Shown here: one piece after another, positions 1 through 64,000 of the stretch | How positions within the stretch are numbered: position 1 is the first letter of the stretch | Layout of the letters: the number at the start of each line of letters is the position of its first letter | Source: Candidatus Magasanikbacteria bacterium RIFCSPHIGHO2_01_FULL_33_34 | GTDB taxonomy: Bacteria; Patescibacteriota; Patescibacteriia; Magasanikbacterales; UBA922 | NCBI GenBank assembly: GCA_001782825.1 | Contig: MFPS01000006.1 | Span: 3,351 to 67,350 of the forward strand | Direction: 5' to 3' | Length of the DNA: 64,000 nucleotides | The notes under the pieces: model-generated | The model's input: the letters and a program-made list of their open reading frames with translations, nothing else | What the model was told of the DNA's origin: nothing | Databases searched by the model: none | Made by a program: the position numbers and the translations under genes

Positions 1-912
1 CTTTGATACTCCAATTGAACGCATAATACCAATCTCATTAGTTCTCTCTAATAACATAACAGTCATAGTGTTAAACATTCCAATAGCTGATACAGTTAAG
101 GCCACCATACCAAACAATCCTAAAACAATCTGAATAGTCTTAAAAATCTTTTTCACTTGATCAATAGTATCTCGCAAAGCAGAAACAAAAAAACCCATTT
201 CTATAATACTATTGCGAACATCATCCATATATAGACTATCAGAAATTTTAACTTTTGTTTCCAAATATGAATCAATCCCCACACCACTCACATTTACAGT
301 TGGAATATATACCAAACTTTCTGTATCATTTTGTACAACCCCAACTATTTTATAAGGTTCTATATCTTCAAATATTTCTATTTCCTCAACTCCTTCTTCA
401 TTCAAACTAGGAATAAAAAAAGTTACTTTAATCTCTTTGCCAATACTTGTTTCAATCTCTAGATTAAGCAATTGTGCTGCTGCAGTTGAAATAATCAAAT
501 CTTTTTCATTCACAAAAAAATCCCCATGTATTGTCTCAATACCACTCAATCTAAAAAAAGATGGATTTACCGCATACATTATTCCATCTCCAGTTAAATC
601 ATTGGAAGAAATTTGAGCAGAAGCAGTAATAACTGGACTGACTTCTTCTACATGTTCAATTTGAGCTATTTTTTGCAAACTTTCATTATCTAACTTTATC
701 AAATCAGAAGTCCCAGGATTCACATCCAACGCAAGCAATGAATCAGCCGTAGTAATACGATTCAAGATTGCATTTTGCAAACCATAACCCAATGAAACTA
801 AAAACAATACTGTACCAATACCAACTCCAACACCCAAAATAGTGAGCAATGTTCTCATTGGTCTTGTCCTAAACATTCTAGTTGAAAGTGATAATGCATC
901 TATTAGTCTCAT
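1..912 (-). CDS. ABC transporter permease, FtsX/MacB-like; partial, 3' end lies beyond the window start
   Basis: The minus-strand frame opens at ATG 912 (MRLIDALSLSTRMFRTRPMRTLLTILGVGVGIGTVLFLVSLGYGLQNAILNRIT...). It has an N-terminal TM segment followed by a large extracytoplasmic domain, which is typical FtsX/MacB architecture. It sits directly downstream of the ABC ATPase at 936-2387. Confidence 0.75.
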   Translation of the reverse strand, partial: MRLIDALSLSTRMFRTRPMRTLLTILGVGVGIGTVLFLVSLGYGLQNAILNRITTADSLLALDVNPGTSDLIKLDNESLQKIAQIEHVEEVSPVITASAQISSNDLTGDGIMYAVNPSFFRLSGIETIHGDFFVNEKDLIISTAAAQLLNLEIETSIGKEIKVTFFIPSLNEEGVEEIEIFEDIEPYKIVGVVQNDTESLVYIPTVNVSGVGIDSYLETKVKISDSLYMDDVRNSIIEMGFFVSALRDTIDQVKKIFKTIQIVLGLFGMVALTVSAIGMFNTMTVMLLERTNEIGIMRSIGVSK

Positions 913-935
913 AAATAAATGAAAAATTAATTCTT

Positions 936-2387
936 TTATTTTTTAATTGACTGAACTTCTTTTACCTTGACAGTTATCTCACGTATTTTTGGATAATTTT
1001 TTCGACTATATCTACCCAACATTATTAATTCTAAAAGTTTTGCAAACTTTCTTGCATCCTTTTTATTCAAAGCTACACCGCCATTATCAGTATTACTACT
1101 CAAAACCGCCCTCACACCTTTCATATCAGTATAACCATAAATCCTTTCTTTTATTACTCTATTTATTACATCAACCGCTTCACTATTGGTTATTTTGATA
1201 TTATTATTATCAAGCAAATAATAACGTATTTGATTTGTTAATTTGTCTATCTCTGTTATATTATTTTGTTTAGGATAAGCAATAAATCTCATTTCTTTTA
1301 CTACATCTTTTATTTTATTTACAAGTTTAATTGATGATTTTTTATCCATGCCAATCCCACCAACATTTTCATCACTATCAAGCAAAGACAACAAACTATC
1401 ATGATCTTCAACACCATTTACAATTAATAATTTTACATTATCTTCTATTCTCTCCAGTTCTTCTGTACTGAGGCCAGTCAATGACTCAATCACCACTTGT
1501 TTTGCCTTATATTCTAATAACAAACCACTAATCGGTCCCTGCTTGGTATAAGCTTTGGCAAGTAATTCTAAATCGCTTTTGCCTTTTTCTTCTTCTTTTC
1601 TTTTTTCTTCTTCTTTTTCACCAGCTTCTTTCAAGTGGAGCTCTCTGCGTTTTGCTGGTGGCAAACTACTTGGATCAATCACTTTTGGATGTGCATTGAC
1701 TTTCATGTCTGTTACTTTACCATCCTTCATATAAAATACTCGATTGGCAATCGCCAAATGAGACGGGTCATGAGTTACCAAAATAATAGTTTTCTTTTCC
1801 ATTATATTTAACTTTTGAATCAATGACAAAGTATCTTGAGCCGACTTTGAATCCAAATTTCCTACTGGCTCATCAGCCAAAATAATATCTGGATCATTGA
1901 CCAAAGAACGACAAATAGCCACTCTCTGCTGTTGTCCACCTGACAATTCTGTTGGTAATTTATCAGCCTGATCGCCAACACCAAAATATGTCATTAGTTC
2001 CATTGCTTTTTTCTTTCTAGATTTCAAAGTCTGATTGATGGCTATCTGTGGCAACATTACATTTTGTATGATAGTCAAAGAATTTATCAAATAAAAAGCT
2101 TGGAATATCATACCAATTGTTTTTTGATGATGATGTTCTAAATTTCTATCGTTTGCATTAACAATCTCTTTACCAAAAACTTTAATACTACCAGTGGCAT
2201 TTCTATCTAAACCTGCAATTGAATATAACAAAGTAGACTTTCCACAACCAGAAGGTCCAAAAAAAATAACTAACTCTCCAGGAAATATTTCTATAGAAGC
2301 GCCTATTAAAGCCTTTACTTCATTACTCTTTCCTGGAAGGTATGTTACACCGACATCTTTTGTCGTAATAATTGGTGTTATTTCCAT
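936..2387 (-). CDS. ABC transporter ATP-binding protein (MacB/LolD-like NBD) with a C-terminal extension of about 250 aa
   Basis: Walker A GPSGCGKST, ABC signature LSGGQQQRVAI and Walker B IILADEP are present. An H-loop VTHD follows. After the NBD there is a K/E-rich linker (KEAGEKEEEKRKEEEKGKS) and an extra domain. Confidence 0.9.
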   Translation of the reverse strand: MEITPIITTKDVGVTYLPGKSNEVKALIGASIEIFPGELVIFFGPSGCGKSTLLYSIAGLDRNATGSIKVFGKEIVNANDRNLEHHHQKTIGMIFQAFYLINSLTIIQNVMLPQIAINQTLKSRKKKAMELMTYFGVGDQADKLPTELSGGQQQRVAICRSLVNDPDIILADEPVGNLDSKSAQDTLSLIQKLNIMEKKTIILVTHDPSHLAIANRVFYMKDGKVTDMKVNAHPKVIDPSSLPPAKRRELHLKEAGEKEEEKRKEEEKGKSDLELLAKAYTKQGPISGLLLEYKAKQVVIESLTGLSTEELERIEDNVKLLIVNGVEDHDSLLSLLDSDENVGGIGMDKKSSIKLVNKIKDVVKEMRFIAYPKQNNITEIDKLTNQIRYYLLDNNNIKITNSEAVDVINRVIKERIYGYTDMKGVRAVLSSNTDNGGVALNKKDARKFAKLLELIMLGRYSRKNYPKIREITVKVKEVQSIKK

Positions 2388-2518
2388 TTTACAATATTCT
2401 AATATATCTTAATTATAACAGAAAAATTAATACTTATCTATGTTTATATAGACAAAATTTTAAAAGATATATATTAAAAAATACTATCTACAATAATAAA
2501 ATATATAATACTAAATAT

Positions 2519-5500
2519 TTATTGACTTTTTTCATCTAGTGAACTTTCATTTACTTTTACACTCAAAAGATGGCTCACTCCGTCACCTCCCATAGTAACG
2601 CCATACAAAGCGCTAGCCGCATGCATAGTTGCACGATTGTGAGTAATCAATATAAATTGTGAATGTTCTGACAATTCTTTCAAAATTTTATTGAACCTCA
2701 ATGTATTAGCTTCATCAAGAGCAGCTTCTACTTCATCAAGTATAGAAAAAGGTGGTGGATTAACATGCAAAATAGCACAAATAAGCGCAATAGAAGTAAG
2801 AGTTCTCTCACCACCAGACAAAGCTTGTATATCTTTTATTTTTTTACCCGGTGGACAAGCAATTACCTCCATACCTTGCAATATTTTCTTTCTTCGTTTT
2901 TTAATTTTATCTTCCTCCAAAATTTCACCTTCCTCAACTGACGCTTCATTTTCATCTTCAACACCCATAATCTCTACCAAATCAGCCTCTCCTCCATCAA
3001 AAAGCATTTTAAAATATCTCTGAAATTCTTTTTTGATTTTTTTGAAAGACTTGTCTCGACGCACTTTCATCAAATTATCTAATTCTTCAACCAATTTACT
3101 AAGGTCATCATAAGCTTTACTCAAATCATCCAATTGTACTGTCAAATCTTCATGTCTTCTTTTGGCTTCCTCATACTCTACTACCACTTCTTCATCAATA
3201 CCACCAACCAATGTAAGCTTGTACTTTAATTTTTGAATTTTTGTAACACAATCTTCAATATTATCTGTTGCAATAGACATACCACCTTTTGACAAAATAG
3301 ATTCAACTGATGAATGCAGTTCTTGATAAACCTCATTAGACAAATCTTCTTGTCTGGTATCAAGTTTGGCAATCAAAATTTGTTTTTCATTTTTTTGACC
3401 TACAATTATATTCAATTTCTCCTGAAAATTCTGCATAATATCTTGCAATTCAAAAATACGTTTTTTCTTTTTTTCTTCATCTTGATGAAAAGATCTTATT
3501 TTTGCTTCAACACCTTTGATATCTTCATCCAACAATACTATAGATTTATCAACTTCATGTTTTTCTAATTTTATAGTATCAAGAGTACTACCATATTCTT
3601 CTTTACTCATTGTATGCAATTTTAACTCTTGTTCAAGTCCAGCAATTTCCTGATTTTTTTCAATTTTTTGATTTAATAAATATGCTTTCTTTTTTTCTTC
3701 CATTTCTATTTCGGCTCTATTACTGATAAAATCATTATTTACTTTTTCATATTCAATCTCTACTTTATCAAGTTTTGTTTTTATTTCCATTATCAATTCA
3801 GTTTGATCTTCAATTGAATTACTTATACTACCCAAAGCCTGATTGCCTACAAAACTTAAACCACCAGCTTTATGTCTTCTATATCCACCCTTCATACTTC
3901 CACCCACATCCAAAATATCCCCCTCAAGGGTTACCATGCGAATTTTGCCAATACCCACTTTACGAGCAATATCAATATTTTCTACTACTAAAGTACTACC
4001 CAAAACATATGAAAAAATATTGGATAATGTAGCAGAAAAGTTTATCAGATTGATGGCTAACCCATGCACACCCTCCATATTGAGCATACTTTCAATATTG
4101 CTTGGCAAAAATCTAGGCTTAATTCTATTGACCGGCAAAAAAGTGGCCACACCCAAATGCTCTGAACGCAAAAATTTTATACACTCTTCTGCCACCAAAT
4201 CATCCGCCACAACCAATGAAGACAAATGACTCCCAGCTGCAGTATCAAGCGCAATTTGATATTTTTCTTTTACCTCACCCAATTGAGCCAAAGCGCCAAA
4301 AATCTTCCCAAACTTTTGTTTATTATCAAGCACAGCCTGAATTGATTTGAGTCCAGTCGCCACAAAAAAATTTTGTTCACTTCTAGTTTGTGTAAACTGA
4401 GTTTCCAAAGAACTAAGGCGACTTTTGAGTTCCGCTCTTTCAATGGTATATTGCTCCAAATTATTTCTATTTTTGGACTGAATTTCTCCCAAATTCAAAA
4501 TTTGATTATAAATATTTTGAATTTCATTTTGCAACTTATCCTGTTCACTTTTTAACATTGTTACTTTATTTTCAATCCAACCAACATTATGCATCCCCTC
4601 TTTATTATATTCAACTTGAATCCTACCAGAAAGTGTAGCTTTTTCTTTTTCCAAATTATTTTTCTTTTGCAAAATAGCTTGATATTCAGTTTGTAATTTC
4701 TTATATTCATCCTCACGAGAAGATTCTTTTGCCAAATTACTAAGCTCAAGCTGAATTAAATTTAATCTTTTGAAATTGTCATTATAATCATTTTCTATAA
4801 TAAGCAATTCTTTTTTAAGAATTTGTAATTGTTCTTCATTATTATTCCAAAGAGTCAAATAATATGCTTCTTGTAATTCACGCAGTTCTATCTCTACTTC
4901 TTGTCTTTCTTCCAATTTTTTTACTTGACGAGACAAACTTTTTAATCGTGGAGAAACTTCATTCAACAAAGCTTCTGCCTGTTCCATATTATCATAAGTA
5001 TGTTTTAATTTTAGAACAGACTGATGGCGTTTAATCTGAAATTCTTTTATTCCAAAAGCTTCATCAAAAAAATCTTTGCGTTCAGATGGAGTTTGCAAAA
5101 GCATTTTATCAATCATACCCTGACCGATAACACTATATGAACCTTGGCCAAATTGAGCTTTTGCAAGTAACAATTGCAAATCAAGCAATCTTACTTTGTG
5201 ACCATTGATCAAATATTCATTATCACCTGTTCTGTATGATCGCCTTGTGATCACTAATTCATCATACCCAATCGGCAATTTACCATCCTGATTATCAATA
5301 ATCATGGTTACACTCGCCATACTCATTTTTCCTTTTGATTCTGAACCTCCAAAAATAATATCATCACTCTTTTTGGCCCGCAACAATTTCATACTTTGTT
5401 CGCCCAAAACCCACCTAACAGCATCAGCTACATTGGACTTTCCACTACCATTTGGCCCAACAATCCCTGTAATACTACAATAGCCATCTTTTGATGGTGC

Positions 5501-5578
5501 AAAATTCAAAACAGTCTTATTAGAAAAAGACTTAAATCCATTAATTTCAAGAGATTTCAAATACATAACCTTAAACAT
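2519..5578 (-). CDS. smc: chromosome segregation protein SMC
   Basis: The N-terminal Walker A is GPNGSGKSN. Long coiled coils and a hinge are present. The C-terminus carries LSGGERTLTSIALICAIL...ILDEVEAALD (signature/Walker B/D-loop). Length is 1019 aa. Confidence 0.9.
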   Translation of the reverse strand: MFKVMYLKSLEINGFKSFSNKTVLNFAPSKDGYCSITGIVGPNGSGKSNVADAVRWVLGEQSMKLLRAKKSDDIIFGGSESKGKMSMASVTMIIDNQDGKLPIGYDELVITRRSYRTGDNEYLINGHKVRLLDLQLLLAKAQFGQGSYSVIGQGMIDKMLLQTPSERKDFFDEAFGIKEFQIKRHQSVLKLKHTYDNMEQAEALLNEVSPRLKSLSRQVKKLEERQEVEIELRELQEAYYLTLWNNNEEQLQILKKELLIIENDYNDNFKRLNLIQLELSNLAKESSREDEYKKLQTEYQAILQKKNNLEKEKATLSGRIQVEYNKEGMHNVGWIENKVTMLKSEQDKLQNEIQNIYNQILNLGEIQSKNRNNLEQYTIERAELKSRLSSLETQFTQTRSEQNFFVATGLKSIQAVLDNKQKFGKIFGALAQLGEVKEKYQIALDTAAGSHLSSLVVADDLVAEECIKFLRSEHLGVATFLPVNRIKPRFLPSNIESMLNMEGVHGLAINLINFSATLSNIFSYVLGSTLVVENIDIARKVGIGKIRMVTLEGDILDVGGSMKGGYRRHKAGGLSFVGNQALGSISNSIEDQTELIMEIKTKLDKVEIEYEKVNNDFISNRAEIEMEEKKKAYLLNQKIEKNQEIAGLEQELKLHTMSKEEYGSTLDTIKLEKHEVDKSIVLLDEDIKGVEAKIRSFHQDEEKKKKRIFELQDIMQNFQEKLNIIVGQKNEKQILIAKLDTRQEDLSNEVYQELHSSVESILSKGGMSIATDNIEDCVTKIQKLKYKLTLVGGIDEEVVVEYEEAKRRHEDLTVQLDDLSKAYDDLSKLVEELDNLMKVRRDKSFKKIKKEFQRYFKMLFDGGEADLVEIMGVEDENEASVEEGEILEEDKIKKRRKKILQGMEVIACPPGKKIKDIQALSGGERTLTSIALICAILHVNPPPFSILDEVEAALDEANTLRFNKILKELSEHSQFILITHNRATMHAASALYGVTMGGDGVSHLLSVKVNESSLDEKSQ

Positions 5579-5648
5579 GATTCATGAGACACGCATCATG
5601 ATTCATTTATAGCATAATGTAATGAATTATAACACGAACCAACTAACC

Positions 5649-5677
5649 TTGACAATTCTGCGTTTAGCATATATAAT
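5649..5677 (+). promoter_or_regulatory. consensus sigma70-type promoter TTGACA-N17-TATAAT, in the divergent smc/nrnA intergenic region
   Basis: ttgaca (5649-5654), a 17-nt spacer, then tataat (5672-5677). Inverted repeats at 5581-5600 and 5740-5770 flank it. Confidence 0.5.
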
Positions 5678-5779
5678 GCTATATCCCTCATTAAAAGAAA
5701 TTAAAATAAAAAGATAATTATTAATTAATATTCATTGAATCGTGTTACGTGTCTCGTGAATTATGAATAGTGTCGATGT

Positions 5780-6763
5780 ATGTACAGAATATCAAAACAA
5801 ATCCACAATAAAATTATTGATGCAAAACATATACTATTAATCCCTCACCAAAATCCAGATGGTGATGCTCTTGGTAGTCTTACAGCTTTCAAACAATATT
5901 TACATAAAATAGACAAACCACATACAGCTTTTTGTGTGACAGATGTACCCCAAAACTTTAGAGACCTGCACCATGTAGATAGTATTAGCTCCGACCAATC
6001 AATTTGGCAAAATCCCAATATAGATGTGGTTATAGTATTTGATTCAGGAGATCTACACTATGCAGGAATTGATAAATATATAGCAAAATTACCAAAACAA
6101 GTTTATATCATAAATATTGACCATCACGCAACCAATGAAAATTATGGGCATTTAAACATGGTCATTACCAGCAGTAGTTCAACTGCAGAAACTTTGTATA
6201 ACTTTTTCAAACACAATGATATTGAAATTGACAACAAAATGGCTACCTCTCTCCTAGCTGGCCTAGTAACAGATACAGACTTTTATACCAATGGCGCAAC
6301 ATCTCTATCATCTCTACAAATCACATCAAAACTAATCTCACTAGGTGGTGATTTTGCCTTAATCAAAGATATAATATTCAAAAATAAAACAATCAATGTT
6401 TTGAAATTGTGGGGAATTGTATTATCCAGACTAAAAAAACATCAAGAAATTGATCTAGTCTACACTTATCTAACCCAAGAAGATTTAGATACTTATGGCG
6501 TATCTGAATCAATTTCTGATGGGATTTCAAATTTTTTGAACAATCTAAACGATGGTGAAGTATGTCTACTATTCAAAGAACTGCCCGACAACAAAATAAA
6601 AGGAAGTTTCCGAACCACCAAAGACAATGTTGATGTATCAGCTATAGCCAAAGAACTTGGCGGAGGTGGCCACAAAAAAGCCGCTGGCTTTACCATCGAC
6701 GGACCGCTCAAAGAGGCTGCCAGAACTGTATTTGAACTCATAAAAAATAAAAATCTCAACTAA
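5780..6763 (+). CDS. nrnA: DHH/DHHA1 phosphoesterase, NrnA-like oligoribonuclease/pAp phosphatase
   Basis: Motifs present: PDGDALGS, DHHATNENYG (DHH) and GGGGHKKAAGF (DHHA1). Confidence 0.85.
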   Translation: MYRISKQIHNKIIDAKHILLIPHQNPDGDALGSLTAFKQYLHKIDKPHTAFCVTDVPQNFRDLHHVDSISSDQSIWQNPNIDVVIVFDSGDLHYAGIDKYIAKLPKQVYIINIDHHATNENYGHLNMVITSSSSTAETLYNFFKHNDIEIDNKMATSLLAGLVTDTDFYTNGATSLSSLQITSKLISLGGDFALIKDIIFKNKTINVLKLWGIVLSRLKKHQEIDLVYTYLTQEDLDTYGVSESISDGISNFLNNLNDGEVCLLFKELPDNKIKGSFRTTKDNVDVSAIAKELGGGGHKKAAGFTIDGPLKEAARTVFELIKNKNLN

Positions 6764-6841
6764 AAAATATCTTTACAAACTGGTATCTTACTGCTAAAAT
6801 AAAATTAATATGTAATAATTAATAGTATTATTTATAATCAA

Positions 6842-6944
6842 GCATTAGTTTTAATTATTTGTTTTTACGGATTTGATGTCCCAACAGACATCACCCTCGG
6901 AGCCAAAGCGAGAATGAGTAAAAACAAATAATTAAAACTAATGC
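6842..6944. ncRNA. structured repeat element copy A: perfect 27-bp closing inverted repeat around a core of about 50 nt with two small hairpins (candidate small RNA or structured motif); second copy at about 52346-52425
   Basis: Left arm gcattagttttaattatttgtttttac (6842-6868) is the exact reverse complement of the right arm at 6918-6944. The core ggatttgatgtcccaacagacatcaccctcggagccaaagcgagaatgag contains a 7-bp hairpin tgatgtc/gacatca. The core is about 90% identical to 52361-52415. Confidence 0.45.
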
Positions 6945-7002
6945 GATCATGATTGAAAATATAAACAATATCAGTATAACTTATAACTAACAATAAAATA
7001 TT

Positions 7003-7602
7003 ATGCAAACAACAGAAATAAAAAACCAATACCTTATCCCTACTGTTATTGAAAAAACCAGTTATGGTGAAAGAGCGTATGATATATATTCTCGTTTACT
7101 CAAAGATAGAATTATTTTTCTTGGTAGCGCCATTGACGACGCTGTTGCCAATACTGTCATTGCTCAATTCTTGTTTTTGGAAAATCAAGATCCAGACAAA
7201 GATATAAAATTATATATCAATTCACCTGGAGGTTCAGTCACTTCTGGTATGGCCATATATGACACCATGCAATATATAAAACCAAATGTATCAACTATAT
7301 GTATTGGCATGGCCGCCAGTATGGCTTCAGTCCTTTTGACTGCCGGTGAAAAAGGCAAAAGATTTTGTCTACCAAATAGTGAAGTAATGATTCACCAAGT
7401 AATGGGCGGAACTGAAGGCCAAGCTTCCGACATAAAAATCCATGCCGAACGAATACTAAAAATGAAAGACAAACTTAATTCTATTTTAGCAAACCATACT
7501 GGACAAGATATAAAAACCATAGAAAAAGATTCTGATCGCGATAACTTTATGACAGCCGAAGAAGCGGTAAAATATGGATTGGTAGATAAAGTGATTAAAT
7601 AG
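7003..7602 (+). CDS. clpP: ATP-dependent Clp protease proteolytic subunit
   Basis: 199 aa. Contains the GMAASMAS active-site Ser region and the His/Asp context, with full-length similarity to ClpP. Confidence 0.95.
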
Positions 7603-7642
7603 CAGAGTAAGCAGAATAGGCAGATTAAGCAAATAAAATCAA

Positions 7643-7672
7643 AGACCCTCGACTAAGTCGAAGGTCTTTTAA
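7643..7672 (+). terminator. rho-independent terminator of clpP
   Basis: Stem agaccctcgac/gtcgaaggtct with loop taa, followed by tttt. Confidence 0.6.
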
Positions 7673-7679
7673 AATTTTT

Positions 7680-8090
7680 ATAGGAATGTTCTTCTAAAAT
7701 GCTGTACCCAAGAAGGTGAGTCGTAGGAATAGACGAGCCGTAGCCTGTGCAACCCTATAACGCACCCCCATGCTTGTCGTGGATACAGAACGTTATTTAT
7801 TTTTTCAAAATATTCAACGTTCTATATCCTCGTAAATCCAACCTTATGGTTGGGTAGTGGATACAGAGAAATACTTATTTTATGATAGAAACCATTAAAC
7901 AAATATTTCTCTAAATCCAAATTATATAGTTTTAAAAAGGTGTCTGGTAAGACACGGACATAAGGTTAGTTGTGGGGGGCAACTCCTTGAATATCCGTGT
8001 CTACCAGACAGAATCGAGTTAATTACTCAACACGACAAATGAATATACCATAAAAAATTCAACTTGTCAATAGCACCCTGTGGAAAAAAA
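7680..8090. ncRNA. GC-elevated, highly structured intergenic block between convergent genes; candidate non-coding RNA(s), family not recognised
   Basis: There is no ORF of 60 aa or more here. Local GC is clearly above the roughly 30% background. Nested helices include ggatacagaacgtt/aacgttctatatcc, ccaacc/ggttgg, and a 16-bp helix gtctggtaagacacgg/ccgtgtctaccagac enclosing a G-run. The direct repeat gtggatacaga occurs twice. Confidence 0.35.
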
Positions 8091-8113
8091 TAAAAAATAG
8101 GCTAAAATTAGCC
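8084..8113 (-). terminator. rho-independent terminator of the VanW-like gene
   Basis: Hairpin ggctaa/ttagcc, followed on the minus strand by tatttttt atttttt. Confidence 0.55.
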
Positions 8114-8144
8114 ATTTTTATAATAAAGTTATTTTGTAATGTCT

Positions 8145-10133
8145 TTATTCTACAATTATAAGTGAGTTTCCATCCCCATCATCTTCCAAAGGACACTCTG
8201 CCAAAGGCAAACCACTTTCATCAAAACAATTTTCAATCTTTTCTTCAACTCCTACCAAACAAATCTCTGGCAAAGGTCTATAATAACTCTCAAAAACTGT
8301 TTCTTCTACTTCTCCACTTGATAATTTTCTAACATACTTGAAACTTGCTTCTGCACCCTTAAACGCATGCTGACATTTTTCCGTACCTACAGGCAAACTG
8401 GTTGTTTCAATATATTGAGTTGGTCCAGTTGGTATCCACTTTTCTACCACTGGAGACTCATAATAACCACTCCGACCATCACTTGTTCCCCACAAAGTAA
8501 AGTATAATTTTTGTTCTTCCAAATCCATATAAGTCTGGATCAATATATGATTGCCAGTATCATTTTTAAATCTAAAATCAGGCGCTGGATCATAAAGCGT
8601 CGCATCAGTACCCGGCAAACCATTTTGTAAATCATTATAATAATTAACTACCAAAGAATGATTTCTTCTCTCTACAATAGGCATAGCAGAATTCATCGCC
8701 ATTCTAAACAATGTAGTTCCTATTTGACACAAACCACCACCAATCTCTGGCTTAATCTCGTCCCCCTTAATAACTAATTCTGGAAAATAACCGCCTTCTA
8801 TTGTATATGGTTTTGTATATTTAATTGCAGAAAACTCTTCATTTGGTTTCAACAATATCCCATTCAACTTGTCTACACCATTTTTTATATTTTTTATTCT
8901 ATTTTGTGGACTACCTGAAAAATCTGAAATGCCCACTCCCAAAATTTCTGTAATACCTAGATTATTTGCCTCACCAGTATTTACATTTGGCTCACTTTTT
9001 TTAGTTATCACTTGGACAATTTTAGCTATACCTTCATTATGAACACTCCTATCAATTATCGCTTGATTAATTGCCTCATAGGTCTTATCAATATCCAATT
9101 CAACTCCTGCGCGAGATCCTTGAAATTCCACTACCTTACCATCATCATCTACTTGAAACTTAGCATCTCTGGCATCTATATTAATTTTTGGTGAAACCAA
9201 TGTTTCTAAATAATCAACCACTAATTTTTTATTCAATCCAAAAGCCAAGTTTTTTTCTGATACATTGTGTACTTCAAGCCAATCAGAAATTTTACCAATA
9301 TCTATCAACCAATCATAGGCTACTTTAGTTTCTGGATTTTTGTATGTAATAGAAATATTACCATTATCAAACACACTTTCAAGTCTATTGGTTATATTAT
9401 TGACATCATTTTCTAAAACTGTCGGCAAAACTTCTTTATTATTTATATTTACATAAGGTACTTCCAATACTGACCATGCAAACTTCAACTTTGCAACTGT
9501 TTCTTCATACAAATATACATTTCCAACTGATGAGCTAGTTACTTCATAATCCAATGGATTTAAATTATTTATTTTTACAGAAGCATCCATTGGCATTACT
9601 TCATATTGGGCTAACTTTTCTGATATTTCATAAATAAGTTTATCCTTGTCTATAATTATATTTTTAAGTTTGATAGACGGTTTAGAAAAACGCATTTTTA
9701 CAAAATCAATTGACCGCAATAACAATCCATTGTCTTTTTTATAATTCATTATTCTTTCTACCTCACTATCAATATCAATATACATAAACTCAATAGCATT
9801 GTCTTCTGTAACAATAACTGGTTGTAACAAAAATTCTTTTTGCTGACCACTAAAATTAAAAGTAAAATGAAAACCTTCGCTTAATAATTTGTCACTCATT
9901 GAATGCAAAAAATTTTTAAGCTGACTCTCAGTCATACCACCAACAGAAACATTGCCAATATGCAATCCAGGAGCAACTTTATTGTTATAATCTTTTGCTT
10001 GTATCAAAATAACTGCCAACAAAAAACCAAACAATAAAAGCACTACTCCCAAAAATATAAAAACACGATGCCATTTAAATACCGCCCGCTCTTTCATAAA
10101 TTTTTTATCAAACAAATCAGCCATAATTAACAT
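8145..10133 (-). CDS. VanW family protein: N-terminal TM anchor, repeated extracytoplasmic domains, VanW domain, and a Cys-rich acidic C-terminal tail
   Basis: The TM segment is VFIFLGVVLLLFGFLLAVILI. The VanW-type core is GDEIKPEIGGGLCQIGTTLFRMAMNSAMPIVERRNHS. The C-terminal 60 aa contain 5 Cys and a DDGDGN motif. Confidence 0.75.
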   Translation of the reverse strand: MLIMADLFDKKFMKERAVFKWHRVFIFLGVVLLLFGFLLAVILIQAKDYNNKVAPGLHIGNVSVGGMTESQLKNFLHSMSDKLLSEGFHFTFNFSGQQKEFLLQPVIVTEDNAIEFMYIDIDSEVERIMNYKKDNGLLLRSIDFVKMRFSKPSIKLKNIIIDKDKLIYEISEKLAQYEVMPMDASVKINNLNPLDYEVTSSSVGNVYLYEETVAKLKFAWSVLEVPYVNINNKEVLPTVLENDVNNITNRLESVFDNGNISITYKNPETKVAYDWLIDIGKISDWLEVHNVSEKNLAFGLNKKLVVDYLETLVSPKINIDARDAKFQVDDDGKVVEFQGSRAGVELDIDKTYEAINQAIIDRSVHNEGIAKIVQVITKKSEPNVNTGEANNLGITEILGVGISDFSGSPQNRIKNIKNGVDKLNGILLKPNEEFSAIKYTKPYTIEGGYFPELVIKGDEIKPEIGGGLCQIGTTLFRMAMNSAMPIVERRNHSLVVNYYNDLQNGLPGTDATLYDPAPDFRFKNDTGNHILIQTYMDLEEQKLYFTLWGTSDGRSGYYESPVVEKWIPTGPTQYIETTSLPVGTEKCQHAFKGAEASFKYVRKLSSGEVEETVFESYYRPLPEICLVGVEEKIENCFDESGLPLAECPLEDDGDGNSLIIVE

Positions 10134-10284
10134 TTAAACATGAAAACATATAAACATTTCCGACCATTCTGTGGTACATTCCCTAGACTAAGTCATGAGG
10201 ATCTATTATACCACCATCGGATCTATAATCGGGTTTGGGATGACACATGTTTGTATGTTTATATGTTTAAATGTTTGTATGTTA
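10129..10284. repeat. inverted arms of an octamer tandem repeat (AAACATAY)n / (RTATGTTT)n flanking a 70-bp core that carries an extended -10 for the VanW-like gene
   Basis: Left arm aacatttaaacatgaaaacatataaacattt lies at 10129-10159. Right arm acatgtttgtatgtttatatgtttaaatgtttgtatgtta lies at 10245-10284. The core reads TGGTATAAT on the minus strand (ccaccatcgg... gives ggtggtataat when reverse-complemented). Confidence 0.6.
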
Positions 10285-10782
10285 ATTCTCCACCACTTTT
10301 ATTTTAATCTTTGAATCCATTTTTTTCTTTGGGATTAAAATAGATAAAATTCCATTTTCATATTTTGCTTTGGCACTATCCCCTTTTACATCTACTGGCA
10401 AAACTACTGTTCTAGAAAATTTACCCCAAAAACATTCTTGATGAATAAAATTACCGTCCCCAATTTCATCTTTTGGCATAACTCGTTCGCCTTTTATAGT
10501 AAGCAAATCATTGTGAACATAAACTTCAATCCTAGAGGCATTGGCCCCAGCCATGGTTGATAATACTACAATATTTTTGTCATTATTGATGACATCAATC
10601 GCCAGTTGACCTTCTTGGTGATCTTCATGCCAATCATCTATAGTAGACTTTTCTGATAACACGGCTGACGCAAACATTGGTCTGTCTTTGGAAATATTTT
10701 TGGGATCAAAAACATAATCCCCTCCTGCGGACTTCAAAATCATCTCAAATACATCCCCATCTTTTTTATCTTGATTATACAT
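10282..10782 (-). CDS. Hsp20/alpha-crystallin family small heat-shock protein
   Basis: 166 aa. The alpha-crystallin domain region (IEVYVHNDLLTIKGER...YENGILSILIPKK) matches the IbpA/Hsp20 pattern. Confidence 0.85.
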   Translation of the reverse strand: MYNQDKKDGDVFEMILKSAGGDYVFDPKNISKDRPMFASAVLSEKSTIDDWHEDHQEGQLAIDVINNDKNIVVLSTMAGANASRIEVYVHNDLLTIKGERVMPKDEIGDGNFIHQECFWGKFSRTVVLPVDVKGDSAKAKYENGILSILIPKKKMDSKIKIKVVEN

Positions 10783-10847
10783 ATTTTTCTACTTTTATTT
10801 ATATATAATACCATAAATATTCAAACATATAAACATTTATCTTTATA

Positions 10848-10876
10848 TATTGACTTTCAACGAAAAATATAGTAAT
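10848..10876 (+). promoter_or_regulatory. candidate promoter TTGACT-N17-TAATAT upstream of the tRNA at 10964
   Basis: ttgact (10848-10853), a 17-nt spacer, then taatat (10871-10876), about 88 bp upstream of the tRNA. Confidence 0.4.
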
Positions 10877-10963
10877 ATCTGTCTATAAATACACCCTATT
10901 TTAACTACCAATTACATAAAATAGTTGCATCATGCTGTGTATATCATGCATCATGAATTTCAT

Positions 10964-11050
10964 GGAGAGATGGCCGAGTGGTTTAAGGCAGCAGTTTACT
11001 AAACTGCCGGGCTCGCAAGGGCCTCTAGAGTTCGAATCTCTATCTCTCCG
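10964..11050 (+). tRNA. class-II tRNA (long variable arm, G73; Ser-type) with anticodon loop TTACTAA, so the apparent anticodon is ACU; no encoded CCA
   Basis: Acceptor GGAGAGA/TCTCTCC (7 bp), a 3-bp D stem GCC/GGC, anticodon stem GCAGT/ACTGC, long variable arm GGGCTCGCAAGGGCC, and T arm TAGAG-TTCGAAT-CTCTA. Confidence 0.75.
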
Positions 11051-11095
11051 CTCTCACCCGCCGAAGCTTTAGCGAAGGCAGGCAACCAACAATGT

Positions 11096-11437
11096 ATGTT
11101 AATCAAAAAATCAGAAGCAAGAAAAAAACAAGCCTCCCCAGATTGTGCTGTTTGGGAGTATGAATATCCCAGCAAAAATTTTAGTTTTGCAACTTCGTTT
11201 ATTAACGGTCGCTATCCACAAGAACAAAAAGCAAGCAATACAAAATGCGAAGAAGTATATTATGTTATTTCCGGATCTGGCAAAGTCCATTCGGACAAAG
11301 GCGATTTTGTTATAAACCCTGGTGATTTATACTTTTTTGAAAAGGGAGAGATTTATTGGGTTGAAGGCAAACAATTATTGCTCTCTATAGTCAACGCTCC
11401 AGCTTGGACTCCGGAGCAGCACAAAATAATTGACTAA
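11096..11437 (+). CDS. cupin-domain protein
   Basis: 113 aa. The small beta-barrel pattern (VYYVISGSGKVHSDKGDFVINPGDLYFFEKGEIYWVEG) is typical of cupin_2. Confidence 0.55.
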   Translation: MLIKKSEARKKQASPDCAVWEYEYPSKNFSFATSFINGRYPQEQKASNTKCEEVYYVISGSGKVHSDKGDFVINPGDLYFFEKGEIYWVEGKQLLLSIVNAPAWTPEQHKIID

Positions 11438-11491
11438 ATCCTTATTTTAAGCGAAAATATTCTAGTCTTTGGCATTTAAAAGCCAACACCT

Positions 11492-11579
<88 letters not shown>

Positions 11580-11697
11580 AATTGTACTTTTTGCGAAATT
11601 GAAAAGATTCCAAAAAAACAAAACCTCCCACAACACATAGTCAAGCTATGTATTAATGAGAGGCGGAAACCACAAAGTTAAAGCATATTCAAGTCCC

Positions 11698-12105
11698 TCA
11701 CTCCTCTTTGCAAGGGCGCAAAGCTATAGCGTAATCATGTAATAACTCATCTTCCATTCTACGAAAAAAATGTTCTAGCCCACCTTCCTTATGATACGTC
11801 AGGCACGCCACAGTAGCCGGACCACCACCAGGTAGATGACAATCAGTAAATAGAAAAACCCCATCAGGAAATTTACTTAATACTTGTTGATGATAACTCG
11901 TTACATGACGCAAATGATCCTCTCCCACATTTGCACGCATTCTTTCAATTCTACCAACTATATCACCAAATTGAGCTCCTGTATCTTTCAAAATGATCGC
12001 TTCATACACACGCACATCACCAGTCTCATTACACCCAATAGATAATTTAAATATCTCTGTGTCTACCATGTTTTTCCCCTTGCTTTCTTTTTGTTGTGAT
12101 TTCAT
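11698..12105 (-). CDS. hypothetical protein (135 aa); family not recognised
   Basis: ORF with a plausible K-rich N-terminus. It carries CHLPGGGPATVAC and HLRHVTSYH motifs, with no confident family match. Confidence 0.45.
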   Translation of the reverse strand: MKSQQKESKGKNMVDTEIFKLSIGCNETGDVRVYEAIILKDTGAQFGDIVGRIERMRANVGEDHLRHVTSYHQQVLSKFPDGVFLFTDCHLPGGGPATVACLTYHKEGGLEHFFRRMEDELLHDYAIALRPCKEE

Positions 12106-12222
12106 CTACCAAAAGTAGATAAAATATAATATTATATTTTATACAATTTGTCAAGTTATAATATTTAATTGATTTAAGTATGCAAAAATGATATATTTAG
12201 TATATATATTTAATCATTAAAT

Positions 12223-13017
12223 ATGAATTTACCTTCTATCTCTCAACTCATCAATCTTAACAACAAAACCGCTATTGTAACTGGTGGCGCAATGGGTATA
12301 GGTTTTGGCATTGCCTATCGTCTAGCCGAAGCTGGAGCTAATGTAGTGATTGCCGATATCAATAATGAAGTAGGAAAAAACGCTGCAAAAAAATTAAATG
12401 ACAATGGCTGGAAAGCAGTCTTTGTAAAAACTGATGCTGCAAATGAAAAAAATGTAAAACAAACAGTTGAATTTACTATAAAAACTTATGGCGATATCAA
12501 TATATTGGTAAATAATGCCGGTATTTATCCAATCACACCTATCAAACAAATGCTACTAAGTGATTTTGAAAAAATCATGGCAGCCAACCTAAAAAGTGTT
12601 TTTATGTTTACCAAAGCAGTTACTGAAATAATGATTAAACAAGGCAATGGTGGCAAAATAATTAATATTACATCAATTGATGCCTTACATCCTTCATCTG
12701 TAGGACTAGCTGCATATGATGCTTCCAAACACGGGCTATGGGGTTTCACCAAAAATACAGCTCTAGAATTTGCATCAAACAATATACAAATCAATGCCAT
12801 AGCACCTGGCGGTATTAGTACACCAGGTACAGGGGCTGGCAAACCAACAACTCCAGAAATGAAAGTCATCCTTAAAAAATTCTTGAACAAAATCCCAATG
12901 AAACGTATGGGCGAACCAGATGACATTGGAAAAGTTGCCCTATTTCTTGCTTCTGACCTTTCAAGTTATATGACAGGTTCACAGATTGTAGTTGATGGTG
13001 GTGTTCTACTTTCTTAA
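12223..13017 (+). CDS. SDR family NAD(P)-dependent oxidoreductase (FabG/glucose-1-dehydrogenase-like)
   Basis: TGGAMGIGFGIA Rossmann motif, NNAG, and catalytic YDASKHG (YxxxK). Confidence 0.85.
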   Translation: MNLPSISQLINLNNKTAIVTGGAMGIGFGIAYRLAEAGANVVIADINNEVGKNAAKKLNDNGWKAVFVKTDAANEKNVKQTVEFTIKTYGDINILVNNAGIYPITPIKQMLLSDFEKIMAANLKSVFMFTKAVTEIMIKQGNGGKIINITSIDALHPSSVGLAAYDASKHGLWGFTKNTALEFASNNIQINAIAPGGISTPGTGAGKPTTPEMKVILKKFLNKIPMKRMGEPDDIGKVALFLASDLSSYMTGSQIVVDGGVLLS

Positions 13018-13097
13018 ATATAAATAATTAATCATAATTTAATATCTAATATAAAGAAGCCCTAGAACGGGGCTTCTTGTGAAACAACAAATTTTAC

Positions 13098-13838
13098 TTA
13101 CCATATTACTCCAATACCAAATGACAAACGAATTTCATTTTTACTATAGAATAAATCTGTTTCAAAATGTACTGGTTCAATATTAATATCAAGTGTACTA
13201 ATGCTACCTGGATATGTCTCATTACTAACATCATTAGGCAAATAAACAGTTGCCAATTCCGTCCCCAACACATAAAGATCATGAACATTATGAGTATAAA
13301 TAATTCTCCATTCATAAGCCATACCCGTTCTAAGTTCAATGTTTGTATTGAGTACCAATCTCGAACCAAAGTTCAAGTCTACATCATAACGAATTAACGG
13401 CGCTGACAGACTTGGTATGAAAATAAAAAACTTTTCCTTCTTGATTGAGATAACCTCAGCCAATCCCATTGTAAGTTCATTAACAATATTTTCACTAGAA
13501 TAAATCGTTCTGGTACCTGACAGCAAAGCTGACAAACCAAAACGAAAAAACTTATTTGGATTGGTAATAGTAAGCCTCAAACCTGTATAACGCTTACCTT
13601 TTCTTTCGCCATTGAGTATATAGCTACGTGATCTGGCAACAGTTATGTCATGTCCGCTACCCATAGTATATTTTTGCAAATGCTTTTTTTCTTCTTTTTT
13701 ATTTTTTACATCAGGAGTATTTTTATCCTGAATAGAAACCTCGCCACCACCTGGCAAATAATCCAAAAAAGTTGTCATCTTGCCTTGAGTAGAAATACAG
13801 CCAATAAAAAGAACATAAAAAACACATAAAAATTTCAC
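13098..13838 (-). CDS. secreted or lipoprotein-like beta-rich protein with a C-terminal aromatic residue (beta-barrel-like)
   Basis: The N-terminus MKFLCVFYVLFIGCIS is a signal or lipobox-like. The sequence has alternating hydrophobic beta-strand patterning and ends ...RLSFGIGVIW. Confidence 0.45.
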   Translation of the reverse strand: MKFLCVFYVLFIGCISTQGKMTTFLDYLPGGGEVSIQDKNTPDVKNKKEEKKHLQKYTMGSGHDITVARSRSYILNGERKGKRYTGLRLTITNPNKFFRFGLSALLSGTRTIYSSENIVNELTMGLAEVISIKKEKFFIFIPSLSAPLIRYDVDLNFGSRLVLNTNIELRTGMAYEWRIIYTHNVHDLYVLGTELATVYLPNDVSNETYPGSISTLDINIEPVHFETDLFYSKNEIRLSFGIGVIW

Positions 13839-13957
13839 GTTTTCCTCCTATAAAAGTAAATTGTTGTCCTATTAATTACTATAGCATTAAAAAATATCAC
13901 TAGCAAATTTATATATTGACAATCAATAAAATATAGGATATTATGTTAAAGATCAAT

Positions 13958-14047
13958 GGAAGGGTGGCAGAGCGGTCGAATGCGACGGTCTTGAAAACCG
14001 TTGAGCCTGAAAGGGTTCCGTGGGTTCGAATCCCACCCCTTCCGCCA
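13958..14047 (+). tRNA. tRNA-Ser (anticodon UGA), class II, CCA encoded
   Basis: Acceptor GGAAGGG/CCCTTCC, D stem GCA/TGC, anticodon stem-loop ACGGT-CTTGAAA-ACCGT, long variable arm, T arm GTGGG-TTCGAAT-CCCAC, G73, then CCA. Confidence 0.85.
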
Positions 14048-14057
14048 AAATATACAT

Positions 14058-14726
14058 TTACCTACCCCTAAACAATGTAAAAGCATAAATACCTTTTACT
14101 TTTTTATTTTCAAATAATTGAGAACATTCATGAATCGTAGCGCCGGTTGTATACACGTCATCAATCAATAATACAACCTTATTTGAAAAATAATATTTTT
14201 TATTTAACTCAAATGCATTTTTTATATTATCTTCTCTTTCAGATTTATTCAAACGTGCTTGATTTTTGGTATATCTGATTCTATATATTGCATCATTTAA
14301 AACTGCTTTATTTAATATTTTGCCCACAACTTGAGCTATCATTTCTGACTGATTGAAACCTCTTTCTGCATATTTGCGTGGATGCAAAGGTACTGGAATT
14401 ATAAAATCAATATTTTTAAAATACTCTAATCTTATCTCAAAATATTTTAAAATAATTGACTCAAACAAACCAAAAACTTCTTCGCTAAATTCATATTTAA
14501 AAATTTTAAATGCTTTACCCAATAATGATTCTTCATAATATTGTAATGCTGAAAATAAAACTTTTATATTAGACATTTTTTTGTCAAAAAATTCAGTAGA
14601 ATCTACTACTTCAAACCTATTTTTGCAACTCTCACAAACCCAACACCCCTCAACACCACATCCCAAACAAAAAATTGGGAATAAATAATCCTTTGCAACT
14701 TTTTTAATTTCTTTTAAAATCAACAT
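14058..14726 (-). CDS. comFC: ComF family protein (ComFC/GntX): double zinc ribbon plus phosphoribosyltransferase domain
   Basis: CLGCG...CWVCESC zinc ribbons, IPVPLHPRKYAERGFNQSE, and the PRTase motif VVLLIDDVYTTGATI. Confidence 0.8.
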   Translation of the reverse strand: MLILKEIKKVAKDYLFPIFCLGCGVEGCWVCESCKNRFEVVDSTEFFDKKMSNIKVLFSALQYYEESLLGKAFKIFKYEFSEEVFGLFESIILKYFEIRLEYFKNIDFIIPVPLHPRKYAERGFNQSEMIAQVVGKILNKAVLNDAIYRIRYTKNQARLNKSEREDNIKNAFELNKKYYFSNKVVLLIDDVYTTGATIHECSQLFENKKVKGIYAFTLFRGR

Positions 14727-14760
14727 AAATTAAATAACGAACTTTCGTTCGCTATTTTTA

Positions 14761-15369
14761 TTAATCCCATACAAATTTATCCACCAACCACTGATTTTCT
14801 ACTACCTCAACCAGATCAACATGACCTGTTTTGTATTCTATTTCTTCACTCCCTCGTTTTTTCTTGGTCACTTTTGCCTGCACTTTGATAACCGCCCTGA
14901 TATCAAACAATCTTTCCATTTCAGTTGAAAAAACTTCAGTAATAACCCCCTCATAATCCCGTGATTGTGGAATTATTTGAGTATTTATCCATTGTTCCAT
15001 TTTGTCAGTAGACATATCCAACGCATCTTGTATATGAGTATTATCATTTTGATTTGAATAACTATTAAATCTTTCAGTAAAAATACTGGCCAATTGCCTC
15101 AAATATTGCTCGGTTACATCTTGTTTTGGTACGCCATCGGCCAACAAATTAACATTGGTGTTATAGAATATTCCTGTATCAATATCTTGAAATGCTTCTC
15201 CATTTTTGCCAACGACAGGAAAAGTATTATCTTTTTGATCAATTATATTATTATTTGAGTCAATTACTTCAGGCTTATCTTTCAAAAAAAATAATAATAA
15301 AAATATTACTATAATAATCCCGGCAATTAAACCAGAAAATACGAATATTTTTTTTCTAAGTGTCATCAT
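14761..15369 (-). CDS. bitopic membrane protein; possible VirB8-like T4SS component (N-terminal TM plus an extracytoplasmic domain of about 170 aa)
   Basis: One TM segment (IFVFSGLIAGIIIVIFLLLFFL). It lies immediately downstream of the VirB4 ATPase in the same strand block. Confidence 0.4.
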   Translation of the reverse strand: MMTLRKKIFVFSGLIAGIIIVIFLLLFFLKDKPEVIDSNNNIIDQKDNTFPVVGKNGEAFQDIDTGIFYNTNVNLLADGVPKQDVTEQYLRQLASIFTERFNSYSNQNDNTHIQDALDMSTDKMEQWINTQIIPQSRDYEGVITEVFSTEMERLFDIRAVIKVQAKVTKKKRGSEEIEYKTGHVDLVEVVENQWLVDKFVWD

Positions 15370-15381
15370 ATAATTTTTTTA

Positions 15382-17253
15382 TTATTTCTGCTCCGCAGCC
15401 TCTTTTTCAAATTGTTTTTTGGCTTTTTCAATATCCAAAAGCTGTTTAGGATCAGAAGTGATTAATTGATCTTCAGTATAAGATGCGACAACTCTGATAG
15501 CCGCATGCTTAAGTCCAGCAAAAAATATTCCTTCACCCAAGGCACTTTCCAGCAACAAGAACTTCTCACCCTCTGTCAACATAAATACTTTTTGTATCAT
15601 ATCTATTGATGCTGGCGACTGTCGAAGTAATAATTGTAGAGCTGAATTTGTTACAATAGATTGTCCATAAGGTGAACGCAAAAAATCATTTACATCCTGA
15701 GTAATAGTTGTCACTCCCAAATAATATTTTCTACACCTCTTGACCAATGCATAAATAAACTTAGCACTATCTTCATGAGTCATCAACCACCATGCCTCAT
15801 CAATCACCAATATTCTTTTCTTTCTTTCAGATCGAACAACATTCCAAATATAATTTACCAAAGTATAAATCGCCATCGGACGCAACTCATCTTCCAAATC
15901 ACGAACACTAAATATAACCAACTGATTATTCATCTGCACAGTTGTTGGTGAATTAAATAATCCAGAAAAAGTACCATCAGTATATTTATGCAACAAGACT
16001 GCCAAATTCCCCGCCCCCTCCATACCTTCCAAAACATCTAACAAATCCTGCATTATCGGAGGCTCAATTGTTGCCAAATCACTACTTGACGAAATATCTT
16101 TCTTGGCAAAAGTTTCCAAAAGAGCTCTATCCATAATAGAATCTTCTTCAGTAGTCATATTGCCAAACATAATTCTAACTAAACCTTTGAGGGTAATAAC
16201 CGCGCTTCTAATAATATCTTCTGTAGAAACATCATAACCAACTGGACGTGGCAAATCAAATGGATTAACTTTACTTTCAGATGCTAATGAAATATTAATA
16301 TATGATCCACCAACCGCATCTGACATTTGTCTATATTCCATTTCAGGGTCAATGATAATCACGTCTGTCCCCATCATAAGACTGCGCAAAATTTCCAATT
16401 TTACAGCATAAGATTTTCCAGCCCCAGATGTAGCAAATACCACCATATTAGCATTTTGAAGAGAAAACCTGTCAAACAATATCAAACTATTATTATGCCT
16501 ATTTATTCCATACAATATTCCATTATCACTGCTAAGTTCTGAGGAAATAAATGGAAATGAAGATGCAATCGGGGACGAATTCATATTGAATGCTACGGAT
16601 ATTTCATCAATTGCCAGTGGTAATGTAGAATTAAATCCTTGTTCTGCTTGAAACAAAACTTTTTTTGTATTAATCAATTTGCCACCAAATATATTTTGTA
16701 CTTCATCAGTTATTCTATCCAAATCTTCAACACTCTTGGCATAAATAGTAACATAAAAAGCAAACTGAAAAAAATGTTCAGTGCCTTGAGTAAGACTATC
16801 TCGAAGCTGTTCAATATCCCGCAAAGCAGTCTCACGAACCGGATCGCGAGGAGCGCCTTTTTCTGTATCTGCTGTAATCTGAGCCTCAATTGTACCTACT
16901 TTTTTCTTCAATTGTTTCAAAATTATTGATGATTGAACTGGATAAAAAAACATTGATATATCCATACTTACATTCAAATTCAAAATAGGCGCGCTCCAGC
17001 CAACCGAAATAAATCTAGGATAAGAAACAACAAAAATTGTCCGCAAAAAAATATCTGATAATTGAATAAAATTTGGATCAACTTTAAAAGATGAAGGTGC
17101 AATTAAATCCTTGATAGTAACTGTGCCTTCGCGGTATACCCTTTCCTCTTCCAAAGTAATAAGCTCATCCTTTACATCTCTTTTCTTTATTTTACTTACT
17201 TTTTCTTTTTTACTTTCTTTTTTTAGGCTAATTGTAGGTTTGAATGCTGTCAT
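15382..17253 (-). CDS. type IV secretion system ATPase, VirB4/TraC/TrbE family
   Basis: Walker A FATSGAGKSYAV and Walker B ILVIDEAWW. The Gram-positive-type N-terminal region reads IAPSSFKV...NFIQLSDIFLRTIFVVSYPRFIS. Length is 623 aa. Confidence 0.9.
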   Translation of the reverse strand: MTAFKPTISLKKESKKEKVSKIKKRDVKDELITLEEERVYREGTVTIKDLIAPSSFKVDPNFIQLSDIFLRTIFVVSYPRFISVGWSAPILNLNVSMDISMFFYPVQSSIILKQLKKKVGTIEAQITADTEKGAPRDPVRETALRDIEQLRDSLTQGTEHFFQFAFYVTIYAKSVEDLDRITDEVQNIFGGKLINTKKVLFQAEQGFNSTLPLAIDEISVAFNMNSSPIASSFPFISSELSSDNGILYGINRHNNSLILFDRFSLQNANMVVFATSGAGKSYAVKLEILRSLMMGTDVIIIDPEMEYRQMSDAVGGSYINISLASESKVNPFDLPRPVGYDVSTEDIIRSAVITLKGLVRIMFGNMTTEEDSIMDRALLETFAKKDISSSSDLATIEPPIMQDLLDVLEGMEGAGNLAVLLHKYTDGTFSGLFNSPTTVQMNNQLVIFSVRDLEDELRPMAIYTLVNYIWNVVRSERKKRILVIDEAWWLMTHEDSAKFIYALVKRCRKYYLGVTTITQDVNDFLRSPYGQSIVTNSALQLLLRQSPASIDMIQKVFMLTEGEKFLLLESALGEGIFFAGLKHAAIRVVASYTEDQLITSDPKQLLDIEKAKKQFEKEAAEQK

Positions 17254-17267
17254 AATATATTTTAGAC

Positions 17268-17978
17268 TTATCTTTCAACTTGAATTTTACTTATATCTCC
17301 TACTGGTTCTGAAAAAGCAATATCTGGATTATATGTAGAATAATAAAGTTCAATCAATGCTTGAGTATCAAGCTGAATTACATTAAGCCCCATAGATTGT
17401 AAGCCTGATGAAACATTTGCCACGCGTAAATCTATATCTTTTTTTCTTCTTTGAAATAATTCTTCTTTGAGTTTTACTGAAATTACAGGCTTCAATACTT
17501 CCTTAAATCTAGAAAAAAATGATTTTTTAGCATTGGATAGTGGATCATAAGTCACAATAATAAAAAACTTCTTTGTCATTATATCCCCCAACTCTACATA
17601 CTCTTTTATAAATGACTTGTAATCAGCTATCTGTACCTTAAGGAGTTCATTTGTTTGTTGATTTTCTTGTGCAGTCAATTGATCGATATAATTTTGTATT
17701 TGCATTTTTCTAGACTGAACTACAATTTGTAAAGGAAAATCTATTGAATTTAAAAATGTTACATACGAAGAAATCAAAGCTATTTGCTCTTCTTCAGATT
17801 TCAAAGCAAAATTAATACTTGATGTCATCAAAATAACTCGAAGGGTTCCATCCTTCAATATGACTACCCCATCTTTGATTTCAGCTATATTAAGATGCGC
17901 TTGAGTTGGTGGAGCTTTTGGTTTTTTTCTTTTTTTATTTTTTTCTGACATATTATTCATCTGCTTTATAATATCCAC
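17268..17978 (-). CDS. T4SS-associated protein carrying a VirB4 N-terminal-domain-like motif; start uncertain (listed start is GTG, and an in-frame ATG at 17951 removes the overlap with the upstream gene)
   Basis: AEIKDGVVILKDGTLRVILMTSSINFALKSEEEQ resembles the conserved KDG..L motif at the N-terminus of VirB4/TrbE/CagE-family proteins. The N-terminus is basic (KKRKKPK). Confidence 0.5.
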   Translation of the reverse strand: MDIIKQMNNMSEKNKKRKKPKAPPTQAHLNIAEIKDGVVILKDGTLRVILMTSSINFALKSEEEQIALISSYVTFLNSIDFPLQIVVQSRKMQIQNYIDQLTAQENQQTNELLKVQIADYKSFIKEYVELGDIMTKKFFIIVTYDPLSNAKKSFFSRFKEVLKPVISVKLKEELFQRRKKDIDLRVANVSSGLQSMGLNVIQLDTQALIELYYSTYNPDIAFSEPVGDISKIQVER

Positions 17979-18381
17979 CTGTATTAACCACCAAAGAAAG
18001 GTCTCTTATATGTTGTCGCTTTACAGCTTTTTTGACTACTGCCTGCACTACTTCAATATCAGAATCAAGTTTTCTCAGCATATTTAGCTCTTTTGATTCA
18101 TAACTTTTATGCCATATCCTAAGACTAGGCTTTCTAGTAGTTTGAATGATATTTAACAAAAAATAATGAAATGTCTGACCATTTACTTTTACAAAAGCAA
18201 ACAACAAACTCAAAGAACCAACTACTGCAAGTACAAGTATGAAAGTTCCCAAATCACCAAATCTGTATCCCAAAAATATTATTATGCATCCAACTAGCAT
18301 AATTATAAATTGTCTAATAGTAACCGGACCTAAAATCTTGTCTTCTACATCAATAAATTGTGGAACAGTAAATTGTTGCAT
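17953..18381 (-). CDS. small 2-TM protein, PrgI/VirB3-like
   Basis: 142 aa with two adjacent TM helices (IRQFIIMLVGCIIIFLGY / TFILVLAVVGSLSLLFAFV), placed directly upstream of VirB4 as in PrgI-PrgJ arrangements. Confidence 0.5.
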   Translation of the reverse strand: MQQFTVPQFIDVEDKILGPVTIRQFIIMLVGCIIIFLGYRFGDLGTFILVLAVVGSLSLLFAFVKVNGQTFHYFLLNIIQTTRKPSLRIWHKSYESKELNMLRKLDSDIEVVQAVVKKAVKRQHIRDLSLVVNTGGYYKADE

Positions 18382-18382
18382 G

Positions 18383-19378
18383 CTAATATAATGTCTTACT
18401 TAATTTTAAAACTGCCTTAAATTCATCTAGTTTCATATCAGAATCAGCCATAGAACCAGACAAAACTTCAGCTACAGGTATTCTATTTTTTAATGATTTT
18501 GAAATTATATCTTGATATTGTTTGTATATAGGACTATTATACCATGCTTCCACACCTTCCATAAACATCAAATATGAGTCCTCTTGCAGATACTCAAATT
18601 TCTCTTTGACTTTTGATATTGAATCTTCAGCATTTGTACCCAAACGTCTAAAATCTTCCAATGTAAAATTAAGCATCTCATCAACTGGTCCAACACTTTG
18701 CTTTTCTACCTTTGGTGGTTTAACATCTTGTAATAATGGTTTTGTATTAAGCGGTTGCATCTCAGGTATTACTCCAGACATTTTATTATTTGTTATTATT
18801 ATACCTCTATCTACATCGAGATTTTTTGTAAATTTAGGTTTATCAAATTGAAAATTTTTATTATCACCAATCTTATTTTTATAGCCTGCTTCATTAACAA
18901 AAACATCTTTCACTGGAGTAGTGCGTGCCAATATATGTTCTCCTTCTCTTACTAATACTGGTTTTTCTTGATGAAACTCATCATCAAGCAATGATTTGTG
19001 ATCATCCTTTTCCCATCTATTTATACCTGACAATGTACTTTTATCTTTAATATTTTCAACAACATTTTGTAAACTTTTACTTACGCCATCTTTATTTCCA
19101 TAACCAGATTCTACCTTAGTAGATTTATTTTCACTTTCCTTTCTTATCTTTATGATATCATCTCTCAATTTTTGCCTTATTTCATCAGCCTTTCTTTTCA
19201 ATTCTTCCTCTTTTAACTGATTTTCTTTGTCTTCTTCTTTTTTAACTGTATTTACAACATTACTTGCACCCAAAATTTGCGTACTACTACTAGTCTTCAT
19301 TTTTTTGAATTCATCTAAAGACATGCGAACACTCATGCCATTGGCTTTTTTAACTAAAATTGTTGGTTCATTATTCAT
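18383..19378 (-). CDS. hypothetical Lys/Glu-rich protein in the T4SS-like block; preferred start ATG at 19378 (GGGGA RBS, 1 nt after the upstream stop); a longer ORF runs to 19417
   Basis: ORF with no recognised domain. The upstream stop at 19380-19382 followed by ATG at 19376-19378 indicates translational coupling. Confidence 0.5.
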   Translation of the reverse strand: MNNEPTILVKKANGMSVRMSLDEFKKMKTSSSTQILGASNVVNTVKKEEDKENQLKEEELKRKADEIRQKLRDDIIKIRKESENKSTKVESGYGNKDGVSKSLQNVVENIKDKSTLSGINRWEKDDHKSLLDDEFHQEKPVLVREGEHILARTTPVKDVFVNEAGYKNKIGDNKNFQFDKPKFTKNLDVDRGIIITNNKMSGVIPEMQPLNTKPLLQDVKPPKVEKQSVGPVDEMLNFTLEDFRRLGTNAEDSISKVKEKFEYLQEDSYLMFMEGVEAWYNSPIYKQYQDIISKSLKNRIPVAEVLSGSMADSDMKLDEFKAVLKLSKTLY

Positions 19379-19379
19379 A

Positions 19380-20516
19380 TTATTTTCCCCATTTAAAATT
19401 ACCCATACTTTCATCATAATGAACCATATCTTCTCCAGGGTAATTATTTTTATTCAAAAATTCGTCAAGATTTACAATTGCCAAAGCAATTTCAATATTC
19501 TGCAGACCATTATTACCCAATTCTGTTTGTAATAATTTTTCTAATTCTTGCCTAGCCTTAACCTTATTTTCAAATGACTGTAACCATGTCAAAAGTGAGC
19601 GAAGTGCTTCTGGTTTATTAATCCAGATTGCAAAATTAGATTTGTTTTCAATTAATCTTTCACTAAATGGAATAATCACACTTGTCTGATCTTCTTTTTC
19701 CATATCAACTTCATCCAATAAATTAAAATTATCAAAATAAAATTTTAATATATTTGCTCCAATTTCCTTTTTTGCTTTGTCAGATAATTTATCTGCAATA
19801 TTATATTTAGCATTTTCAAAATAACCCAATAAATAATCATCTATTTTAGATTCACCAACAAAAAAGGAAAATCTATCAACAAATTTTTTTGACCTCAAAG
19901 CAACATCCTTTTTTAAATTTTCATTATCCAACACAATATCATAAAATAAAGCTTTTTGTGTATCTTCAAATACTTTATATGAAGAAACATTTGCGCCATC
20001 ATCTTTTTTATTCAATAATAATCTCAAATCTGAAACTTTTAATTTTTCTCCAATATCATTAAAGGCTATTGGGTAATCAATAGACAACATTTTATTTTTA
20101 ATCTTTTTATACAAATCTTCTGCCTGATCATAATTTTTAGAAGCAAACATTTCCAACAGCTTATCATCTATATCAATAAAGGCTGATGTAGCAAAAGGCA
20201 AAGTATAACTAACAAAATCTACCAAAATTTCAGCTTTCATACCCACCAACAAATTCCAGCCGATATCCACAAATAATGGCCAAAATGTATGAGAATATTT
20301 CCTCATTATATTCTCATCAAAATTATTTTCATGAAAAAAATCATACATCGCGACAAAAGCAATTTTTGGACTTAACTTTCCTGTACTTGAACTCAAATAA
20401 TAAGAATCTCGAATTTTTTTCATTTCATCTAGAGTTACCTCATGAGGTATCAAAATATCAAGATTTTCATCAGTAATAATATTCTGTTGATTGTCTACAA
20501 CCTTGTCTTCATTCAT
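19380..20516 (-). CDS. hypothetical protein (378 aa) in the T4SS-like block
   Basis: ORF with uniform coding bias and no recognisable motifs. Its start lies 20 bp downstream of the VirB6-like gene. Confidence 0.5.
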   Translation of the reverse strand: MNEDKVVDNQQNIITDENLDILIPHEVTLDEMKKIRDSYYLSSSTGKLSPKIAFVAMYDFFHENNFDENIMRKYSHTFWPLFVDIGWNLLVGMKAEILVDFVSYTLPFATSAFIDIDDKLLEMFASKNYDQAEDLYKKIKNKMLSIDYPIAFNDIGEKLKVSDLRLLLNKKDDGANVSSYKVFEDTQKALFYDIVLDNENLKKDVALRSKKFVDRFSFFVGESKIDDYLLGYFENAKYNIADKLSDKAKKEIGANILKFYFDNFNLLDEVDMEKEDQTSVIIPFSERLIENKSNFAIWINKPEALRSLLTWLQSFENKVKARQELEKLLQTELGNNGLQNIEIALAIVNLDEFLNKNNYPGEDMVHYDESMGNFKWGK

Positions 20517-20535
20517 ATAAAATATAAACTATATT

Positions 20536-23500
20536 TTAATTATTCTTTTTTCCAGAATTAGGTGAACCTGGTTTTTCCTCTGATTTTGCTTTCAATTCTT
20601 CTACATTTATTTCTATTACCACATCATCTGAAACAATTGTTCTTTTACCAACTGTTTGACCATTTAATTTTTCATTGGCAAATTCAGCTAATTCTACTAT
20701 GCTCGCTTTTTGCACATCCTCACCCTTTATTTTAGCCACACCCAGTTGTTCAAGTCCAGTTCGCCATGCTTCAATCGCTTGCCTTCTACCTATAGTATCT
20801 TTTGCATCTAATGCATTATACCTATTGGCAAACTGTTGCATCCAGAGTGCAAGGGTAGTTTTCATTTCATCTGCTACTTGAAATTCTTTTCCATCATAAG
20901 CGACATCTGATGTTGATCCAGTTGTAAGTCCATTAAATATAGTTTTTTCCATTTGCGCTATTTTTTCAGCTGTCATTTTACTAGCAATTGCCATTAATTC
21001 TTCATAGGCTTGTTCATGTTTTAATCTAACAGCTCTACCACCCTGTAAAACACTATATGCTCTACCGTCTTTTATGCCATATCTACTAAATGAAGGTCTG
21101 GCCATCATGTTTTCTTGATATTCTCGCCATGTACTACCATCTTGATATGTACCTGTACCCAAAACTTTACCTTTACCAGCTCCAGCTTTCATATTATTGG
21201 TCATACCAAATGCACGCCTACCAAACTCATCAACACCTTCAGAAACCTGCATATATGATTCAGTTGATGTTAAACTTCTTGATGCAGAATTTAAACCTTG
21301 ACCAAGCATTCTAAACAATCTAGAATCTTTTTCTTTAAACCTTTGATGCATTTCATCTTCTACTTCTTTAAATCCTGCATCATCTTTTACATCATCCCAT
21401 TTTCTACCAGTAATAATCGCTGCAATTACTCTACCAATATTTTCTGAAGTATTGACTTTTACATCAGCAAATGAACTATCCAAATCTGCTGATAAACCTG
21501 GTATAACACCAGAATATTCTTTAGCAAAAACAGCCATATCTCTACTTAAAGATTGAGACAATGATTCTCTTGCTTTTTTATCTGCAACCGTAAATCTATC
21601 ATTTGGATCTTTTTTATCTTCTTTTTCATTTAATTTCTGAAGTTGCTTATATCTTTTTTGTATATCCCTTTCTAATTGCTCATACTCACGTTTATTATCC
21701 TCAAACTCTTGAAAAGCCTGTTTTTCTTCCCACATCCTCAATCTATCGGTTGATTTGCCTTCTATACCTCTAAAAACATCCGCCAATCTAGCCTTTTCTT
21801 TTTCATATTCAGTAATAAATTTTCTACCCCTAGTACCAGCTTTATATGATTCATACTCACCGCCCAACATAGCCACATTATCATATACACCATCTCTTTC
21901 ATAAGCTTCTGATCTTTCTTTGTCATCTATAGAGTCAACAATATATTTATCTACAACTTTTTCCTTAGTATCTGGGAAACTTTCCATAATTTTATGTACT
22001 TTCTGTTCTTTTTCTGTTACTGCTGTAGAATTTTTTGCCCAATCAATACCATACTTTTCTATCATCTCTTTATCAATTTTACTTATTTTTTCCTTTCTTA
22101 CTTTCTCAAGTATTTCATCTGCTTGGTTTGATGTTTTTATTTCACTTGTCTCTTTTTTATTTTTATTTATTTTTTCCTTTGTCTCAGCTCTTTTCATTTG
22201 CTCAGCAATTTTAGCATTTTTATCTATAACATCTAAACTTTCCCATGTACCATCACCCTCTTTATCATTCATAGCTTTCCTCAATCCACTCTCTATATCA
22301 TCCATAAGTTCTGCCATCAACTGATCAGCTTTAATTTGTCGCGCATAATCTATATAAGCTTCTTCCTGATCTGCTGATGTCATCCCTGCTTTCTTTTTAC
22401 TTACCAATTTTTTATTAGAAGCTACCATTTTATCTTCAACTTCTTTTTGTTCTAATTTTAAATAACTATGTTTAAACATGCCCTGAATTTCATCCATTCT
22501 GGCTTTTGCAGAACCCCTCTCTTCTTCTGCATACATACCTCCTAAAATTGTTGAAATCAAACGAGTACCAGAAGCTGCTTCTCTATCAATTTCTCTCTTT
22601 TTGGCTTTATACTCTTTGAGAGCCTCCTGTTTTGGTGCTGCTGCAGTAGACATACTTGACAATGAGCTTCTCATACCTGCCAAAGCTTCTTCTCTTTCCT
22701 TGTCAGTTCTAGCTGTTGTAAATGAAGCCAATGAACTTTGCAAACCTAATTCTGGTGTTTGTTCTATTTTTTCAATCATCTTACGAGCCTCAATACCCTT
22801 ACCACTTCTAACCAAATCTTGTACTTTTTTATATTTACGAATAATTTTTGGACTAACTGTTTTGTCTTTTTCCATTTTGTCAATTGCAGACGCTATTCTT
22901 TCTTCTTCATAATTTTCTTTTTCCATTTTTGCACGCATTATACCTTCTGATTCCAATCCTTCAATTATACTATTTGCTGTCATAAGATCATCATTATTAA
23001 CAGCCTTTTCTAATTCTTTGTACTTAGTATAATTTATATCTTTCTTTGGTTCTAATTCTTGAACAGCAGAAATAGCAACTTCTTTTGACTCTTCTTTATC
23101 TAAAGTAGCACCTATATCTAACAAAGCTTTATCTGCTTCATCCTTATCTGCATTAAAAATACTTTTTTGTAAATTTTCTCTTAATTTCAATTTACCAGCA
23201 TCTTTTGGTAAACTTATTTTTGATAACGCACTATTAGCTTCTGCCCAATCACCACTTTCTATTGCTTTTACTACCTTGTCATACTCATCACTCTCTCTAG
23301 CTTTAATTGCATTACGAATAGCTTCGCGTATAGGAGCAGTATCTTCTGCCTCAACACCATGGTCACGTTCTAATTCATCCAAACTTTTTTCAGCTACACT
23401 AAATTTACCCGCTTTTACAAGATCAACTACATTAGTTACGGCTTCTCTTTTGCTATCTTGTGTAGCATCTCCAATAATATCCAAAATTTGTTTTTTATCA

Positions 23501-25449
23501 TCCACTTCAGTTAAATCTGTATTACCTATTACTCTCTTCAAATCAGCAATAACTCCAATTTGCTCATCTGATTCAGCTGCTTTAATTTTCATATCAAGTT
23601 CTCCCATTTCAATTCTAGCTTTTTCATCTCCAGAAATTGCACCAGCAATTTCTTGATGAACGGACATAATAGGACTTTTCTTTTTAATAACTTCTACTGC
23701 TTTTGTTATTTCTTCTCCATCACCACTATCAATAGCCTTCTGAAGTTGTCCATAATCAAATCTATCATCCATTTCTTTTTCAATATCTTTCCACGCGCCC
23801 TCATAATCAGTATAATTACCAGCTGTAATTGCTTTTTGCAAATTATCAAAAAGTTCATTGTTTCCACCAGCATCTTTTAATGCTGTACTAATATCAATTC
23901 CTACCATTGCTTTAATTTTTTCGATATGATTCTTTGAATCTGTTTCCATATCTTCTCTATAAAAAGCTTTTGTAGCAGAATCCTTTAATCTTTGTTTTTT
24001 TGCTGATTTTCTTTGCTCTGCTAATTCTGTAGATGCTAATTGTCGTCCTAATTTTTCATCAGATGCACCCCAAAAACCAGCCCCTTGAGTTGCTGAAATT
24101 TCTTTTCCTTTAGCCTCTTTCAATTCATCAAGTCTAGACAACGCATTCCTTCGTCTTTGTGGTATATTCATAAATTGGCCCAATCTACTTTTTGGATCCA
24201 TTCTTTTTTCATGTAATTTATCTGATATACCAGTCTTACTATACGCCAATCTGGCTGTACCCTTAGCATAACCACCAACACCCTTTAATGCACGATCACC
24301 CTTTTCTAAACCTTTATCAACCAACCACCTACCAGCAGCATAACCAGATGCAATGGTAGCAGCTTTCTTTGTGAAATCCATTGCCTTACTTGTAAGACCA
24401 CCACCCACTACACCCATTCTGCCCACCATTTGAATGCCAACAATAAAAAAACCAAGCGCAATAAAATAACTTGCCAAACTTTCCCATGTACTAGCTGCGC
24501 TAGCCGATATACTAGGATCACCACTTGTACTTCCAGCTTGTGTTAACTTACTCACCTGAAGATTAATATCACTAGCAATATTAGCTGATTGCAGAGATGC
24601 AAAAGCTAACCAAGTAAAAAATACCATGACAGGACCAACCATCGCATAATTAAAAAAATTTTTCCAAAATTCACTAGAATAACCCTTTCCAAAAGGAAAA
24701 GCAGACAAAACAAAGGCCAATGGAGACAAAATCATCAACATCCACAATACTATCATTCTACCAATCATCACTATCAAATAGGCCCCCATCGTCAACATTA
24801 CCAGTAATGCCATTATAAATGAAACTACCGCCCCTATAAATAAATCAAATCTCAAACTACTGTTACTAATATCTCTATTACGTGTCATTTCAAGCAAAGT
24901 ATCAAACCTAAAAATATTTATCAAATTACCACCTGATTGCCCCTTGAAAGCCACCAAAAAAGTATCCATCAATATCTGCGCAAAATCAAGCACCAACTGC
25001 AAAATAAGTTTACTAAAATTAATGAATATGGCAGCGAATATCAATTTGACCAATGATTTTTTCCACTCATATTGTTCTACACCCAAAACTGTGCCAATCG
25101 CTATCACCATAAGAGCCACAATGAAAAACATATTGGCAAAATCCCTGATCATCACCCACCCAATAGTAACCGGTGGCGCATTCATAAAATCATTGTAAGC
25201 TGCGAGCTCAATAAAATATTCCCAACTCCACAGTGTAACATCCATACACAATCGAGCCAACCAAAATAATATTTGAGATACTACAGATATTAATCCATTT
25301 ATAATATCATTCAAAAATTCACCAGCATGAACAGAAACAAATGTTACAGACAAACCAACAGACACAAACAATACGAAAAATAAAGCCATCGTTTTTTGAT
25401 TTCTCTTTATTTTCCAAAAATTCTTAAATTTTAAGGCTATATTTTTCAT
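20536..25449 (-). CDS. VirB6/TrbL-like polytopic membrane protein with a hydrophilic charged/coiled-coil C-terminal extension of about 1250 aa
   Basis: The first 350 aa or so carry at least 7 predicted TM helices (e.g. IGWVMIRDFANMFFIVALMVIAIGTVL, IGAVVSFIMALLVMLTMGAYLIVMIGRMIVLWMLMILSPLAFVLSAF). The remainder is E/K/D/A-rich with no TM segments. The giant gene stop lies 10 bp upstream. Confidence 0.6.
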   Translation of the reverse strand: MKNIALKFKNFWKIKRNQKTMALFFVLFVSVGLSVTFVSVHAGEFLNDIINGLISVVSQILFWLARLCMDVTLWSWEYFIELAAYNDFMNAPPVTIGWVMIRDFANMFFIVALMVIAIGTVLGVEQYEWKKSLVKLIFAAIFINFSKLILQLVLDFAQILMDTFLVAFKGQSGGNLINIFRFDTLLEMTRNRDISNSSLRFDLFIGAVVSFIMALLVMLTMGAYLIVMIGRMIVLWMLMILSPLAFVLSAFPFGKGYSSEFWKNFFNYAMVGPVMVFFTWLAFASLQSANIASDINLQVSKLTQAGSTSGDPSISASAASTWESLASYFIALGFFIVGIQMVGRMGVVGGGLTSKAMDFTKKAATIASGYAAGRWLVDKGLEKGDRALKGVGGYAKGTARLAYSKTGISDKLHEKRMDPKSRLGQFMNIPQRRRNALSRLDELKEAKGKEISATQGAGFWGASDEKLGRQLASTELAEQRKSAKKQRLKDSATKAFYREDMETDSKNHIEKIKAMVGIDISTALKDAGGNNELFDNLQKAITAGNYTDYEGAWKDIEKEMDDRFDYGQLQKAIDSGDGEEITKAVEVIKKKSPIMSVHQEIAGAISGDEKARIEMGELDMKIKAAESDEQIGVIADLKRVIGNTDLTEVDDKKQILDIIGDATQDSKREAVTNVVDLVKAGKFSVAEKSLDELERDHGVEAEDTAPIREAIRNAIKARESDEYDKVVKAIESGDWAEANSALSKISLPKDAGKLKLRENLQKSIFNADKDEADKALLDIGATLDKEESKEVAISAVQELEPKKDINYTKYKELEKAVNNDDLMTANSIIEGLESEGIMRAKMEKENYEEERIASAIDKMEKDKTVSPKIIRKYKKVQDLVRSGKGIEARKMIEKIEQTPELGLQSSLASFTTARTDKEREEALAGMRSSLSSMSTAAAPKQEALKEYKAKKREIDREAASGTRLISTILGGMYAEEERGSAKARMDEIQGMFKHSYLKLEQKEVEDKMVASNKKLVSKKKAGMTSADQEEAYIDYARQIKADQLMAELMDDIESGLRKAMNDKEGDGTWESLDVIDKNAKIAEQMKRAETKEKINKNKKETSEIKTSNQADEILEKVRKEKISKIDKEMIEKYGIDWAKNSTAVTEKEQKVHKIMESFPDTKEKVVDKYIVDSIDDKERSEAYERDGVYDNVAMLGGEYESYKAGTRGRKFITEYEKEKARLADVFRGIEGKSTDRLRMWEEKQAFQEFEDNKREYEQLERDIQKRYKQLQKLNEKEDKKDPNDRFTVADKKARESLSQSLSRDMAVFAKEYSGVIPGLSADLDSSFADVKVNTSENIGRVIAAIITGRKWDDVKDDAGFKEVEDEMHQRFKEKDSRLFRMLGQGLNSASRSLTSTESYMQVSEGVDEFGRRAFGMTNNMKAGAGKGKVLGTGTYQDGSTWREYQENMMARPSFSRYGIKDGRAYSVLQGGRAVRLKHEQAYEELMAIASKMTAEKIAQMEKTIFNGLTTGSTSDVAYDGKEFQVADEMKTTLALWMQQFANRYNALDAKDTIGRRQAIEAWRTGLEQLGVAKIKGEDVQKASIVELAEFANEKLNGQTVGKRTIVSDDVVIEINVEELKAKSEEKPGSPNSGKKNN

Positions 25450-25458
25450 TTTTTGATA

Positions 25459-28400
25459 CTAAAATTCTTCTGAAGGTATAATGATTATATTACCTCTATA
25501 AGTTGTCCACGGAGTTGGTACTACACCTAATATTGGTGGTACACTACCAACATCTCTCCAAGCACACTCAGTTGCCACATCACCTGAATAACAAAATGGT
25601 CCGCCAGCTTCAGGATTTGCAGGATCGTCCGGACACCAACCATTACAATAACCCCAATTATCCAATACTTGTACACGTGGTTTAAACTGACACAAAGTAT
25701 AATCTACATCATTGGAGCTCAAATTTATCTGATCTGCAATATCTACTGACAAATTATAATTTGTAACTTCATTCAATATGATACTTTGTACATCAGAATC
25801 CAATGAACCAAATGTAATATGCGCATCAATCATAGTAGCTGTACATCTATAAGCATGTTCAAATTCAAATGGTTCAATCGTACAAGCCCGAGGTGCATTA
25901 CCAAATCTTGGCATAGCATATGTTTCAAGATCTGTTCCACCCAAAGCAAGTAACTCTTGTGTTGACATACAATCTGGATTGGTAAGCAATGGATCATCAC
26001 CAGCTTCAATAATAGACAATGGTTCAACCACATTGAAATTTTCTGGACAATCACTATCTTCTTCACAAGTAATACTAGAAGGTATATGTTTACCCTGAAA
26101 ATTCATTTTACATACAGGAACAACTTCATCTCCATTTCCACCATTTGCACAAAATGGTTTACTATTTTTGTATAAGCCTAATTTATTTTCATTGGTTATT
26201 GTACTACCATCCCCCCAATCTACAGAAACTTTCCTAATAGGCATACGATTGTCATCAGCATGCGCAAAAAATTTGACATTGGCAGTATAAGTATCAACTG
26301 AAGCTATATCAGAAGCTGCTGACCTCTCAACACTACTTATTTGACCATCATTATTATAATCTTTTAGCTCTCCAGTCGCCAAACCAACGGAAAAACTGTT
26401 ATATTCAGCCACTGTACAATCAGCCCCTTCATTCACATCATCATCTTCAGAACAAAATACTGGATTCAATGAATAAACTGCTGGTTGAGTAAGATATTCT
26501 GTAAATGAATACTCTGGAATAGGCTCACAAAATTCACAAGGCTGATGTGCTGGACGCCTTATAATAGTTTGTGCTCCATAAATTGTATTACTACGATCTA
26601 GATCAGCTAGAGGTAAAACAGCGTCAACATATTGTAATCCAGGATTTGCTCCTGCTTCATCCAAATTAACTACCCTAAATTGTTTCACAAATAACTCAAA
26701 TAATGCATCATGTGCATACCATGGCATAAGATAATAAACTGGATCATACACTTGCATACGTCCAATAGTTGATACTACACGACTGCCATTATATTCCTGA
26801 CCAACAGTTTGTCTAAATGCAAAAGTATTTCTATAAATAGTTGACTCATACGGCGCGAAAGGACAACTTCTTATATATAAATTAAGTGGTACAGATCTAA
26901 CTAAAGCATCGGCATATGACAGATTGCAAGAATATGGTATACCATCTACAAATGGATCTTGAAAACTGAAGTTCAATAACGTAGTATTATCAAGGTCACT
27001 AAGAAAATCAGCCGAAAGTCCCAATGATCCATAAGGTGCAAGTATATTATTTCTACTTACCAAAGGATATGATGATGTATCATCTGTACCAAAAGATTCT
27101 TGATCAATCGTTGCATCACGAGCAAAAGGATGAGCAAATGGCGTACCATCAATATTTCTAGCCAAAGACCAAACTCTATTTGTCCAAGCTTTATTGATAG
27201 TTCTAGCTGTACCAAAAGCTGATCTGTCATATACCTGTACTATTTCTCTACATTGAGTAGCTAAATCAGCAAATACAGCAAAACCTATACCTGATCCAAG
27301 TGATGCATTTTCATTATGAGTTAAAACATTATCAGCTGTATAACCATTACACCATTTTGTGGTATACCCAAGAAATTCTCCATTCTCTCCAAAATTAACT
27401 GATACTGCCCACCATGGATTATAATGTGCATTCTCTTCATTATCATTACTATAACCACCTCCAACATAACCCCTTTGGCAATCTGTTTGGAATGGATCAT
27501 TGACTGCAGATTGTGGTACAAAAGGCTCTGGTTGTCCTTCTGATAATATACCATTCATAAACATTGGTGCAACAGTCCTATAACCAAAAGGATCACTGGA
27601 ATCATACTTTAAGGCACCAGAAGTTTGATTTGCAAAAAACACTAAAATATATTTCTTTACTACATCTGGCTCATCCGGATAAAACAAAGAAGACTGATCC
27701 GAATTATTACGATCAAGAACATATCTCCACATCAATAAATGATTTTGTGAAAAGGATACAGGATCAGTTTTGCTAAATGTCATTGGATCACCATAATAAA
27801 TTGAAGTTTTATTTCTCAAAGAGAAATTTACTATATAATAGCCATAACCACTATTATTAAAATAGTCACTATCTGTATAATAATCACTATCTTTTCTAAT
27901 AACAACACCAGAAAACGGTACAATTGAACCATTAATATTCCCATCATTACTAGCTAAAGCTTTGATTGGCAAACGCAATACTTCATTATCCCATCTTTCT
28001 GTCCAATTGGACATATTTGGATCACCTAAATCAAGAATTGTCCTAGGAACAGCCCCGCGCAAAGTTCCTTTATAAACAGTTGGGATAAAGTAAAAATCAT
28101 TTACAGAATATTCATTAATAAAATTATCAGCTGTATTAAAATTATAAAGCCCACCATACTCACTAGTATCATTTACAACACCATCGTCATCAGTATCCAA
28201 ATCAACTGGATGAGTACGCCTATCAAAACCACCATTTTGAATTTCATATATATCAACACCTGGATTACCCCCAACCCATGGTGCAAATCGCCAAGGTGCC
28301 GTAGTACCATTTAAATCAAGGTCTTTATTTGGGTTATATTCCACTCGCAATGGTATAGCATTATTACCTATTCTATTCCAAGCATATGAAGTAAATAATT

Positions 28401-31400
28401 TTATAATAAAAGCCCCAAGATTATCCATTTCCATTCTACGTACTGTCTTCCAAGGTATGCCGGCATAAAATTGACCAGGGTTAGGAAAAGTACCTGTTAT
28501 TCCACTATCATCTGGAGCCATCGGTCTCATATAAAAACCTAATACTGAATCTATGTCATTATCATTTAAATTTTCTTCTCGATAATTACACATTAATTTA
28601 TTAAAAGTTGAAAAGGTTACTGTTCCGCCACCAGAATATCCAAAAGGTGTTTGCATACTTAGTAAAGTAATCCTATTACTAGTACTTACTGGACCAAAAC
28701 CATAACCATAATTATAATTTTGACTTGGGAATGTCTGACAAGTAAAGTGATGCAAAGATCTTCCATTAACAGGCACTACTGGATCTGGAAAATAACTATA
28801 AAGCACTTGACTACTAAAATGAGAAGTGGTTTCATTTAATTCATCATCATTAAAATCATTATAATCATATCCAACAGATGGATCAAGAATATAATCCGCA
28901 TCAAACAAACCACCACCTGATACACCAGCGCAATATAACTCACCACTGGCAAAATTTGGATTAGCATCTAATTGTGGATAATAACCAGCTTCAATATGCA
29001 AACTATTTGGGTCAATATTGGTAGCTGATGTTTGAATCGGTAACCATGTCAAACAAGCATATTCTTGATCCGCCTCATATCTAGCTTTACCATTAATTGG
29101 TCTACTAAAATCAGGTTCCAGACAAAAACCCTTTACTCCCAATCTTGTTTGTACCTGTCTCAATTTACTACATTCACCAGCAGATACAATTTCACCTCCT
29201 TCACGAACAATACAATCTAGATTTGTTTGACAAGGTTGACCATCTTTTTCACCAGTAGTACAAATACCAATTGGAATTGAAGGATTTACATATGATGTAG
29301 AAGTTGTAATAGGATAATAATCTACAAAATTACCATAATCATATTTGTTATATTCACAAGAACAATCTATTGAACCTTGACAAAGATTAGCCTCGCTAAA
29401 AAAGTTATTATAGATAGAATATTCTACTCTTGATTTTCCATTCAATTGACTACCTGCGCTTGTATTGCGTTTAATTCTACTATTGGCAGTATACGCAGCA
29501 TCCTCTTCATCAACTGGTTCTGAAGCTATATTCAAATATGGGAACGGACTTCCTTCTTCAGAAAAAATCTTACAACTTGAATCATTCAATCCATCTCTAA
29601 TTGCATTATGAATAATCAATCTCTCTTCATCCTCGTCTACAGCACCAGAAAGATTTATGTTTGGAAATGATGATCCATCAATTTTATTAACACACTTGCC
29701 CACAAAACACCTACCAGCTAAACCTGGACCACATGGATTACCATCTGTATCCCCAAATTCTGAATCACAATTGTTTGGTAACTCTCCTATATTTGGTAAT
29801 AATGCACCCAAATATTGATTTTCTGGTTCAGTTGAAAAAGTAAAATAACCAAATGTAAGTATTTGATGCTTGTTTAATAAAGAATATCCAGAATATTCAA
29901 AACCATACCATGAAATATCCCTACCTGTATATCTTTCTTCATCCAAAAATGTTTCCCCATATTGTGGTTGCACAAATGTCAAACACTCATCATCCCGCCC
30001 ACCAATTTTTAATTTTTCACAAGCTTTATACTCCGAACACAAAACTTGCTTTTCGCCTTTTTCATCTCTACTAATTAATTTATTACTACAAGTTAACCAC
30101 TCAGAACAAGCCCTATCTCTGTTAACCTTGAGTAGAAAATTGGTATCATTTGCCACTCCAGGATCAGTAGAGATTTGTGGATTTACAAAACCATATTTTG
30201 GATTTGTTTCATCACTAGCTTCATAAGTTAATGAAGCATTATAAAATTTGTTTGGTTGATCAGTCTTGTCAAACAAAACACAACCTTCTTTTAAGCTAAC
30301 CTGACCGTTACATTCACTTGTCCTCTCTGTAAGCTTATCATCAAATATCCTATAATATGGTTGACCATTTGGATTAGCATTTGATGTGTCTACCGTATCA
30401 ACTAATTCTGTACATAAATTATATTTATTTTGGCAAGAACCAACAAAACCATTATACCTATCAGAATCATTGGACCAAATACTATATATTTCATCTTTGA
30501 GATAATCATCATAACAAGGAATAGACCCAATATCTGAACAATCATTGTCCGCACAATCACTATTACTTCGACAATAATTAGACGGTTGAGATTGGCATCT
30601 ACCAAAACCTTCTATATACCATCCATCAAAACTAGCTGTATTTTCTTTGTAAGTACAAATTGAGTGACCTGTCTCTACTGGATCTCTAAAATAATAAGTA
30701 TTTGGACCGGTAGTATATTCACCACAACCAATTTTGTCTTGAGTACACAAAATTTCTCCATATCTTTCTGGATTGTCCTTTATATAAATATCACTATATT
30801 CATAACTAAGTGTAGTGGTACTTGGCATTATTTGATCTTGTAGTCCCATCAAAGTACAACCAACATCTCCTTCTGGACAATGATATTCTGTTCTATTGGT
30901 CAAAAATATTGGCGCGCCAGATTCTGGTGGAATATAAACACTAGACAAATCAATACTTATATTAATTTCACCAAAATCAAATGCCAACAAATCATTCAAA
31001 TCTCTATATTCATCATCATTAAAATCATTAGCTGTGCCATTATCATCAATTGGTAAATTCATAACTGGTATATAACAACTAGGTTCACCCTGTGGCACAA
31101 AACAACTTCCCGTAGTACCAAAATAATTTATAGAACATTCCACTCCAGATTCGCCATCATCATGAGAACAAACCAAATTATATATCTTTGGCAATCTAGC
31201 ATCTTCACCAGTCAACGTATTGTTGGTATCAAACAAAGGCTGACATCCCACTGCTTCTTCTCTACAAAGAGAAGCAAAACCTGTCAAATAATAAGTATTA
31301 CTTCTTTCATCTGTATATTCACTACAACCAAGCGCAAAACCAGGCAATAGCCCTGCTGGATTTTCACCGCTAGCAAAACAAGTTGATGGAGCATTGGCCA

Positions 31401-34400
31401 TTATAGATTCACCTTCTTCAATAGTCCCATTGCCATTCACATCATATCCTATTTCTTGTTGCCAAGAATCTTTGATCAAATATATACTATCTTCAATTTG
31501 TGATAATTGGATATTGTCCAAGAAATAAGGCGCAGCCGTTCCAACATTGTGGAAACTCAATACCACTGGAGACAATCCATCTCCAGTAAATTGTACTGGA
31601 CCAAGCCTATATTCTCTCCAATTATTACCAATTGAAATTGAGCTCAAAGCATCAGCGTTCAAAACCTCATGAGTAAATATTCCATAAGTTTCTGAGGCTG
31701 GATCAGCTAAATTATAATTATAAGCGCCATCAGAATTAGTATCCTGCATAAATCGGATTGAAATATCTTGAGGTGCTCCTCTGGCCCAGAAACTTAATTC
31801 AAACCAACCATTTGATTGTAGAGATACAAGTTCTTCTGTGGTTCCCAATTCAATCTCTCTAATCAAATATTCTTGACCAGCGCTATTACTGATTCGCAAA
31901 GAACTCTGGCCTCTTTGTAATGATTCAGATGAAATTGAAATGTTGCTTCCACTTGGCGCTAAAAGAAACCAACCATCTGTAGTCGTTGCAGATTCAAAAC
32001 CATCAGCAATAATATTTAATCTCAAGTTATTTCCGGTATTTCCAGTATAAGCGCGACATTCATTGGCCACTGCTGGACATCTAGATGATTCACTAGATAG
32101 TGATTGATAAACACAAGTATTACCATCAACCTGTCCACCGGCGTAACATCTATTACATTCTGAAACTCCATCACCATTTGAGTCCCCCCAAACACCATTA
32201 CCTTGATTAGCACAAGTAGTTCCATCTGCAATATCATTATCAACAAAAAGTCGTGGTTCAGTTTTTCTGAGTCTCCTGCACTGATCTGAAATAATAACCG
32301 TGTCCCCCATCATTCTATAATATTCATTACCAGCATTATCATAAAACTGCCTACAATCTGCTGCTGCAGAATTAGGATCAAATACATTAATAATTGCCAA
32401 AGCATAATTTGTTCTATTACATACTTCAAAATTATTTTGAATTGCCTCGCGAGTATTGTCTGAATAAGCAGGTGAACCAGGAGCAAAATCAACTGCAGAT
32501 GAACCATCTGGAACACCATTGTTATCTGAATCCCAATCAAAACCTGCTAAACCAGCTACATAAGCAGATTCACCCGCATCCATTTGTTTAAGCCTATGAT
32601 TTCTCAATACAAAACCTTCACTATGAGAGCCTTCCCATGAGAAAAATACTTTCTCTGGCACTGTATTAGGCTTTTCACAAAATCTAATATAATTGTAATA
32701 TTCTAATCTTTCTCCACCCTCAGATGATTCTTCTACATTGGTAAATTCATCACAACCAACATGTTGAGCAGAACATACCGTACCGAGTGACGGCACAAAA
32801 TGCAATGGAAATTCTTCATCTTCAAAACTTGATTCTCTTTGTTTAAATGTCTCATAACCAGCACACTCAGCCGGACAACCATTTTGCTCCTTGACCACAG
32901 CTGAAACAGTACTGCCAGTCCGTGCTGATGTATACAAACTACAACCAGCTTCTAGAGGCGCACAAACTTGCGCAAACTTTCCACATTCACTTGGTACATT
33001 CATATTCAAAATTTCAGACTCAGTCTGTGGCCAATTAATAATTGTTTCTGAACCCGCTCCAGTATTGGTATCATAACAACCCAAATAATCAGGTGCTACT
33101 TTGAGATGAATAATATCTGATGTATTTCTGATATATTCATTGTTTTTTAATGTAAACAATCCTGTATTAAAATTCCTTTGTACTCCATAAAATACTGTAC
33201 AACCTTCTGACGATGCTGAACAAGTTTCTACATTTCTATTGAAGTATATTGAACCATTTCTACCAACTGTTTTGAGACTACCCACACTATTGATATCAGC
33301 ATATGTTATCCATTCATTAGATAATTTTTCTGTTGAGTAACCCTGACAACCAACAGACTCTGGGGTGCACTGCGCAAAATCTATTGTTCTAGCTAAATAT
33401 GATGCTTTGTCACCTGATGATGTGTTTGTATATGATGTACAAGTACTATATTGAGCCGGACACTCTTGTCCATCTAACTGCCAAATATTTTTTTCCTTTG
33501 TACAATATCCCCAAGCAATACAAGTTCCATCAGCACTTTCTGATATACAAGTTTGCAAATCCATACATTCCTCTGCTCTAAATGGAGTAGAATTATCAAC
33601 TAAATTTGGCCCAAATCCTTCTGTACCACATCTAGATTGTGGCACTTTAATAATCCAGTTTGGATTAATCAAATGACATGCTTCGTGATTTGCATCAGGT
33701 TCACCATTTTCATTGCAATCATCAAAACCATTAACAACTCTATCTAATGTCCAAGGTTTATCAGGATTAGACTTCAAAGCGGCCAATTCAAAACCGATTG
33801 GTAAAATTAAGGCTTTTCTTAATTTTTGGATATTAGAATAACAATAAGCTTTGATATAGCAATCACGAGCTTCACTTGAATTTAATGCATGTGTTGGTGG
33901 AATCAATTGCCAATTGCCATGCAATAAATTGGCATCAATCGCTTCTCTAATTGTCAAAAATACTCCATCATTACTGCTACCTCTATTAATGGCTTGTTCA
34001 AAACCTGAATCAATCACTCTATTTGAGACCAAATCACCCACAATATCATAATTATCAACCTGATTTATAGACGGCGCAGTAATAAAATTAAAGGCTCTTT
34101 GGGCAGCTTTTTTGTTGTCTTGCAAAGTTGATGCAAAAAATGAAGCAATCCCACCTGAAGCACCCCCACCACCAACTTTGTCAGGATCAGGTGTATCTGG
34201 AAGTAATCCAGTCATTATTTTCTTTAACAATTGTTGACTAAGAGTATTAATAAAAATATTAGCGGCCATCAATGGTAAACTTCTAAGTTCAGAGCCATAA
34301 ATTCCGGCCATTTGTGTAGCATTCAATTTTTGCTGTTCAGCGGCTGACAAAGACTCTGCTTCTTTTCTGATTTGAGAAGCAGGAGTGAGAATCTTGCCTG

Positions 34401-35139
34401 AAATTGGACTGACAACATCTTTGAATCCTTGATTGGCTATTCGCTCTATATCAGCGGCTGCTCCTGCCCTACCTACCGCATTATCAATTTGCGCAATTGA
34501 TTCCATGGCTACACCAAAACCAGTTTCCTTAAAACTAAAACTTCCAGAAAAAACTTCTGAGGCAAAACTACTTCCACCTTCTCCATATTTTTCTTCAAGA
34601 GCAGCGATACTAAAATTGTCTTTCAATTGTTGCCATTCACATTTTGGCTGTGGGCCAATTGGAACTCCATCAGGACCTAATTTTGGATATAAATTACTCA
34701 ATCCTAATTTCAAATTGATATTTACTTGTGGACTTGGAATTTTACATAAATTTAATCCGAAAGGTTCTCCCAAAGAACCAACCAACTCACCCGCAACTGA
34801 ACCAGTCACATCACTCCAATATTGACCGGCAGATGTATCAAATGCCAATGGACTATTGCCAAAATCTCCAGTAGCTATAGCAGTCGCTGTATCAAAGGCT
34901 ACTTTGCGAACCATAAATGAAAGACTATTCATAACCGCACCCATTGCAGCCCCAGTTAACTGATTAAAAATAGTATCTTTAGCTTCTTTAACTTTCAATA
35001 TTCCATATAACCCCGGATCACTGACAACCCCACCAACTTGGGCTTTAACAGGATTTGCAAAAAGAATCATCCCAAAAACATCCATTACAAAATATGTTGC
35101 TACCAAGAATATTATAAATGATGATTTTCTTTTTTGCAT
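25459..35139 (-). CDS. giant secreted Cys/Asn/Gly/Asp/Tyr-rich surface protein (3226 aa); putative adhesin-like component
   Basis: One uninterrupted 9.68-kb ORF. The N-terminal signal peptide is MQKRKSSFIIFLVATYFVMDVFGMILFANPVKA. There are no further TM segments, and Cys residues are numerous (spaced CxxC/CxnC throughout). Confidence 0.8.
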   Translation of the reverse strand: MQKRKSSFIIFLVATYFVMDVFGMILFANPVKAQVGGVVSDPGLYGILKVKEAKDTIFNQLTGAAMGAVMNSLSFMVRKVAFDTATAIATGDFGNSPLAFDTSAGQYWSDVTGSVAGELVGSLGEPFGLNLCKIPSPQVNINLKLGLSNLYPKLGPDGVPIGPQPKCEWQQLKDNFSIAALEEKYGEGGSSFASEVFSGSFSFKETGFGVAMESIAQIDNAVGRAGAAADIERIANQGFKDVVSPISGKILTPASQIRKEAESLSAAEQQKLNATQMAGIYGSELRSLPLMAANIFINTLSQQLLKKIMTGLLPDTPDPDKVGGGGASGGIASFFASTLQDNKKAAQRAFNFITAPSINQVDNYDIVGDLVSNRVIDSGFEQAINRGSSNDGVFLTIREAIDANLLHGNWQLIPPTHALNSSEARDCYIKAYCYSNIQKLRKALILPIGFELAALKSNPDKPWTLDRVVNGFDDCNENGEPDANHEACHLINPNWIIKVPQSRCGTEGFGPNLVDNSTPFRAEECMDLQTCISESADGTCIAWGYCTKEKNIWQLDGQECPAQYSTCTSYTNTSSGDKASYLARTIDFAQCTPESVGCQGYSTEKLSNEWITYADINSVGSLKTVGRNGSIYFNRNVETCSASSEGCTVFYGVQRNFNTGLFTLKNNEYIRNTSDIIHLKVAPDYLGCYDTNTGAGSETIINWPQTESEILNMNVPSECGKFAQVCAPLEAGCSLYTSARTGSTVSAVVKEQNGCPAECAGYETFKQRESSFEDEEFPLHFVPSLGTVCSAQHVGCDEFTNVEESSEGGERLEYYNYIRFCEKPNTVPEKVFFSWEGSHSEGFVLRNHRLKQMDAGESAYVAGLAGFDWDSDNNGVPDGSSAVDFAPGSPAYSDNTREAIQNNFEVCNRTNYALAIINVFDPNSAAADCRQFYDNAGNEYYRMMGDTVIISDQCRRLRKTEPRLFVDNDIADGTTCANQGNGVWGDSNGDGVSECNRCYAGGQVDGNTCVYQSLSSESSRCPAVANECRAYTGNTGNNLRLNIIADGFESATTTDGWFLLAPSGSNISISSESLQRGQSSLRISNSAGQEYLIREIELGTTEELVSLQSNGWFELSFWARGAPQDISIRFMQDTNSDGAYNYNLADPASETYGIFTHEVLNADALSSISIGNNWREYRLGPVQFTGDGLSPVVLSFHNVGTAAPYFLDNIQLSQIEDSIYLIKDSWQQEIGYDVNGNGTIEEGESIMANAPSTCFASGENPAGLLPGFALGCSEYTDERSNTYYLTGFASLCREEAVGCQPLFDTNNTLTGEDARLPKIYNLVCSHDDGESGVECSINYFGTTGSCFVPQGEPSCYIPVMNLPIDDNGTANDFNDDEYRDLNDLLAFDFGEINISIDLSSVYIPPESGAPIFLTNRTEYHCPEGDVGCTLMGLQDQIMPSTTTLSYEYSDIYIKDNPERYGEILCTQDKIGCGEYTTGPNTYYFRDPVETGHSICTYKENTASFDGWYIEGFGRCQSQPSNYCRSNSDCADNDCSDIGSIPCYDDYLKDEIYSIWSNDSDRYNGFVGSCQNKYNLCTELVDTVDTSNANPNGQPYYRIFDDKLTERTSECNGQVSLKEGCVLFDKTDQPNKFYNASLTYEASDETNPKYGFVNPQISTDPGVANDTNFLLKVNRDRACSEWLTCSNKLISRDEKGEKQVLCSEYKACEKLKIGGRDDECLTFVQPQYGETFLDEERYTGRDISWYGFEYSGYSLLNKHQILTFGYFTFSTEPENQYLGALLPNIGELPNNCDSEFGDTDGNPCGPGLAGRCFVGKCVNKIDGSSFPNINLSGAVDEDEERLIIHNAIRDGLNDSSCKIFSEEGSPFPYLNIASEPVDEEDAAYTANSRIKRNTSAGSQLNGKSRVEYSIYNNFFSEANLCQGSIDCSCEYNKYDYGNFVDYYPITTSTSYVNPSIPIGICTTGEKDGQPCQTNLDCIVREGGEIVSAGECSKLRQVQTRLGVKGFCLEPDFSRPINGKARYEADQEYACLTWLPIQTSATNIDPNSLHIEAGYYPQLDANPNFASGELYCAGVSGGGLFDADYILDPSVGYDYNDFNDDELNETTSHFSSQVLYSYFPDPVVPVNGRSLHHFTCQTFPSQNYNYGYGFGPVSTSNRITLLSMQTPFGYSGGGTVTFSTFNKLMCNYREENLNDNDIDSVLGFYMRPMAPDDSGITGTFPNPGQFYAGIPWKTVRRMEMDNLGAFIIKLFTSYAWNRIGNNAIPLRVEYNPNKDLDLNGTTAPWRFAPWVGGNPGVDIYEIQNGGFDRRTHPVDLDTDDDGVVNDTSEYGGLYNFNTADNFINEYSVNDFYFIPTVYKGTLRGAVPRTILDLGDPNMSNWTERWDNEVLRLPIKALASNDGNINGSIVPFSGVVIRKDSDYYTDSDYFNNSGYGYYIVNFSLRNKTSIYYGDPMTFSKTDPVSFSQNHLLMWRYVLDRNNSDQSSLFYPDEPDVVKKYILVFFANQTSGALKYDSSDPFGYRTVAPMFMNGILSEGQPEPFVPQSAVNDPFQTDCQRGYVGGGYSNDNEENAHYNPWWAVSVNFGENGEFLGYTTKWCNGYTADNVLTHNENASLGSGIGFAVFADLATQCREIVQVYDRSAFGTARTINKAWTNRVWSLARNIDGTPFAHPFARDATIDQESFGTDDTSSYPLVSRNNILAPYGSLGLSADFLSDLDNTTLLNFSFQDPFVDGIPYSCNLSYADALVRSVPLNLYIRSCPFAPYESTIYRNTFAFRQTVGQEYNGSRVVSTIGRMQVYDPVYYLMPWYAHDALFELFVKQFRVVNLDEAGANPGLQYVDAVLPLADLDRSNTIYGAQTIIRRPAHQPCEFCEPIPEYSFTEYLTQPAVYSLNPVFCSEDDDVNEGADCTVAEYNSFSVGLATGELKDYNNDGQISSVERSAASDIASVDTYTANVKFFAHADDNRMPIRKVSVDWGDGSTITNENKLGLYKNSKPFCANGGNGDEVVPVCKMNFQGKHIPSSITCEEDSDCPENFNVVEPLSIIEAGDDPLLTNPDCMSTQELLALGGTDLETYAMPRFGNAPRACTIEPFEFEHAYRCTATMIDAHITFGSLDSDVQSIILNEVTNYNLSVDIADQINLSSNDVDYTLCQFKPRVQVLDNWGYCNGWCPDDPANPEAGGPFCYSGDVATECAWRDVGSVPPILGVVPTPWTTYRGNIIIIPSEEF

Positions 35140-35195
35140 ACACTTTTAGTAAATATTATTTTATCGCTTCCAATAACAGTTCTTACACAACTTTT

Positions 35196-35849
35196 TTATA
35201 AATTTATATCTTTGACCAATTTTAACAATTCTTCATCTGTTACATTTTTTAATTGTTCTTCAGTTATTTTGCCAGTTGATAATAATATCTGTCTCAACAA
35301 TTCTGGACTATTCATCAATGTTTCTAATTCAATACTCAATTGATCAGGGTCTGGTAGTTGTTCATCAGGGATCTGTTCTGACAAAGAAACTGATTCAGCC
35401 AACAAATCCAAAAAATCTGCAGCCCCACTTTCTACCGAAACAGGAGATTCAACTGCAATTTGTTCTTCCGGAGTATTGGTATCCAACAATATTTCACAAT
35501 CAGTCCCCTCAGCGCACAATGGATTAGTTCCATTTTCAATTTCAATGTTGTCATCAATCCCATCTGAATCAGTATCTGGTAAATAGGGACTAGTATTATA
35601 AAACTCCAGCTCTTCAAAATCAGTCAAACTATCATTGTCGGTATCCATCTGCTGTAACCTAGTTGAATCATCAATAAAAGCTTGTGAACTAAGATAATTA
35701 ATTGGCCTAATTACAAATGGATTATAAATAGTATTTCTCATTTGCAATGCGCCCATACTCAATGTCAAAATTCCGAATACCATTAACAAGACAAAACCTA
35801 CTTTTTGCCCAGAGCTAAGTTTTCTTGTTTGGTAATTTTCAGATTCCAT
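35196..35849 (-). CDS. acidic bitopic membrane protein with calcium-binding DxDxDGxxD (thrombospondin-type-3 / dockerin-like) motifs
   Basis: TM segment VGFVLLMVFGILTLSMGALQM, then DTDNDSLTDFEE and DTDSDGIDDNIE motifs, and a strongly acidic C-terminal half. Confidence 0.6.
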   Translation of the reverse strand: MESENYQTRKLSSGQKVGFVLLMVFGILTLSMGALQMRNTIYNPFVIRPINYLSSQAFIDDSTRLQQMDTDNDSLTDFEELEFYNTSPYLPDTDSDGIDDNIEIENGTNPLCAEGTDCEILLDTNTPEEQIAVESPVSVESGAADFLDLLAESVSLSEQIPDEQLPDPDQLSIELETLMNSPELLRQILLSTGKITEEQLKNVTDEELLKLVKDINL

Positions 35850-35956
35850 GTTTATCTAATTTAGACCTGAACCATTATCACTTTAGATTGTTCTTTATTA
35901 TTATACCAAAAAATACTAAAACAAAATAGAGATAATCGTGGATAAGTGTTTGCATA

Positions 35957-35988
35957 AAAACATACAAACATATAAACATATAAACACA
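35957..35988. repeat. octamer tandem repeat (AAACATAY)n, in the promoter region of the 35196-35849 gene
   Basis: aaaaacatacaaacatataaacatataaacac. On the minus strand the array ends 45 bp upstream of an extended -10 TGGTATAAT (plus-strand 35904-35912). Confidence 0.6.
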
Positions 35989-36005
35989 GAAGTAATCCTA
36001 AAAAT

Positions 36006-36866
36006 CTACAGGATAAACCCGCATAATTTTTTCCATTGTTCTAGACTTAATTCTTGTGCCCGGACGGTTTCTTTGAGATATGATTTTAAAAGCGCTTTCT
36101 TTATTTTTTCTCCATCAATTTTAAGGTTCACTGAAAGATTACGCCATAACTGTTTTCGTTTATTAGCAAACCCAGCCTTTACAATCTCAAAAAATTTTTT
36201 GTCAAAAGATGTTTGTATGTTTGTATGTTTGTATATTTGTATGCTCAACACGGCTGAATCAACTTTTGGCTCTGGCCAAAAATTTCCCCTAGAAACTCTA
36301 AGTACAATTTTTGGTTCCCCATAATATTGTACAGACACTGCCAAGAGACTCATATTACCCGGTTTTTCACATATACGTTCTGCCACTTCTTTTTGCACCA
36401 TCACTACTATTTTTTCCGGTTTATTTTCAAGCTCTAATAATGTCCTCAAAATATGCGAAGTGATTTGATAAGGTAAATTTGCAATTACTTTATACTTTCC
36501 TTTGAATTCAAACTCTTTATTTTTTATATTGGTAATAGCATTACCCCAAATTATGTGCAAATTAGAATATTCTTGCAATTTCTTATTCCAATAATCTTCT
36601 AGCTTTTTCTCAATTTCATAGGCAATTACTTTTTGTGCGCTATCAACTAATGCCAATGTAAGTACACCAAACCCTGGTCCTATCTCTAGTATATTATCTT
36701 TTTTATTTACTTCTGCAGTTTCAAGCATTTTTTGAATCGGATCAAAATTAACTAAATAATTCTGACCATATTTTTTTGATGGAGACAATCCATATTCTTT
36801 ACACAATTCCTTGATTTTTGTAGGTGTTAATACAGACATACAAATTATTTTAAAAACCATCTCCAT
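36006..36866 (-). CDS. rsmA: 16S rRNA (adenine1518/1519-N6)-dimethyltransferase
   Basis: KKYGQNYL, the SAM-binding motif ILEIGPGFGVLT, and the KsgA C-terminus AQELSLEQWKKL. An in-frame octamer repeat lies at 36209-36244. Confidence 0.9.
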   Translation of the reverse strand: MEMVFKIICMSVLTPTKIKELCKEYGLSPSKKYGQNYLVNFDPIQKMLETAEVNKKDNILEIGPGFGVLTLALVDSAQKVIAYEIEKKLEDYWNKKLQEYSNLHIIWGNAITNIKNKEFEFKGKYKVIANLPYQITSHILRTLLELENKPEKIVVMVQKEVAERICEKPGNMSLLAVSVQYYGEPKIVLRVSRGNFWPEPKVDSAVLSIQIYKHTNIQTSFDKKFFEIVKAGFANKRKQLWRNLSVNLKIDGEKIKKALLKSYLKETVRAQELSLEQWKKLCGFIL

Positions 36867-38103
36867 TTATAATATTACTATCAATATTCAAAATCTCTTC
36901 AAAAGATTCAACTAAAGTAGGTTTGATATCAACTAACTCAAGACCATCGGTAGAATATCTATTAGCGGCATTCCACAACATCCAGCCACCATTAGTATAT
37001 TGTTCTACAATATCAATCTGTTCTCTAATTTTGTTTGCATCATAAACTGCGCCGATATTGAATGCTTGCAACCATGGTCGCAAGACTGCCTTTTTTTCAT
37101 AAAAAAAATGAGCGCCTTTTTCCATACCATTTTTAATGACTAAACCAGGATACTCTGCTGGATTTGCAAGTCCAAGATGACCGGATGGATAATGAGATGG
37201 ATACATCATCGGAGAAATTGCATCGACCTCATCCAAGGCATCCTCAAGACGCTGGCCAATATTCATATCATCTTCACCAGTTTTTTCCATAACAAATCCA
37301 AATAAATCCAATGATATTTTGGCTGGATATTTTTTTAATTTATCATTCAAATATTCATAAAATTGTCCCATTACTTCATATTTTTTTAGTTCTCCATTGT
37401 TATATTGCAATGCACTCATATTTCCATCAGATGGAAACCTAACATAATCAAAATTTATTTCATCAAATCCCAATGAAATTGCTTCTTTGGCAATCTCTAT
37501 ATTATAATCCCAAACTTCTTTGATTGATGGATCAACCCAAGATAGACCTTTATAATCATACCAAACGCCACCATTTTTATTTTTGAGCGCCCAATCTGAT
37601 TTTTTGCGCGCCAAAATCGGATCCTGAAAAACCGTCTGTCTGGCAATCACATATATATCATATTTGTGAAGGGCTGTAATCAATTCTTCAATTTTGTTTA
37701 TTCTATAATCTTCCAACTCCAATTCATTTACAAGCTCAACATTTGAATTATACAAAACCTTTCCACTATAATCTTTGATGTCAATAATTACGGCATTCAA
37801 TTCTGTATTATTTATCAAATTTATTATTTCTGTCATTTTTTTATTGCTCCCCGCAGAATAAGCTGTCAGATATATGCCTTTTATAGTTTCTCTTTGCAAC
37901 CTCGCAACTTTTTTTTCAAAAATTTTTATTCTTTCTTTTCGAGAAGGATTTTGACTAATTTCTAATATTATCAGAGCATCTTGCTCTGCCAAAGTCATAT
38001 TCCAAAACGCATACAAAATAACACCAAACAAAAATGATATTATTACAAATACAATAATATATGCACTCGCAACCTTTTCAGTAAAAATATTTTTATAAGT
38101 CAT
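36850..38103 (-). CDS. membrane-anchored putative glycoside-hydrolase-like TIM-barrel protein (GHL10/DUF4015-like)
   Basis: N-terminal TM segment, then a region YDIYVIARQTVFQDPILARKK...VWYDYKGLSWVDP...FDEINFDYVRFP typical of this family. Confidence 0.5.
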   Translation of the reverse strand: MTYKNIFTEKVASAYIIVFVIISFLFGVILYAFWNMTLAEQDALIILEISQNPSRKERIKIFEKKVARLQRETIKGIYLTAYSAGSNKKMTEIINLINNTELNAVIIDIKDYSGKVLYNSNVELVNELELEDYRINKIEELITALHKYDIYVIARQTVFQDPILARKKSDWALKNKNGGVWYDYKGLSWVDPSIKEVWDYNIEIAKEAISLGFDEINFDYVRFPSDGNMSALQYNNGELKKYEVMGQFYEYLNDKLKKYPAKISLDLFGFVMEKTGEDDMNIGQRLEDALDEVDAISPMMYPSHYPSGHLGLANPAEYPGLVIKNGMEKGAHFFYEKKAVLRPWLQAFNIGAVYDANKIREQIDIVEQYTNGGWMLWNAANRYSTDGLELVDIKPTLVESFEEILNIDSNIINGDGF

Positions 38104-38162
38104 GAAAATAGAACTAAAATATTTTAGTAGTTTACCATAAAAACTATTATCTTTCTACAATA

Positions 38163-38286
38163 AAAAAACAAAGCCCCCATTCATGCGCATTGGTGTGTCC
38201 CAATGCGTTGAATGAAGGCTCTTCTCTATCATATGACAAAGACCCCCTTCTTTTTTTGAAAAAACTGCTTCCTCTTTTTCAAGAGG
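38163..38286 (-). terminator. tandem rho-independent terminators downstream of the lipoprotein gene
   Basis: Stem cctctt/aagagg (38271-38286) followed by a U-run on the minus strand. A second 15-bp stem cattcatgcgcattgg/ccaatgcgttgaatg (38178-38214) is followed by gggggctttgttttttt on the minus strand. Confidence 0.55.
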
Positions 38287-38334
38287 TGCGAACTTATTGA
38301 TTTCTGTCACAATCCCCCAAGATCATCCAACAAA

Positions 38335-39210
38335 TTAATTAGAACAAGTTTGCCCTGATTGATAAATACAATCAATTAATTGCCAACCAATAAGGTCATC
38401 CATCTCTACTTCTTGTACTTGATCTACCTCTACTCCAGAAAGATCAAAGACATCAGAACCCCTGACAAACGCCTTATTTACACTATGCAATCTATACTCT
38501 AGTCCAACTACAATTATAGAACTATCACCTTTCTTTAGGACATCTCCTACAGAAAGCAAAGTATTATTATTTACCTCTCTGCCATTCGGCAATTCACTAG
38601 ACAAATCCAATACACCAGAAGCATCCAAGACTGAACGAACAAATGAGTCAGACATTAGCTCACCCAAGCCCGTCCATCCTGTCCTAAACCGAGGGATAAA
38701 ATTACCTCGTACAGGGTACTCTTGTGTACCTCCATGAACCTCTAATTTAAAAGTTGGTATTGGATAACCACTGTTGTCAAATACTACTGAATATAGGCCA
38801 TCAGTAAATTCGGCGCCACGAGAAACGCCGACCAAAGTGGTATACACTCCTGCAGACCCATTTACAACAAATGAAATTGAAACCCCATTACTATCAAAGA
38901 TTGCTACATGATACTTACCAGGATCAAGTGGAATAGAAATACTTCCATCATAAAAGTATAGCATTCCCCAATCATTCTGACCTGGGTGTGCTTCTTTGTA
39001 TACTTTAGCTGTTATATTACTTTGCGGAGTAAAAAAAATATATTCACCTTCAGGTGGATTATAATCCGGATTATCCGAACCATCCGGATTAGAACTTACC
39101 GAACCATCGGGATTATTGGGATCATCAACCCCACCTTCGCCACTATGGCTACTACATCCTCCTAAGAGGAAAACAGAAACAAACAAAACACCAATCAATG
39201 ACGTTTTCAT
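38335..39210 (-). CDS. lipoprotein (start adjusted to MKTSLIGVLFVSVFLLGGCSS); beta-rich extracytoplasmic protein
   Basis: Lipobox LLGGC after a hydrophobic h-region, followed by a D/P/N/G-rich linker. The longer ORF begins with an improbable MGWSHSMFF extension. Confidence 0.6.
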   Translation of the reverse strand: MKTSLIGVLFVSVFLLGGCSSHSGEGGVDDPNNPDGSVSSNPDGSDNPDYNPPEGEYIFFTPQSNITAKVYKEAHPGQNDWGMLYFYDGSISIPLDPGKYHVAIFDSNGVSISFVVNGSAGVYTTLVGVSRGAEFTDGLYSVVFDNSGYPIPTFKLEVHGGTQEYPVRGNFIPRFRTGWTGLGELMSDSFVRSVLDASGVLDLSSELPNGREVNNNTLLSVGDVLKKGDSSIIVVGLEYRLHSVNKAFVRGSDVFDLSGVEVDQVQEVEMDDLIGWQLIDCIYQSGQTCSN

Positions 39211-39401
39211 TATCTTGCCTTTCTTTTGTGACAAAAAGAACATTGAATGAGACCATCCCATTCAGATGAATTAACCATACCATATTTTTTGCCTTTTGTC
39301 AACCTAAATTACTCATAAAATAGAAATTTTTACTATAAAAAACAACAAAAAAACTCTTTTTTTAGAGTTTTTTGTCAATATTTATCAAAAAAATATCAAA
39401 A

Positions 39402-40010
39402 TTAAACCTCAACTATCAAATCTCCTTGTCTCAATACCTCAAAATTATCTTTATCTACTTTGATAATAGTAGATGTATTTCTATGCGGAAGAGTCCCACC
39501 ATCAATCACAATATCTGGTTTTTTATCTTCACTTTCATACATACTCAAAATTGACCCAATATCATAAGGGCTCTCAAGAGTAGCAATATTGGCAGAAGTA
39601 GAAACCAAGGGAACCCCCAATTCCTTGCACAATTGATGAGCTAGATGGTGACTAGTCACTCTCAAAGCCATTGTATTGTCAGAACCCACTACCCCATCAG
39701 CCAAACCGTCCTTATACACGACCGGAGCAACCACTGTCAAAGAACCAGGCCAATATTTACTTGCTAACTCAAATATTTTTGGAGACAATTCAATATATTT
39801 TCGCACCACATCAAGACCAGACACCAAAACCAAAACTGTTTTATCTTTTTGGCGTTTTTTTATCTCAAACAATTTATCAACTGCTTTCTGATTAGTAGCA
39901 TCACACCCTAGACCATAACAAGTTTCTGTGGGATAAACTATTACTTTACCTTGTCTCAATTCATCAACAATCTCCTTAATATTTATTTCAGCTTGTTTTA
40001 TAATTTTCAT
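39402..40010 (-). CDS. tsaC: L-threonylcarbamoyladenylate synthase (YrdC/TsaC family)
   Basis: YPTETCYGLGCDA and VSTSANI motifs. Length is 202 aa. Confidence 0.85.
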   Translation of the reverse strand: MKIIKQAEINIKEIVDELRQGKVIVYPTETCYGLGCDATNQKAVDKLFEIKKRQKDKTVLVLVSGLDVVRKYIELSPKIFELASKYWPGSLTVVAPVVYKDGLADGVVGSDNTMALRVTSHHLAHQLCKELGVPLVSTSANIATLESPYDIGSILSMYESEDKKPDIVIDGGTLPHRNTSTIIKVDKDNFEVLRQGDLIVEV

Positions 40011-40015
40011 ACTAA

Positions 40016-41110
40016 TTATGCTTTAAGATTTCTCAAATATGCTTCAATCAATAAATCAAGCTCTCCATCAAGCACAGCTTCAGGATCTTGTGTCTCATAT
40101 TTACTGCGCAAATCCTTTACCATTTTATATGGATGCAAAACATAAGAACGAATCTGATTGCCCCATTCAGCATTTTTGTGTTCTCCTTTCAACTTTTCTT
40201 GTTCTTTTTTTTCTGCCTGTTCCTTTAAAAGATTAAGTTTTGAAGCCAAAATTTTCAAAGCAGTTTCTTTGTTTTGCAATTGTGATCGTTCATTTTGGCA
40301 CTGCACTGTAATACCTGTTGGCTCATGCACAATCCGTACGGCTGAATAAGTAGTATTTACACTCTGACCACCATGACCACCAGACATAAAAGTATCAACT
40401 CTCAAATCTTTTGGATCAATTTTAATTTCATCACTGTCTTCAATCTCTGGTATTACTTCAATCAAAGCAAAAGAAGTATGGCGCATCTTTTCGGCATCAA
40501 ATGGTGAAATACGCACCAATCTATGTGTACCATGCTCTGATTTTAAATGCCCATAAGCATATCTACCTTCTACCCTAAATACTGTGGACTTTATACCTGC
40601 CTCAGTACCTCTGGATTCATCCAGTATAGTAGTAGCCCAACCCTTTTTTTCGCAATAACGCAATACCATTCTTAAAAGCATTTCCGCCCAATCTTGCGCT
40701 TCGGTACCGCCACTACCAGCATGCACAGATACAATTGCATTATTCTTGTCATGCACACCATCAAGCAACATAAAAAATTCCAAACCTTCAAATTGACTTT
40801 CAATTTGTTCAACTTTCTCATTGAATTCTTTTTCCATTGTTTCATCTGGCTCCTTCTCAAGATCATGGCCAAGCTCAATCAATTCATGCACTTCCTTTTT
40901 TATATGTATCCATTTTTCTACCTCGTCTTTATACTCTTCATACTTTTTACTTACTTTCTTGGCATTTTCTTGGTCTGACCAAAAATCCTGCTCTTGCATT
41001 TCAAGTTCAAGTCCATGCATTTGAGCAATTATTTGATCAACTTCCAATAATTTCCAGGTACTTTCTATCCTACCCTCCAAATCTGATAACTTTTTTATAA
41101 CATCACTCAT
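40016..41110 (-). CDS. prfB: peptide chain release factor 2, encoded in a single frame with no programmed +1 frameshift site
   Basis: The SPF tripeptide (RISPFDA) is RF2-specific. The GGQ motif SGGHGGQSVNTT is present. 364 aa. Confidence 0.9.
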   Translation of the reverse strand: MSDVIKKLSDLEGRIESTWKLLEVDQIIAQMHGLELEMQEQDFWSDQENAKKVSKKYEEYKDEVEKWIHIKKEVHELIELGHDLEKEPDETMEKEFNEKVEQIESQFEGLEFFMLLDGVHDKNNAIVSVHAGSGGTEAQDWAEMLLRMVLRYCEKKGWATTILDESRGTEAGIKSTVFRVEGRYAYGHLKSEHGTHRLVRISPFDAEKMRHTSFALIEVIPEIEDSDEIKIDPKDLRVDTFMSGGHGGQSVNTTYSAVRIVHEPTGITVQCQNERSQLQNKETALKILASKLNLLKEQAEKKEQEKLKGEHKNAEWGNQIRSYVLHPYKMVKDLRSKYETQDPEAVLDGELDLLIEAYLRNLKA

Positions 41111-41243
41111 AAATCAACTATTTTAATAATCTCTAATTTGGAGTATACTACAATCAAATGAGTGAGCCAAGAGCTAAGTCTTATTTAAGTTCTTGCGAAC
41201 TAGTGCAAATCATTATAAATAAATTTTAAACTTATATAACAAT

Positions 41244-41486
41244 ATGAGATATATATATGGACTTATAGCCATAGTACTAGGCGTAATGTTTGTAATCAAA
41301 TCAGAATGGTTAGTTAATAATTTTGGCGCCAATGCTTGGGCAGAAGAACATCTTGGTACCAGTGGTGGTTCACGACTAATGTACAAACTAATGGGTATCG
41401 CTATCATCATACTAACAGTTATGATACTCTCTGGTATGGCCCAAGAAATATTCTTGAGTGTACTCGGTCGTACATTTGGTCTCTAA
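41244..41486 (+). CDS. small hypothetical membrane protein (80 aa, 2 TM)
   Basis: ORF with two hydrophobic helices, placed in a divergent promoter region opposite prfB. Confidence 0.4.
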   Translation: MRYIYGLIAIVLGVMFVIKSEWLVNNFGANAWAEEHLGTSGGSRLMYKLMGIAIIILTVMILSGMAQEIFLSVLGRTFGL

Positions 41487-41491
41487 TATAT

Positions 41492-42046
41492 ATGTATAGT
41501 AGTGGTAATAAACTTATAAACCCTCAATTACTTTTTGAAAAAGTAAGACTGCAGTCAAATATGCATATTGCAGATTTTGGTTGTGGAAAAACTGGTCAAA
41601 TAGTTTTTACTGCTTCCAAAATAATAGGTGAAAATGGAATAATATATGCTGTAGATATTCTCCAAGAAGATTTAGGTATCGTTGAAAAAAGAGCCAAACT
41701 TAATAACCAAACAAATATCCATACAATCTGGTCAGATGTGGAACAAGTTGGCAAAACTTCAATTCCTGCAAAAAGTTTAGATGTGATTTTTATGGTGAAT
41801 ATATTAAATCACACAACAAACACTGACAATCCCCTCAATGAGGCCAAAAGGCTACTAAAAGAAAAAGCCAGAATAATTGTTGCTGACTGGAAACACAATC
41901 ATGGTCTGTCTATAGGACCAACTGAAAACAAAACTATTAATTTTGAAAAAATAATCCAATGGGCAAACAATAATAATTTTGCAGTTCAAGAAAAATTTGA
42001 AGCCGGTAAATATCACAATGGTATAGTTTTATTTAGACACGACTAA
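41492..42046 (+). CDS. class I SAM-dependent methyltransferase (start adjusted to the ATG after the upstream ORF stop)
   Basis: Motif I DFGCGKTG and acidic motif II IYAVDI. The longer ORF from 41336 overlaps the preceding gene. Confidence 0.65.
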   Translation: MYSSGNKLINPQLLFEKVRLQSNMHIADFGCGKTGQIVFTASKIIGENGIIYAVDILQEDLGIVEKRAKLNNQTNIHTIWSDVEQVGKTSIPAKSLDVIFMVNILNHTTNTDNPLNEAKRLLKEKARIIVADWKHNHGLSIGPTENKTINFEKIIQWANNNNFAVQEKFEAGKYHNGIVLFRHD

Positions 42047-42048
42047 AT

Positions 42049-42420
42049 ATGGCAAAAACCGAAAAAAGAAAAATTGGGGATTTTGGTGAGGATTTGGCCT
42101 CATCTTTTTTAATTGAAAAAAGTTATAATATAATTGAGCGAAACTTTCTTTGTAGAGAAGGTGAAATTGACATTATAGCTTGGTATAAAATAAAAAAAAT
42201 AAAAACCTTATGCTTTGTAGAAGTTAAAACTCGCAAACAAGATGATGGTAGCGCAGAACGCGCCACAAACCAAGCAAAACTAAACCGCCTTTTTAAGGCG
42301 GCTCGTAGATATTGTATTGTTAATAATATTAATGTAGAAAAGACTCCGATACAATTTGAGCAAGTCAGTGTATTTACTTCTGATAATACCTTTGCTCATT
42401 ATATAATACCAATATATTGA
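42049..42420 (+). CDS. yraN: YraN family (UPF0102) endonuclease-like protein
   Basis: GEDLASSFLIEKSYNIIERNF...GEIDIIAW...FVEVKTR matches the YraN signature. The stop codon is TGA. Confidence 0.8.
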   Translation: MAKTEKRKIGDFGEDLASSFLIEKSYNIIERNFLCREGEIDIIAWYKIKKIKTLCFVEVKTRKQDDGSAERATNQAKLNRLFKAARRYCIVNNINVEKTPIQFEQVSVFTSDNTFAHYIIPIY

Positions 42421-42435
42421 TAATACCAACTAAAA

Positions 42436-43188
42436 CTATTGTTGATTTCCCACAATAATAACCACTTTTACTGAACTTTCTGTTTCCCCTTCTGGCATTA
42501 CATTGACCGCAGTCACACCTAAACTTTGTTCCAAATCACTCACATCATCCTCACCTAAATTAACCAAAATTGTCCCAGTATAATCATTGGTAACAGCATT
42601 TACCACTCTAACAACATTATAATTATCTTCATCTGCCAAACTATTAGCCAAATTTTGTGCCACACCTTGTACTGTACTACCATTTCTCACTTCCACATCT
42701 AAAGTTTCCACATTTTCTTCTAAATCTACAACTTCTTCAACAACCTCTTCTACCACAACCTCAGGTTGAGTATTGACTTGATTATTTTGAATATATACCG
42801 GACCAACATTTACAAGTACATCTCTTTCAGGATTATAAACTATAGCTTTGTTTGAATAAATCAAAACTTTATCCCCATTTTGTGCGCCAACAAAAAAACT
42901 TTGTTGCTGTACCAGAGCATCTATATCTTCAATTGTTGCTACAGTCGGAGTTTCATTTTCAGGTAAAATTATATGCTTACTAACTTTTTCAACTATAGCT
43001 TCGATTTCTCTTTGATTTACTTCTTGCTTACCTTCTTCTGAAGTCAATTGATAAATTTGCTGTTCAGCTTTTTGATATTTCATAAAATACCAAACAAAAC
43101 TTACCAATAAAGCCAAAAATAAAAAACCAAAAACAAATTTAATTATTACCCCTCCACTAAACCCATAATCTCGATCTTCGCTTGACAT
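42436..43188 (-). CDS. membrane-anchored LytR_C (LytR/CpsA/Psr C-terminal) domain protein
   Basis: N-terminal TM segment. The C-terminal region VEVRNGSTVQGVAQNLANSLADEDNYNVVRVVNA...YTGTILV is typical of LytR_C. Confidence 0.5.
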   Translation of the reverse strand: MSSEDRDYGFSGGVIIKFVFGFLFLALLVSFVWYFMKYQKAEQQIYQLTSEEGKQEVNQREIEAIVEKVSKHIILPENETPTVATIEDIDALVQQQSFFVGAQNGDKVLIYSNKAIVYNPERDVLVNVGPVYIQNNQVNTQPEVVVEEVVEEVVDLEENVETLDVEVRNGSTVQGVAQNLANSLADEDNYNVVRVVNAVTNDYTGTILVNLGEDDVSDLEQSLGVTAVNVMPEGETESSVKVVIIVGNQQ

Positions 43189-43392
43189 ACTTTTAATTTT
43201 AAATATTAATTATAATTTAGATTAAAATTGACTTTTTTGAAAGTATATATTTTATAGTTTATTTTGTCAAATAACCTAAAATCTTATTATTTATAATAAA
43301 AACAACCCAAGCAATATGATAAATACCCTTTACTGCATACCCACCTATATAAAAAATGTTAAAAATCACTAATAAATATATAATTTCAAAAC

Positions 43393-43421
43393 TTGACAAA
43401 TTACTCATTATGTGTTATAAT
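43393..43421 (+). promoter_or_regulatory. consensus promoter TTGACA-N17-TATAAT for nusA
   Basis: ttgaca (43393-43398), a 17-nt spacer, then tataat (43416-43421). A hairpin agtcta/tagact plus gcttttt follows in the leader at about 43436-43462. Confidence 0.55.
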
Positions 43422-43494
43422 ATATCTATATTAAAGTAGTCTAAATTAGACTGCTTTTTCTTTTACTTAAATTAAATCTAAAAATAATAAATAT

Positions 43495-44730
43495 ATGAGT
43501 GAAATATCTAAATCAATCCAACTCATCTGTGATGAAAAAGGGTTAAATTATGAAACTGTCCTAGAAGCAGTAGAATCAGCTTTGGCAGCTGCATATCGTA
43601 AAGATTTTGGTAATCGCGGACAAAATATCAAAGTAAAATTTGACGTAGAAACTGGAGACATAGAAGCTTGGGATATAAAAGAAGTGGTAGAGGATATATC
43701 AGAAGAAAAACTTGAAGCCGATCAAGAAGAATTAAGTAAGCGTCGCGAAATTGCTCGTGAAGAAGAACGTGAATTGACTGATGAAGAAACTGCTGATCTT
43801 GCTCAATTCAATCCAAAAACACAAATAATGCTAAAAGAAGCAAAAGAGCATGACAAAAAAGCTGAAATTGGAACGACTTTAAAAATTAATCTTGAAGTTC
43901 CAGGTGAATTTGGTCGTATGGCTGCTCAAACAGCCAAGCAGGTTATTATGCAAAAACTTCGTGAAGCAGAACGCAATACTGTTTTTGAAGACTTCAAGCA
44001 CCAAGAAGGCCAAATAGTTCAAGGTACAGTCCAAAGACGAGACAGAAATGGTTCTTTTATTATTGAACTTGGTAAAATTACCGGAATACTTCCTTCTGAA
44101 GAACAAATTCAAAAAGAATTTTATCGTCCTGGAGCTAGACTAAAATTCTATGTAAAATCAGTAGAAATGGGAAATCGTGGACCAGAAATTATTCTTTCTC
44201 GCGCTACCAAATCAATCATTGCTGAAATATTTCGTCAAGAAATTCCTGAAATAGAAGATGGCACCGTAATCATTGAGGATATAGCCCGTGATCCAGGCAA
44301 CAGATCAAAAATTTCTGTTTCCACAGAAGATGATTCTATTGACCCAATTGGTTCATGTATTGGCCAAAGAGGCAGTCGAATTACTACAATTATTAATGAA
44401 CTTGGTGGAGAAAAAATTGATGTAATCCAACATAATAAAGATCCAAAAGAATACATAAAACAAGCTTTGTCTCCAGCTAAAATTTTATCAGTTGAAATAG
44501 ATGATGAAGCCAAAGAAGCATTGGCAACTGTAGTAGCCGACCAATTTTCACTAGCTATTGGCCGTGGCGGACAAAATGTACGCCTAGCCGCCGATCTAAC
44601 TGGCTGGACAATCAAAGTTGTTCAAGAAGGTGGTGAAGATGTAGCTGTAAGCAGTGAAGAAGCACCCGAGAAAGTTGAAGAAAAACTTATTGAAGTAATT
44701 GGTGAATCTAATGAAGAAACAAAAGAATAA
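43495..44730 (+). CDS. nusA: transcription termination/antitermination factor NusA
   Basis: N-terminal domain, S1 domain (GQIVQGTVQRRDRNGSFIIELG), two KH domains (GSCIGQRGSRI, IGRGGQNVRLA), and an acidic C-terminus. Confidence 0.9.
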   Translation: MSEISKSIQLICDEKGLNYETVLEAVESALAAAYRKDFGNRGQNIKVKFDVETGDIEAWDIKEVVEDISEEKLEADQEELSKRREIAREEERELTDEETADLAQFNPKTQIMLKEAKEHDKKAEIGTTLKINLEVPGEFGRMAAQTAKQVIMQKLREAERNTVFEDFKHQEGQIVQGTVQRRDRNGSFIIELGKITGILPSEEQIQKEFYRPGARLKFYVKSVEMGNRGPEIILSRATKSIIAEIFRQEIPEIEDGTVIIEDIARDPGNRSKISVSTEDDSIDPIGSCIGQRGSRITTIINELGGEKIDVIQHNKDPKEYIKQALSPAKILSVEIDDEAKEALATVVADQFSLAIGRGGQNVRLAADLTGWTIKVVQEGGEDVAVSSEEAPEKVEEKLIEVIGESNEETKE

Positions 44731-44848
44731 TAAAAATAAAAAATCCCATCTGATAACAATGGGATTTTTTAATAGTAAATTTATCCATTGACCAAACAGC
44801 TCGTGAGTGCTATACTCTTTTCGTATCTTAATTTAATATTCACAAATT

Positions 44849-45688
44849 ATGAGAGAATTATTCCAAACAATTTTATACGAACCAATCTTCAATCTTTTTG
44901 TAGGCTTATACAATATCATACCTGATGTTGGTATTGTCATCTTGATTATCACCCTAGCTATCCGCATTGTATTATACCCAATGACCAAAAAGTCTATAGC
45001 TGCCCAAAAATCAATGACAGACCTCCAACCAAAACTTGAAGAATTAAAAATAAAATACAAAGGCGATCAGCAAACATTGGCCCAAGAGACAATGAAACTT
45101 TATAAAGAAAATAAAGTTAATCCTCTCGGTTCATGTCTACCAATATTAGTCCAATTACCAGTTTTTATTGCTATATACTGGGTATTACAAGAAGGTCTAG
45201 GGTCCGAACAAAACTTTGACACACTCTATAGTTTTGTTAAAAATCCTGGAGAAATAAAAACAATTTCTCTTGGATTTATTGATCTCGGTCAAAAAAATAT
45301 AATCCTCGCTGCCGCTGCTGGGCTTGCCCAATACTGGCAATCCAAAATGATGCAAAGCAAAAAACCACCAAAAGAAGCTGGTGAAGGCGCCAAAGATGAA
45401 AGTACGATGTCTATGGTAAACAAACAAATGCTATATTTTATGCCTGGATTGACCTTCTTTATTGGTATGTCATTCCCTGGCGGACTTGCTCTATATTGGT
45501 TTTTGTCAACTTTATTGACTGCTCTCCAACAAAAATATATGCTAAGTGACAAAGAAAAAAATACTGAAACAAAAGAAGAAAAAAAGATTGTAGAAAAAAC
45601 AATTGAAGGTGAAGTAGAAGAAATAAAAGATAAACCAACTGAAACAGAAAAAAAAGCTGAAGAGACAAAAGAAAATAACAATACTTAA
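44849..45688 (+). CDS. yidC: membrane protein insertase YidC/Oxa1 (short form)
   Basis: PMTKKSIAAQKSM...LQPKLEELKIKY...NPLGSCLPILVQLPVFIAIYWVL, plus a K/E-rich C-terminal tail. Confidence 0.85.
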   Translation: MRELFQTILYEPIFNLFVGLYNIIPDVGIVILIITLAIRIVLYPMTKKSIAAQKSMTDLQPKLEELKIKYKGDQQTLAQETMKLYKENKVNPLGSCLPILVQLPVFIAIYWVLQEGLGSEQNFDTLYSFVKNPGEIKTISLGFIDLGQKNIILAAAAGLAQYWQSKMMQSKKPPKEAGEGAKDESTMSMVNKQMLYFMPGLTFFIGMSFPGGLALYWFLSTLLTALQQKYMLSDKEKNTETKEEKKIVEKTIEGEVEEIKDKPTETEKKAEETKENNNT

Positions 45689-45689
45689 T

Positions 45690-45983
45690 ATGTTAACTTC
45701 CTACAATGAAATCAAAAGTAAAGTTGTAGAAACAAAATCAGGCACAAGAATAGGCAAAGTTTGTGATCTACTAATCAACACTGAACAAGACTTTATAACT
45801 CACTACGAAGTAAAAACAAAACTTGTTGGCGGTGACAATATCCTCATTAGTCGAGAACAAATTATCAGACATGAACAAAATAAAATAATAGTGGATGATA
45901 ATGTAAAATTAATAGAAGCCAAAGAAATAAAACAAAATTCAAATATCAATCCCGAACCGATTGCTATGAGTGAAACAAACTAA
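45690..45983 (+). CDS. PRC-barrel domain protein
   Basis: 97 aa. VVETKSGTRIGKVCDLLINTEQDFITHYEV resembles the PRC-barrel/YlmC pattern. Confidence 0.4.
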   Translation: MLTSYNEIKSKVVETKSGTRIGKVCDLLINTEQDFITHYEVKTKLVGGDNILISREQIIRHEQNKIIVDDNVKLIEAKEIKQNSNINPEPIAMSETN

Positions 45984-45985
45984 AA

Positions 45986-46008
45986 AATTCGCATATAGCG
46001 AATTTTTT
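45986..46008 (+). terminator. rho-independent terminator after the yidC/PRC operon
   Basis: Stem aattcgc/gcgaatt with loop atata, followed by tttttt. Confidence 0.6.
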
Positions 46009-46183
46009 ATTATTGACAAAATAATTTTATTATATATTTCAATATGGTATATTTATATTAGTAGTTCTAAAAAATGCTCTTTACAATTTACTCAAAAAAC
46101 TTATAAAACAAATTTTAATACAAAATTACAACATTTTACAAAATCAAACAGACAACACTTTTGAAACCGAAAGGAAAAGGCCC

Positions 46184-57286: not shown

Positions 57287-58048
57287 CTAATTTCTAATTC
57301 TCCAACCAATTTTAAATAAATACCACACAATAGAACCAAAAAATAAAATCAATCCCAAAATAATTGCAATCCCTATCCAAATATTTGATTCACTTACTCC
57401 AATCATTGAATAACGGAATCCATCTACAAAATAAAAAAATGGATTCAAACGCACATAAATCTGCATACCCTCAGGAAGCATATATATTGAATTGAAAACT
57501 CCTCCCAAAAATGTGAGTGGCGTAATTAAAAATGTATTCAAAAGAGACAATTGCTCAAAACTATCTGACCAAAGGCCAATCAACAAACCAAGCAGAGCAA
57601 ATATAACTGAAACTGATATAGCATAAAATAAAAACAACCAAAAATGAGAAATAGTAGCTGCGCTAAAAAATACTGCAAGAATATAAATACCAATACCTAC
57701 AACTACAGATCTTGCCACTGCTCCAACCACATAACCAACAATCATTTCCAAATAAGATATCGGCGCAGTCAAAACTTCCTCAATATGTCGAGCAAATCTT
57801 TGAAAATACAAAGAGAAAGCAGTTTGTGAAAATGATGAATTAATCAAATTGAGCATCACGATACCCGGTAGCACAAAATCAATATACTTAACTCCAGCAA
57901 TCAAATCAATCCGCGCGCCCACAACTACCCCAAATATCAAAATATATAAAGCAGCACTAATCAATGGACTTAAAATTGTCTGAACAGAAGTCCTCAAAAA
58001 TCTTTCAATTTCCCTAAATGTAAATGTCTTTAATCCAATATAATTCAT
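57287..58048 (-). CDS. ABC-2 type transporter permease
   Basis: Six TM helices, 253 aa. It lies immediately downstream of the DrrA-like ATPase. Confidence 0.8.
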   Translation of the reverse strand: MNYIGLKTFTFREIERFLRTSVQTILSPLISAALYILIFGVVVGARIDLIAGVKYIDFVLPGIVMLNLINSSFSQTAFSLYFQRFARHIEEVLTAPISYLEMIVGYVVGAVARSVVVGIGIYILAVFFSAATISHFWLFLFYAISVSVIFALLGLLIGLWSDSFEQLSLLNTFLITPLTFLGGVFNSIYMLPEGMQIYVRLNPFFYFVDGFRYSMIGVSESNIWIGIAIILGLILFFGSIVWYLFKIGWRIRN

Positions 58049-58053
58049 ACCTT

Positions 58054-58767
58054 CTATTTAATTAATTCCAAATATGTTTTTTCTAAACTCGAACCATTTT
58101 CTGTAAACTTTTCTTTTTTATCTAATGCAATGATCTCACCTTTATTTATTACAGCTATCTTGTTACACAATTGTTCAACTTCTTCCAAATAATGTGAAGT
58201 AAATAAAATAGTTTTTCCTTGTTGATTTATTTTTTTCAAATAATCCCAAAGCTCATGACGTAATTCAACATCCACCCCAGCCGTTGGTTCATCCAATATC
58301 AAAAGCTTTGGATCATGCATCATAGCTCTTGCCAACATTACTCTCCGCTTGAGCCCGCCTGACAACATTCTAAACTCTTTTTCTTTGTGACGCTCCAAAT
58401 CAAATAATTTTAATAATTCTGGTATCTTTTCTTTTCGCTCATTTCTGGTCATACCATAATAACCACCGATATACCATAATATTTTTTCCGCTGGTGCCCA
58501 GATATCGACATTGTTTTCTTGAGGAGAAATCCCTATCATCATCCTAGCCTCCCGATAATCAACTACCACATCTTTATCAAAAACTTTAATCACACCTTGA
58601 TCAAATTTCACTATACCAGTAATAGCCCCGATTGTAGTGGTTTTACCAGCACCATTTGGACCCAAGAAACCAAAAAACTCGCCTTCCTCAATATCAAAAG
58701 AAATATTATTAACAGCTACATTTTCACCATATTTTTTGTATAAATTGTCTATTTCCAAAGCTTTCAT
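58054..58767 (-). CDS. ABC transporter ATP-binding protein (DrrA/ABC-2 subfamily)
   Basis: Walker A GPNGAGKTT, signature LSGGLKRRVMLA, and Walker B LLILDEPT. Confidence 0.9.
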   Translation of the reverse strand: MKALEIDNLYKKYGENVAVNNISFDIEEGEFFGFLGPNGAGKTTTIGAITGIVKFDQGVIKVFDKDVVVDYREARMMIGISPQENNVDIWAPAEKILWYIGGYYGMTRNERKEKIPELLKLFDLERHKEKEFRMLSGGLKRRVMLARAMMHDPKLLILDEPTAGVDVELRHELWDYLKKINQQGKTILFTSHYLEEVEQLCNKIAVINKGEIIALDKKEKFTENGSSLEKTYLELIK

Positions 58768-58919
58768 ATATATAACAAATTCTTTAAATAATAACCTTCA
58801 AATGTTCAAGTATAATAACATTATATACACAAATTGAAAAGAAGCAAAAAAATAAATCAAAAACAATAATATATAACTAAATATACCCAAAAAATAATCA
58901 ACTGCCATCAAAATATATA

Positions 58920-59333
58920 CTACTTTTTTATTAATTCTATATATTTATTTTTAATCTCCTCAGGTCGCAAATCATCCCCTCTCAATCTGTCCAAATCAAT
59001 CCAATCAACTTCATGCGTTCCTTCATATTCATTATGCTCATCATATTCAGGTCCATGAGGATTACTCTCACTACCACCAATAATCTCTGCCAAATAAAAA
59101 TTCTCGTCAGCATCCATATATGATGCCAAAAAATGATAATTTGCAAAAAATTTACCAACTTTTACTTCATACCCAGTTTCCTCTTTCATTTCACGCTCCA
59201 ATGCTTCAATATCACTCTCACCTTCCTCAACACCACCACCAGGAAAGACCCAATAAATTTCTTGTGATTTTATTCTTTTGAGAACCAAAAGCTTATTATC
59301 TTTTACAGTAATTGCTCTAACAATTTTTCGCAT
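58920..59333 (-). CDS. NUDIX hydrolase
   Basis: Nudix box GGGVEEGESDIEALEREMKEETG. Confidence 0.85.
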   Translation of the reverse strand: MRKIVRAITVKDNKLLVLKRIKSQEIYWVFPGGGVEEGESDIEALEREMKEETGYEVKVGKFFANYHFLASYMDADENFYLAEIIGGSESNPHGPEYDEHNEYEGTHEVDWIDLDRLRGDDLRPEEIKNKYIELIKK

Positions 59334-59334
59334 A

Positions 59335-59691
59335 CTAATTTGATTTTTTAAACTTTACAGAAAAAACTGGCTCATACTCATTATCATATTTATCCTTTAT
59401 TTCAATAGGTTCACCTTTGGTATATTTGAGCATTGCTATATCATTCAACATTTCTTGATCACTTTCAATATCAATTTTTAAATCCTCAATTTTTGTCACC
59501 TCATTAGCACATTGACTTTGAATAGCACTCAATACAGACTTTCTTTTTTCTCTCAATACCTTCATTTTTTCTTCAATCTCTTTAAACTCAGCCGAATTAT
59601 CTTGAATTTGTTTACAAACACTCTTCAAATCTTTCAATTCTGCTTTTTTTTCTTGGATTGCGATAAAAACATCTTGTATATTGTGTTCCAT
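59335..59691 (-). CDS. hypothetical coiled-coil protein (start adjusted to MEHNIQDV)
   Basis: ORF with heptad-like charged periodicity and no recognised domain. Confidence 0.4.
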   Translation of the reverse strand: MEHNIQDVFIAIQEKKAELKDLKSVCKQIQDNSAEFKEIEEKMKVLREKRKSVLSAIQSQCANEVTKIEDLKIDIESDQEMLNDIAMLKYTKGEPIEIKDKYDNEYEPVFSVKFKKSN

Positions 59692-59821
59692 ATAATAAAA
59701 TTTAATAAAAAAAATAATGTCTAACATTTTTGATAATCTTAAAATACCACATATAAACTATAGCGTCAAAAAATACAAAAGAAGACTGCCGAAACAGTCT
59801 TCTGATACAATGAGCCCATCT

Positions 59822-60028
59822 TTATGATGTAACCTTTCTTATTAACCAACTTAAAAATCTTTTCGTAATAAGAAACGGTACAAAAACACAAATTCCAAAA
59901 AAATAACCGAATAGCTTTGTGGGTAAAAAATTCTTGTCAACAAGATATCTTGTTATCTTTGTGAGCGCTAGCTCCACTCCTTTTGTTTGTTTATAAATAT
60001 CAAGTTTTGTTCCTTTTTTACGGCTCAT
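59822..60028 (-). CDS. small hypothetical C-terminal-anchored membrane protein (68 aa)
   Basis: AGGAG RBS 7 nt upstream of the ATG. It has a basic N-terminus and a single C-terminal TM segment. Confidence 0.4.
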   Translation of the reverse strand: MSRKKGTKLDIYKQTKGVELALTKITRYLVDKNFLPTKLFGYFFGICVFVPFLITKRFLSWLIRKVTS

Positions 60029-60141
60029 CTTACACTCCTTTGTTTATATTATAATAGTATCACAAAACAATATCAAAAAAAACTTGACATTCACTAAAAT
60101 TAAGATTACTATAACCTAACATTTATTTTAAAATCATTTAT

Positions 60142-61329
60142 ATGCACAAACTTAGACTAACTTTAGGTACATTACTAACTATAGCAATTGCCATCACGAT
60201 GTCTGGAGTAGATAATCTACATGCGCAAGGCAACCCAAATAGAGTAATAGTTACCTTTGACGAAAATGTAGTAAACGAAACAGCCCAAGCATCATTAGAA
60301 AAAGTCGGTGGAGTAGTCGTAAGATTATTACCATCAGTAAATGGCGCTGTTGTAGTATTACCAGATCATGCTTCAGAAAAAGCCTTAAAAGGATCCCTTG
60401 GAATATTAAGAGTAGAAGAAGATGTTGTAGTTTATGCTACAAAAAGAGGTGAGGGAAAACCACCATCGGACAATGTACAACCACCACAAGTACTAGATTG
60501 GGGAGTTGACCGTATTGATGCTGAATTATCACCAAATACCGGCGCTGGAATAAAAGTAGCAGTAATTGATTCGGGTATTGATATGGATCACCCTGATTTA
60601 ATTGCTAATTTAAAAGGTGGCGTGAACTTTGTTTCAAAAGGTAGACTTGCTGCTGACCCAAATAAATGGGATGACGACAATGGACACGGTACTCATGTTG
60701 CTGGAACCATCGCTGCCACAAATAACGAAATTGGCGTAGTAGGCGTTGCTCCAAATACAGAACTATATGCTGTAAAATCACTTGACAGCAGAGGTAATGG
60801 TTACTTGAGTGATATAATTGCTGGCCTTGAATGGGCAGTCGCTAATGATATGGATGTAGTAAATATGAGTTTAGGCACTACTAGTGATATCCAAGCTTTT
60901 CATGATGCAATTGACGCAGCCTATAGCGCAGGTGTTGTTCTAGTCGCTGCAGCCGGAAACTCTGGAGATGGCGACCCAAATACAAATAATGTTGAATACC
61001 CAGCAAAATATTCATCAGTAATAGCAGTTGGAGCAACTGATGTAGCTGACAACTCACCATACTGGAGTTCAGAAGGCGTAGAAGTTGAAGTTTCAGCACC
61101 AGGAGTAAATATATTATCAACTTACAAAGGTGGATCTTATACAACTCTAAGCGGAACTTCTATGGCTTCCCCTCATGTAACTGGTGTGATTGCTCTACTA
61201 TTAGAGAGTAATCCTTTACTAACGCCAGTACAAGTTAGAACTACCCTACAAACCACAGCAAACGATCTAGGTGATATTGGACATGACAATGTCTATGGTT
61301 ATGGCTTGGTAGATGCTCTACTTCAATAA
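60142..61329 (+). CDS. secreted subtilisin-like serine protease (peptidase S8)
   Basis: Signal peptide, then the catalytic triad contexts VAVIDSGID (Asp), HGTHVAGTIAA (His) and GTSMASPHVTG (Ser). Confidence 0.85.
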   Translation: MHKLRLTLGTLLTIAIAITMSGVDNLHAQGNPNRVIVTFDENVVNETAQASLEKVGGVVVRLLPSVNGAVVVLPDHASEKALKGSLGILRVEEDVVVYATKRGEGKPPSDNVQPPQVLDWGVDRIDAELSPNTGAGIKVAVIDSGIDMDHPDLIANLKGGVNFVSKGRLAADPNKWDDDNGHGTHVAGTIAATNNEIGVVGVAPNTELYAVKSLDSRGNGYLSDIIAGLEWAVANDMDVVNMSLGTTSDIQAFHDAIDAAYSAGVVLVAAAGNSGDGDPNTNNVEYPAKYSSVIAVGATDVADNSPYWSSEGVEVEVSAPGVNILSTYKGGSYTTLSGTSMASPHVTGVIALLLESNPLLTPVQVRTTLQTTANDLGDIGHDNVYGYGLVDALLQ

Positions 61330-61348
61330 ATAAACAATTCCAAATAAA

Positions 61349-61378
61349 AAAGTCCATCTATCAAGATGGCTTTTTTAT
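61349..61378. terminator. bidirectional rho-independent terminator between the S8 peptidase and rlmN
   Basis: Stem ccatct/agatgg with loop atca, followed by cttttttatttctttttattttttg. Confidence 0.5.
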
Positions 61379-62388
61379 TTCTTTTTATTTTTTGTTGCTA
61401 ATTGACCACAAGCGGCGTCAATATCTGTCCCAAAAGTTTGTCGTTGCGTCACTTTTATTCCTGCGCGCAATAACAAATTTTTGAACCTGATTATAGCTGT
61501 TGCGCTTGAAGATTTATGACTGCCAGTTGGATTATATCTGATTAAATTTACTACAAACAATTTATTATCCATGAGTTCAATCAATTGTTTTGCATGAATT
61601 TCTTTGTCAGTTACTCCATCAATCAACATATACTCAAACATTACTTGTCTACCAGACTTAGCAATATAATTTTTAACCGCAAACATTAGTTCATCCAAAG
61701 GATTCAAACGATTAACCGGCATCAAAGAAGACCGAAGCTCATCATTTGGTGCATGAAGTGATATTGCCAGATTAACTTGCATTGGTTCTTTGGCAAACTT
61801 ATTTATTCCTTCTACCAAACCACACGTAGAAATAGAAATATGTCTTGCGCCAATATTCAATCCATCCTTATCATTATATATGCGAATAGCTTTCCAAACA
61901 TTATCATAATTGAGAAATGGCTCACCCATACCCATAAAGACAATATTTGTAATTCTATTATTTTCTTTACCTTCAGACTTTAAATATCTAGCAAAAAATA
62001 ATACTTGTACTACAATTTCTCCGACTGTCAAATTTCTTTCTCGTCCCATTTTTCCAGTAGCACAAAATGTACAGCCCATAGAACAGCCAACTTGTGAAGA
62101 AACACACACTGTTTTTCGTCCGTCACGATGCGACAACAATACTGACTCAATTTTATTACCATCTTCTAGGGTAATAAGGGCTTTAAGCGATCGACTTTTT
62201 TGAGAACCAAATACCTCACAAGCAATTTCCAATGGCGCCTCTGCATTCAATTTTTCTCTCAATACCTTTGGTAAAGTAGTACACTTATCCCAAGAATCAA
62301 TCAGATCAACAAAAATAGAATGCCAAACTTGCTTCATTCTATATGCAGGTTCATCAGCCAAAATTAATTTTATTTTATCTATATTCAT
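61375..62388 (-). CDS. rlmN: 23S rRNA (adenine2503-C2)-methyltransferase, radical SAM RlmN/Cfr family
   Basis: CSMGCTFCATG radical-SAM cluster motif, GMGEP, and a C-terminal conserved Cys (DAACGQL). Confidence 0.9.
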   Translation of the reverse strand: MNIDKIKLILADEPAYRMKQVWHSIFVDLIDSWDKCTTLPKVLREKLNAEAPLEIACEVFGSQKSRSLKALITLEDGNKIESVLLSHRDGRKTVCVSSQVGCSMGCTFCATGKMGRERNLTVGEIVVQVLFFARYLKSEGKENNRITNIVFMGMGEPFLNYDNVWKAIRIYNDKDGLNIGARHISISTCGLVEGINKFAKEPMQVNLAISLHAPNDELRSSLMPVNRLNPLDELMFAVKNYIAKSGRQVMFEYMLIDGVTDKEIHAKQLIELMDNKLFVVNLIRYNPTGSHKSSSATAIIRFKNLLLRAGIKVTQRQTFGTDIDAACGQLATKNKKK

Positions 62389-62465
62389 AGTTTATCAAAG
62401 ACAGCCTATAATACCCCAAAACAAAGCTTTTGTCAAGCCGATAACCCTACTATGCCAAAACACGA

Positions 62466-63578
62466 TTATTTAATAATAACTTCTGTTTCCGGCATTTTTT
62501 CAACCTGTTCAACCTCAAAAGAAACCTTCCCCAACACCTGTCCTCGTTTTGTTTCTACAAACACCCTCCATTTTCCAGGTGATACATTAGACGAAACAGA
62601 ATAACCACGATAACCGTCACTCCTTCCCCCAAAAATAGCAAAAGAAAATTTATTCATTGAAATCCATTTTTCACTACGCTCATCATATCTCTGCCAATGA
62701 TGCACAATCTCTGTGTTCAAATCAACTGGAGAAAATACAGCTGAAAAAACATATATAGATTTTTTATCTACAATATTTATTGTTAACCCCGGAATAAGTT
62801 TTTGGAATACCGATTGTTTTTCAGCAGTCAATTCATAATTTTGCCCCACATGAAAAACATTATTATATACACCAATATCACGTAAAGAAAGAGGAATTGG
62901 TGGTATTATATTCAAAAAATAAAGCCCATTTATAAAAAGAAAAATTGTTACTATATATATAATTAACCTTTTATATTTTTTTCTAATTTCGGCCACTTTT
63001 TTTGCTAAAATAAATATATAAATATATATAGCCAAAAGAGAAACAATGCCTGACAAAATAAAAATCCAAGGACTAATAGAATTGAAAACATATGGCAAAA
63101 CATAAGAAAAAAATGTTATCAATGTAAAAAAGAATACACTCAACTGAATACTGGATTTCAAATATGATTCTTTAAAAATTTCATTTGAAATCATCAAGAA
63201 AAAAATAGAGACAATAAGAGGCCAACTAACAGAAAAAACTCCTCCAAAAGAATAAAATATAAATGAAGCTGAAAGTAATGCACCAAAACTAAATTGCATT
63301 ACAAGTGGAGATAATATACGCAAATACCCCATAAATTTGCCTTGTCGTGATACCCAATGTTCATCATAAATATTAATAAAAGCAATAGCCAAACCAACCA
63401 AAATAATATGGATTATAAGCAAAACAAATGCCAATACCATATCAATACTCCTAAAAGTAATCACATCAACCACAAAACCAAAAACTAGTGCACCTGGTAT
63501 TATTTGCCTTTCATATTTTTTGTATATTAATTTTACTTTTCTATACAAAAGTAAATTTTTTACTTTATCTTTTATCAT
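62466..63578 (-). CDS. polytopic membrane protein with a C-terminal extracytoplasmic beta domain (DUF2914-like)
   Basis: Eight or more TM helices, followed by a C-terminal soluble domain of about 120 aa ending GKWRVFVETKRGQVLGKVSFEV. Confidence 0.45.
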   Translation of the reverse strand: MIKDKVKNLLLYRKVKLIYKKYERQIIPGALVFGFVVDVITFRSIDMVLAFVLLIIHIILVGLAIAFINIYDEHWVSRQGKFMGYLRILSPLVMQFSFGALLSASFIFYSFGGVFSVSWPLIVSIFFLMISNEIFKESYLKSSIQLSVFFFTLITFFSYVLPYVFNSISPWIFILSGIVSLLAIYIYIFILAKKVAEIRKKYKRLIIYIVTIFLFINGLYFLNIIPPIPLSLRDIGVYNNVFHVGQNYELTAEKQSVFQKLIPGLTINIVDKKSIYVFSAVFSPVDLNTEIVHHWQRYDERSEKWISMNKFSFAIFGGRSDGYRGYSVSSNVSPGKWRVFVETKRGQVLGKVSFEVEQVEKMPETEVIIK

Positions 63579-63717
63579 GTAAGTTTATTATATAACAAAT
63601 GTACTATAATCCCAAAAATCACCAAATTAGGTGATTTTTTACACTTCCATTATTGAACAAATTAAAAATCTTAAATCAAAAATATTTTAATTTAAATAAA
63701 ATAATATTTTTATTATT

Positions 63718-64000
63718 TTATAATTCTACTAATTGTAAACCTACCACCTTTAAATATTTAGATATTCCAATTGAAGGTTTGGTTGTCATTGGCTCGTCAA
63801 TTGCTCTATCAGCATAATTTACTATAATTTTCCCTTCCATAAAATTTGTAGTTTGTGGTGCAATTCTATCACCTAATAATATACCATTAGTTTCTACAAA
63901 ACCGTCCTCTGTCCCTAATTTGGCCTTCACATAATAAAAAGTTCCACTACCTCCACCATCTTCTGTATAAAGATAAACCACGTCTTCCTTGCCATCATTA
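63718..64000 (-). CDS. hypothetical protein, partial (N-terminus beyond the window end; the listed start is an internal GTG)
   Basis: The frame stays open upstream to the window edge (…NDGKEDVVYLYTEDGGGSG…). Confidence 0.35.
   Translation of the reverse strand, partial: NDGKEDVVYLYTEDGGGSGTFYYVKAKLGTEDGFVETNGILLGDRIAPQTTNFMEGKIIVNYADRAIDEPMTTKPSIGISKYLKVVGLQLVEL

Follow-up and report, generated by a model that had tools for sequence, protein, structure and literature searches.

[quoted passage not shown] We infer this function with a probability of roughly one half. The source cell is an ultra-small, host-dependent groundwater Candidatus Magasanikbacteria (Patescibacteria, class ABY1). Its combination of a sugar-binding module with a fast-evolving outer part, in one operon with the secretion genes, makes the giant protein the strongest candidate for the host-contact protein that has been missing from this T4SS. 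An attachment role fits the domain resembling carbohydrate-binding modules (CBMs) of families 4, 9 and 22, the gradient of conservation from the proximal to the distal part, and the presence of a hypervariable region. The gene and the parts of its product are as follows.

25459..35139, minus strand: giant ORF, 3226 aa, ATG start, one uninterrupted frame in the ORF list
35041..35139, minus strand: predicted signal peptide, aa 1-33, with basic n-region QKRK, hydrophobic core aa 8-27 and a VKA↓Q site
34051..35040, minus strand: N-terminal domain, aa 34-~363, predicted long helices, invariant Cys pair C132 and C167
32038..34050, minus strand: best-conserved core and Cys-rich region I, aa 364-1034, 33 Cys, many in C-x5/6-C hairpins
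31450..32037, minus strand: CBM4/9/22-type beta-sandwich, aa 1035-1230, a carbohydrate-binding-module-like fold
28870..31449, minus strand: Cys-rich region II, aa 1231-2090, 42 Cys, nearly all conserved
27490..28869, minus strand: hypervariable region, aa 2091-2550, 2 unconserved Cys, length and sequence varying among homologs
25459..27489, minus strand: C-terminal region, aa 2551-3226 plus stop, moderately conserved, with consensus motifs and invariant columns

The giant gene and its family

The giant ORF is a real, strongly conserved gene, far beyond a chance open reading frame. A sequence-only reading of the same DNA had described one 9.68-kb ORF under strong selection, taking up about 15% of the window's coding capacity and encoding a disulfide-capable, N/G/D/Y-rich polypeptide with a Sec signal peptide, and each of these features withstood closer analysis. 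The frame contains no internal stop in DNA of 33-36% GC, and the gene accounts for 15.1% of the window's length and 17% of its coding bases. Asn, Gly, Asp and Tyr are indeed enriched in the product, as are Ser and Pro, and Lys, Glu, Ile and Leu are depleted. Its 100 Cys residues (3.10%, versus 0.36% in 14 other window proteins) represent 53% of the 190 Cys encoded by the window's 44 ORFs, and the other proteins of the T4SS cluster have 0-1 Cys apiece. We found 87 collinear homologs of 2400-3800 aa with overall identities of 24-47%; the closest distinct homolog is 47% identical at the protein level, with synonymous sites saturated. Across this set, 89 of the 100 Cys positions each recur in at least 80% of the homologs, and the total number of Cys is even in 84% of members, consistent with the expected disulfide bonding.

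Export through the Sec pathway is predicted from the N-terminus of the whole family. All 87 members carry an N-terminal hydrophobic core, followed in 71 by a small-x-small site, typically A-x-A↓Q. In the giant protein, a TM scan recognised aa 6-29, upstream of VKA↓Q, as the sole TM-like segment. An LPXTG motif was absent from the last 45 residues of all 87 members, and none has a C-terminal TM segment.

The sequence-only reading saw no recognisable family, a statement that stands for the sequence libraries. Searches of Pfam, NCBIfam and PHROGs with the whole protein and six segments at permissive E-values yielded nothing meaningful, and PDB sequence searches with the protein and two family profiles gave at best coiled-coil noise (E 0.05-0.5). 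Nevertheless, one domain is recognisable by its fold (see below), and the family of which the protein is a member is very large and has no name. Relatives are encoded in at least 536 species genomes, almost all of Magasanikbacteria or other Patescibacteria. A profile of the N-terminal domain matched 2255 cluster representatives, with E<=1e-30 for 1069; among the 150 matches listed, the domain begins at about residue 25-70 in every case, and most of the proteins measure 2500-3700 aa. A word-indexed homology search with the same profile returned two fragments only. The family is not described in the literature that we searched on giant T4SS proteins in Patescibacteria and on Cys-rich proteins of Magasanikbacteria.

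One may ask whether so long a frame could have arisen through faulty annotation or by chance, or could belong to a decaying pseudogene. The NCBI protein of the same gene (P0001) is shorter, with 2888 aa aligning from residue 339, but since it begins mid-domain, its length most likely reflects the end of a contig. In view of the uninterrupted 9.68-kb frame in DNA of this GC content, homolog alignments that begin at residue 1-10, Cys positions that are near-invariant across the family, and an N-terminal domain common to more than 1000 clusters, we give this explanation practically no credence and regard it as already refuted by the conservation data.

The impression of a non-repetitive protein was essentially right. 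The gene contains no direct or tandem DNA repeats, and a profile-profile self-comparison of the protein produced weak matches (P ~1e-3, probability <=25%). The one recurrent element is a short Cys-hairpin spacing, C-x5-C or C-x6-C and often C-x6-C-x2-[YF], which occurs 20 times; block shuffles gave 6.4 +/- 2.4, and 20 was reached in 1 of 5000. A toxin or adhesin of the RHS/YD-repeat, Ig-like or another long-repeat type was rejected on the same grounds, together with the lack of a match to any Pfam repeat family. With no long repeats, and with most modelled regions at low confidence, the earlier suggestion of a structural fibre finds no direct support. We also considered the gene as the target of a diversity-generating retroelement (DGR), and rejected this: within the 64-kb window, no direct repeat of at least 40 nt touches the giant gene, and no reverse transcriptase was found among the window's ORFs that were scanned.

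Domain anatomy and the carbohydrate-binding module

The N-terminal domain always occupies the N-terminus of the family's proteins. Its predicted helices appear in the first AF2 model at low pLDDT (30-60), and it has no match among PDB sequences, Pfam, NCBIfam or PHROGs. Conservation is highest in region I, marked by the signature CYSNIQKLRKA-ILP-GFE-AA. Here (about aa 364-1034) the giant protein is 45/35/28% identical to its orthologs in three related loci, L001/L002/L003, Cys conservation reaches 0.84-1.0, and the model attains pLDDT 65-90 for aa 364-510 and ~785-1034. Region II shows weak profile similarity to region I and aligns collinearly in nearly all 87 homologs.

Between the two Cys-rich regions, aa 1035-1230 show a beta-jelly-roll sandwich, the fold of CBM4/9/16/22. 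In sequence, the window protein fails to match the corresponding Pfam family PF02018 (CBM_4_9) even at E<=5, and 6 of 16 diverse homologs match it at E<=0.01 (best E 1.2e-9). Three homologs were scanned individually; all exceeded the cut-off of 25.9 bits, with scores of 26-39, and their matches correspond to aa 1043-1177 of the window protein. Three invariant or near-invariant aromatics in the domain, W1057, W1174 and Y1177, could be binding-site or core residues. CBM4/9/22 modules are classically attached to glycoside hydrolases. In contrast to modules of families 4, 9, 16 and 22 (PF02018) that are appended to such an enzyme, the one described here is flanked by Cys-rich regions in a giant protein that does not look like an enzyme. 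The fold also occurs in Cry and Vip toxins, phage tailspikes and enzymes, an observation that speaks against reading the module as the mark of an adhesin. The CBM is the only recognised fold and covers about 6% of the giant protein; about 90% has no assigned fold.

Distal to region II, conservation drops sharply. In the hypervariable region, alignment occupancy is 0.18-0.5 and conservation 0.07-0.19 versus about 0.5 elsewhere, and BLAST coverage over most of it is limited to 6-9 of the 87 homologs. Between aa 421-1034 and aa 2091-2550, identity drops from 45% to 27% for the L001 ortholog, and from 35% and 28% to no match for those of L002 and L003; we count this distal variability in favour of an adhesin. 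VirB4 from the same loci is 84/69/72% identical to the window's VirB4. AF2 modelled the hypervariable region with mixed confidence and it gave no fold match.

The C-terminal region has neither an LPXTG motif nor a TM segment, and it carries the motifs NKAWTNRVW, FFA-ADDN-MPIR-V-VDWGDG and DNWGWCNG and a terminal Y-x-G-x-I-I-V-I-P. Searches of the PDB by fold and by sequence gave no match for it. Over most of aa 2629-2883 its pLDDT stays under 50, and beyond them it is 50-78; the second model, covering aa 2085-3226, has a mean pLDDT of 52, and a Foldseek search with this low-confidence model gave nothing better than E 0.8. A PKD domain, to which the motif V-VDWGDG near aa 2985 offers a lead, is unsupported: Pfam gave no match, and the second model found no fold match. 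With a recognised fold in about 6% of the protein, and with pLDDT values of 30-60 both for the N-terminal domain and for the greater part of the C-terminal third, a catalytic or channel-forming domain could lie hidden, a point against the adhesin reading.

The secretion cluster and its gene order

The giant gene is flanked by the following features.

35196..35849, minus strand: gene for a 217-aa protein, 56 nt upstream of the giant ORF on the same strand
20536..25449, minus strand: extended VirB6-like protein, 1637 aa, starting 9 nt after the giant gene's stop
19380-20516, minus strand: p378, part of the T4SS-like operon
18383-19417, minus strand: p344, part of the T4SS-like operon
17953-18381, minus strand: PrgI/VirB3 (Pfam PrgI, 7.2e-10)
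17268-17978, minus strand: TrsD/TraC-like protein (weak TraC_F_IV match, E 0.024)
15382-17253, minus strand: VirB4 (Pfam TraG P-loop, 4.8e-29)
14761-15369, minus strand: p202, TM-anchored, part of the T4SS-like operon
14757..14732: terminator-like hairpin after p202 (terminator scan)

Beyond the VirB6-like gene, the remaining operon (14761..20516, minus strand) has intergenic gaps of at most 19 nt or overlaps, and in the window all nine genes between 35849 and 14761 are packed tightly on one strand as a single block. A promoter scan of this AT-rich DNA was uninformative. The VirB4 ATPase, VirB3/PrgI and a TrsD/TraC-like protein, whose presence in one cluster characterises the MPF-FATA-like T4SS of Patescibacteria, are encoded together here. 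The TrsD-like orthologs match PF26593 (TraC-like) and are 50-63% identical. In the VirB6-like protein, a polytopic TM domain (aa ~19-349) is followed by a hydrophilic tail, rich in K and E and about 1250 aa long. Its match to Pfam TrbL/VirB6 is weak (E 0.006, 16.7 bits, under the cut-off of 25.9), as is that of its L001 ortholog to TrbL_3; the TM part is 49/30/31% identical in L001/L002/L003, and the tail has no detectable homolog there. Pfam scans detected no homologs of the VirB2-like pilin, VirB8 or VirB1 in the window's operon.

The giant gene is the second gene of the conserved block and not, as had been proposed, the head of the operon: the 217-aa gene immediately precedes it in 75 of 83 loci (median HSP gap 99 nt) and is present in all homolog loci with annotated genes. 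The small protein has an N-terminal TM anchor (aa 14-38, TM scan), two TSP3-like D-x-D-x-D repeats predicted to bind calcium, and a very acidic C-terminal half. It matches TSP3_bac weakly (E 0.044) and the TSP3-repeat region of NCBIfam MtsD at E 1.6e-4.

The link to a T4SS operon, also drawn by the sequence-only reading, is borne out in the window, with the VirB6-like gene directly after the giant gene and PrgI and VirB4 further on; among relatives, this adjacency is common and ancient, yet not universal. L001, L002, L003 and L088 all preserve the order ksgA, small protein, giant, VirB6-like, PrgI, TraC-like, VirB4, and L087 does so up to PrgI, where that locus ends; the most divergent members of the family are among these loci. 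Of 44 further loci, 23 encode a VirB6-like TM domain at most 3.8 kb downstream of the giant gene. VirB6 was not found in the other 21 of the 44, within the 3.6-5.8 kb available; in L084 it is absent within 10 kb downstream, where other large genes lie, and both observations count against an adhesin that works with the T4SS. In L086 the giant gene lies 9 kb from the T4SS cluster. The housekeeping genes ksgA, prfA and sua5 are also syntenic with the giant gene, a further observation on the negative side: since they are equally syntenic, the conserved adjacency may reflect ancestral gene order and not functional coupling.

A host-contact protein for the T4SS and the alternatives

How might the giant protein engage a host? 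On the basis of the 9-56 nt gaps and the lack of an intervening terminator, its gene would be co-transcribed with the T4SS genes. The product would be exported by Sec and cleaved after VKA, as the family-wide signal peptide suggests. Oxidation outside the cell may then form about 50 disulfides, to judge from the conserved and mostly even-numbered Cys, and these would render the long polypeptide rigid and protease-resistant. Because the protein has no membrane or sortase anchor, we speculate that the conserved helical N-terminal domain holds it to the cell, with the membrane-anchored, acidic, putatively calcium-binding 217-aa protein and/or the extended VirB6-like protein as candidate partners in anchoring. 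The conserved proximal two thirds (aa 34-2090) could serve as a stalk that bears the CBM4/9/22-type module. Following the conservation gradient, the hypervariable region and the C-terminal domain would make up a distal end that evolves fast and recognises a particular host by its envelope. Binding to surface glycans of the host would hold both cells together and position the T4SS channel, in parallel to TraN of F-type systems and enterococcal PrgB.

The giant protein could instead be a general envelope or surface protein, such as an adhesin, a protective coat or an S-layer-like protein, that acts independently of the T4SS and whose gene lies next to it through inherited gene order. The equally syntenic ksgA, prfA and sua5 upstream would agree with this, as would the loss or interruption of the VirB6 adjacency in some genomes and the fact that the 217-aa protein (75 of 83 loci), and not a T4SS gene, is the partner linked most tightly and most universally; Peribacteria, moreover, have large Cys-rich extracellular proteins without T4SS linkage (PMC4736985). 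Yet the same-strand T4SS order persists in relatives that share ~27% identity over ~20% of the protein, in which the genes further upstream of ksgA differ, and the 9-nt gap without a terminator in the window suggests co-transcription. We consider such independence unlikely, although it deserves serious weight.

Rather less probable, in our judgement, is that the giant protein is a structural part of the T4SS itself. It would then serve outside the cell as a stalk, sheath or conduit by which the VirB6/VirB4 channel reaches through the cell wall toward the host, in place of the VirB2 pilus or the outer-membrane core lacking in this monoderm system. The 9-nt gap to the VirB6-like gene, the linkage retained in the deepest-branching relatives, a proximal two thirds as conserved as the VirB6 TM domain (45% vs 49% to L001), the failure of Pfam scans to detect a VirB2-like pilin, VirB8 or VirB1 in the operon, and the rigid, disulfide-rich architecture are all compatible with a conduit, and tubular structures have been described at a Patescibacteria-host interface (2026 preprint, 10.64898/2026.06.21.733656). 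However, there is no sign of oligomerisation, of fibre-typical repeats, or of a TM or pore-like segment besides the signal peptide; in some genomes the giant gene lies 9 kb or more than 10 kb from the T4SS; and a hypervariable region together with a CBM would be expected of a receptor-binding protein more than of a conduit subunit. We are still more sceptical of a secreted enzyme or toxin directed against the host envelope, in which the CBM would target polysaccharide and a catalytic or membrane-active domain would reside in regions without a model. The classical association of CBM4/9/22 with glycoside hydrolases, the same fold in Cry/Vip toxins and phage tailspikes, the ~90% of the protein without an assigned fold and the lack of a detected VirB1-type hydrolase in the operon leave room for this idea, but neither the giant protein nor 16 diverse homologs matched a hydrolase, peptidase or toxin in Pfam, NCBIfam, PHROGs or PDB sequences, a hypervariable region would be unexpected in a catalytic core, and no immunity-like small gene is consistently adjacent.

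A host-contact adhesin would have functional counterparts in other T4SSs. TraN, the mating-pair stabilisation protein of F-like conjugative systems, is a diderm outer-membrane protein of ~600-1050 aa. Like the giant protein, it is encoded within a T4SS cluster, exported by Sec and endowed with many conserved disulfide-forming Cys, and in both a variable part is thought to set partner specificity. Given the predicted role of the giant protein, the two would also be alike in being exposed at the surface and binding the partner's envelope, as opposed to being T4SS cargo, a resemblance of function and architecture. The giant protein differs in its 3226 aa, monoderm setting, ~100 Cys, CBM and lack of a membrane anchor, and membership in the TraN family was rejected, with no TraN match in Pfam at E<=5 or NCBIfam at E<=1. 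PrgB is a large surface adhesin of the MPF-FATA type encoded in the same operon as its T4SS, and the T4SS described here is likewise MPF-FATA-like (PrgI, TrsD-like, VirB4; PMC12102498). In contrast to the giant family, PrgB is a Cys-poor LPXTG adhesin; with no LPXTG in 87 members and no adhesin-domain match in Pfam or NCBIfam, a PrgB-type adhesin was likewise rejected. A phylum-wide survey of 2,474 virB4 genes of Patescibacteria reported no PrgB-like adhesin and did not mention the giant protein (PMC12102498).

Within the superphylum, Candidatus Peribacter riflensis has large Cys-rich proteins with signal peptides (mean 1655 aa) that were proposed to mediate attachment (PMC4736985). Compared by description, these share with the giant protein the superphylum, the type of aquifer, large size, Cys richness and signal peptides. 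They differ from it in forming a 14-gene cluster, with ~7% Cys, similarities to FG-GAP or Myxococcus repeats and no reported T4SS linkage (PMC4736985), whereas the giant protein is the product of a single gene beside a T4SS and has 3.1% Cys and a CBM. In the saccharibacterium Southlakia epibionticum, the T4SS is essential for epibiotic growth, and the polysaccharide-binding surface proteins SEML1_0890, 0891 and 0315 are essential as well and were proposed to target host glycans (PMC10633639). By their description, these contain other domains than the giant protein (VCBS, FN3, dockerin), come from a different class of Patescibacteria and are not reported inside the T4SS cluster.

We may further speculate, with little confidence, that the giant protein, its putatively calcium-binding 217-aa membrane partner and the extended VirB6 together form an extracellular module of a monoderm T4SS that has not been seen before. 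In it, a stalk made rigid by disulfides would recognise the host glycan and also form or guide the conduit for the exchange of macromolecules between episymbiont and host. If this is true, the giant protein would define a new T4SS architecture in the ABY1/Magasanikbacteria branch of Patescibacteria.

A large part of bacterial diversity belongs to the Patescibacteria, which seem to live on other cells. In the sole genetically tractable species, epibiotic growth requires the chromosomal T4SS, and both the task of this system and its way of engaging the host are unexplained (PMC10633639, PMC11665869). Structurally, the family opens uncharted fold space, with ~3000 residues and ~50 predicted disulfides in which the CBM is the only structural relative recognised among the modelled regions. 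It also offers handles for experiments in the CBM (glycan binding), the hypervariable region (host range) and the N-terminal domain (interactions). Because it is encoded in at least 536 species-level genomes and usually lies between a small membrane protein and VirB6, the giant family offers a tangible candidate for the host-recognition component that is still missing in one major class of these bacteria.

The giant and its family

The giant protein is encoded on the minus strand by one open frame of 3226 aa with an ATG start (25459..35139, six-frame ORF list), and its translation contains no internal stops. Since the GC content of the window is 29-36%, an open frame of 9.68 kb is not explicable by chance, and an artefact or pseudogene is scarcely credible. 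The gene accounts for 15.1% of the window's length and for 17% of the coding bases in it. N, G, D, Y, S and P are over-represented in the protein and K, E, I and L under-represented, and it holds 100 (3.10% of its residues, vs 0.36% in 14 other window proteins) of the 190 Cys in the window's 44 ORFs. ORF list, translation and composition bear out the sequence-only reading of a single Cys-rich, N/G/D/Y-enriched ORF using about 15% of the window's coding capacity. The only TM-like stretch spans aa 6-29 and is followed by VKA|Q.

A word-indexed search returned 87 relatives of 2400-3800 aa, the named ones from Candidatus Magasanikbacteria, Parcubacteria or 'Patescibacteria group'; one of them, P0001, is this same gene as deposited in a Magasanikbacteria MAG of the Rifle aquifer. 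When one genome per GTDB species was scanned with a single conserved peptide pattern, 536 genomes proved to encode a relative, and searching exhaustively with an HMM profile of the N-terminal domain matched 2255 cluster representatives (50% identity clusters), 1069 of them at E<=1e-30. The domain lies at about residues 25-460 in all 150 matches listed, most of which are proteins of 2500-3700 aa, the shorter ones probably being fragments. All 87 family members have a signal-like N-terminus, ending small-x-small in 71 (typically A-x-A|Q), and all lack both an LPXTG motif and a C-terminal TM segment; a conserved strand, Y-x-G-x-I-I-V-I-P, forms the very C-terminus. The signal-peptide region of the homolog P0054 (aa 27-68) gave a weak, below-threshold match to Pfam DUF4141 (E 0.0049), probably a hydrophobic-segment artefact.

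When the full-length proteins are aligned with MAFFT, 89 of the giant's 100 Cys are each kept in 80% or more of the sequences, at an overall identity of just 24-47%, and the Cys number is even in 84% of family members. Judged from the alignment, conserved cysteines with mostly even counts are the signature of structural disulfides.

Domain anatomy and conservation gradient

Neither the giant nor any of six segments cut from it matched a family in Pfam, NCBIfam or PHROG, permissive thresholds included, and no PDB sequence matched the giant. An AF2 model of aa 35-1230 (27 sequences, mean pLDDT 62) has long helices of low confidence from aa 35 to ~360 and good confidence at aa 364-510 and ~785-1225; the giant contains a carbohydrate-binding module (CBM) fold at aa 1035-1230. 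Modelling of aa 2085-3226 gave a poor result (mean pLDDT 52) without a fold match, and to read the conserved V-VDWGDG motif as PKD-like is for that reason unsupported. There are no DNA repeats within the gene and profile-profile self-comparison found weak similarity, while a short hairpin spacing, C-x5-C or C-x6-C (frequently C-x6-C-x2-[YF]), recurs 20 times, vs 6.4 +/- 2.4 in block shuffles. The sequence thus argues for a string of differing small disulfide-locked modules, not a tandem-repeat fibre.

The relatives are collinear with the giant. From aa 1 to ~2080 it aligns in essentially all 87, at aa 2100-2550 in only 6-9, and at aa 2550-3226 in about half to two thirds. Alignment occupancy at aa 2100-2550 is 0.18-0.5, with just two Cys, both unconserved; no DGR-type template/variable repeat accounting for this variability was found within the window.

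Identity to the orthologous loci L001, L002 and L003
VirB4: 84%, 69%, 72%
Giant aa 421-1034: 45%, 35%, 28%
Giant aa 1251-2090: 38%, 29%, 29% (L002 and L003: partial alignments)
Giant aa 2091-2550: 27%, none, none
Giant aa 2551-3226: 30%, 22%, none

Operon and synteny

Nine minus-strand genes run from 35849 to 14761 with gaps of at most 56 nt or overlaps, in the order 217-aa protein, giant, VirB6-like, p378, p344, PrgI/VirB3, TrsD/TraC-like, VirB4 and p202. The giant had been taken for the operon head; the 217-aa gene comes first, and the giant is therefore second. The VirB6-like gene begins 9 nt beyond the giant's stop codon.

36006-36866 (-), ksgA (16S rRNA dimethyltransferase)
35196-35849 (-), 217-aa protein: N-terminal TM anchor, two TSP3-like D-x-D-x-D calcium-binding repeats, acidic C-terminal half
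20536-25449 (-), 'extended' VirB6-like protein, 1637 aa: TM domain at aa ~19-349, then a K/E-rich hydrophilic tail of ~1250 aa
14757..14732, terminator-like hairpin after the block
14058-14726, ComF-like gene 3' of the operon
10964-11050, 11492-11576 and 13958-14044 (+), three tRNA genes just downstream of the operon region; direct repeat D3 is the 3' halves of two of them

In 75 of 83 loci the 217-aa protein immediately precedes the giant, a tighter linkage than any T4SS gene shows, and it could be the giant's membrane dock. The VirB6-like tail has no detectable similarity even in a locus with a 49% identical TM part, so it is either replaced or evolving extremely fast; extended VirB6 proteins are a known variant without explanation (PMC12857230). 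In class ABY1, comF, recG and radA occur near the T4SS (PMC12102498).

Among homolog loci, the order ksgA, small protein, giant, (0-4 small genes), VirB6-like, 1-2 unknown genes, PrgI, TraC-like, VirB4 is present in L001, L002, L003 and L088, and in L087 up to PrgI, where the locus ends; the family members in L003, L087 and L088 are the most divergent. In L086 VirB6 lies 9 kb off, displaced by an insertion (kinase, transposase, SerRS, M23 peptidase); in L084 it is absent within 10 kb of the giant, with other large genes downstream instead; and a VirB6-like TM domain was found in 23 of the 44 other loci whose sequence reaches 3 kb or more downstream. The kept order and these exceptions thus indicate a linkage that is ancient, frequent and not obligatory. 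The L084 genes (20686-25377 and 26883-29405) include a 1563-aa protein with a weak transglutaminase-core match and a second large protein (>1747 aa) with a CBM_4_9 match, and in some Magasanikbacteria this site may therefore house arrays of large surface proteins.

The housekeeping gene ksgA immediately precedes the small-protein/giant pair in 66 of 83 loci, as seen here and in homolog loci L001-L003 and L085-L088; this very stable adjacency extends to the most distant relatives, whose genes farther upstream differ. The ksgA, small-protein, giant arrangement of named Magasanikbacteria MAGs recurs in many of the best-matching genomes, although these are titled 'uncultured Gammaproteobacteria bacterium ... 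binchicken' (L004, L005, L011, L013 and many others), titles that look like placeholder or wrong taxonomy.

Elsewhere in the window, a 51-nt direct repeat (6868-6918 and 52360-52410 (+), 90% identical) contains the palindrome TGATGTC-N6-GACATCA, with one copy 85 nt ahead of clpP (7003-7602) and the other upstream of the groES/groEL region (groEL 53111-54742); it matched no Rfam family at gathering threshold and may be a common heat-shock operator or leader. A further large, uncharacterised protein is encoded by a 911-aa ORF (46184-48919 (+)), whose Cys content is ordinary (0.44%) and which matched nothing in Pfam at E<=0.001.

A proposed role in host contact

We propose, with a probability of about one half, that the giant is a disulfide-rigidified surface protein, exported by Sec with cleavage of its signal peptide and held at the cell via its N-terminal domain and the 217-aa partner or VirB6. 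Its conserved proximal part would present the CBM, which may bind glycans, and its fast-evolving distal part would contact a specific host envelope; the protein would be co-expressed with the T4SS-like machine and would probably work with it.

Adjacency alone is no proof of functional coupling, since ksgA, prfA and sua5 are syntenic too. A surface or envelope protein independent of the T4SS is compatible with this, and seems unlikely beside a gene order retained in the most divergent members. That the giant is built into the T4SS as an extracellular structural component, a reading to be set against the loci lacking VirB6 nearby, we consider quite doubtful. About 90% of the giant has a fold without assignment, and it is improbable that an unrecognised catalytic domain there makes it a CBM-targeted enzyme or toxin.

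In the Saccharibacterium Southlakia epibionticum, a T4SS cluster and several surface proteins with polysaccharide-binding domains are essential for epibiotic growth, host glycans being the authors' proposed target (PMC10633639); what that T4SS does is 'completely unknown' (PMC11665869). In 2016, large Cys-rich extracellular proteins with a proposed attachment role were noted for Peribacteria (PMC4736985). A survey that covered 2,474 virB4 genes of Patescibacteria put the system beside the monoderm MPF-FATA class and found no PrgB-like adhesin, a giant protein going unmentioned (PMC12102498). By function, the proposed role resembles that of TraN in F-type and PrgB in enterococcal conjugation, but the giant, with no family match, LPXTG motif or outer membrane, stands outside both families. 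This family joins, without sequence relationship, two kinds already known: giant Cys-rich surface proteins of CPR bacteria and adhesins linked to a T4SS. Public databases list it under 'hypothetical protein' alone, there is no family model for it, and the literature searched contains no description. The family occurs in a lineage where an adhesin had been reported missing, and offers a concrete handle on host engagement by a major uncultured lineage.
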